Notes under the pieces: generated by a model
Databases searched by the model: none
Seen by the model: the letters and a program-made list of their open reading frames with translations, nothing else
What the model was told of the DNA's origin: nothing
Position numbers and translations under genes: made by a program
Shown here: positions 1-32,967 of the stretch, in pieces
How the letters are laid out: each line of letters starts with the position of its first letter
How positions within the stretch are numbered: the first letter of the stretch is position 1
Source of the DNA: Myxococcales bacterium
Lineage (GTDB): Bacteria; Myxococcota_A; UBA9042; JABWCM01; BTVJ01
Length of the DNA stretch: 32,967 nt
Assembly: GCA_045863395.1 (NCBI GenBank)
Contig: BTVJ01000086.1
Coordinates: forward strand, 1 to 32,967
Reading direction: 5' to 3'

Positions 1-2
1 TG

Positions 3-929
3 ATGCGGCGCATCATCCGCCTCGATGTCTCCCCCGAGTGCTGGGCGCTGTTCAAAGACGCCATGGCGCGGATTCGCCGGGCCGCCCCGGACCCACTCTC
101 GGAGGAGGAGGCCTTTCTAGAATTGTGTCGGCGCTCCCTGACGAGCACCTCAACGTCCGACACCGCTCCCTACCAGGTCCTGCTGACCCTCTGCGAGGAC
201 TGCGGGCGGACTTGGCAGGACGCGGGCGGAGAGTCCGTGGAGCTGCCCCCCGAGGTGGGCGAGCGCGCCCTGTGCGACGCGCAGATCCTCGGGGTTCACG
301 ATGAAAGAGCCAGCGCTGAGGTGGTCTCGCCGCCGCCTGCCGCAGCCGACGGCACCCTGACCCACACGGGACCAGCCGGGGAGTGTTCCGGCGCCATGTC
401 CGGCCCGACCGTCGATTCGTCGAGCGGTTCCAGGGCTCAGGGGGCCACCACCCACACCCACGTGGGTCACGGGCGCACGGCGCGGACGGTCCGCGGGAAG
501 TCGCGGCGGGACGTCATCCGCCGAGACAACGGCAAGTGCCAGGTGCCGGGGTGCAGGAACCACGTCTGGCTGGAGGTGCACCACCTCCGGCCGCGCAGCG
601 AGGGCGGGAGCCATGCCCACTGGAACCTCCTGGTCCTGTGCGGCACCCACCACGCGGCGCTCCACCACGGATTCCTCGTCATCGAAGGCAGCGCCAACGC
701 CAACCTCCGCTTCTTCCACGCAGACGGCACCCCCTACGGCGAGGCCCCGAGACCCGTCGACGTGGACTCCAGCGCCGACGCCTTCGCCGCGCTGAGAGGT
801 CTCGGCTTCAGCGAGACCGAGTCACGCCAGGCGCTGGCGGCCGCCCGCACCCACGTGGGTGCAGGCGCCAGCGCCGAGGCGCTGATCACCGCCGCGCTCC
901 GGCTCCGCTCGCTCGACCGCGCCGCGTGA
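3..929 (+). CDS. HNH endonuclease with C-terminal RuvA-domain-III-like helical tail (5' end lies outside the window)
   Basis: HNH/Zn motif CQVPGC..LEVHHLRPRSEGG..NLLVLCGTHHAALH. The C-terminus DAFAALRGLGFSETESRQAL..AEALITAALR matches the RuvA C-terminal pattern. There is also an upstream CxxC (CEDC). Confidence 0.85.
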   Translation: MRRIIRLDVSPECWALFKDAMARIRRAAPDPLSEEEAFLELCRRSLTSTSTSDTAPYQVLLTLCEDCGRTWQDAGGESVELPPEVGERALCDAQILGVHDERASAEVVSPPPAAADGTLTHTGPAGECSGAMSGPTVDSSSGSRAQGATTHTHVGHGRTARTVRGKSRRDVIRRDNGKCQVPGCRNHVWLEVHHLRPRSEGGSHAHWNLLVLCGTHHAALHHGFLVIEGSANANLRFFHADGTPYGEAPRPVDVDSSADAFAALRGLGFSETESRQALAAARTHVGAGASAEALITAALRLRSLDRAA

Positions 930-1358
930 GCTCGCGGCCCCAAGAGGCGACACGACACCCGGCGTACCGGCCAGGTGCAGGCGCCGTCTCCGAGCGTCGG
1001 AGGACCCGGCCAGGCGTCTCACGACGGCGCCTCCCGGGCGGGGCCCGCGTCGAGCCCGCCGACCGAGCCGCCCCTCCAGCGCGTACTCCGGCTCCCCTCG
1101 CCGAGTCCCGAGGACCTCCCCCGGCAGCCGCGGTGGCAGCGCACCGCCCTCTGCGGCGGGCACCCCTGGCGAAAAGTCCCGCGGCGGCAAGTGGTTGCAT
1201 TTCGATTGCCCCCGTGAGAGGGCTCGCACAATCCGACCGACTCGGGTACGCGTGGCGCGCACTACGCCCCGCGCTCACGCGCACCTTCAAGATCGACCCA
1301 AAGACCGACCGGCAACCGCCGACGAGGCAGGCCGCGTGAGCTGGATTCGTCATGGCGG

Positions 1359-2369
1359 ATGGGCACCCACAGGACGGTGCGCGAGCTGGAGCAGGCGGTC
1401 AGCGGCCTGGTGCCCGGCGACAGGCCAGGAGACCCGCCGGACCCCCACTTGATGCGACGCATCATCCGCGTCGAGGTCTCCTCCGAGTGCTGGGCGCTGT
1501 TCAAGCACGCCATGGTGCGGACTCGCAGGGCGACCGCGGACTCACTCTCCAAAGAGGACGCCTTCGTGGAGCTGTGTCGACGCTCCCTGGCGGGCGCATC
1601 CACGCCGGCCACGGCCCCCTACCAGGTCCTGCTGACCCCCTGCGACGACTGCGGCCGGACGTGGCAGCACGTGGGTGGAGACTCGGTGGAACTGCCCCCC
1701 GAGGTGGGCGAGCCCGCCCTGTGCGACGCGCAGACTCTCCGGGACCACGACGCCTGCCGCGACGTCGCGCTGCAGCCGTCGCCTGAGCCATGTGGAGATG
1801 GCGCAATTCCCCCCGCACCGCCAGCCGAGCAGCACGCCGGCGACGTCCCGGACCGGGCCGTCCATGCTGCAGACGTTCCCAGGGCGCACGCCGCCCCCAC
1901 CCACGTGGGTCACGGACGCTCCACGCGGCCGGGCCCGTCGAGGACCCGGCTGGCCGTCATCCGGCGCGACAGCGGCACGTGACAGGTGCCAGGGTTCAAG
2001 AACCACGTCTGGCTGGAGGTGCACCACCTCCGGCCGCGCAGCGAGGGCGGCAACCACGCCCACGGCAACCTCACGGTCCTCTGCGCCGCCCACCACGACG
2101 CCCTCCACCGCGGATTCCTTGTCATCGAGCGCAGCGCCGACGCCACCCTCCGCTTCTCCCACGCGGACGGCACCCCCTACGGAGAGGCCCCGAGACCCGC
2201 CGACGTGGACGCCAGCTCCGACGCCTTCGCCGCCCTGCGGGGCCTCGGCTTCAGCGAGACCGAGTCGCGCCAGGCCCTGGCCGCCGCCCGCACCCACGTG
2301 GGTGCAGGTGCGAGCGCCGAGGCGCTGATCACCGCCGCGCTCCGTCGCACGCTCGACCGGGCCGCGTGA
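1359..2369 (+). pseudogene. Decayed second copy of the HNH/RuvA_C gene
   Basis: ORFs 1359..1982 and 1986..2369 are in the same frame and colinear with 3..929. An in-frame TGA at 1980-1982 replaces the TGC (Cys) of copy 1, and the partner Cys is changed to Phe (PGC to PGF). The region upstream of 1359 looks eroded. Confidence 0.85.
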
Positions 2370-2567
2370 GCCGTGTGACCAGCGCCTGCACCCGACGGCC
2401 CGCGATGGTTCGGCGTGAAGGCGCCGTCCTGCTTCCCCGGCGTCTCGTCCTCACCATCGAGGTCCGTTTGACAGGCACGGGGCCCCCATCCAAACTTCCG
2501 CCGAAACTTGCGTCAGAGCGGCGGCCGGTCCCGCTCTCTTCCATGCAGGCAGCGCGGAGGAGGCGGA

Positions 2568-2690
2568 ATGGGACTCTTCAAGGGGATCGCGGCAGGGTTC
2601 GGGTGCGCAGGGCAAGGCTGTGGCTTCATCATCGGTGTGCTCCTGTTCCTCTCGGTGCTCGGCGCGCTGGGTCGCGCCTGCGGCGGGTGA
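2568..2690 (+). CDS. 40-aa Gly/Cys-rich hydrophobic peptide, probably single-TM
   Basis: Strong RBS GGAGGAGG just upstream of ATG 2568. Sequence MGLFKGIAAGFGCAGQGCGFIIGVLLFLSVLGALGRACGG with GC3-rich codons. Confidence 0.6.
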   Translation: MGLFKGIAAGFGCAGQGCGFIIGVLLFLSVLGALGRACGG

Positions 2691-2847
2691 CCCCGGAGCC
2701 TGCGCGAGGAGCCGCCCGAGCGCCCGCTGCCGATGACGCACGATGCCAGGCACCACGCCCTGGTGCGCCATGGGGAGCAAGCACCGCGTGAGGTCGGCGA
2801 CCATCAACTGGCGGACCCGCGTCCGCACCGCCGGGAGAGTGACTGAC

Positions 2848-4611
2848 ATGGCGACACGCATCGTGAGCTTCATCGGCGTCGGGAGCCACAACCCGAGCAC
2901 CGGGACCCGAACGTACCAGTTGGCGCGGTACGAGCAGCCCGGGCACGCCGGCCCGGCGGCGTCCATCCCTGAGGACCGGCTCGCGGTCGTCGCGACGGCC
3001 CGGCGCATCGCGCTCGATGCCTCCGCGGGGGGCGTCGTGGTCCACCCACTGCTCACGAGCGCCGCTCGGAGGAACTCCTGGCCGCTCCTCGAAGGGGACC
3101 TGCTCGCGCTCAACCTCTCCGGTTTGACGATCCACCCCGTGGACATCCCCAACGGCGCCACGGAGGACGAGCTCTGGGCGATCTTCTCGACCCTGCTCGA
3201 TCTCGCGTCAGAGGGCGACGAGGTCGTCCTGGACGTGACTTACGGCTTCAGGTCATCCCCCGTGCTCATGGTCAGCGCCCTTGGGTACCTGACGCGCGCC
3301 AGAGGTATCGGCTTGCGCGAGGTCGTCTATGGCGCCTTCGACGCCACGCGGACCGAGGACGGCGTGGCCGTCACTCCGGTGTTCGACCTCTCCCCGGTGC
3401 TCGTGCTGCAGGAGTGGACCGGCGCGCTGGCCCACGCGCGGGAGCGAGGCGACTACCGAGTCCTCGCTGGGGTCGTCCAGCGCGCAGCGCGGTCGGCGGG
3501 CAGGGCGCTCGGCCGGGGCACGCCCAGCGCCCTCAGCGCGCTGGCGCGGCCCATGGAGCAGCTCGCGGCGGCCATCGTCGATCCGAGCCTTCCGTTGGTG
3601 CCCGAGAGAGCCCGAGCAGCCGTGGACGCCCTGCGCGCTGCGTCGACGTCCACTTCAGCCCATGCGGCGTTCGCTCCGCTGGCGCCGCTCATCGGAGCCT
3701 TGGTGGACGACATCGCTCCGCTCGTTCCGTCGGACGACACACTCCACGCTCGCCGCCGCGCTCAGCTCCGGCTGGTCGCCTGGACCCTGGACCGTGGGCT
3801 CCACATGCAGGGGTACACATTCCTCCGGGAGACGGCAGTGGACCTGCTCGGAGACTGGCTGACCGCTTCCGACGCAACCCTGGCCCTCTCTCGGCTTGAC
3901 CTGGATCGCGTGTTCGGGCTGCTGTCGAGCCTCGCCATTCCACGCGAGGGGAGGCCCCCGCAGGAGCTGCCACCCGCGGTCGCCCCACGTGGAGCCGCTG
4001 CGCGTCGCGTGACCGAGGCATACCAGGGCCTCGACCCCATCCGTCGCCTCGGCCGGGTGGCCGCCGCCCTCGGGCCCATCCGGAACGCGCTGGACCACGC
4101 GGGCACGAGCGGCGGCGTTCCGCAGCCCGACAGGCTCACGCGGTCCGGCCACGGCCTGCTCGTCGAGCTGGAGACTCTGACCCCACTGCTCTTGGGCCTG
4201 GAGGTCCCCGACGAAGTGTCACGCCGCACGCGGCTGCACGTGCTGCTCAACCACACCCCCACGGAGGATCAGCGTCTGGACGCGCTCTCGGCGCTGCGGG
4301 TCTCCGAGCTCGTGTCTGCTCCCGCCGACGTGCAGGCCATCTGGGGAGACGTGGACCCGGACGCACCCGACGTCGGAGCGCTCGTGAGCAGCCTTGGCGA
4401 GCGGCTGTCATCCACCCTGGCCGACGGAGACATCGTGTGGGTACAGGGAGAAGCGGGGCTCACCCAGGGTCTGGTCGCCGAGCTGTCCTTGCGCGGACAT
4501 CGGTGCGTCTATGCCACCACTCGCCGTGTCGTCCGGCAGGAGGAGACCCCCGATGGGGTCCGAACGGAGCGGGTCTTCCGCCATGTGCGCTTTCGTGACT
4601 ACCCGGCGTGA
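2848..4611 (+). CDS. csx1: Csx1/TM1812-family CARF-HEPN ribonuclease fused to a C-terminal Csx20-like domain
   Basis: N-terminal IVSFIGVG strand; IPNGATEDELWAIF; DVTYGFRSSP (DxTHG motif variant, from 3232); YGAF..PVFDLSP; HEPN RNALDH (R-x4-H, 4081-4098). C-terminal LLNHT.T..Q..DA / W / GD.VWVQGE.G / VYATTRR / FRHVRFRDY matches the Csx20 pattern. Confidence 0.85.
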   Translation: MATRIVSFIGVGSHNPSTGTRTYQLARYEQPGHAGPAASIPEDRLAVVATARRIALDASAGGVVVHPLLTSAARRNSWPLLEGDLLALNLSGLTIHPVDIPNGATEDELWAIFSTLLDLASEGDEVVLDVTYGFRSSPVLMVSALGYLTRARGIGLREVVYGAFDATRTEDGVAVTPVFDLSPVLVLQEWTGALAHARERGDYRVLAGVVQRAARSAGRALGRGTPSALSALARPMEQLAAAIVDPSLPLVPERARAAVDALRAASTSTSAHAAFAPLAPLIGALVDDIAPLVPSDDTLHARRRAQLRLVAWTLDRGLHMQGYTFLRETAVDLLGDWLTASDATLALSRLDLDRVFGLLSSLAIPREGRPPQELPPAVAPRGAAARRVTEAYQGLDPIRRLGRVAAALGPIRNALDHAGTSGGVPQPDRLTRSGHGLLVELETLTPLLLGLEVPDEVSRRTRLHVLLNHTPTEDQRLDALSALRVSELVSAPADVQAIWGDVDPDAPDVGALVSSLGERLSSTLADGDIVWVQGEAGLTQGLVAELSLRGHRCVYATTRRVVRQEETPDGVRTERVFRHVRFRDYPA

Positions 4612-4664
4612 CCCACATGGCGCCCTGGTGCTTGCGCCCAGTGACGCCTCAGGTCACCGCCCTC

Positions 4665-5768
4665 CTACGGATCGCCGCACGCGCCACCTTCCTCCACCAC
4701 GCCCGGCCCGAGCCCGCACGCGACCGGCGCCTCGGGGAGAGCCAGCGGACCCTCAGGCACAGGCCCCACGCCGGGGCACTGCTCGCCTCGGGCGACGCTC
4801 ACCGCCTGGAGCAGCGCCGACTCCGTCTGCTGCCCCACGAGCCGCGCCACCTCGTCTCCCCGCGCGTCGAGGAACACGTAGGTCGGCACGCCGACGACCC
4901 GGTGCTGAGACACCAGGGCTCGGTTCTCCGCCAGGGACACGTCCTTCTTCACGAAGTCGATGCCGCCGTCGCAGCGCTCCTCGATGCGGTCGACCAGGGG
5001 CTGCATCCGCTTGCAGATGGGGCAGTTGGAGGAGTGGAGCTCCAGCACCGCCGGGCGCGCCGACGCCAGCATCACCGGCTCGTCCGCCCGAAGGGCAGGC
5101 GCCAGGTCCCACACCATGGAGCCGGCGACCACCAGGAGCGCCACGCCGATCCCCCTCTCGATGCGCGGCAGCCAGGGCTGCACGCGACGCAGTGCGCGCA
5201 CGCCCGCCTCGGCGAACGCCGCCGTGACGACCAGGGGCAGCGCAAACCCGAGGCCATACGTGAACAGCCACCCAGCGCCGGTCAGGGGGTCCGACGTGTT
5301 GGACGCGGTGTACGTCAGCACCGTGCCGAGGACCGGGCCCACGCAGGGAGACCAGCCCGCGGCGAACACGACGCCCATCAGCACGGCGTTGACGCCGGTG
5401 AACCGCGTGGACATCCGACGGTCGTCCCCCCGCACCACGCGGTCCAGGAGCGGGATGCGCACCAGCCCCAGGAACTTCAGGGCAAAGACGAGGATCAGCG
5501 CGGCGCCGAAGGCCTGCACCGCGGCCTTGTGCTCGACGAGCGCGGCCCCGAGGCTCGACGCGCCGAGCCCGAGCGCGGTGAACACCAGCAGGAAGCCGAG
5601 CGCGAACAGCAGGGCGCGCCCGACGAGCTGGCCCCGCCCGAGGGCGGAGGCGTTGCGCAGGTCGCCACCGAGCAGCGCTGACAGGTAGATGGGGATCACG
5701 GGCAGGACACACGGCGTCAGGTAGGTCAGGAGGCCGGCACCGAAGATTCCGAACAGGTCGAGCTGCAT
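4665..5768 (-). CDS. ccdA: CcdA/DsbD-type thiol-disulfide transporter fused to a thioredoxin domain
   Basis: TM segments with LTPCVLPVIP and WSPCVGPVLG; C-terminal thioredoxin fold with CPIC and GVPTYVF; RBS GGAGG upstream. Confidence 0.85.
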   Translation of the reverse strand: MQLDLFGIFGAGLLTYLTPCVLPVIPIYLSALLGGDLRNASALGRGQLVGRALLFALGFLLVFTALGLGASSLGAALVEHKAAVQAFGAALILVFALKFLGLVRIPLLDRVVRGDDRRMSTRFTGVNAVLMGVVFAAGWSPCVGPVLGTVLTYTASNTSDPLTGAGWLFTYGLGFALPLVVTAAFAEAGVRALRRVQPWLPRIERGIGVALLVVAGSMVWDLAPALRADEPVMLASARPAVLELHSSNCPICKRMQPLVDRIEERCDGGIDFVKKDVSLAENRALVSQHRVVGVPTYVFLDARGDEVARLVGQQTESALLQAVSVARGEQCPGVGPVPEGPLALPEAPVACGLGPGVVEEGGACGDP

Positions 5769-5968
5769 GGGTCCTCCAGGGGAGCGCAGGGCGCGCGCCC
5801 CTCAGAGACGCCAACCGGTGAAAGCGTTGCAGAAGATGTCAGCCGCTGGCGACCGCACGGCGCGCGGCCACCGGTCGGCGGTCGGTGGTCACCCGGCGGT
5901 GGGGTGCACACCGTGGGCCTGGCAGGCTCCCCAGTGGAGCCCCCCCACGGGAGCGCCCCACGACACCC

Positions 5969-7858
5969 TCACGCGGAGACCCACCGCTGAGCGCGCCCCT
6001 CCGCGTCCCGCCGCCCCGACGTCAGCAGGCGCTCCGCCAGCATCATCAGGTCGACGGGCCAGAGCGGCTTCGGGCGTGGCTGCGACACCCCGGCCAGCCC
6101 CCGGATGGGTCGGCAGCTCAGGATGCGGTCACGCCACCGGCCCGGCACGGCGTCCCGCCCATGGACCGCGCCAAGCAGGGCGCCGGCGATGGCGGCGTTG
6201 GTGTCCGTGTCGCCCCCGCGTCGCACCGTGTCCACGACCCCCTCCTCGAGGCTGGGCGCGCTCAAGAGCTGCCAGAAGGCGTTGTGGAGCGCGATGCGCA
6301 CCCACCCCATCTGGTGGTAGTACTCGGCCGGTGGCCCCACAGCCGCCGCAGCCACCGTCTGCTGCACGTCGGGGTGCAGCGAGGACGCCAGGTCGGTCGC
6401 GAACCGGTAGAGCGAGGCGGGGTCGCGTCCCTCACGCACGGCGCAGGCGAGGGTCGCGGCGAAGACGGCGTTCGCGTCCTGGCAGACCCGGTGGGGATGC
6501 GTCAGAGCGGCGTCGGCCCGCGCCGCGTCCATGGCGTCGTCGGGCGTCGCCGCGTGCAGGAACACCCCGAGGGGCGCCACGCGCATCAGCGCCCCGTTGG
6601 CCTGGCTCGTGCGGCTCGCGGCGCGCCGGGCGGCGTCCGCCACCGCCGCACCGCGGTCCAAGGCGCGCGCAGCGGGCTCCAGCGCGGTGGCCGTGGTCCC
6701 CCCCATGTCGTAGGGGGGCGACCGGTACCACCAGGCGTAGGCACGGGCGATGGCCTCCTCGTCGAGCCCGCTCGCCACGAGCGCCCGCGCCAGACACAGC
6801 GCCATCTCCGAGTCGTCGGTGGGCTGGCCCCCCAGGGTGTTCCAGTGGCCGCCGTCGATGAGGTCGCGGGGCCCCTCGGACCACAGCGCCGCGATGGTCG
6901 CCGCAGTCTTGAACTCCACGAGCCCCCCCAGGGCGTCCCCTGCCACCAGCCCCAGCAGGCACCCCTGGGCGCGGGACAGGACGCCGACATCGGCCACCAG
7001 GTCGCCCCGCACCGGCCCTGCCAGGCCGTAGGGCTCCCGCGGGTCCTGCGGGTGAGTCGGCGGCGCACCCCGCAGCGCCAGTGCCCGCGCCACCTCCACG
7101 CTGCCGCCGCAGCAGGACCCGAGCCCGTGGGTGTGGCGGTCGTCGTAGGTGACCGGGATGCCGCTCGCCGTCACCAGCTCGCCGCCGGCGCCGAGGAGCA
7201 GCGCGTGCCCGCCAGCCACGTCGTAGTCCTGCGGCCCCCCGAACGAGGTCGCGGCGGCGGCCTCCCCGGCGGCAACCAACGCGAGGCGGTAGGCAATGCT
7301 CGGGACTGCCCGGAAGCGCGCGGGGGCGACTGTGGCGGCGTTGGCAGCGGAGCAGCGGTCCGCGTGATGGGACACGAGCACCGTATGGGAGGCGTCGAGG
7401 CGGGTGGGCAAGGGGCCACTCACCTGCGCGCCGTTACGGGTGAGCGCCCCCCCCTCGGCCCAGGCGAACAGGTCGCCGCGGTCGTCGGGGGCAGCGTAGG
7501 CGTACACCACGCCCAGCACCGGGCGCCCGCCGTGGATGAGCCCGATGGACACGGCGGACCCCCGCTCACACTCGTGAAACGGAGACGTCCCGTCGTTGGG
7601 GTCCACGAGCCAGACGGGGGCGCCCGCTGCCCCGGTTCGGTTCTCCGCGGGGCGCTCCTCGGCGCGGAAGCCCCACGTCGGGAAGGCCTCGGTGAGGCCG
7701 GCCCGGATCAGGTCCTCGGCCTCCCGGTCCGCTGGTGCCTTGTGCCGGTCCCCTCGGGGCCCGCCGGGGCGGTGCAGCTCCTGCCGGAGCAGCTCCCCCG
7801 CCGCAAGCGCTGCCTCGACTGCCAGATCCAGCGCCTCACGCCACCGCGTGTCTCCCAT
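5969..7858 (-). CDS. Inositol-monophosphatase-family domain fused to an ADP-ribosylglycohydrolase (DraG-like) domain
   Basis: IMPase motifs ADREAE, AEE, DPNDGT, YDVAGG. ARH motifs GCLLG..GDALG, TDDSEMA, ANGALMR, GGDTDTNAAIAGALLGA. RBS GGAGG precedes ATG 7858. Confidence 0.9.
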   Translation of the reverse strand: MGDTRWREALDLAVEAALAAGELLRQELHRPGGPRGDRHKAPADREAEDLIRAGLTEAFPTWGFRAEERPAENRTGAAGAPVWLVDPNDGTSPFHECERGSAVSIGLIHGGRPVLGVVYAYAAPDDRGDLFAWAEGGALTRNGAQVSGPLPTRLDASHTVLVSHHADRCSAANAATVAPARFRAVPSIAYRLALVAAGEAAAATSFGGPQDYDVAGGHALLLGAGGELVTASGIPVTYDDRHTHGLGSCCGGSVEVARALALRGAPPTHPQDPREPYGLAGPVRGDLVADVGVLSRAQGCLLGLVAGDALGGLVEFKTAATIAALWSEGPRDLIDGGHWNTLGGQPTDDSEMALCLARALVASGLDEEAIARAYAWWYRSPPYDMGGTTATALEPAARALDRGAAVADAARRAASRTSQANGALMRVAPLGVFLHAATPDDAMDAARADAALTHPHRVCQDANAVFAATLACAVREGRDPASLYRFATDLASSLHPDVQQTVAAAAVGPPAEYYHQMGWVRIALHNAFWQLLSAPSLEEGVVDTVRRGGDTDTNAAIAGALLGAVHGRDAVPGRWRDRILSCRPIRGLAGVSQPRPKPLWPVDLMMLAERLLTSGRRDAEGRAQRWVSA

Positions 7859-8091
7859 CGGTCCCTCCATCATCCACCGAAGCTGCCACACGGAGCGAGC
7901 CGGGAGCAAGGCACTGGCTCTCCTGGTGTGGAGATTTGTACCTCACCGGTCGCAGGTGTGAAACCGTGTGCCGTCCGCCGGTCCGGGATCGCCGCATCGC
8001 CGCTGGGGACGTCGCCAGCAGACTCGCTCGATCCGGTAGCCCAAGTCGCCGCTTGCGGTCCGCGCCGGGCGTTGCTAGGCTCGCCGGCGCC

Positions 8092-9774
8092 ATGCGATTT
8101 TGCCCCGAGTGCAGCCAGCGAACCGAGTCCTTGGCGTGCCCCGCCGACGGGACCCCCACCCTCGACGAAGCCCCCTTCACGGCCGACCGGGACCCGCTCG
8201 TCGGCCAGACCTTCGACGGGCGCTTCGAGGTCCTCGCGCGCATCGGCAAGGGCGGCATGGGCAGCGTCTACCGCGCCCGCCAGCTCAGCATGGGCCGCGA
8301 GGTGGCCCTCAAGGTGCTGAACCCCGGCCTGACCGGCGATGCGGAGGCCGCGGGGCGATTCGTTCGCGAGGCCAAGGTCGCCAGCCGCCTCCGCCACACG
8401 AACACCATCGTCCTCTACGACTTCGGGCAGGCCCCCGAGGGCCTCTACATGGCCATGGAGCTGCTGGATGGGGAGACCCTGACCAGCCGAATCCGCTCCC
8501 GCGGCTGCCTGACCCCGCAGGAGGCCGCCCGCATCGCATCGGCGATCGCTCGCTCCCTGTCGGAGGCCCACGCCCAGGGCATCGTCCACCGCGACCTGAA
8601 GTCCGACAACATCTACCTCCACCGGGAGCACGGCGGCGGTGAGGTGGTGAAGGTCCTCGACTTCGGCATCGCCAAGTTCGTGCAGGAGCAGATCTCCCGC
8701 ACGCAGAGCGCCGTCTTCGAGACCAACCGCCCGATCATCGCGGGCACCATCGGCTACCTGTCACCGGAGCAGGGCCGCGGCGCCCCCATCGACGGGCGCG
8801 CGGACCTCTACGCCCTGGGCGTCATCATGTACCGCATGTTGACGGGGACGCTGCCGTTCAACGCCGACACGCCCATCGCGCTCCTGCGCCTCCACATCGA
8901 GGAGCTGGCGCCGGATCTCCCACCAGCGATTCCAGAACCACTGCGTGATCTGGTGCGGCGCATGCTGGCCAAGCGCCCCGAGGACCGGCCCCCTACCGCA
9001 GACGCGGTGGCCGACGCCCTGGACGCGTTCGTGAAGGGCCCCCAGGCGTCGGCGCCTGCCTTGACGGCGGCGGCCGCAGACATGCACGCGGTAGCCACCC
9101 GCATCGCCTCCGCGGACAACCCCTTCGGCACCGATCCCCACGGCGACACCGCCCACGTGCCCCGCTCCCCTGGCATGGCGCCCGGCGAGACCGCGGCCAT
9201 GCCGTGGGACACACAGCTCCACGCCTCGATGGTGACCCGGCCGTGGCAGCGCAAGGAGCGCTCCGAGGAGCCGGCGCCCCGGTCGGTGGTGGGCCCGCTC
9301 CTCGGCCTCCTGCTCTTCATGGGCCTGCTGGGCGTGGCGGGCTGGTACGGGTACCAGGCGTACTTCGGTCGAGGCACCTGCGGCCCCGGCCTGTACGAGA
9401 CCTGCCGCGTCGAGTGCGAGGGCGGCAACGCGGAGGCCTGCCAGGTCCTCGCGGGCATGGTGGCGCGGGGGGAGGGGACGACGGCCGACCCCGCCCGCGC
9501 CGTCTCGCTTCAGGTCAAGGCCTGCGAGGGCGGCATCGGCGCCGCCTGCCGGGATGCGGGAAACGCCTACGCCACCCCAACAGGGGTGACGCGCGATCTG
9601 ACGAGAGCCGCCGAGCTCCTGCGCAAGGGCTGTGACGCCGGCGACGGCGAGTCCTGCGCCGAGCTGGCCGAGCAGGTGGAGCGGGGGCGCGGCGTCAAGA
9701 AAGACAGGGACGACGCCATCGCCCTGCGCGCCAAGGCCTGCAAGGCGGGGGTGAAGGCGTCCTGCGACCGGTGA
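8092..9774 (+). CDS. Membrane Ser/Thr protein kinase with N-terminal Zn-ribbon-like motif and C-terminal SEL1-like repeats
   Basis: GKGGMGSVY, VALK, HRDLKSDN, DFGIAK, GT..YLSPEQ, DLYALG. One TM segment (LLGLLLFMGLLGVAGWYGY). Cys-paired KACEGG/KGCDAG repeats follow. Confidence 0.93.
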   Translation: MRFCPECSQRTESLACPADGTPTLDEAPFTADRDPLVGQTFDGRFEVLARIGKGGMGSVYRARQLSMGREVALKVLNPGLTGDAEAAGRFVREAKVASRLRHTNTIVLYDFGQAPEGLYMAMELLDGETLTSRIRSRGCLTPQEAARIASAIARSLSEAHAQGIVHRDLKSDNIYLHREHGGGEVVKVLDFGIAKFVQEQISRTQSAVFETNRPIIAGTIGYLSPEQGRGAPIDGRADLYALGVIMYRMLTGTLPFNADTPIALLRLHIEELAPDLPPAIPEPLRDLVRRMLAKRPEDRPPTADAVADALDAFVKGPQASAPALTAAAADMHAVATRIASADNPFGTDPHGDTAHVPRSPGMAPGETAAMPWDTQLHASMVTRPWQRKERSEEPAPRSVVGPLLGLLLFMGLLGVAGWYGYQAYFGRGTCGPGLYETCRVECEGGNAEACQVLAGMVARGEGTTADPARAVSLQVKACEGGIGAACRDAGNAYATPTGVTRDLTRAAELLRKGCDAGDGESCAELAEQVERGRGVKKDRDDAIALRAKACKAGVKASCDR

Positions 9775-9835
9775 TGCCCCTTGTGGCGGTGGCGGGGACG
9801 TGGCACCTTCCCATCATCGCAACCGGGAGCGCCCC

Positions 9836-11380
9836 ATGAAGCCCACCGTCATCCTGCGAGCCTGTGCCGACTACGACGCCGAGCGCATCCGCCGCATCGT
9901 CGGCGAGGGCCTGGACACCCTGGGGCTCAAGCCCCGCGGCCGCACCCTGGTCAAGCCCAACGTGGTCGCCTCGGGGGAGCTCTTCCCCCACGCCTACACC
10001 CGCCCGGAGGTCGTCGAGGGGGTGCTCCGCGCCCTGCGGGACCGCGCCGGGGCGGACCTGAAGGAGCTGGCCGTCGGCGAGCGCTGCGGCATCACGGTGC
10101 CCACCCGCTACTCCTTCAAAGAGGCGGGCTACTTCGACATGCTCGACCGGGTGCGCGCGGAGGCCTACTGCTTCGAGGAGCAGAAGCAGGTGGAGATCCC
10201 CCTCTACCACGCCGGCCGTCTCCGAGACTCCTTCTTCACGCCCGAGCCCGTCGCCCGCGCCGACTTCTTCGTGAACGTGCCCAAGTTCAAGGCCCACCCG
10301 TGGACCACGGTCACGTTCAGCATGAAGAACTACATCGGGATCCAGGACGACCGGCACCGCCTCATCGACCACGACCACAAGCTCGACGAGAAGGTGGCGG
10401 ACCTCCAGTACATCATCCAGCCCCAGCTCGTGGTCATCGACGCCATCACGGCGGGCGAGGGGCGCATGCTGACGCCCATCCCGTTCCCGCTGGGGCTCAT
10501 CATCATGGGCGACAACCAGGTGGCGGTGGACGCGGTCTGCTGCGCCATCATCGGGGTGGATCCAGATACGGTGGCCCACATCCGCCTCGCCGCTGACCGG
10601 GGCTTCGGCCCCACGAGTCTCGGCGACATCCGCATGGTGGGCGACGTGTCCCTGGACGAGGCGAAGGAGCGGGCGAGCGGGTTCCGGGTGGGGCTCATCC
10701 GGGTGGAGGACTACTTCAAGGGCACCCACATCCGGGCCCACGCGGGGCCTCCACCGGGCGGCTCCGGGGGCGATTACTGCTGGGGCGGCTGCCCGGGCGC
10801 CATGGAGGAGGCCATCGAGATCCTGCGGGTCTACGACGCCGCCTGCGACGAGAAGATGCCGCGCATGCACGTGGTGTTCGGCTCCTACGACGGGCCCATC
10901 GACGCGAAGCCCGGCGAGAAGATCGTGTTCATGGGAGACTGCGCCACCTACCACGGGTTCGCGGCGGGGAGGCGCCTGGACCTGGAGAGCCTCTACGTGG
11001 ACCGCAGCGAGAAGAGCGTCTACGACGCCAGCGCCGACGACATCTACGTGAAGATGGCCAAAGTGGGGTGGAAGCTCTGGCAGGGGCGCAACGAGGACGT
11101 GCTCCGCATGCCCGGCTGCCCGGTGAGCGTCGCGGAGCAGGCGCTGCTGCTCATCCGCCTGGCGCGCATGTCCAACCCGTTCCTGGACCCGTCCTACGCC
11201 TTCAGCTTCAGCCACTCCTACCTGTCGTGGCGCACGAGGACGGCCCTGAAGCGCATCTTTGGCGAGCCGTATCAGCAGGCGGGGCCCAGCGTGCGGGGGG
11301 CGGCGCGGCCGGCGCAGAGCCTGCCGCCTGCGGGAGTCGCGGCGCCCCTCGAAGGGCTCAGAACAGGATCCCCACCGTGA
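9836..11380 (+). CDS. DUF362-domain putative Fe-S protein
   Basis: LVKPNVV, TRPEVV, NVPKFKAH..VTFSMKNYIG, VIDAITAGEG, VAVDAV; C-terminal Cys motifs CWGGC, MGDCA, PGCP. Confidence 0.8.
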   Translation: MKPTVILRACADYDAERIRRIVGEGLDTLGLKPRGRTLVKPNVVASGELFPHAYTRPEVVEGVLRALRDRAGADLKELAVGERCGITVPTRYSFKEAGYFDMLDRVRAEAYCFEEQKQVEIPLYHAGRLRDSFFTPEPVARADFFVNVPKFKAHPWTTVTFSMKNYIGIQDDRHRLIDHDHKLDEKVADLQYIIQPQLVVIDAITAGEGRMLTPIPFPLGLIIMGDNQVAVDAVCCAIIGVDPDTVAHIRLAADRGFGPTSLGDIRMVGDVSLDEAKERASGFRVGLIRVEDYFKGTHIRAHAGPPPGGSGGDYCWGGCPGAMEEAIEILRVYDAACDEKMPRMHVVFGSYDGPIDAKPGEKIVFMGDCATYHGFAAGRRLDLESLYVDRSEKSVYDASADDIYVKMAKVGWKLWQGRNEDVLRMPGCPVSVAEQALLLIRLARMSNPFLDPSYAFSFSHSYLSWRTRTALKRIFGEPYQQAGPSVRGAARPAQSLPPAGVAAPLEGLRTGSPP

Positions 11381-12311
11381 ACGTCGGCACCACCACGTAG
11401 GCGTCGCTGGTCTTGCGCTCGATGGTCGTCCCGTCACTCCAGTCGAAGTGGGTCTGGCCCTCCAGCACGTAGGTGGGGAGGAGGACGTCCACCCCCACCA
11501 CCATGCGCACCGCGTGCAGCCGGAAGGCCTCCACGCCGCCCGAGAGCATGACGTGGGCGCCGAACTCGGAGTCGTGGTCTTCGGCCCCGATCAGAGAGAT
11601 GCCGAGGCCCCCGCCCAGATAGCCGCTCGTGTCCGACTCGCTGAACAGGTAGTGGGCGCGCACGGTGGCCTCGAAGGTGCCCGCGTCCTCGGAGCCACCG
11701 CCGCCGAGGCTCACGCCGAAGTTGACGTGGGGCAGCTCGTAGTAGAAGCGGAAGGTCGCGCCGTAGAGCCCGGGGATCTTCGCCAGATCGCCGGCGCCAG
11801 CGCCCGCGAACACCGAGACGCCCCAGAGAAACTCGCCCGGCTTCTTGGAGTAGGGCTGAGACTCGCTCTCGGTGAGCGTTGAGACGAGCTGACCCTCGGT
11901 GATCGGGACCCCTTTGAGCACGGACTGCGTCAGTCGCCCGAGGGAGCGCGCGCTGTCTCGCTCGGTCTGGATCATGAGGCTCGCGCGGCGGAGCGTCGCG
12001 CCGTCTGCCAGGGCGACCTCCTCGAGGGACGCGAGGACCGCCTCGCTCAGCGGGGCCAGGTGCAGCACGAAGAGGCGGCCGGCGCCCGCCTCGGTCGCGA
12101 TCGGACGTGCCTGCGTGGCGGTGGCGGGCTGCCGCAGCCCCTCGGGGTCCATCGTCGAGACCCCCTCGTCGGCCAGCGCCTGGAGGGTCAGCACCTGGAG
12201 CGCGCGCGCCGCCACCATGTCGGCGGGAGCGTCGACCGCGACGACGGCGGTCTGGGCGTGGGCGGCGGCAGCAAAGAGAGCGAGGAAGAGCGTGAATACG
12301 GTGGTCTTCAT
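11358..12311 (-). CDS. Exported protein with C-terminal outer-membrane beta-barrel-like domain
   Basis: Signal peptide MKTTVFTLFLALFAAAAHA|Q; alternating-pattern strands (YLGGGLGISL, FGAHVMLSGGVE); terminal Phe (TVGILF). Confidence 0.7.
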   Translation of the reverse strand: MKTTVFTLFLALFAAAAHAQTAVVAVDAPADMVAARALQVLTLQALADEGVSTMDPEGLRQPATATQARPIATEAGAGRLFVLHLAPLSEAVLASLEEVALADGATLRRASLMIQTERDSARSLGRLTQSVLKGVPITEGQLVSTLTESESQPYSKKPGEFLWGVSVFAGAGAGDLAKIPGLYGATFRFYYELPHVNFGVSLGGGGSEDAGTFEATVRAHYLFSESDTSGYLGGGLGISLIGAEDHDSEFGAHVMLSGGVEAFRLHAVRMVVGVDVLLPTYVLEGQTHFDWSDGTTIERKTSDAYVVVPTFTVGILF

Positions 12312-12363
12312 GGTCGTTCCTGCTTGGTTTGGACGTTGGCTCTCGTGTCTCGCCTGCCTCCTT

Positions 12364-12379
12364 TGCACACCTCGTGCCA
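12364..12379 (-). promoter_or_regulatory. sigma54 (RpoN) -24/-12 promoter
   Basis: Minus strand reads TGGCACG-AGGT-GTGCA (GG-N10-GC), about 52 nt upstream of ATG 12311, in an intergenic region. Confidence 0.65.
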
Positions 12380-12569
12380 CGTTCCGACCAATGAGTCGGT
12401 TCGTGGGCGTCTAGCACAGACACCGCTCTTGTTTCAGTAGGTTATGTGTTTGCGCGGGGAGGTGGGACGTCCGTGGGTCCCTGTGACAGCGAGATCACAC
12501 CCCCACGGGTCATGTCAGGGTGGTGTGTGTCTGCTCCGCACCTGCGCACGGGTGCTCCACGCCCCCTCC

Positions 12570-14480
12570 TCAGGGGGTGAGAAGCGGATTGCGCACCAGC
12601 GCGAAGACGGCTTCCGGGTTGCGGAGCGCCTCCAGGTTGCGGATGGGACGCCCGTTGAGCGCGTCCTGGGCCGCGCGCTCGGAACGCTTGCCGTTGTGGG
12701 TGGTGGGCAGCTCCTCCACCGGGGCGATGACCGCGGGGACGTGGGCGAGGGAGCAGCGCTCCTTGATCTGGCGCTTGATGCGCAGGGTGAGAGGGCGGTC
12801 GAGGGTGACGCCCTGGGCGAGCACCACCAGCAGGACGATGCGCCGCTCGCCCCGGTCGCCGCCAGTCTCCTGGTCCACGGCCATGGCCTCGGCGATCTCG
12901 GGGAGGTCGCGCAGGGCGTCGTAGATCTCCGCGGGCCCGATGCGGATGCCGCGGATGTTCATCACCCCGTCGGAGCGCCCGAGGATGCGCGCCCCGTGAT
13001 CGCCGAGCTCCACCAGGTCGCCGTGGGTCCAGAAGCCGGGGTTCTCTGCGTAGTAGGCGGCGTGCAGGCGCGCGCCGTCCGGGTCATTCAGGAAGGCCAC
13101 CGGGCGTGAGGGGAACGGGGTGGCGCAGAGCAGCTCGCCGCGGCCAACCCGCAAGGGGCCGCCGGGGCCGAGGGCCCGCAGGTCGAAGCCCAGGCCCGCG
13201 CAGGGGCTCGTGCCGCGCCACACGGGGAGGAGCGGGCTCCCCAGCACGAAGCAGCCGATGAGATCCGTGCCGCCCGACACGCTGTAGAGGGGCACGTCAC
13301 CGAGCTGCTCCCGGACCCAGTCGAAGTGGGCGGGCGGGAGCACCGAGCCCGTGGACTGCACCTGGCGCAGGCGCGGAAGGGCGGGCGCCGAGACTCCCGC
13401 GTCGCGCTGGAGCTGGATCCACGGGGGGCTCGTGCCGAACACCGTGACCTCGTGGTCGGCGAGCACATGGAGCAGCGAGTCGGTCCGGGGGTAGGCGGCG
13501 GACCCCTCGCGCACCACGATCTCGACCCCCGACGCGAGGGCCGAGAGCTGCCAGTTCCACATCATCCAGCCGGTGGAGGTCTGGAAGAGGAGCCGGTCGC
13601 CGGGGCCCAGATCGGCGTGGAGGCGGTGCTCCTTGACGTGCCCGAGCAGCGTGCCGCCGTGGCCGTGGACGATGCACTTGGGCTTGCCGGTGGTGCCCGA
13701 CGAGAAGAGCACGAAGAGCGGGTGGTCGAAGGGCAGGCGGACCCATGGAGTCGATGAGGGCGGCGTCGCGAGCAGGTCTGCGAGGGCGTGGGAGGCGACG
13801 CCCAGGTCCGCGACCGGGCGCTGGAAGGCGACGGCTGCCCGGAGGGGGAGGGCGCCGGCGACGGCGCGCACCAGGTCGTCGAGCGGCCTGCCGGCGCCCT
13901 GGTAGACGAGCTCCGCGTCGTAGAAGAGCAGGGCAGGGCGCACCTGCTCGAAGCGGCTCAGGATGGCCGAGGCGCCGAGGTCAGGGGAGACGGACGACCA
14001 GGCGGCCCCTACGCAGGCGGCGGCGAGGCTGGCGACGATGGGGTCGGCGGTGTTGCGCGCGATCGCGGCCACCCGGTCGCCGGGGCCGATGCCGAGGGAG
14101 CGGAGCGCGGCGGCCAGGCGCGCGACCCGGTCGCGCAGCGTGTCTGTGTCGACGCGCTCGACGACCCCGCCCTCGTCCAGCGACAAGACGGAGCCGCCAC
14201 CGCTGAGCAGCGCCTCGGCGTAGTTCAGCCGCACGCCCGGGAAGAAGCGCGCGGTCTCGACGGTGCCCTCGGTGCAGGCGGGGCGGGGGTCGCCCTCGAA
14301 GGGCAGGGCGGCCCACTCCAGGAGCAGCCCCCAGAAGCGGCCGACGTCCTCGATGGAGAAGGCGTGGAGCGCCCGGTGGTCGGGTAGGGGCACTCCCGTG
14401 CGTCCCTCGCAGAAGCGGGCGAGGGCGGCGAGCCGAGAGGCGGCGGCACGGACCGGGTCGGGGACGTGCAGGGGACTCAT
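12570..14480 (-). CDS. Acetoacetate-CoA ligase-like AMP-forming acyl-CoA synthetase
   Basis: FFPGVRLNYAE, FSSGTTGKPKCIVH, LLGHVKEHRLH, TGWMMWNW, SVSGGTD, HGD, GRSDGVMN, GIRIGPAEIY. The start overlaps the ACP stop (ATGA, 14477-14480). Confidence 0.9.
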   Translation of the reverse strand: MSPLHVPDPVRAAASRLAALARFCEGRTGVPLPDHRALHAFSIEDVGRFWGLLLEWAALPFEGDPRPACTEGTVETARFFPGVRLNYAEALLSGGGSVLSLDEGGVVERVDTDTLRDRVARLAAALRSLGIGPGDRVAAIARNTADPIVASLAAACVGAAWSSVSPDLGASAILSRFEQVRPALLFYDAELVYQGAGRPLDDLVRAVAGALPLRAAVAFQRPVADLGVASHALADLLATPPSSTPWVRLPFDHPLFVLFSSGTTGKPKCIVHGHGGTLLGHVKEHRLHADLGPGDRLLFQTSTGWMMWNWQLSALASGVEIVVREGSAAYPRTDSLLHVLADHEVTVFGTSPPWIQLQRDAGVSAPALPRLRQVQSTGSVLPPAHFDWVREQLGDVPLYSVSGGTDLIGCFVLGSPLLPVWRGTSPCAGLGFDLRALGPGGPLRVGRGELLCATPFPSRPVAFLNDPDGARLHAAYYAENPGFWTHGDLVELGDHGARILGRSDGVMNIRGIRIGPAEIYDALRDLPEIAEAMAVDQETGGDRGERRIVLLVVLAQGVTLDRPLTLRIKRQIKERCSLAHVPAVIAPVEELPTTHNGKRSERAAQDALNGRPIRNLEALRNPEAVFALVRNPLLTP

Positions 14481-14740
14481 GCGGGGCCGCCCACCTCGGC
14501 GACGCGCGCCAGGATGCGCCCGAGGGTGCCGAAGTTGTCGCGCGTCAGCGAGGCGCGGTCGAGCTGGATGCGAAGGGTCTCCTCCAGCCACAGGACCAGG
14601 GCGACGAACCCCACCGAATCGAGGATGCCCGTGTCGAGCCACGACATCTCGTCGCTCGTGACCAGCGACCGGGCGTCGCCGAAGTGGTAGTTGTCGTCCA
14701 GCCAGTCCAGGATGCTCTCGCGCAGGGCGTCTCGGGTCAC
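14477..14740 (-). CDS. Acyl carrier protein (DltC-like)
   Basis: 87 aa, acidic, with the GILDSVGFVALV phosphopantetheine-attachment motif; RBS AGGAGGA before the GTG start. Confidence 0.88.
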   Translation of the reverse strand: MTRDALRESILDWLDDNYHFGDARSLVTSDEMSWLDTGILDSVGFVALVLWLEETLRIQLDRASLTRDNFGTLGRILARVAEVGGPA

Positions 14741-14844
14741 GGGTCCTCCTTGCTCTGAGTGGGGGTACGAACTCGAAGCTCATAGATCGTCGCGCGGCGT
14801 TGCGCAAGCTCCCGCGAGGGGTCCGGGCGCCGGCGGTGGGCACG

Positions 14845-17040
14845 CTAGTCCAACGCGACGCCCGGCTCCACCTCGATGCCGAGGTCGCTCAGGGCGAGGA
14901 GCAGGTCCTCGACCTTGTCCTCGTCCACGACGTAGACGTGGGGGCCCAGCAACCCCCGGACCGCGCGGCGGACGGTGGGGATGGCGAGCAGGTCCTGAGC
15001 CAGTTGGGCGTTGTGGAGCTTCACGACGGTCAGGGTCGCGAGCCCCGGCGGCTTCACCTCGCCGCTGTGGCCCATGACCCGCGCGCGGACGCTCCGGGGC
15101 ACCTTGCCGATGACGCGGAGGTCCAGGGTGGCGAGGAGGTCCGCCGCCGGGCGCCTCGAGCGGCGGATGGTGTCGCGGTCGAGGCGCCAGCCGCCCGCGT
15201 CGGGAACGGCGACGGACCGCAGGGTCGCGTCGAGCGCAAGGTCGGCGGTGGGTGCGTGGACGTGGATCCGCCCGCTGTCGTCGAAGCTGAGGCTACGTGT
15301 TGGCGGAGCGGCGTAGTCGATGACGGTGCCCCCCTTGGCCGGCGCCGACACGAGGCCGAAGCGGTCGCCGACGGGGAGGGGGCCCACGTCTCCATCGGTG
15401 CGCTCACCCGTGATCTCGACGAGGTCGTGGCCCAGGTACAGGGTGACGGCGCCCACGCGCCGGGCCCAGTCGCGGACCGTGCGGGCCACGTTGTCGGGGA
15501 CCGGGCGCCTCGCGTGGGCCTCGAGCACGTCGAGCACGCCATCGGCGGTGGCGCCCGCGGCCATGGCGCGCAGCAGTCCGTCCTGCTCGATGCGGTAGCG
15601 CCTCACGGGGTCGCCGGGGCGCCCCTTGACGGGGGTGAGCAGCGTCTCCAGGCGCGCGAGGAGGTCCGGTGGGGCCTCGACCACCGGCGCCACCACCTCG
15701 AAGTCCGCGCCCACGATGAGGCACGGAGTCGCCGCCCTGGCGACCGGCGCCGCGCCCTGGAGCACCTCGCGCCCGAGAGGCGTGAGCCGGAACGCGACCC
15801 CGCACGTGAGGCGGCGCCACTCGGGCTTGCCGCGGTCGTAGATGGACGTGCGGAAGCCCTCGGCGAGCTGGGAGTGTCTCGATGGGCGTGTGAAGTCATG
15901 GGGCGCGGCGCCAGTGTCGCCCAGCTCCACCAGGCCCAGCGCGAAGCAGGTCCGGCCGACGAAGCACCGGACCAGCTCCTCCTGGATCGCCTGCTCGGAG
16001 GCAGTCTCCGGGCGAGCGTAGGAGGGGCGTCGGCGCCAGAAGTCTCGCTCGGTGTAGATGCCGGGGGCGAGGGTGAGCGCCAGGTCCACCAAGGCGTCGA
16101 GGTCCATCCACGAGTCGCCCTTGAGGCGACGGAGGATCCCGGTGACCACCCGGCGGGCGTTGATGAGGGACGGGAGGGGGACGATCCCGTAGGTCTCGTC
16201 GCGGCAAGCCTTCGAGGCAACGACCAGGTCGCCGAGGGGGACGTCGTCGTAGAAGCGGCTCTTGTCGGTTGCGGCAGCGAGGATGCGACGGGTGGCCTCT
16301 CCGAGGGAGGCGTCCAGGGCGTGGGCGGCCGCCTCCGTGGGTCGCAGACGGCCCGCCGAGTCCTCGACGAGGCCCAGGGCGAGCGCCAGCTCGGCCAGCA
16401 TCGGGGCGCACAGGGGGCCCTCCAGGGAGAGCTCCCGCTCGATGACGCCGAGCTGGGCGCCGGTGACCCAGCCGTCCTTGGTCAGGCGGATCGAGCGCCG
16501 GCCCGCGAGGCCCGCGAGGCCCAGGAGGGCGGCGACCGCGGCGCCGGGGGGCGCGGTCCGCGGGTTGCTTACCGAGGCCGGGACGACGGGCGCCAGGGAC
16601 TCTCTGCGCGGCTGGAGAGGACGGAGCCCTTGCGCAACGCCAGGCAGCACGTGGACGGGGTTGCGGGCCTGCTGAGGCAGCTCACCCAGGTCGAACATGA
16701 CCTCGGATCCGAGCCGCTCCAGGAGCACGAGGCCCGCGCTCGCCACGTGGCTGAACACGCCGGCCGCGTCCCGCACCCCCCGCGCGGCGGCGTCGTAGAT
16801 GAGGCCCTCCACGGTCGGTCGGGCCAGGTCCAGAGCGGTAGCCAGCAGGAGCTGGCCATCGTCGTTCAGCGTGGCGACGAGCGAGGCGACGGCGGTTGGG
16901 CGCGACATCAGCGCGGTGAGGCGCTCGACGCAGTCGCCCTTGCTCTTGATGACTCGCGGGTTGGGGACCCACGCGCCGGCCATGGAGCGCAGGGCCGCGC
17001 TGCTGTAGCAGTCCAGGAGGCGCTCCAGCGACGGCGTCAC
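14845..17040 (-). CDS. XPB-associated Helicase_C_3-domain protein (p52/Tfb2-like C-terminal half)
   Basis: FRLTPLG..LIVGADFEVV..YRIEQDGLLRAMAAGATADGVLDVLEAHARRPVPDNVARTVRDW. No ATPase motifs. The GTG start overlaps the stop of the 67-aa gene (GTGA); an alternative GTG is at 17046. Confidence 0.8.
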   Translation of the reverse strand: MTPSLERLLDCYSSAALRSMAGAWVPNPRVIKSKGDCVERLTALMSRPTAVASLVATLNDDGQLLLATALDLARPTVEGLIYDAAARGVRDAAGVFSHVASAGLVLLERLGSEVMFDLGELPQQARNPVHVLPGVAQGLRPLQPRRESLAPVVPASVSNPRTAPPGAAVAALLGLAGLAGRRSIRLTKDGWVTGAQLGVIERELSLEGPLCAPMLAELALALGLVEDSAGRLRPTEAAAHALDASLGEATRRILAAATDKSRFYDDVPLGDLVVASKACRDETYGIVPLPSLINARRVVTGILRRLKGDSWMDLDALVDLALTLAPGIYTERDFWRRRPSYARPETASEQAIQEELVRCFVGRTCFALGLVELGDTGAAPHDFTRPSRHSQLAEGFRTSIYDRGKPEWRRLTCGVAFRLTPLGREVLQGAAPVARAATPCLIVGADFEVVAPVVEAPPDLLARLETLLTPVKGRPGDPVRRYRIEQDGLLRAMAAGATADGVLDVLEAHARRPVPDNVARTVRDWARRVGAVTLYLGHDLVEITGERTDGDVGPLPVGDRFGLVSAPAKGGTVIDYAAPPTRSLSFDDSGRIHVHAPTADLALDATLRSVAVPDAGGWRLDRDTIRRSRRPAADLLATLDLRVIGKVPRSVRARVMGHSGEVKPPGLATLTVVKLHNAQLAQDLLAIPTVRRAVRGLLGPHVYVVDEDKVEDLLLALSDLGIEVEPGVALD

Positions 17041-17240
17041 GCCCACCGGCCCACCTCCTTCGGAACGTGGCCCAGCTTGCCGAGGCGCGAGAGCAGCTCG
17101 TGGTACCCCTCGCGCCGGACGCCGGCGGTGTCCTCGGCCGGGCGCGCGACCACGAGGCGGGCGATTGCAGGATCCGAGAGGAGCTGCTCCATGACTGTCG
17201 GCTCCGCACGGAACCAGAGGAGATTTCTGTGGATCTTCAT
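17037..17240 (-). CDS. 67-aa small protein, possibly p8/Tfb5-like fold
   Basis: Fills the gap between XPB and the Helicase_C_3 gene exactly, with ATGA and GTGA overlaps at the two ends. Confidence 0.8.
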   Translation of the reverse strand: MKIHRNLLWFRAEPTVMEQLLSDPAIARLVVARPAEDTAGVRREGYHELLSRLGKLGHVPKEVGRWA

Positions 17241-18895
17241 GGACGCGCGTCCTCGATGCGGTAGTCGTAGCCCTGCTCCACCAGGAAGAGCTGGCGGTGG
17301 TGGGCCAGGTCCTGCTCCACCGTGTCGCGGCTGACCAGGGAGTAGAAGTGGGCCTGGTTCTCTCCCTTCTTGGGGCGGAGCAGGCGGCCAAGGCGCTGGG
17401 CCTCTTCTTGTCTGGAGCCAAACGTGCCCGAGATCTGGATGGCGAGGGAGGCGTCCGGCAGGTCGATGGCGAAGTTGGCGACCTTGGACACCACGAGGCG
17501 CTGCTCGCGCCCCTCGCGGAAGGCGTCGTAGAGCTCCGCGCGCTTGCGCTGCGGGGTGTCACCGGTGAGCAGCGGGGCGCGCAGCGCGTGGGCCACGGCC
17601 TGGAGCTGGTCGACGTAGGTCCCGATGATCAGCGCCTGGGCGTCCGGGTGGCGGGCGAGCAGCGCGCTGACGACCGGCAGCTTGCGCGGGTTCTCGGAGG
17701 CGACCCGGAAGCGCAGGCGCTCCGGGGCCGCTGCGTACTGGCGGCCCAGCTCCGGTGCCATCGGGACTCGCACCTCGGAGCAGGTGGCCCTCGCGATCCA
17801 CCCCTGCCGCTCCATGGTCTTCCACGGGATGTCTAGCTTTTTGGGCCCGATCAGGGCAAAGACGTCGCCCTCCAGGCCGTCCTCGCGCACCAGCGTGGCG
17901 GTCAGTCCCAGGCGGCGCCGCGCCTGCACCTCTGCGGTCACCCGGAAGACCGGTGCCGGCAGCAGGTGCACCTCGTCGTAGACGATGAGGCCGAAGTCCC
18001 GCTGGCGGAACAACCCGAAGTGGGTGAAGTCGTCTCCCTTGCGCTTCCGGTGGGTCAGGATCTGGTAGGTGGAGACCGTGACGGGGCGCACCTCCTTGGC
18101 CTGCCCCGTGTACTCTCCAATCTGGTCCGGGGTCAGGTGGGTCTTGTCCAGCAGCTCGTCGATCCACTGGCGCACGGCGGTCCCGCTGGTGGTCAGGATC
18201 AGGGTCGAGGCGCCGACCCGCTGCATGGCGGCGATGCCGACGATGGTCTTGCCCGCCCCGCACGGGAGCACGATGACGCCGGAGCCCCCGTGGGCCGCGC
18301 CCGAGGCGTGATACACGTCCACGGCCTCTTGTTGATAGGGGCGAAGCGAGAATGGGAGACCGGCGAGGGTCTGCGCGCGGGCCTGGATGGACAGCGGCTC
18401 GCCGGGAGTGTAACCCGCGAGGTCGACCGCCGGGAAGCGGGCGCGGATCAGGGCCTGCTTGAGGGCGCCGCGCGCCAGCAGGGTGGCGCGGAACGTGCGA
18501 TGCGAGACAAACTCCAGGTGCTCGCGCAGCTCGTCGCGGAGCCACAGCTCCTCGGCCAGCTCGGGAGTGTCCGCCTCCAGGCGAAGCTCGCCGTCGGACA
18601 CGGTCAGGACGACGCGGCCGAAGCGCGCGGCGATGGAGAGAATCTCGTCTTTGACGTGATGGGGTAATGGGTATCTGGAGTGTCTCGTCAGTGCGTCGAC
18701 CATCTCGCCCGCGGGCACTCCCCCGGCGGCCGCGTTCCAGATGGACAGCGGCGTGACTCGCCAGGTGTGCATGTGCTCCGGGGACTTCACCAGCTCCGCG
18801 AAGCGGCAGATGTCGTTGCGCGCGTCCTCGTGGCCGGGGTGGTCCACCTCCAACAGCAGGGTGAGGTCCCCTTGGACGATGAGCGGTCCGGTCAT
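17237..18895 (-). CDS. xpb: DNA repair helicase XPB (Ssl2/Rad25/ERCC3 family), 552 aa
   Basis: N-terminal PLIVQGD..LLEVDHP..FAEL.KSPEH.HT; LRPYQ; LPCGAGKT; DEVH; LGLTATLVREDG (RED motif); QISGTFGSRQEEAQRLGRLLR. Confidence 0.95.
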   Translation of the reverse strand: MTGPLIVQGDLTLLLEVDHPGHEDARNDICRFAELVKSPEHMHTWRVTPLSIWNAAAGGVPAGEMVDALTRHSRYPLPHHVKDEILSIAARFGRVVLTVSDGELRLEADTPELAEELWLRDELREHLEFVSHRTFRATLLARGALKQALIRARFPAVDLAGYTPGEPLSIQARAQTLAGLPFSLRPYQQEAVDVYHASGAAHGGSGVIVLPCGAGKTIVGIAAMQRVGASTLILTTSGTAVRQWIDELLDKTHLTPDQIGEYTGQAKEVRPVTVSTYQILTHRKRKGDDFTHFGLFRQRDFGLIVYDEVHLLPAPVFRVTAEVQARRRLGLTATLVREDGLEGDVFALIGPKKLDIPWKTMERQGWIARATCSEVRVPMAPELGRQYAAAPERLRFRVASENPRKLPVVSALLARHPDAQALIIGTYVDQLQAVAHALRAPLLTGDTPQRKRAELYDAFREGREQRLVVSKVANFAIDLPDASLAIQISGTFGSRQEEAQRLGRLLRPKKGENQAHFYSLVSRDTVEQDLAHHRQLFLVEQGYDYRIEDARP

Positions 18896-19902
18896 CTCGG
18901 CTTCCTGGTGCGGGTGCGTGCGGGCGCTGTGTTCCGTTGGGGTTGTGACGAGGACGCGAGCCGCTTCGCCCACCCGTGGAGGTGCGGGTGGTCGGGTGCC
19001 AGGCGGGCGGCCAGCTCGGCGATGGCCATGGAGACCTCCTCGGCGCGGCCGGCGGCCCGGGCGGACTTCTCCAGGGAGACCAGCATGGGCGTGTAGGCCG
19101 GGCGGCCCGGGAGCGCGACGAGGAACAGGTCCGTCGCCAGGTCGAACGCTTGGAGCTTGTGCGCCTTCCACCCCGCGTCCCCTGCCACGTCGGGCGGCAG
19201 CGCTGCGAGCCGCTCTCGCACCACCACTCGCGCCGTTTCGCCTTCTCCGGCGCGCAGGAGCTTCTCGAGGTACGCGGCGAACAGCGCGTCGGGGATGCCC
19301 TCGCCGAGGTCCACCATGGTCTCCACCTCGTCGCGGAGGTCGCTGGTGCCCATTTCCTGCCCGCGGAGCCTGGTGCGGGTCTCCTGCGCCCAGGTGTCCT
19401 CGGGGTGGCGAGCCAGGTGCTCGTCCAGCCACTGGAGGGCGCGCGCCAGGTCTCCCCGCCGCTCCCAGAGCCACGCCAGGTCCTGTGCGACCTCGGGGTG
19501 CGCGGGCCAGAGGGGCGTGAGCAGGGCGTCGGCCTCGTCGAGCTTGCCGAGATGGGTCAGCACCTTGCCGAGCCAGCGCTCCCGAGACCAGTGGGGGAAG
19601 ATGGCGAGGCTCTCCCGCAGGTCCCGGGCGGCGTCTGCCCAGGCGCGCTCCCGGCACGCAGCCCGGCCGCTCCAGTAGAGGATGCGCCCCGACGCCGGGT
19701 ACAGCTCCCGGAGCTGCCGCGCCAGCCGCCGCGCCTCCGCCGGGTCCGCGAACCGCACGAGCCGCTCCAGCTCCAGTGCGCGCGTCGCCTCGGACAGCGG
19801 GTCCTCGTCGCGAAGCCGGGCGAGCAGGTCGTCAGCGGCCCCCCGGTCGCCCCTCCTGAGGGCGTGCTGAAGGTTCCGTCGAAGCACTTCCACGTAGGCC
19901 AT
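18892..19902 (-). CDS. Tetratricopeptide-repeat protein
   Basis: Helical TPR-like repeats (YWSGRAA..WADAARDLRESL; WLGKVLTHLGKLDEADALL; DLAWLWERRGDLARALQWL). The stop overlaps the XPB start (ATGA, 18892-18895). An alternative GTG start is at 19989. Confidence 0.75.
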   Translation of the reverse strand: MAYVEVLRRNLQHALRRGDRGAADDLLARLRDEDPLSEATRALELERLVRFADPAEARRLARQLRELYPASGRILYWSGRAACRERAWADAARDLRESLAIFPHWSRERWLGKVLTHLGKLDEADALLTPLWPAHPEVAQDLAWLWERRGDLARALQWLDEHLARHPEDTWAQETRTRLRGQEMGTSDLRDEVETMVDLGEGIPDALFAAYLEKLLRAGEGETARVVVRERLAALPPDVAGDAGWKAHKLQAFDLATDLFLVALPGRPAYTPMLVSLEKSARAAGRAEEVSMAIAELAARLAPDHPHLHGWAKRLASSSQPQRNTAPARTRTRKPR

Positions 19903-19985
19903 GGCAGCCTCGATAGCGCATGTGGGGTGCGCGTGCAAGCGGCCATGGGGGTTCGGGGGTGGGCGGATCGTGGCCAGCCGCCCGG

Positions 19986-20831
19986 TCACGCCTCGGGATC
20001 GAGGCCCAACTCACGGAGGCGCGCGGCGAGGCGGTCGGCGCGGGCGGCCTCCTGCGCGGCGCGGGCAGCCTCGTGCTCGGCGCGGGCAGCCTCGTGCTCG
20101 GCGCGGGCAGCCTCCTGTTCGGCGCGGGCAGCCTCGTGCTCGGCGCGGGCAGCCTCCTGCTCGGCGCGGCTCTTCTGCTCCAGCCCCCTGGCACGCTCCA
20201 CGGCCAGGCGGGGCCGCTGCTCGCCCTGGTACCAGATGTCGAGCTTGTGCCCGTTCTCCCACTGGTCGCGAGGGAGGACCCTCAGCTCCAGGCCCGGCAC
20301 GGAGCGCGACTGCACGGAGCCCCCCGGCGCCAGGTCGTGGTGCTCATAGCGCTCTCCCGAGAGCTCGCACCAGACCAGGGAGCGCGCGTCGTCCAGGTCC
20401 GGAAAGACAAGCGCAAACTCGGGGACCTGGCTGAACTCGTTGAGGTATCTCTGGAAGTGGATGTCCTTCGTCTCCTTCCGGGGGTCGTTGGTCGACACGA
20501 TCTCGATGACGAGGAGCAGATCCTCGGACGTGATGCGGTTGCGGTCCACGGGCCGGGCGAAGACACAGTCGCCGTAGTAGGCCCTCTGCTCCATGGTCTC
20601 GGGGTGGATGTACCAGATGGGATGGTCCGAGAGGAAGATGAGCCCCGCCTCCCGGGCGATGGCCCGCAGGATGGTCGTGGTCTCGCCAATCATCAGCTCG
20701 TGCGCGGTACTCTGCGGCACTTGCAGGGCCTCGTCGAAGTAGGGGATCCCATCGAAGGCGGTGTGGAGGCGCCGCTCGAGGTAGGGGCGATCCGGGGGGT
20801 AGATGCGGTAGCTGGTCATCGCCTGAGACAT
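19986..20831 (-). CDS. Uma2-family (PD-(D/E)XK-like) putative endonuclease with coiled-coil tail
   Basis: PQSTAH, YYGDCVF, LLLVIEIVS; tail RADRLAARLRELGLDPE is typical of the family. Confidence 0.75.
   Translation of the reverse strand: MSQAMTSYRIYPPDRPYLERRLHTAFDGIPYFDEALQVPQSTAHELMIGETTTILRAIAREAGLIFLSDHPIWYIHPETMEQRAYYGDCVFARPVDRNRITSEDLLLVIEIVSTNDPRKETKDIHFQRYLNEFSQVPEFALVFPDLDDARSLVWCELSGERYEHHDLAPGGSVQSRSVPGLELRVLPRDQWENGHKLDIWYQGEQRPRLAVERARGLEQKSRAEQEAARAEHEAARAEQEAARAEHEAARAEHEAARAAQEAARADRLAARLRELGLDPEA
20037..20162. repeat. Coding tandem repeat, 6 x 21 bp (heptad E[QH]EAARA)
   Basis: Unit ggcgcgggcagcctc[g/c]tgctc at 20037, 20058, 20079, 20100, 20121 and 20142, with minor variants in some units. 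Confidence 0.92.
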
Positions 20832-20917
20832 GAACACCAAGGTAGACGATGGGCGGGGAGGGGTCAACCGGCGGGGTGCCCTCCATCACGCGGGGAGGAG
20901 CGGAGCTCGATCCCCGT

Positions 20918-22213
20918 TCATGGCGCCTGCCTCCTCGTATCCACGAAGTCGACGTCGGGGAGCTCCACCTCCCAGGCGTCCGCGGCCAGCACGTCGAGGC
21001 GCGGAGAGTCCCGGGCCCGGAACGCGGCCTTGATGGCGTCGGCCAGGGCGGCACCCAGGTCGTCCGGCCGGGGCACCCGGATGCGCCGCAGACACTGCGC
21101 CTGGAAGCGCAGGTAGCCCCCGCGCATCTTCACCGTGTAGGACCACACGAAGAACAGGGCCATGCGCGAGCTGAGGAGCCCGCCGAGCACCTCCAGGTCC
21201 CACACGTCCGAGGTGACGAAGTACAGGTTGTGGTGCGGGTGGTAGCCCCCCGCGTCGTAGACGACCTCGTTGGCCCCCGCGATGTCCGGTATGAGCGGCT
21301 TGGGGGTTCCGACCAGGCCCGGATGGACCCGGTCGATGGTGCGCAACCAGTGGGACGGGCTCTTGCGCGCGACGTCCCGGCGCCGCACGGCGGCGAAGCG
21401 GTCCAGATGACGCGCGAGCCGCGGGTAGCAGCCGATGTCGATGGCCCTGCCGTCCTCGCCGAAGGTGTCGATGACGAAGCGCCCCGCGTCACGCACTGCC
21501 CCGGCGTGGAGATCCTCGCGCATGACCAACGGCACGAGGCGGTGGGCCTCGATGTCTGCCGAGGAGTCAACGATGCAGGCGGCGTCGGCGCCGGTGGCGA
21601 CCCCGATACCGACACGGGTCCTGCCGACCTCCTCCAGCGCCGGGAGGCGGGCCTCCAGATCGCGGAGGAGTCGCAGGTGGGCGGGGCTGCTCAACACCCA
21701 CGGATCTGGGCCCTCGAACCAGGTCGGGTAGACGGCGACGTCCACCCCCACCGCATCGAGGCCCCGCAGTGCTCGCGAGGCCGCGTCGCTCTCGGCTGCG
21801 CTGGCCGTGGTGAGCCTGGCGACGGAGACCGCCGTGCCAGGGCGCCGCCCGATGCAGAAGATGGACGGGTAGGCGATGACCTCTGACTCGAACGGAGACG
21901 CGTCGTGGAGATCGACGTAGGACCTCACGGCGTACCGGCGCGTCACCAGCTCGCGAAGGGGCGCCCCATACCGGTTCAGGGTCCAGCGGACGGCGCAGAC
22001 GTAGGACAGCATGCCGTCCTCGCCGAGCAACCGGAGCCCGCGCTCGATGAACGCGACGTACAGGTCGGCCCTGTCGAACAGGGTCGCGTAGCGCCGCCGG
22101 TACTCAGCCTGCAGGGTTGGTGCGAGCTGCTCGGTGCGGACGTAGGGTGGGTTCCCCACCACGACGTCGAAGGGCGGCAGCGGGGCGAGCAGGAAGACGC
22201 CTTCACGAAGCCA
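20918..22213 (-). pseudogene. 5'-truncated N6-adenine DNA methyltransferase (gamma class, PaeR7I/XhoI-like)
   Basis: FDVVVGNPPYVR, RADLYVAFIERGL, RW..NRYGAPLR, VGIGVATGAD, PHHNLYFVTS, MRGGYLRFQAQ.LRRIRVP. No SAM-binding motif I (xEPxxGxG) upstream; homology starts abruptly at WLREG. Confidence 0.8.
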
Positions 22214-22284
22214 GCGCGAATGTGTCCTTGGAGAACGCCGCGGGCAGCCGGAGCTGGAGTGCAACAGGATGCCCCCAAACTCAC

Positions 22285-22362
22285 AATGATCTCGGCAAGC
22301 TGATGCTCCGGCACCTGGAGCAGGTCGTCGAATGTGGCTGGGCGTCGGGCGGACCCTGCCAT
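22285..22362 (-). pseudogene. N-terminal fragment of a Uma2-family gene
   Basis: RBS GGAGGT followed by MAGSARRPATFDDLLQVPEHQLAEII, a typical myxobacterial Uma2 N-terminus; similarity then stops. Confidence 0.7.
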
Positions 22363-22520
22363 GGCGTACCTCCGTGGCTGCCAGCATAGCGGACCCCGGT
22401 GCGCCGGTCACCCGTGGCGGCGACCGCTACGCAAGCGGTCCGCGCGACCGCCCCAGAGGCCAGCTCCGACCACGAGCGCCAGCCTGTGCTATGGTAGCCG
22501 CCGCGACAGGGAGGTCGGCG

Positions 22521-23066
22521 ATGCGTTGGGCGATGGTGGCTCTCTTGATGGCAATGGCGTGCAGAAGCGGGGCGGCGCCCCGGGAGGAGTCGATGAGCGT
22601 GCACGACCTGAACGTGAAGGACATCAGCGGCAAGGACGTGAGCCTGCGCGACTTCGCGGGCAAGGCGCTCCTGATCGTCAACGTGGCGTCCGAGTGCGGG
22701 TACACGCCGCAGTACGCGGGCCTCCAGGAGCTGTGGGAGCGCTACCGCGAGAGGGGGCTCGTGGTGCTCGGCTTCCCCTCCAACGACTTTGGGGGGCAGG
22801 AGCCGGGGACCGACGCCGAGATCCAGACCTTCTGCTCCTCGAAGTTCAACGTCACCTTCCCACTCTTCTCCAAGGTGCCGGTCAAAGGCGACGCAAAGAC
22901 GCCGCTCTACCTGCGCCTGACCGCCGGCTCCGGCGAGGTCAAGTGGAACTTCACCAAGTTCCTCGTGGGGCCCGACGGCAAGGTCATCCAGCGCTTCGAG
23001 CCCAAGGTGGCGCCCCTCGACCCAGCCTTGGTGGACGCCGTCGAGCGCGCGCTCCCAGCCCGCTGA
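22521..23066 (+). CDS. gpx: Glutathione peroxidase family protein (Cys type), possibly a lipoprotein
   Basis: NVASECGYT, GFPSNDFGGQEPG, FC, KWNFTKFLV. Optional N-terminal MRWAMVALLMAMAC. Second candidate start at 22593. Confidence 0.93.
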   Translation: MRWAMVALLMAMACRSGAAPREESMSVHDLNVKDISGKDVSLRDFAGKALLIVNVASECGYTPQYAGLQELWERYRERGLVVLGFPSNDFGGQEPGTDAEIQTFCSSKFNVTFPLFSKVPVKGDAKTPLYLRLTAGSGEVKWNFTKFLVGPDGKVIQRFEPKVAPLDPALVDAVERALPAR

Positions 23067-23108
23067 CCTCACGGGGCACCGCGGCCCCCCCCAAGCAATG
23101 AGGTGACC

Positions 23109-23420
23109 ATGGACTGGTTTCGAGTGACCTGCGACGAGGAGGAGGTCCGGGCGGACGTGGCGCCTCCGGGAGGGGTCGCCTGGTCCCGCGCCATTCGCTG
23201 GGGCTCCGTCGAGCGGGTCTGTTTCGAGGCGGGAGGGCTCTGGGAGTCTGACACCTGGTACCTCTTCGAGCGGGGGGAGCCCCACAGCTTGATGATCCCG
23301 AGCGGCGCACCGGGAACCGGCGAGCTGCTCGACGCGCTGATGGCGCGCGGGCTGTTCCCGGCGGAGCTGGCCATCCGGGCGGCCACCGGCGAGGGGCTGA
23401 CCTGCTGGCCGACCGAGTGA
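23109..23420 (+). CDS. Hypothetical protein, 103 aa
   Basis: RBS GAGG, GC3-biased codons, globular-looking composition (IRWGSVERVCFE). Confidence 0.65.
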   Translation: MDWFRVTCDEEEVRADVAPPGGVAWSRAIRWGSVERVCFEAGGLWESDTWYLFERGEPHSLMIPSGAPGTGELLDALMARGLFPAELAIRAATGEGLTCWPTE

Positions 23421-23473
23421 CTCCCGCACCACCTCCATGTACAATCGCGCCTCGTTCCGGGGGACGGAGGCCC

Positions 23474-26400
23474 ATGACGACGATTCGCGACCTGGTCGGC
23501 GCCCGCGCACAGCCCACCGTGGTGCGCCTCGAGGAGTCCCTCGACGCGCCGTGGATCACCGAGTCCTACTGCGTCACGCCGGACGTGCGGCGGCATGTGG
23601 ACGCCCTGCGCCACGCCCTCTCTCGCGACGCCGGCACGGGTGCCTTCCTCATCGGGCCCTACGGGTCGGGCAAGTCACACTTCCTCGCGTGGCTCGTTCA
23701 GGCGGTGCGCGCGGGGCGGCTCGGCGAGCCGCTGACCGTGGTCGCCCTGTCGCTGCTGCACTACCCGGCCGAGGCGCGGCTGGAGGACGTCGTCTGCGGG
23801 GCCGCGGGCATCCCCGTCGGCACCGGCGACCGGCGCCCCGCGTGGGCGGCGGCGCTCCAGAGATCCACGGGCGGGCTCCTGCTGGTCATCGACGAGCTCT
23901 CCGAGTTCCTGCGCAGCAAGCCGGACGCCCACCGGTTCAACGAGGACGTGCGCTTCCTCCAGTATCTCGGCGAGCTGGCCGGCGACGGGCGCCTGTTCGT
24001 CGTCTGCGCCATGCAGGAGGCCATCGAGCACACGGGGGAGCTGGAGCACGCCACCTACCGCAAGATCCAGGACCGCTACCCGCTGCGCATGCGGCTGACG
24101 CCCTCGCACGTGCGGACGCTGGTGTCCGAGAGCCTGCTGGTCAAGCGCCCGGGCTATGACGACGCGGTGGCGGAGCGCGTGAGGCAGCTTCGCGCAGCCG
24201 TCCCCGACGCGACCGTGGACTTCGGCGCCCTGGCGTCCATCTACCCGATTCACCCGGCGACCCTGGACCTGCTGGAGGAGGTGCGCGACCGCTTCTCGCA
24301 GGCCCGCGGCGTCGTGGGCTTCGTCACGACGCAGCTCCTCGGGGATCCGGGGCGCGGTATCGCTCCCTTTCTCGATGAGCCTTGGGGGGCGCTGCTGACG
24401 CCAGACGCCATCGTCGCGCACTTCGAAGACATCCTGGAGGTGCAGGCGGAGTTCCAGCCCCTCGCGCAGCAGCTCTTCCCCTGGTACCGGCGCCACATGG
24501 GCGAGCTGTTCGAGACGGAGCGGCTCGCGGAGCTGGCGCACCGGCTCCTCCGGCTGCTGGCGCTCGTCCATCTTTCGCCGCAGCGTGAGCGCCTGACGGC
24601 CGGTGAGGCCGCGAGCTGGCTCCTGTTCGCGGCGAGCCGCACCGACCCCTCGCGGAACCAGGCGATCATCGAGCGCACGTTGGACACGCTGGCGACGCGG
24701 GGCCGGTACATCCGCAAGGAGGCCGGCGGCTACCGCGTGGACGTGGAGGACGACGGCGCCTCCCGCCTCGACCGCGCTCTGGAGCGGGAGCTGGCGGAGC
24801 TGCCGGACGCGGCCATCTGCTTCGAGCTCATCGCGGGCCTGGACACCACCGGGTTTCCCCTCTTCGCGCTGCCCCGCGACGTCTGGCAGTCGTGCAGGAC
24901 GGCCTGGTGCCTCCACGAGCGCCTCTGGTCCCTGTGGGTGGGCAACGAGGATCCGCCGCGCCCTCCCCAGTCACCCGCTCTCGTCGTGCGCCTGCCGTGG
25001 GGGCAGGCCCCGTCGGCCCACGGCTGCACGACCCTGCACCCGGCGCCGCTCCAGCTCACCCCGCCGCTGCGGGAGCTGGCTGCGCTGGCGCGGCTGCGGG
25101 AGCGCCCCCTGGCGCCCGAGCTCGTCGAGCTCGCGGGGCGCCGCATCTCCGAGCGTCTACCGCTGTTCCAGCACGAGCTGCGGGCGTCCCTCGCGGACGC
25201 CAGGGCGGTGCGGCCCACTGGCACCATCGACAAGGCCCTCCCGCTGGGTCCCCGCGACGGGCTGGACGACTGGCTCGGGCGGTGGGCGCTCGGGATGCTC
25301 CAGCGGGACTTCCCCCAGTTCGAGCGGCTGGCTCCCGCGGAGGGCCCGCTGCCCAAGGAGGCATGGCGGGAGCTCGTGCGCTGGGGCCTGGAGCACGACC
25401 TGGGGGACCCGGACGCCCCGCAGCTCGTCCGGTCGATCCGGGAGGGCTACCTCGTCCCCATGAAGCTCCTGGAGCGCGCGGGGCGCGGCTACGTGGTCCG
25501 CCGCACCGACACCCACGACCTGGTCAAGCTCGTGCTGCCGCTGCTGGACGGTACGCCATTGCCGAAGACCGTCTATACGCACCTCGCGGGACCGGTGTAT
25601 GGCCTCGTGCCCGACCAGATCCACGCGCTCTTGCTGACGCTGCTGCTGCTCGGCGAGGTGGACATCGAGAAGGGCGGGCGGTCCCTGCGGGAGCTGCACG
25701 ACTCCCTGCCGCTGCCCATCCAGTACGACCGCATCACGGCGGGGCGAGCGCTCCCGCCGGCGGCCCTGACGGCGCTCACGAGCCTCGCCGACGGCCTCCA
25801 CCTCAAGCCGCCCGCACAGTGGACCATCGAGGGGCAGCGGCAGGTGATCGGGCGCCTGACCGACGTCATCCGAGCACGCGCCGAGCGCCTGCGGCCCCTG
25901 CTGCCGCGCCTGGAGGGGGCGCTGTCCGAGCAGGCGCGGGAGGTGCTCGCGTGGAGCGATGCGTTGAGCGGCGAAGAGCGCCTCGCGGCCTTCGAGGCGC
26001 TGCTGGTCCGCGCAGGGTCGGCGCCGCGCATCCTGGAGCGCCTCGGCTTCATGGCCGACCTCCCGGAGCGCTTCGAGCGACAGGTGACGGAGGTCGGGCG
26101 GATGCGTCACCTCCTGTCCCAGCCGGGCCTCGCGGATGAGGGCGTCGAGGAGCCGCCCCCGCTGGACCGTCCGGACGCCGTGGACGCCTGGATCTCCCGC
26201 GCGCGCTCCGTCGTCGCGGCCTATGCTGCCCGCTACCGGGAGGCCCACGACGCCTGGTGGGCGGCGCGGGCCGACCACCCGGCCTGGACCTGGCACCCAC
26301 CGGCGGTGGCATGGTCCAAGCACGCAGGAGTGGACGCCGATGCATGGAGACGTGCGCGGGAGGCCCTCCGCCGTTGCGCTGGGCTCGGCCCCCTCGACTT

Positions 26401-27640
26401 CCAGTCCCGGTGCGCCTGCGGCTTCGACGGGGAGCGAGCGCCCGCAGGAGACGGCCTCGACGCGCTCGCCGCCATCCGGGACCGTGTCGAGCGGGAGCTG
26501 CGGGCCGTGTTCTCCCAGGCCGAGGTGCGTGCGAGAGTTCGGACCTGGGCGGAGATCGAGCCTGCTGCGATGGCGTATGTCGAGGGGCAGGCCGACTGGC
26601 CCACCGTCGAGGATCTGCGAGGCTTCGACGAGCACCTGGGCGGGGTGGACGTGGTGCGGGCGGTGGGCGCGGGCGCGCTCCTCGAGGGCCTCTTGGATCG
26701 CACCTGGGAGCCGGCGGCCCTCTCCAGCGCCCTGGCCGAGCGCGTCCAGGCCGTCGGAGCGCGGCGAGTTCGCCTGGAGGCGCCCGAGGCCGCGGGCCTG
26801 CTCCCCTGGTGTGTAGAGCAGTGCCTGCGCCACGGGGAGCCGCTGCCCGCGGGAGTCGACGTGACGGGCGTCCCGATCCCGGCCGCGTGGGTGTCTCCAG
26901 CAGCGCTCGAGCGCCTGGAGTCGCTGGGCCTCGGCGCCGCAGCGACTGCGGTGCTCCGACTGTTGGTGGACGGGGCGCTCCCCGCCCCGGACCGCCCCTC
27001 TCCCCTGGTGGCCGCTGCGCTCGCTACCAGAGAGCCGACGCTTCCCCTGCCGCCCGCCGCCCTGGCCACCCTGGCCGAGCGGCTCTACCGGCACCACGAG
27101 GCCATCTGGGCCGCGGCTCGCGACCGCTGGCTCCAGCGCCTCGACGCCCTGGCCACCACCCCGCTGAGCGAGCCGTGCCTGCCGGTGGAGGCGGTGGTGC
27201 GGGCCCACCCGGATCACTCGTGGCTTGTCGTCGACGCGCTGGGCCTGCCGCTGCTCGGCCCACTCGTGGAGTCGCTTCGGACCCTGCTTCCGGGCTATGC
27301 GCTGGACCGCACCCTGTTCGCGGAGGCGCCTCGGGCCACCACCACCGACGCCTTCTACCGCCGCCTGGCGGAGGCGGGAGTGAACCACCCCTTCGAGAAA
27401 GTGGACGCCCTCGACGGCCTGCTCCACGGGCGCTCACTGCCGCTCGACGATCTCTGGCGAATCGCGGCCGCGGAGCTGGGCGCCGCGCTGTCCAGCGTGC
27501 GGCCCCGCCTCGGGCCCCTCCTCCTCGTCACTGCCGATCACGGCTTCCGCCTGGCCCCAACCGGCCGTGGCTACACCCACGGCGGTCCCTCCACCCTGGA
27601 GCGCACGGTGCCGGTCCTGCTCCTGCGTCGGGCGGGGTAG
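23474..27640 (+). CDS. BrxC/DUF6079-like P-loop ATPase fused to a C-terminal PglZ-like alkaline-phosphatase-fold domain, 1388 aa
   Basis: RBS GGAGG; Walker A GPYGSGKSH (from 23654); Walker B LLLVIDELSEFLRSK; FLQYLGE; YPIHPATL; C-x11-CxCGF. C-terminal VVDALG / TTT / DGLLH / TADHGF / THGGPSTLERTVP. Confidence 0.8.
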   Translation: MTTIRDLVGARAQPTVVRLEESLDAPWITESYCVTPDVRRHVDALRHALSRDAGTGAFLIGPYGSGKSHFLAWLVQAVRAGRLGEPLTVVALSLLHYPAEARLEDVVCGAAGIPVGTGDRRPAWAAALQRSTGGLLLVIDELSEFLRSKPDAHRFNEDVRFLQYLGELAGDGRLFVVCAMQEAIEHTGELEHATYRKIQDRYPLRMRLTPSHVRTLVSESLLVKRPGYDDAVAERVRQLRAAVPDATVDFGALASIYPIHPATLDLLEEVRDRFSQARGVVGFVTTQLLGDPGRGIAPFLDEPWGALLTPDAIVAHFEDILEVQAEFQPLAQQLFPWYRRHMGELFETERLAELAHRLLRLLALVHLSPQRERLTAGEAASWLLFAASRTDPSRNQAIIERTLDTLATRGRYIRKEAGGYRVDVEDDGASRLDRALERELAELPDAAICFELIAGLDTTGFPLFALPRDVWQSCRTAWCLHERLWSLWVGNEDPPRPPQSPALVVRLPWGQAPSAHGCTTLHPAPLQLTPPLRELAALARLRERPLAPELVELAGRRISERLPLFQHELRASLADARAVRPTGTIDKALPLGPRDGLDDWLGRWALGMLQRDFPQFERLAPAEGPLPKEAWRELVRWGLEHDLGDPDAPQLVRSIREGYLVPMKLLERAGRGYVVRRTDTHDLVKLVLPLLDGTPLPKTVYTHLAGPVYGLVPDQIHALLLTLLLLGEVDIEKGGRSLRELHDSLPLPIQYDRITAGRALPPAALTALTSLADGLHLKPPAQWTIEGQRQVIGRLTDVIRARAERLRPLLPRLEGALSEQAREVLAWSDALSGEERLAAFEALLVRAGSAPRILERLGFMADLPERFERQVTEVGRMRHLLSQPGLADEGVEEPPPLDRPDAVDAWISRARSVVAAYAARYREAHDAWWAARADHPAWTWHPPAVAWSKHAGVDADAWRRAREALRRCAGLGPLDFQSRCACGFDGERAPAGDGLDALAAIRDRVERELRAVFSQAEVRARVRTWAEIEPAAMAYVEGQADWPTVEDLRGFDEHLGGVDVVRAVGAGALLEGLLDRTWEPAALSSALAERVQAVGARRVRLEAPEAAGLLPWCVEQCLRHGEPLPAGVDVTGVPIPAAWVSPAALERLESLGLGAAATAVLRLLVDGALPAPDRPSPLVAAALATREPTLPLPPAALATLAERLYRHHEAIWAAARDRWLQRLDALATTPLSEPCLPVEAVVRAHPDHSWLVVDALGLPLLGPLVESLRTLLPGYALDRTLFAEAPRATTTDAFYRRLAEAGVNHPFEKVDALDGLLHGRSLPLDDLWRIAAAELGAALSSVRPRLGPLLLVTADHGFRLAPTGRGYTHGGPSTLERTVPVLLLRRAG

Positions 27641-27686
27641 GGGCTGCGACCCTGCCCCGCGGGCGCTCACGGGTCTCGCCGGACGC

Positions 27687-30311
27687 CTACTTCCCCGTCA
27701 TGACGCGCCACGTCCCGGGGGTCACCGAGCCGACGAACTGGAGGCCGTCGAGGATCACCGCGCTGTCATAGATGCCGTCGCCCGTGTCGTGGACGTGGAA
27801 GGTAAGGGTGAACATCTCGCCCGGCTCGATGGGCCACTCGGTGACGAGCCACCCGGTGGACGAGCCCGAGTCTTGGGAGTCCGCACCGGCGTTCGCGGCG
27901 CAGGAGAAGCCGGTCCCGGAGATGTTCGTCGTCGCCTTGCCCTCCGGGCAGCCGTTGAGCCAGCAGCACTCGGAGAGCGCCGTGTTGATGGCGATGTAGC
28001 AGTAGCGCTGCCGGGGATTGCAGAACTGCATGCCAGGGCTGCAGACGATATCGTAGTAGGCATCGGGGTCGCGGCACTCGGTCACGTTGATCACGGTGGG
28101 GACGCCCCCATTCGTAGAGCCGGCCTCGAGCACCGCGTAGAACTTGTCGTTGTAGGACGAGCCCACGAAGTCGTCATACTCCTCCGAGAAGAACACGTGC
28201 CGGAACCGGATGCCGTTGGCGCCCGGCGGGGCCCGCAGCACGAGCTTCCACTCCATGGCGTCGTAGATGGCCGCGCCGCCCTTCTGGAAGCCGTCCTGCG
28301 CGCTGTGGCCGCCCATGTCCTGGCTGTGGGTGGTGCCCAGCGCCGGCCCTGTGGCCATCACCGCGTAGGTGCCGCCGACCTGGGGCTCCAGGTCGTTGGT
28401 CTTGTCGCCGTAGTGGGCGACCGCGGCGAAGGTTCCGCCCGTGGACGAGCTCGTCGGGGACGTGTAGGTCTGGCTCACCAGCGTCGGGGCACAGACGTCC
28501 AGGGCGCAGGCCATGGCGTCGAGGGTGTCTCCCGTGCCCTTGCAGCCCCCGCAGCCGAGGCCGATGGGCGCCGCGCCGGTGCCGCCCGTGGGGTAGCGGT
28601 CGGCCTGGCCCTCCTCGAACACCTTGCGGTACGCCTCCAGGGAGGCGAGCAGCTCCTGGAGGTCCGTGTCCCCGACGAGCACGGCCAGCGCCGCCTTGAC
28701 CGCCGCGATGCCCACGTCGATGCGGGAGGCGCCAGCGGCCCCTTTCAAGGTCTGCGTCTCCTGGAGGGCCTCCGCATAGGCGACCACGGCGTCACCCTTG
28801 CGCAGGAGCGCCGACTCGCCCGCCAGGAGCGCCGTGAAGCTCGCCTCCCAGGTGTCGGTGCGGGGCTCGCGGGTCACCGGGTCCTCCCAGGTCGCCTTCA
28901 CGGAGACTGCCTCCTCTCCAGTGAGCGACGCCGGGTCACAGGACTCGATGAGCTGGTGGAAGATCATGGCGTCGTTGGCCGCGAGATGCTGGGGCTCGAC
29001 CTCTTCGGGATCCGTTGAGACCTGCTCCCCGTGGAAGGCGGTCACCGCGAAGGTGGGCGGCAGGGTGACAGCGACCTGGACGTCGCGGGCGGCGACCTCC
29101 ACGTGCCGCATCAGGCCGTCGCCGAACACGCTCCACGCCTCGGCGCCGTCGTCCAGGAACACGTAGGCGCCCTTGCCTGCGTCGGTCACGGCGTTCATCA
29201 GGCGGTCGTTGTAGTTCCAAGGGTCGCCGACCCCGATGCCCATCAGGTAGATGGCCTCGCCGTTGGCGTCCTTGGCGGCACCAACGATGAGCGCCTCGTC
29301 CGCCTCCCCCACGTTGGCGCCACCGTCGCTCACGAGGATGACCCGATTGACGCGCTCCGTCCCGAAGCCCTCCTTGGCCAGCGCGTAGGCGGCCTTCAGC
29401 CCTGCCGAGAAGTCCGTGAGCCCGTCCGCTGCGAGGGCGTCGCACTGGGCCGCGAGGGTGCCGTCGTCCGGGCCGGTCATCACGAGGTTGTCCACCAGGG
29501 TCTTCGGAGCGCCACCCCAGGTGATCAGTGAGAAGGCGTCGCCGGTCCCGAGGGAGCCGACCAGCCCCTTGCAGGCCTCGCGGGCGCGGTCGATGCCGCG
29601 GTGTCCGGGCGTCCCCCAGCCCATGGACGACGACGTGTCGACGGAGAGCACCGCATTGAGACGCCGCCGCGTCGCCGCATCGTAGTCCGGTGCGCGCACG
29701 CCGACCTGGAGCGCGTAGGAGCCGTCGCCCGTCTCGCGGAGCTGGGCGCTGACCGCGACGTGGCCGGGCTCCGCCGCCGGGTAGTCGAACGTGTAGTAGT
29801 TGAGCAGCTCGTAGGTGCGCACGGCCTTCGCCACGAGCTGCCCCTGGGCGATGAGGCCGCGCGCGATGGTGGCGCCCGCCATGGAGTTGGAGTCATCGGC
29901 CGAGACGTAGAGCACCACCGGGTCGGTGGTGTTGCACGTCGCCGGCTCCGGGGTGCCGCCCTCTGGTTCCTCGGGCTCCTCGCTTCCGTTGGACGACCCT
30001 CCCTCGGGTGGCGCAGGGTCGTAGGGTGCGCCCGCGGAGTCGCCGGCGCTACCGAAGCTCGGCCCGTCACCGTAGCTGCCGCCCGTGCCCTGGGAGCTGG
30101 AGCCCCCCCCGCCGCTGTTCTCTTTGCCGCCAGGCGCGCCGACTGCCTGACTGCCGCCCTCGCTGTCGTCCGGCTCGGCGCCCTGCTCGGCGCCAGGTGC
30201 GCTTGGCGAGCCTCCGGTGGCGGTGCCCGTGCCGGGATCCCCTCCACCGCAGGCGGCGATGGTCAGCGAGACGAGCGCGGCGATGGCGCGCGAGCAGCGA
30301 TCCGTCCTCAT
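27687..30311 (-). CDS. Lipoprotein with VWA (YfbK-like) domain and Cys-rich choice-of-anchor-L-like C-terminal domain
   Basis: Lipobox IAAC; Gly/Ser/Glu/Pro linker; MIDAS DTSSSM, T and RVILVSDGGANVG; FFSEEYDDFVGSSYNDKF and DTGDGIYDSAVILD. Confidence 0.8.
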   Translation of the reverse strand: MRTDRCSRAIAALVSLTIAACGGGDPGTGTATGGSPSAPGAEQGAEPDDSEGGSQAVGAPGGKENSGGGGSSSQGTGGSYGDGPSFGSAGDSAGAPYDPAPPEGGSSNGSEEPEEPEGGTPEPATCNTTDPVVLYVSADDSNSMAGATIARGLIAQGQLVAKAVRTYELLNYYTFDYPAAEPGHVAVSAQLRETGDGSYALQVGVRAPDYDAATRRRLNAVLSVDTSSSMGWGTPGHRGIDRAREACKGLVGSLGTGDAFSLITWGGAPKTLVDNLVMTGPDDGTLAAQCDALAADGLTDFSAGLKAAYALAKEGFGTERVNRVILVSDGGANVGEADEALIVGAAKDANGEAIYLMGIGVGDPWNYNDRLMNAVTDAGKGAYVFLDDGAEAWSVFGDGLMRHVEVAARDVQVAVTLPPTFAVTAFHGEQVSTDPEEVEPQHLAANDAMIFHQLIESCDPASLTGEEAVSVKATWEDPVTREPRTDTWEASFTALLAGESALLRKGDAVVAYAEALQETQTLKGAAGASRIDVGIAAVKAALAVLVGDTDLQELLASLEAYRKVFEEGQADRYPTGGTGAAPIGLGCGGCKGTGDTLDAMACALDVCAPTLVSQTYTSPTSSSTGGTFAAVAHYGDKTNDLEPQVGGTYAVMATGPALGTTHSQDMGGHSAQDGFQKGGAAIYDAMEWKLVLRAPPGANGIRFRHVFFSEEYDDFVGSSYNDKFYAVLEAGSTNGGVPTVINVTECRDPDAYYDIVCSPGMQFCNPRQRYCYIAINTALSECCWLNGCPEGKATTNISGTGFSCAANAGADSQDSGSSTGWLVTEWPIEPGEMFTLTFHVHDTGDGIYDSAVILDGLQFVGSVTPGTWRVMTGK

Positions 30312-30360
30312 GATTCGACTCCGTAGAAGCTGTGGTCGGGCCGTGGCCCCGGGCCGCCTG

Positions 30361-30376
30361 TGCAAGCATCTTGCCA
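30361..30376 (-). promoter_or_regulatory. sigma54 (RpoN) -24/-12 promoter
   Basis: Minus strand reads TGGCAAG-ATGC-TTGCA, a near-consensus match with exact GG-N10-GC spacing, about 49 nt upstream of ATG 30311. Confidence 0.75.
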
Positions 30377-30627
30377 TGGAAGCTGCTCAACAGGTACGCG
30401 CCATTGCCTGCGCTGCGGTGTCCCGAAACGAACACAGATTCGCTCGGAGTGTGCACGAACTCTACACAGGTGCAGCAGCGCTGCGACCACGACAGCCGCT
30501 GGCCTTCAGGTGGACGTGGGACCAGAGAAGATCGGAGTTGCAGCGCAGCCTCCCGCGCGCGCACAATCGGAGGCTCACACAGTTGGCGCGACTGGCGGCG
30601 GGCAGCCCCGACGCCCTCGGAGGCCCC

Positions 30628-32967
30628 ATGCGACTCGTGACCGTAGCGAGCTTGCTCGTCCTGCTGGCGACCCAAGTACAGGCCGCCCCCCTTCAGCGCA
30701 CCATGCAGCTCCAGGGCCGCATGGAGACCAGCGCAGGCGCACCCGCCAGCGGGACCTTCGACGTGAAGCTGCGCCTGTTCGCCGCCGAGACGGGTGGTTC
30801 AGCCCTCTACAGCCAGGACGCCAACGGGGTCACGGTCGCCGGTGGGCTCTTCGACGTGGACCTCGGCCCCATCCCCGGCGGGGTCATCGAGGGTGCGGCG
30901 GAGCTCTGGCTGGAGACCCAGGTGGGCCCGGACGTGCTCCCCCGGCGGCGCGTGCGGCCGACGGCCTTCGCGTTGGTCGCGGAGCAGGCCAACACCGCTC
31001 TCGTGGCGGCGGACGTGCAGTGCTCGGGCTGCGTCTCCGCGGGGGAGGTCAGCTTCTCCTACGCTGCCGCCGCGTCACCTGGGGGCGGCGCGACGGACGT
31101 CGCCTGCTCGGGCTGCGTGGAGTCGACGGACCTGGCGGCTGGCGCGGTGGGGACCACGCACCTCCAGGACGGCGCCGTCACCCCCGCCAAGGCCGGCTTC
31201 ACCTACGCGGGCTCGGCCACGCAAGGAGGAGCCGCGACGGCCCTCTCGTGTACGGGCTGCGTGGGGTCGTCCACGCTGGCGGCCAACCTGGCGCTGGCCG
31301 GGACCGTCGGAGTCGCTGGCGGGCTCCACGCCTGCACGGCCAACACGGCGGGCTGCGCGGTGAAGGTGTCCGAGTCGGGGCTCCACGACCACGACGACGG
31401 CTACCTGACCGCGCAGGTGCCGTCGGGCCTGCGGGTGCGGGACACCGCGAACGGGGCATGGCGCCCCGTGGACTTCGGCGGCGGAAACTCCAACGGAGAC
31501 CTGGCCGTCGTCGGCAACCAGACCGTCCAGGGGACCCTGAGCGCCGGGCAGGTGGGCGTCGGCACATCGTCGCCGGCCGCAGAGCTGCACGTGGACGGCA
31601 GCGCCCTGCTCGGAGGCACCAACCGGTACATGAACTTCGGCGGCGCGTCCGGCGCGAGTGGATACGGGCTGCGAGACAACGGCGGGGCGATGCAGGTCAA
31701 GAGCCAGGGCGGCGACTGGGTGGACATCTACCTCCCGCCGCCGCCTGCCTTCGGCTCGGGGGCGGACGGCGCGCTGGCCCTGTCGTCCACCTTCGACCTC
31801 AACGCCAACACGACGGGCGGCCGCACCGTGGCAGACGGGGTCGCCTACCAGGTCGCGAGCCTCACCTCGAGCACCATCGTGGCGACGCAGGCGGCCACCG
31901 GCATCTCGGCGGGCGACAAGGTGCTGCTGGTCCTCGTGCAGGCGACGGGCGCCACCGGCGACGTCGGGAACCACAACCTGCTCGACGTCACCCTCGTCAA
32001 CGGCAGCGCCATCACGGTGAGCAGCGGCTCCATCGACCCGGGCAAGTACGACGAGGGGAGCAACCAGAAGCTCATCGTGCAGCGCGTGCCCCAGTATTCA
32101 TCGGTCACCCTCTCGGCGGGAGGCATGGTCACGGCGTCCGCGTGGGACGGCCTGAACGGGACGGCCACGCCGTCGGGGAAGCTCCGCACCGGTATCGTCG
32201 CCGTGGTGGTGAGCGGCACATTGACCCTCGGCGGAAACGGCATCGACGTGTCACAGAAGGGCTTCCGCGGAGGTCAGCCGGGTGGCCTCGCGCCGGAGGA
32301 CGCCAAGTCGACGGCCATCACGACAGGTGGCGCCGATGGTGGCGCCGGGGGAACGTGGAAGGCGGGTGGCGCGGGCGGAGGCTCCGGGAGCGGCGGCGCA
32401 GGCGGGGGGACGTCAGCCTTCGCAGGCGGCGCCGCGGGCCGAGGGGGCGGAGGCGGAGGCAGCTCCCAGGACCAGAACGGTGCGGGCAACGAGGGCTCGG
32501 GTGGCGGTGGCGCGGCTCCCTACGCGAGTGGGACCAATCACTCGACCGGCCTGAAGCTGACGCTGGGTGGCGGCGCCGCAGCCGGCGGTGGGGGCGGTGC
32601 GGGGGGCATGGGCGCCAGCTACGGCCCGACCTTCGGTGCCGCGAGCGCCAACGGGCTGGGCGGCGTCCACGGCTCGCGCACCCAGTCTCGGGGCGGCAAC
32701 GGCAGCGCGGGAGCCAACGGCGGCGGGCTCGTCCTCGTCTACGCCAAGACCCTCGCGGGGGTCGGGCCCATCCGCGCAGATGGAGGGAAGGGCGGGAGCG
32801 GGGGCGGTGGGGGCGGCGGTACAGGCTACGACGGCTCCGCGGGCGGTGGCGGTGGGGCTGGCGCCAACGGCTCGTCGGGCGGAACCATCTACGTGCGCCA
32901 TGAGCTGTCGGTGGCCACCACCACCTTGTCGGTCGCGGGCGGAGTAGGGGGTGGGGGCGGTGGGGGC
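30628..32967 (+). CDS. Large secreted fibre/adhesin-like Gly-rich protein (3' end outside the window; absent from the ORF track)
   Basis: RBS GGAGG and ATG 30628. Manual translation gives MRLVTVASLLVLLATQVQA|APLQRTMQLQGRM..GLFDVDLG, three C[ST]GCV repeats, VGVGTSSPAAELHVDG, FGSGADG, and then Gly-rich GGGGG tracts. Confidence 0.85.
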   Translation, partial: MRLVTVASLLVLLATQVQAAPLQRTMQLQGRMETSAGAPASGTFDVKLRLFAAETGGSALYSQDANGVTVAGGLFDVDLGPIPGGVIEGAAELWLETQVGPDVLPRRRVRPTAFALVAEQANTALVAADVQCSGCVSAGEVSFSYAAAASPGGGATDVACSGCVESTDLAAGAVGTTHLQDGAVTPAKAGFTYAGSATQGGAATALSCTGCVGSSTLAANLALAGTVGVAGGLHACTANTAGCAVKVSESGLHDHDDGYLTAQVPSGLRVRDTANGAWRPVDFGGGNSNGDLAVVGNQTVQGTLSAGQVGVGTSSPAAELHVDGSALLGGTNRYMNFGGASGASGYGLRDNGGAMQVKSQGGDWVDIYLPPPPAFGSGADGALALSSTFDLNANTTGGRTVADGVAYQVASLTSSTIVATQAATGISAGDKVLLVLVQATGATGDVGNHNLLDVTLVNGSAITVSSGSIDPGKYDEGSNQKLIVQRVPQYSSVTLSAGGMVTASAWDGLNGTATPSGKLRTGIVAVVVSGTLTLGGNGIDVSQKGFRGGQPGGLAPEDAKSTAITTGGADGGAGGTWKAGGAGGGSGSGGAGGGTSAFAGGAAGRGGGGGGSSQDQNGAGNEGSGGGGAAPYASGTNHSTGLKLTLGGGAAAGGGGGAGGMGASYGPTFGAASANGLGGVHGSRTQSRGGNGSAGANGGGLVLVYAKTLAGVGPIRADGGKGGSGGGGGGGTGYDGSAGGGGGAGANGSSGGTIYVRHELSVATTTLSVAGGVGGGGGGG

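Follow-up and report, generated by a model that had tools for sequence, protein, structure and literature searches.

The stretch of DNA analysed (the window, 32,967 nucleotides of a Myxococcales bacterium) contains three chained genes on the minus strand. These are xpb (18895–17237), which codes for a bacterial XPB DNA helicase/translocase of 552 aa, a small ORF coding for a stand-alone module of 67 aa (17240–17037), and the gene of a p52/Tfb2-like partner of 731–733 aa (14845 to 17040 or 17046, depending on the start codon). An earlier note had placed the three ORFs at these positions, with the partner read from GTG 17040, and every peptide segment that it quoted is present in the sequence. 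It had also described the genes as joined by two 4-nt overlaps. Both ATGA (17237–17240) and GTGA (17037–17040) can be read in the sequence, but the second overlap is probably 10 nt, since the partner probably starts at GTG 17046, two codons before GTG 17040. The ribosome binding site AAGGAGG (17060–17054, minus strand), located inside the small gene, has a spacing of 7 nt to GTG 17046 and 13 nt to GTG 17040, and both database gene calls for the partner give 733 aa. Residue numbers of the partner are counted below from GTG 17040.

The overlaps alone are weak evidence of a functional link, because a TPR gene (19989–18892) and a Uma2 gene upstream are chained in the same way. A survey of 120 related loci gave no homologue of the TPR protein and a single one of Uma2, and it showed no nuclease or other conserved neighbour beside the trio. 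None of the neighbouring genes for TPR, Uma2, methylase or acetoacetate-CoA ligase was accepted as belonging to the system. The GC content of the small ORF by codon position (0.74/0.46/0.87) matches that of the neighbour genes. When 9,593 short ORFs from 80 xpb loci were compared with the small-family profile, nine matched at E≤10: eight genes directly behind xpb and one fragment of a split partner. The small ORF is more than a chance frame, and all three overlapping genes are real. Searches of the locus for a sigma-70 promoter and a terminator gave no match. Contigs from RNA runs of two studies span the genes with cover that is equally flat over the neighbours; they were rejected as a sign of transcription, which contigs of this kind cannot show.

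The xpb product scores 817 bits against NCBIfam NF045503 (cut-off 610) and is thus a member of this family of bacterial XPBs, which includes Ercc3 of M. tuberculosis. It matches Pfam families PF16203, PF13625 and PF04851. The SF2 motor has intact Walker A (GAGKT), DEVH and XPB-specific RED motifs; G215-K216-T217, D307-E308-H310 and R337-E338-D339 are invariant across 91 aligned XPBs. The N-terminal domain (residues 5–122; 18530–18883, minus strand; PF13625, E=3.8e-29) has the clutch fold. The DRD-like domain (residues 100–157; 18425–18598, minus strand) is a copy of the module that forms the 67-aa protein: profile-profile comparison with the small family gave a probability of 92.9 and E=3.7e-7 over 59 columns.

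The earlier note had pointed to a p52-clutch-like segment in the partner and suggested a Foldseek comparison with Tfb2. In a Foldseek search with the AlphaFold2 model of the partner (pLDDT 87), all 17 matches at E≤0.001 were p52/Tfb2, spanning 388–615 columns, and residues 146–723 fitted human p52 128–461 with Z 14.6 (VIA). A profile built only from prokaryotic partners matched human p52 308–450 in one stretch (E=6e-8), and the bacterial partner profile matched residues 305–450, that is the clutch and the p8-binding domain, also in one stretch (E=3e-9). Family profiles matched the Tfb2 and p52 clutch at E values from 5e-7 to 3e-9. The partner is a p52/Tfb2 homologue, with strong homology by sequence and fold, and the likeness extends over more length than the note had claimed. 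Because it falls below the cut-offs of Pfam Tfb2 (PF03849) and Tfb2_C (PF18307), it is filed as a remote homologue and not as a member; searches with the Tfb5, Tfb2 and Tfb2_C models did not find the locus. A single-sequence search with residues 430–731 returned only one near-identical copy and no p52 in the PDB. Whole-chain fits to p52 had rmsd values of 12–20 Å and a TM of 0.2, so the domain arrangement of p52 is not reproduced in the partner model.

Residues 49–142 of the partner match generic winged helices (ORC1/Cdc6, Z 6.5–7.0), the N-terminal part of p52, where p34 and p62 bind, being aligned in only one p52 row. The winged-helix region that follows (residues 146–431; 15748–16605, minus strand) corresponds to the middle domain MD1 of p52 (residues 121–319; PMC7708078). 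It fitted 6tru_A 121–319 with Z 9.7 and rmsd 4.1 over 163 aligned residues, the best unrelated row having Z 7.4 (both VIA). The MD1-like region before the clutch is thus recognized by fold; family-profile comparisons with p52 gave no sequence-level match to MD1. Clutch 1 (residues 436–529; 15454–15735, minus strand; PF13625, E=5.9e-15), the counterpart of p52 MD2, is folded like the N-terminal domain of XPB (Z 15.1, rmsd 1.9, 92 aligned residues against the human domain, VIA). At one site clutch 1 of the window reads G-A-D, where others have Q-P-N (43, 43 and 38 of 50 partners at the three positions). By register we take this site to lie near E359 of fungal p52. That glutamate is essential for activation in the fungal protein (PMC7708078).

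Behind clutch 1 lies a decayed internal small module (residues ~537–565; 15346–15432, minus strand), assigned from the secondary structure of the model and without a score against the small-family profile: it has three short strands, and both helices are missing. Clutch 2 (residues ~582–659; 15064–15297, minus strand) is a diverged duplicate, with strands and helices ordered as in clutch 1 in the model and with a second clutch match in orthologues. Positions 641–740 of the partner-family profile matched human p52 345–452 at E=0.0015. The chain ends in a p52-CTD-like small module (residues 665–727; 14860–15048, minus strand), so that the second unit supplies the p8-fold C-terminal domain which in p52 stands behind the clutch. 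Profile-profile comparison of this module with the small family gave a probability of 96 and E=4.4e-9 over 63 columns.

By sequence, the 67-aa protein falls in a family of small stand-alone proteins that has no name and whose profile found 1,146 cluster representatives at E≤0.001, fused copies in larger proteins included. Alone, it matched no Pfam or NCBIfam family; a single-sequence search returned only the protein itself and no p8 in the PDB, with one weak match among 60 close relatives. The AlphaFold2 single-sequence model (pLDDT 82) has the order strand-helix-strand-strand-helix with a final strand, and family alignments show the motif HxN...LxxxGxxP. The best natural match of the 145-row family profile was yeast Tfb5 (E=0.0029, Tfb5 residues 8–55). 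This signal grew with depth: Tfb5 was not found with 9 rows, and had E=0.0099 with 48 rows. A 76-row mixed-module profile gave E=0.59, Pfam Tfb5 being absent among its members. Designed and repeat proteins (PPR, TIM barrels) that ranked above Tfb5 were rejected as artefacts of summed weak repeats, as was a short stretch of ribosomal uS15 above Tfb5 with the 48-row profile (E=0.0047). Such artefacts mark the noise level of the profile searches.

Pfam Tfb5 (PF06331) was matched by 14 of the 145 family members, with a best E of 0.0042 and all below the cut-off, and the next Pfam families by 7 and 3. Since it lies below this cut-off, the 67-aa protein is filed as p8-like and not as p8. It has the features of p8 in being a stand-alone chain of ~70 aa with three strands, two helices and the p52-CTD fold, but this fold is not unique. 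The model fitted p8/Tfb5 with Z 6.0–6.2 (rmsd 2.2–2.4, 55–56 residues) and the p52/Tfb2 CTD with Z 5.1–5.3 (both VIA), while unrelated ferredoxin-like domains, with Z 6.3–6.7, were level with or above Tfb5. Foldseek, proposed earlier as a check, gave a best E of 0.04; the p8 fold is there, but it is a common one. The link to p8 is consistent but weak. With human XPB 171–297 (DRD-like) the model had Z 7.0 and 22–26% identity, and since the fit to this domain is equally good, the small protein is not assignable as a p8 orthologue. Homology to the module shared by p8, the p52 CTD and the DRD can be stated with moderate confidence. Of the earlier proposal of a p8-like protein, shared-module homology and conserved linkage are supported, but p8 orthology stays conjectural, the module being also that of the XPB DRD-like domain and of the partner's last domain. 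A tree of 146 modules from bacteria and archaea (quick method; 68 columns; no eukaryotic rows) left the small family unplaced. Cross-profile medians were 45 bits for the last module of single-unit partners, 33.5 for internal, 18.7 for terminal and 17.6 for XPB modules; for the small protein of the window itself, the internal profile gave 16.7 and the single-unit profile 12.5.

When the search was begun with the small protein, 55 short-frame matches turned up in other genomes, and 43 of them were read. All 43 copies read in the window's phylum stand directly behind xpb or before the partner; the gene-neighbourhood survey called for in the earlier note thus finds the small gene conserved beside one or the other. 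In 80 xpb loci, the small gene was the next gene after xpb in 8, and a clutch-bearing partner was present in 49. Among 40 fetched loci, the small gene follows xpb directly with the partner elsewhere in 18, and small gene and partner stand without xpb directly upstream in 21. Few loci in the phylum have all three genes in this order (one of the 40, plus genome G111 and the window). Where the small gene followed xpb alone, a two-clutch partner was encoded elsewhere in all five genomes tested. An XPB-type PF13625 match was present in 60 of 62 genomes positive for the small profile; XPB with the N-terminal domain was not found in genomes G213 and G245 (96–97% complete), both of which have small gene and partner. 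The earlier note had called XPB beside a Helicase_C_3 gene known in Actinobacteria; for that group the analysis covered a Corynebacterium control, which had a PF13625 match.

The state of the internal module follows the small gene. It is decayed in 29 of 29 partners beside a small gene and intact in 21 of 21 partners without one, and the pattern was repeated in four of four further partners read afterwards; the 21 intact-module partners are all from Chloroflexota and thus not independent. The stand-alone small gene matches the loss of the module behind clutch 1.

Compared with the eukaryotic XPB-p52-p8 subcomplex (human ERCC3/GTF2H4/GTF2H5, yeast Ssl2/Tfb2/Tfb5; PDB 6NMI, 8EBT, 6TRS and 3DOM), the trio shares the following parts: XPB carries a clutch-fold domain at its N-terminus and a DRD-like domain besides its two motor domains; the partner has a winged-helix region in the middle, a clutch, and a small module at its C-terminus; and a protein of ~70 aa is the same module in free form. 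In TFIIH, p8 forms a heterodimer with the p52 CTD and touches motor domain 2 of XPB. In contrast to p52 (462 aa), the window's partner has a tandem duplication of clutch plus module, the first module being decayed, and in the small protein, unlike p8, the GxxP turn is followed by one more strand, for which p8 chains have no counterpart (the alignment of the model ends at residue 57). Whereas TFIIH is a known complex, the trio is known here from genes and predicted folds. The term "TFIIH-like core" used in the earlier note was too strong: p44 (Ssl1, PF04056) had no match in the genome (97% complete), and XPD, p34 and p62 were not among the conserved neighbours in the 120 loci. With no p44 gene and no linked nuclease, the trio is a sub-module and not the TFIIH core. 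The earlier note knew of no described bacterial XPB-p52-p8 trimer, and our literature search likewise found no description.

Two other systems are related. Helicase_C_3-WYL proteins (PF13625 + WYL) contain the same clutch domain as the window's partner, which itself is without the WYL domain; WYL-type partners adjoin a second xpb in five genomes tested. This architecture is listed as a WYL class in PMC6789036, whose main text, with no occurrence of 'TFIIH', does not appear to link it to p52 or XPB. The archaeal-type XPB-Bax1 helicase-nuclease likewise joins an XPB motor to a dedicated neighbour, but Bax1 is a nuclease (DUF790) whereas the window's partners have no enzyme domain. The window's genome also encodes such an XPB + DUF790/Bax1 pair, on contig C56.

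We propose, with a probability of about 0.6, that XPB, the p52 homologue and the small p8-like protein constitute a small TFIIH-like motor tuned by its partners. Common ancestry of the parts is very probable. In eukaryotes the clutch pairs with the N-terminal domain of XPB as a pseudo-symmetric dimer (PMC6422496), and according to PMC7708078 p52 and then p8 raise the XPB ATPase stepwise and cap it. By analogy, assembly of the three proteins as a physical trimer is likely, and the odds are slightly in favour of the partners controlling XPB activity. In this trimer the partner would dock through its clutch domain on the N-terminal domain of XPB, and the small protein would bind a small module of the partner. 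The likelier mate of the small protein would be the C-terminal module 665–727, because this has kept both helices; alternatively, the small protein could take the place of the internal module that has decayed. Partner and small protein would brace the motor domains and set the ATPase/translocase rate, as p52 and p8 do in TFIIH, and the winged-helix region would take the motor to its target, DNA or another protein. Most likely, the trimer would open or remodel DNA at damage or stuck transcription complexes, working beside UvrABC and not replacing it. Points against the proposal are the rarity of the full gene order, genomes G213 and G245, the common fold of the small protein and its equally good fit to the XPB DRD, the poor whole-chain fits to p52, the G-A-D site of clutch 1, and the dependence among the 21 Chloroflexota partners.

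The same trimer might instead work on RNA polymerase, in promoter opening or in displacing stuck or drug-stalled polymerase. The mechanism would be that proposed above, only the role being different and nearer to TFIIH in transcription than in repair. This is unlikely, even though UvrB and the separate XPB-DUF790/Bax1 pair suggest that repair is already served and the trio travels without a nuclease. According to PMC10534295, an M. tuberculosis ercc3 mutant was more sensitive to rifampin in one screen, but the effect was not seen in a CRISPRi screen. Moreover, the conserved neighbours include no transcription gene. Bacterial holoenzyme opens promoters without an ATPase, which also counts against such a role.

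A separate two-protein assembly of small protein and partner, serving as regulator or DNA-binding scaffold and co-regulated with xpb but not stably bound to XPB, is improbable; in it the small protein would be the lost internal module acting in trans. The 21 loci without xpb directly upstream, genomes G213 and G245, and the loose grouping of the small protein with internal modules in the poorly resolved tree would fit such a pair. However, the 18 loci with the partner elsewhere tie the small gene to xpb itself, XPB is kept in 60 of the 62 positive genomes, and no role of the clutch fold other than XPB binding has been solved.

Quite improbably, the partners could be brakes or decoys, a clutch mimic and a free module holding XPB off DNA or inactive until damage occurs. 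According to PMC7708078, p52 and p8 limit XPB speed when DNA is present, but in the fungal system without DNA the net effect is activation. The polar motif of the family is missing from the window's clutch, and the WYL-like ends of other partner classes (as in PMC6789036) suggest a signal input, but the window's partner has no WYL domain. An unrelated ferredoxin-like origin of the 67-aa protein, with a chance likeness to p8, is highly improbable: Z-scores fail to separate p8 from unrelated folds and the protein has no direct family match, but Tfb5 is the top natural match of the family profile, the partner's last domain, which the small family matches strongly, is part of the segment aligned with the p8-binding domain of p52, and linkage to xpb or partner is complete, so that the profile evidence makes a chance likeness unlikely.

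For the TFIIH-like motor we suggest, tentatively and at somewhat less than even odds for the whole, an evolutionary reading in which the XPB-p52-p8 motor is a prokaryotic machine older than eukaryotes, from which p52 and p8 descend. One clutch-plus-small-module unit would be repeated once in XPB and once or twice in the partner, with the small protein as the free module. Bacterial intermediates would include two large partners, a decayed-module partner with a free module, and WYL-tailed partners; some archaea of the phylum containing Thorarchaeota would retain XPB and partner. If this reading is true, the system would be an undescribed bacterial DNA-opening pathway.

Studies of bacterial XPB have looked at the protein without partners, and its role is called elusive (PMC3353954, PMC13024598); the purified mycobacterial protein was active only in high molar excess (PMC3353954). 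A TFIIH-like motor of this kind has been reported as lacking in bacteria. Should bacterial XPB depend on partners like p52 and p8, the three genes would make its real activity measurable for the first time. Studies of how TFIIH originated would gain their first prokaryotic relatives of p52 and p8, and the trio would be a minimal model of the part of TFIIH in which mutations cause xeroderma pigmentosum and trichothiodystrophy.

The trio lies on the minus strand of the window and comprises xpb (18895-17237, 552 aa), a small ORF (17240-17037, 67 aa) and the ORF of a large partner (17040-14845, 731 aa). The overlaps between these genes and the peptides quoted in the earlier note are all present in the window sequence. 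Translation of the partner probably begins at GTG 17046, because AAGGAGG is found 7 nt ahead and both database gene calls give 733 aa. The encoded XPB is a member of NF045503 with intact motor and RED motifs; the host genome is 97% complete and has 71% GC. By themselves the gene overlaps are weak evidence, because the upstream TPR and Uma2 genes are equally chained yet unconserved: 120 loci contained no homologue of the TPR protein and one of Uma2.

The region upstream of xpb (18892-22411, minus strand) contains the TPR gene, the Uma2-family nuclease-fold gene and an Eco57I-type methylase, none conserved with xpb. Close to the end of the Uma2 gene, which has two paralogues in the host genome, lies a short tandem repeat, and an 87% identical copy of the methylase is located on contig C100. 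Immediately downstream of the partner (12570-14740, minus strand) are an acyl carrier protein and an acetoacetate-CoA ligase-like gene, which probably form a unit separate from the trio. Defence-type genes elsewhere in the window encode a CRISPR-associated TM1812/Csx20 fusion (2743-4611, plus strand) and a large DUF6079/BrxC-like P-loop protein (23417-27640, plus strand).

The evidence for homology between the large partner and p52 is strong. Searched as a single sequence, it matched only PF13625 (residues 441-536) and was not detected by the Pfam Tfb2 and Tfb2_C models. A clutch-plus-tail profile built from 63 stretches of bacterial partners recovered human p52 308-450 without a break at E=6e-8. 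Yeast Tfb2 scored 4e-7 and the XPB N-terminal domain 3e-10, and unrelated rows began at 0.025. When archaeal rows were added (66 rows), p52 305-450 scored 3e-9 and the first unrelated row 0.0005. The p52 likeness proposed in the earlier note was borne out by the AlphaFold2 model of the partner (50 rows, pLDDT 87): all 17 Foldseek matches at E≤0.001 were p52/Tfb2. In VIA comparisons the first clutch (residues 436-529) aligned with the XPB N-terminal domain (Z 15.1, rmsd 1.9), residues 146-431 with the p52 middle domain (Z 9.7), and residues 146-723 with p52 128-461 (Z 14.6, rmsd 19). The last rmsd indicates that the domains of the two proteins agree, whereas their arrangement differs. Unlike p52, the partner has a doubled unit of clutch plus small module, and in the model its first small module lacks both helices. 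One Chloroflexota partner cluster in the Atlas carries PF03849 (Tfb2) on 10% of its members, thus the p52 link already leaves a trace in databases. Some two-clutch partners adjoining a small gene (L006:5143-7797, L116:4400-6934 and L124:1889-5209) have an extra C-terminal tail, WYL-like by eye.

The 67-aa protein belongs to a genuine family that carries no name. In a word-based search it matched nothing except its own sequence. A profile search of the full library gave 1,146 representatives at E≤0.001; of the best 150, most have lengths of 63-130 aa. Among ten clusters looked up one was named, as 'hypothetical protein'. The nearest small-protein clusters in the Atlas are in Planctomycetota and Actinomycetota and carry no family name. 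Residue 4 of the window protein (17037-17240, minus strand) is a histidine, invariant in 48 stand-alone small proteins, and the fused modules compared have other residues there; His4 is a candidate for a contact that the free small protein alone makes.

The neighbourhood of the small gene was surveyed from both sides. GTDB gave 384 XPB loci, and in eight of the best 80 a homologue was found immediately behind xpb; of the 9,593 short ORFs in these 80 loci, only those eight and one partner fragment scored E≤10. Seven of the eight were followed by a partner of the window type, and at the eighth the contig stops. The search with the small protein in 401 genomes of the host phylum yielded 71 places in 63 positive genomes; of these places, 55 are short frames that lie outside the host genome. 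In this gene-neighbourhood survey, a check suggested in the earlier note, the small gene adjoined xpb or the partner at all 43 places examined of the 55. With about 5 kb per side (40 places), 18 were directly behind xpb, 21 directly before the partner and one both; with 1.5 kb (three places), one was both and two were before the partner, one of these weak. A two-clutch partner was found elsewhere in the genome in all five 'xpb plus small' genomes tested. An XPB-type PF13625 match was present in 60 of the 62 other small-positive genomes, versus any match in 143 of 400, counts in which related genomes are not independent. The two exceptions, G213 and G245, have a small gene beside a degenerate partner, and the only XPB found in them is distant and lacks the N-terminal domain. 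Clustering of 2,075 ORFs revealed no other neighbour genes conserved across phyla.

The likeness of the 67-aa protein to p8, also drawn in the earlier note, stood in part: the sequence signal is consistent with it but weak, and the fold is equally like the XPB DRD. In a Foldseek search, the single-sequence model of the protein (pLDDT 82) found p8/Tfb5 and XPB chains among the top rows, but at E≥0.07. VIA gave Tfb5 Z 6.2 (rank 4 of 48,161), the XPB DRD 5.7, the Tfb2 CTD 5.3 and procarboxypeptidase domains 6.3-6.7, and in a second comparison human XPB 171-297 was top at Z 7.0. Because procarboxypeptidase and XPB DRD score alike or higher, the fold by itself cannot decide p8 identity. Yeast Tfb5 was absent from the matches of a small-family profile of 9 rows, appeared at E=0.0099 with 48 rows and, with 145 rows, was the best natural protein (E=0.0029). 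Of all Pfam families, Tfb5 drew matches from the largest number of members (14 of 145 at E≤1); its scores were weak (best 0.0042), thus the alignment contains no true p8. The small family matched the partner's last domain (E=4.4e-9), which falls inside the stretch matching the p8-binding domain of p52, and XPB 100-157 (E=3.7e-7). On account of these two matches the XPB DRD-like domain, the partner modules, the small protein, the p52 CTD and p8 all resemble copies of a single module. The small protein may be a p8 orthologue or a bacterial copy freed separately.

The segment behind clutch 1 was scored with the small-family profile in 50 aligned two-unit partners. In all 29 partners adjoining a small gene it reached at most 10.8 bits; in all 21 without one it scored 19-52 bits. 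These 21 are all from Chloroflexota, where they come after a second large, single-unit partner. At L047 and L074, two Chloroflexota loci where a small gene is present, the module is decayed, and it was absent in four of four partners examined later, from genomes where the small gene follows xpb alone. In the simplest reading, the free module substitutes for one that other systems hold within the large protein. Stand-alone copies are rare in Chloroflexota: four of the matches, which came from 50 of 201 genomes, were short frames. The tally includes G604, a genome flagged unpublished that enters no other result. At L011, L014, L016, L034, L035, L054 and other loci of that phylum, two and at times three large clutch proteins, paralogous to one another, are encoded behind xpb.

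In the Thorarchaeota-containing phylum, 28 of 151 genomes had at least two clutch-unit matches, and in nine examined these were XPB and a single-unit partner; 11 loci of these nine genomes contained no stand-alone small gene. At the archaeal loci L184-L193 and L072, XPB and the single-unit p52-like partner are a few kb apart, the partner usually adjoining a gene that by eye resembles a clamp-loader small subunit. A partner contig labelled 'Bathyarchaeia' (L195, G413:C60) has the same neighbours as a Brevibacillus locus (L196), so the label of G413 probably stems from faulty binning.

Within TFIIH, the N-terminal domain of XPB pairs with the p52 clutch in a pseudo-symmetric dimer (PMC6422496). 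According to PMC7708078, p8 and the p52 CTD have a common fold, p8 contacts the second motor domain of XPB, the XPB ATPase is raised by p52 and next by p8, the pair caps the ATPase on DNA, and translocation is seen only inside the complete core. Since all required parts are present at the locus, we infer that XPB, the partner and the small protein would assemble as XPB-p52-p8 does (probability roughly 0.7), and, at slightly better than even odds, that the partner and the small protein would control XPB as p52 and p8 do. On the other side, the window clutch has G-A-D where the family has Q-P-N, and PMC7708078 ties translocation to the complete core, whereas the host genome gave no p44 match and no further neighbour of the trio was conserved across phyla.

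In the literature searched, mostly open papers, there was no description of a bacterial p52 or p8; supplementary domain tables of comparative-genomics studies could already hold the link. The host genome also encodes UvrB and an archaeal-type XPB-Bax1 pair, in which a second, distant XPB (33% identity) is directly followed by a DUF790/Bax1 gene (C56:2017-4417, L227), therefore the trio is an additional system. Five genomes of the host phylum (L228-L232) have a second xpb and partner, the latter with an end WYL-like by eye, besides an xpb-small system with a two-clutch partner, and thus two parallel XPB modules each. The main rival view of function is that the trio acts on RNA polymerase (PMC10534295); judged by family, repair is the likelier role. 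We regard the trio as a variant, in prokaryotes, of the TFIIH sub-module XPB-p52-p8, its complex putative, with a strong case for p52 and a moderate one for likening its small protein to p8.

What the first reader, a model, noticed from the sequence alone, without database searches (positions are those of the whole stretch)
23474..27640. Single-gene BrxC-like ATPase fused to a minimal PglZ-like domain, without other BREX genes
Seen: BrxC/DUF6079-type Walker motifs at the N-terminus, a central C-x11-CxC motif, and in the last ~140 aa the ordered alkaline-phosphatase-fold residues D (VVDAL), T (TTT), D/H (DGLLH), DH (TADHGF) and H (THGG). Established: BrxC/PglY and PglZ are the two conserved BREX core components and are normally separate genes. 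PglZ domains are metal-dependent phosphodiesterases, and the PorX PglZ domain cleaves oligonucleotides including cyclic ones. Inference: a compact stand-alone BREX-derived defence or DNA-processing enzyme. No adjacent pglX, brxA, brxB, brxF or brxL is visible.
Basis: partly seen in the sequence, partly recalled or inferred. Interest (0 to 1): 0.72.

Follow-up and report, generated by a model that had tools for sequence, protein, structure and literature searches.

The report
BrxC–PglZ fusion with obligate TPR partner
One intact 1,388-residue gene joins the ATPase and a stripped-down nuclease-type domain of the BREX phage-defence system, nearly always occurs with a small TPR-repeat gene and without the other BREX genes, and sits mostly among ordinary cellular genes, so it is likely a BREX core re-used for DNA maintenance, although a defence role is not excluded and no function has been tested.

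Summary
Confirmed. Window 23474-27640 encodes one intact protein: a full type-3-like BrxC (AAA+ motifs, winged helices, Cys-containing coiled coil) fused to PglZ's helical linker and a cap-less catalytic core. All seven AlkP metal/nucleophile positions are invariant in 52 homologues.

It is not single-gene. A ~330-aa TPR gene (window 18892-19899) lies near the fusion in 104 of 126 loci. It occurs in the same 3 of 41 relatives and persists when unlinked (5 of 5). Predicted binding has weak support (0.60 vs control 0.00).

No BREX methyltransferase, BrxA, BrxF or BrxL travels with it. The nearby methylase is a truncated duplicate, and the xpb link is local.

Neighbours are depleted of defence genes (4/258 vs 8/54 around canonical BREX). 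The tree tracks host phyla, and DNA helicases recur beside it. Best reading: a domesticated BREX core acting in DNA maintenance (0.45); methylation-free defence is close behind (0.38).

Not found in six literature searches; one key supplement was unreadable. This scan noted the same module before in at least 10 other genomes.

The parts
23474..27640 (+). BrxC-PglZ fusion gene, 1388 aa
23417..23470 (+). Promoter-like site (GTGACT-17-TACAAT, 23417-23445) and GGAGG ribosome-binding site (23466-23470); consensus matches only
23474..24343 (+). AAA+ ATPase of BrxC/ORC-Cdc6 type (res 1-290): Walker A G61-K67-S68, Walker B D140-E141, K197/R201 aligned to the BrxC arginine fingers K326/R330
24344..25753 (+). 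Helical lid, winged helix, alpha+beta domain and further winged helices (res about 291-760; boundaries read from the model). Part of the fragment (205-790) predicted, with weak support, to bind the TPR protein
25754..26638 (+). Coiled-coil arm (res about 761-1055) with C968-x11-C980-x-C982 (26375-26419), matching the C-x13-CxxC motif seen in several type-3 BrxC proteins; metal binding inferred
26654..26779 (+). Strand-helix-helix-strand element (res 1061-1102), resembling the terminal subdomain described for BrxC
26822..27208 (+). Helical linker structurally aligned to PglZ from residue 301 on (res 1117-1245); no room for the PglZ N-terminal BrxB-binding domain
27209..27637 (+). Minimal PglZ/AlkP core (res 1246-1388): D1254, T1291, D1314, H1318, D1355, H1356, H1369; T-to-D spacing 23 and DH-to-H spacing 13 (89 and 84 in PorX)
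18892..19899 (-). Partner gene: 335-aa all-TPR protein, divergent from the fusion and displaced by about 3.6 kb; its stop overlaps the xpb start (ATGA)
14845..18895 (-). Local context only: xpb helicase (17237-18895) and Helicase_C_3 partner (14845 to about 17046); not conserved beside other family members
19986..23420 (.). Inserted genes, not part of the module: Uma2-family gene (19986-20837, -), N-truncated type II methylase duplicate (20918-22218, -), glutathione peroxidase (to 23066, +), 105-aa ORF (23103-23420, +)

Best explanation
This is a two-gene module, a BrxC ATPase fused to a cap-less PglZ phosphodiesterase domain plus a TPR protein, which likely left BREX, lost its methyltransferase and would now work as an ATP-controlled, DNA-structure-directed nuclease in host DNA maintenance. 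Shown: the fusion, the intact ATPase and metal-site motifs, the TPR partnership, the lack of other BREX genes nearby, and the mostly housekeeping context. Inferred from type 1 BrxC: the protein dimerises through its coiled-coil end and binds DNA with its AAA+ and winged-helix modules. The fusion would replace the BrxB bridge, which fits the loss of both BrxB and the PglZ domain that binds it. Inferred from PglZ/PorX: the two-metal core cuts phosphodiester bonds, and loss of the cap would open the site to DNA. Predicted with weak support: the TPR protein binds the lid/winged-helix/alpha+beta region and would gate DNA binding, as BrxA does for BrxC. Inferred from context only: with no methylation mark to read, the trigger is a DNA structure (stalled fork, end, branch), often handled with a host helicase such as RecQ or a Snf2 protein.
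For: Architecture: (PorX Z 11.5, rmsd 3.9, 192 aligned; PglZ 9zn5 Z 10.2, rmsd 4.3, 241 aligned). Partner: TPR in 104 of 126 loci, and only 3 of the 22 misses had 4.5 kb of upstream DNA. It occurs in the same 3 of 41 genomes as the fusion and elsewhere in the genome in 5 of 5 cases tested. Complex score 0.60 vs best control 0.00; runs agree in at least 79% of contacts, partner pLDDT at least 82; the mark was reached by 116/157 solved and 2/215 mismatched pairs. Non-defence context: 4 of 258 neighbours hit a specific PADLOC family vs 8 of 54 beside canonical BREX loci (Fisher p 1.4e-4). Neighbours include PNPase, HflX, RF3, ValS, SerS, AlaS, NuoM/N and S9. 25 phylum changes on the tree vs 44-55 in 300 shuffles, 70 rows. 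Single copy in 9 of 17, 10 of 61 and 5 of 8 genomes of three families. GC lower than the flanks by more than 3 points in 1 of 67 loci. No full-length match in 72,556 plasmids or 50,697 phages. A helicase lies within 2.5 kb in 19 of 126 loci against about 2% expected from this genome, with RecQ inside the operon in one clade.
Against: No activity is measured. The family is patchy: 3 of 41 relatives and 5 of 301 phylum genomes; flanking genes are not conserved. No enrichment of four recalled SOS-type boxes in 91 upstream regions. 11 of the 19 helicase loci are one related RecQ group, so there are perhaps 7-10 independent events. Counting helicases as defence genes weakens the depletion to p 0.049, and the sorting of hits into specific and generic was my judgement. 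No tree of canonical BREX was built as a control for taxonomic coherence. At 0.60 or under only 18 of 157 solved pairs and both passing mismatches reached the mark, so the binding prediction is weak. Four complete members with a TPR neighbour lack the PglZ core (L041, L071, L124, L182), so the nuclease is not universal. The characterised BrxC relatives in the papers read all act in defence.
Confidence: 0.45

Rival explanations
1. A methylation-free anti-phage or anti-plasmid system: the TPR protein senses a phage protein, or is a guard that infection displaces, and releases the BrxC ATPase so that the PglZ core nicks invader or host DNA, or destroys nucleotides.
For: Both halves are the two conserved BREX components. 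[quoted passage not shown] The family is patchy and its position in genomes varies. The TPR diverges fast: 13-22% identity to the window's copy in the long clade vs 32-42% in the short clade. TPR domains as phage sensors in other systems is recalled, not tested. Toxin-antitoxin or Uma2 genes sit next to or inside a few loci, and Uma2 and a methylase relic lie inside the window's own locus.
Against: Neighbours are depleted of defence genes relative to canonical BREX loci from the same scan. Taxonomic coherence, single copy and family-level prevalence. Not found on plasmids or phages. The two genes persist when separated. The winged-helix region is as conserved as the ATPase (0.69 vs 0.66), unlike the variable BrxC winged helices described in PMC12839542.
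Confidence: 0.38
2. An ATP-regulated phosphodiesterase for signalling nucleotides or short RNA, like PorX, with BrxC as a DNA-bound scaffold or switch and the TPR as an adaptor to another cell machine.
For: The closest solved fold is PorX. PglZ and PorX cleave cyclic and linear oligonucleotides.
Against: The inserts that form the cap are almost entirely deleted in this clade. No cyclase, receiver or other signalling gene recurs in the neighbourhoods.
Confidence: 0.1
3. A solo component that plugs into a BREX or restriction system encoded elsewhere in the genome, so the module is not independent.
For: This genome holds a separate type 2 BREX locus on contig C3 and a full-length copy of the nearby methylase on C100.
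Against: In 5 other carrier genomes the Pfam PglZ model found only 2 weak matches (incomplete genomes, insensitive model). The fusion derives from type 3, not type 2, BrxC. Its only constant companion is the TPR gene.
Confidence: 0.07

Closest known systems
Type 3 BREX (brxF, brxC = DUF6079/PF19557, pglXI, brxHII, pglZ, brxA)
   Same: Nearest BrxC relatives recovered with the fusion profile lie in such operons. Shared Cys motif in the coiled coil. Type 3 PglZ also lacks C-terminal domains.
   Different: BrxC and PglZ are one chain; no PglXI, BrxF or BrxA. Neighbouring Snf2 helicases are not BrxHII orthologues (at most 119 bits against them, vs 365 or more among BrxHII). A TPR partner is added.
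Type 1 BREX core BrxC:BrxB:PglZ (PDB 9zll, 9zdx, 9zn5, 9nv3; PMC13326643, PMC12205998)
   Same: Walker A/B and K-x3-R arginine fingers align; PglZ linker and core fold align; catalytic Thr and His are kept.
   Different: There BrxB bridges the BrxC ATPase to PglZ residues 1-98. Here PglZ hangs from the far end of the BrxC coiled coil, and BrxB and that PglZ domain are missing. The published BrxC-BrxB fusion is an engineered construct.
BREX-related type-3 BR and BRC systems (PMC12839542)
   Same: BrxC-like ATPase with a reduced PglZ outside canonical BREX; BRC also lacks an N6 methyltransferase in the components listed.
   Different: Type-3 BR uses DUF499, a methyltransferase, a helicase and separate PglZ and iSTAND genes. 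BRC needs HerA/FtsK, DUF4007 and STAND. Neither is a fusion, and the main text never mentions TPR.
PorX PglZ domain (PDB 7pv7, 8ted)
   Same: Best structural and profile match; same order of metal ligands.
   Different: PorX has a receiver domain and long inserts (89 and 84 residues vs 23 and 13), and no ATPase.

Membership tests
BrxC/PglY (DUF6079) protein | ORC/Cdc6-clade AAA+ domain with Walker A/B and arginine fingers | tested here: met
BrxC/PglY (DUF6079) protein | Winged helix, alpha+beta domain, further winged helices, long coiled coil, terminal subdomain | tested here: met
   Order of elements in the two models matches the description in PMC12839542 section 16; Foldseek alignments to solved BrxC run over about 560-590 columns, the rest is read from secondary structure
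PglZ domain (PF08665, AlkP superfamily) | AlkP fold with D, T, D-x3-H, DH, H metal/nucleophile set | tested here: met
PglZ domain (PF08665, AlkP superfamily) | Three-stranded beta insert forming a cap subdomain | tested here: not met
   Spacings of 23 and 13 residues leave no room; the model shows only a short hairpin; feature named
PglZ domain (PF08665, AlkP superfamily) | Metal-dependent phosphodiesterase/nuclease activity | not testable with these tools
   Needs purified protein
BREX system (types 1-6) | brxC and pglZ both present | tested here: met
   Present as one gene
BREX system (types 1-6) | Self-marking enzyme in the locus (PglX/PglXI, or the type 4 phosphorothioation genes) | tested here: not met
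   1 PglX fragment of 128 aa among 258 neighbours; the PglXI cluster occurs only at canonical loci; the window methylase lacks motif I
BREX system (types 1-6) | BrxA-like and BrxB/BrxF-like components | tested here: not met
   No such PADLOC hit at E 1e-15 among 258 neighbours and no recurring neighbour other than TPR and helicases; very divergent copies could be missed
BREX system (types 1-6) | Phage exclusion | not testable with these tools
   Needs phage challenge
BR systems (DUF499) and BRC systems | DUF499 ATPase with methyltransferase and helicase; or HerA/FtsK with DUF4007 | tested here: not met
   The ATPase is DUF6079; no such genes recur beside it

The most novel reading that the evidence does not exclude
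The two hallmark proteins of BREX were fused, stripped of methylation control, given a TPR regulator and domesticated as a one-chain ATPase-coiled-coil-nuclease for host DNA repair, inherited within lineages of many bacterial phyla: a defence machine turned genome-maintenance enzyme, and a two-protein model for how BrxC drives PglZ.
Probability: 0.4. Interest if true: 0.82.

Novelty: new variant of a known kind. Interest (0 to 1): 0.64.

Why it matters
How BrxC controls the PglZ nuclease is the open mechanistic question in BREX, and it is hard to study in a six-protein system tied to methylation. A natural two-protein version with intact active sites makes it directly testable. It also carries a PglZ catalytic core of about 143 residues. 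If it protects against phage, it is a BREX derivative with a new way of telling self from non-self. If it repairs DNA, it is a case of a defence machine becoming a housekeeping enzyme.

Tried and rejected
Assembly artefact or chance read-through: rejected (93 further near-full-length homologues; independent contig without gaps).

The neighbouring methylase as the missing PglX: rejected. It lacks motif I, is an 86%-identical partial copy of a full gene on C100, and has only 2 weak matches in 179 other loci.

TPR-xpb operon as a conserved context: rejected; xpb had no match in 179 loci while the TPR control had 50.

Neighbouring Snf2 helicases as retained BrxHII: not supported.

SOS regulation: four recalled boxes were found in 2, 0, 1 and 3 of 91 regions, within background.

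Natural TPR-BrxC fusion: none among 40 longer hits, all generic TPR proteins (weak evidence). The N-terminal extensions of P0010, P0078 and P0088 did not match the TPR profile.

Expression: RNA-library contigs cover the gene but also cover most other parts of the stretch, and DNA carry-over cannot be excluded, so nothing is concluded.

Foldseek on the 489-residue C-terminal model gave no hit at E 0.001 or below, though the top rows were PorX.

Single-protein locus scan found nothing; the alignment scan did.

No Atlas look-alikes were obtained for the TPR. The TPR was not tested against the ATPase core (1-204) or the C-terminal part (791-1388). The search for shorter, split forms of the fusion was not run.
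Full report
1. Observation. The ORF at 23474-27640 is open for 1388 codons, with a GGAGG site and a promoter-like match before the ATG. An independent assembly covers 23492-28500 without gaps. The N-terminus matches DUF6079, BREX_BrxC and PADLOC BrxC/SspC models. No library names the C-terminus of this protein.

2. Family. A whole-length search scored 7992 candidates and returned 115 proteins. 94 (including the window's own) have E at or below 4e-298, most about 1430 aa. 18 are longer relatives (1534-1852 aa), 7 of them with Pfam PglZ on record. Profile scans gave 80 genome loci and 76 metagenome loci, both capped, so these are samples. They come from Acidobacteriota, Pseudomonadota, Myxococcota, Bacillota, Actinomycetota, Thermodesulfobacteriota and others. 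After dropping 4 duplicates and the canonical or unclear BrxC loci, 126 family loci remained.

3. Anatomy. The model of residues 1-899 (pLDDT 87) has BrxC structures as its top seven hits. Walker A K67 and K197/R201 align with K78 and K326/R330 of Acinetobacter BrxC; Walker B D140-E141 is invariant. The model of residues 900-1388 (pLDDT 88) shows the end of the coiled coil, a strand-helix-helix-strand element like BrxC's terminal subdomain, then a region that aligns to PglZ 301-755 (Z 10.2) and PorX (Z 11.5), against at most 6.6 for other AlkP enzymes. BrxC is therefore complete, and PglZ has lost its N-terminal part, which includes residues 1-98 that were crystallised with BrxB and BrxC. All seven metal/nucleophile positions are invariant in 52 sequences. 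They map onto PorX D239, T272, D361, H365, D415, H416 and H500: T272 and H500 are named in PMC12205998, the others I read off the alignment. The Cys motif is present in nearly all long homologues and corresponds to C-x13-CxxC in several type 3 BrxC proteins. The nearest unfused relatives lie in brxF-brxC-pglXI-(brxHII)-pglZ-brxA operons. In a FastTree tree of the ATPase region the fusions group together with three unclassified BrxC loci (L137, L141, L156), support 0.98, among type 3 sequences.

4. Blind clustering of neighbouring ORFs gave one dominant family, a 300-340-aa TPR protein in 100 loci. With a profile built from those ORFs, 104 of 126 loci hold it: 83 within 500 nt, 18 within 4.5 kb, and 3 that the script classed as downstream, of which only L012 truly is. 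19 of the 22 misses have under 4.5 kb of upstream DNA. It is divergent in the short clade and co-oriented, often overlapping, in the long clade. In the window it is 18892-19899, pushed away by four inserted genes and coupled to xpb. In 41 related genomes the TPR was found in exactly the three that have the fusion. In 5 of 5 genomes whose locus lacked it, one strong copy lies elsewhere, and it flanks the fusion in the 4 further phylum hits. A fold of residues 205-790 with the TPR scored 0.60 against a best control of 0.00, verdict weak support; runs agreed in at least 79% of contacts, partner pLDDT at least 82. The mark was reached by 116 of 157 solved and 2 of 215 mismatched pairs, but at 0.60 or under by only 18 of the 157 and by both mismatches. 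I chose that fragment after the conservation profile and an earlier scan note pointed at the winged helices.

5. What does not travel with it. Genes within 2.5 kb were called with a simple codon-usage script. 258 of 269 were scanned with PADLOC; the 11 left out were 8 helicase genes or fragments, a kinase, a histidine kinase and a generic TPR. One 128-aa PglX fragment and no BrxA, B, F or L were hit. The window's methylase is a motif-I-less partial copy of a full gene on contig C100. The genome's own BREX is a separate type 2 locus on C3.

6. Defence or maintenance. Specific defence hits were 4 of 258 beside the fusion (two Uma2, one PDC-S34, the PglX fragment) and 8 of 54 beside canonical BREX loci from the same scan (12 further proteins from two unclear loci left out). 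Fisher p is 1.4e-4, or 0.049 if helicases are counted as defence. Generic hits (ABC ATPases, kinases, ClpB, MotB, helicases) were discounted by judgement, the control reaches further from the operon, and loci are not independent. Pfam added a few toxin-antitoxin and mobile genes. Named neighbours are mostly housekeeping. Phylum labels need 25 changes on the tree against 44-55 when shuffled (no BREX control tree). The gene is single-copy in 9 of 17, 10 of 61 and 5 of 8 genomes of three families but rare around this genome: 3 of 41 and 5 of 301. It is not AT-rich relative to its flanks and has no full-length match on plasmids or phages. A helicase lies within 2.5 kb in 19 of 126 loci: RecQ-type in 13, Snf2 in 6 (L034 has both), Pif1 in 1, against about 2% expected from the 22 SF2-like genes of this one genome. 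11 RecQ loci are one related group with RecQ directly upstream of the fusion. No SOS-type box was enriched. Four complete members with a TPR neighbour lack the PglZ core altogether; three others are frameshifted, so TPR plus BrxC may be the minimal unit.

7. Mechanism. Shown: architecture, motifs, partnership, context. From the type 1 system (PMC13326643 discussion): BrxC dimerises by its C-terminus and binds DNA, BrxB bridges it to PglZ and stimulates it, BrxA binds it and inhibits DNA binding. From PMC12205998: PglZ nicks DNA without regard to BREX sites and cleaves oligonucleotides. Inference: fusion replaces BrxB, the TPR takes the regulatory place, and without a methyl mark the enzyme must be triggered by a DNA structure or a protein. 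I put DNA maintenance at 0.45, methylation-free defence at 0.38, nucleotide signalling at 0.10 and dependence on a distant BREX at 0.07. The architecture and the TPR partnership themselves are near certain.

8. Literature. Six searches listed no paper describing a natural BrxC-PglZ fusion or a TPR partner; for most papers I saw only the listing and abstract start. Read in part: PMC12839542 (abstract, passages, sections 12, 16, 18, 36 and part 1 of 25; 'TPR' and 'RecQ' occur 0 times in the main text; supplement too large to read, and it may list these proteins); PMC13326643 (passages and Discussion); PMC12205998 (passages); bioRxiv 10.64898/2026.09.23.753747 (passages). Subscription papers are mostly missing from the library. 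This scan noted the same module in 11 earlier findings on at least 10 other genomes; those are unchecked notes and are not counted as support.

9. Verdict. A real, conserved, apparently undescribed two-gene derivative of type 3 BREX. It is not a member of any BREX type, because it lacks the methyltransferase and the BrxA and BrxB/F components, but its enzymes likely work as BrxC and PglZ do. New variant of a known kind; interest 0.64.

Noticed in passing
L157 (G000:C3:221000-240999): Type 2 BREX/Pgl locus in the same genome: pglW (partly in view), pglX, pglY, pglZ, brxD, brxHI, with a PDC-S37/Hhe-like helicase gene beside it.
   Followed up: partly
window 20918-22218 (-): 5'-truncated copy (86% DNA identity) of a full Eco57I/TaqI-like methylase on contig C100; keeps NPPY, lacks motif I.
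   Followed up: yes
L041:7907-11950, L071:9323-13468, L124:9959-13579, L182:7551-11663: Complete TPR + BrxC-like pairs with no PglZ core in any frame of the DNA held: a nuclease-less subgroup.
   Followed up: partly
L031, L034, L040, L044, L049, L099, L101: A RecQ of about 790 aa sits between the TPR gene and the fusion as a three-gene operon in one deltaproteobacterial group.
   Followed up: partly
L144, L145, L148, L149, L153: Type 3 BREX loci in which the BrxC ORF is about 1410 aa; in L144 its first 155 residues match BrxF, i.e. a BrxF-BrxC fusion.
   Followed up: no
L171 (G313:C27:522754-526689): A second, 5'-only copy of the fusion (258 aa) lies divergent from the TPR gene, about 10 kb from the full-length copy.
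   Followed up: no
L069:8806-9632; L084:3374-4159: Toxin-antitoxin-type genes (nucleotidyltransferase + HepT; a PIN gene) inserted between the TPR gene and the fusion.
   Followed up: no
window 20040-20180 (-): Short tandem repeats encoding an Ala/Arg/Glu-rich tail of the Uma2-family gene; strain variants and contig breaks cluster here. Two Uma2 paralogues lie on C2 and C135.
   Followed up: no
window 27687-30377 (-): Lipoprotein-like vWA protein with a C-terminal choice-of-anchor L match, convergent with the fusion.
   Followed up: no
window 3-929 (+): ORF with weak HNH and RuvA C-terminal matches at the contig start.
   Followed up: no
window 30360-32967 (+): Long ORF(s) running to the window end with no Pfam match.
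   Followed up: no
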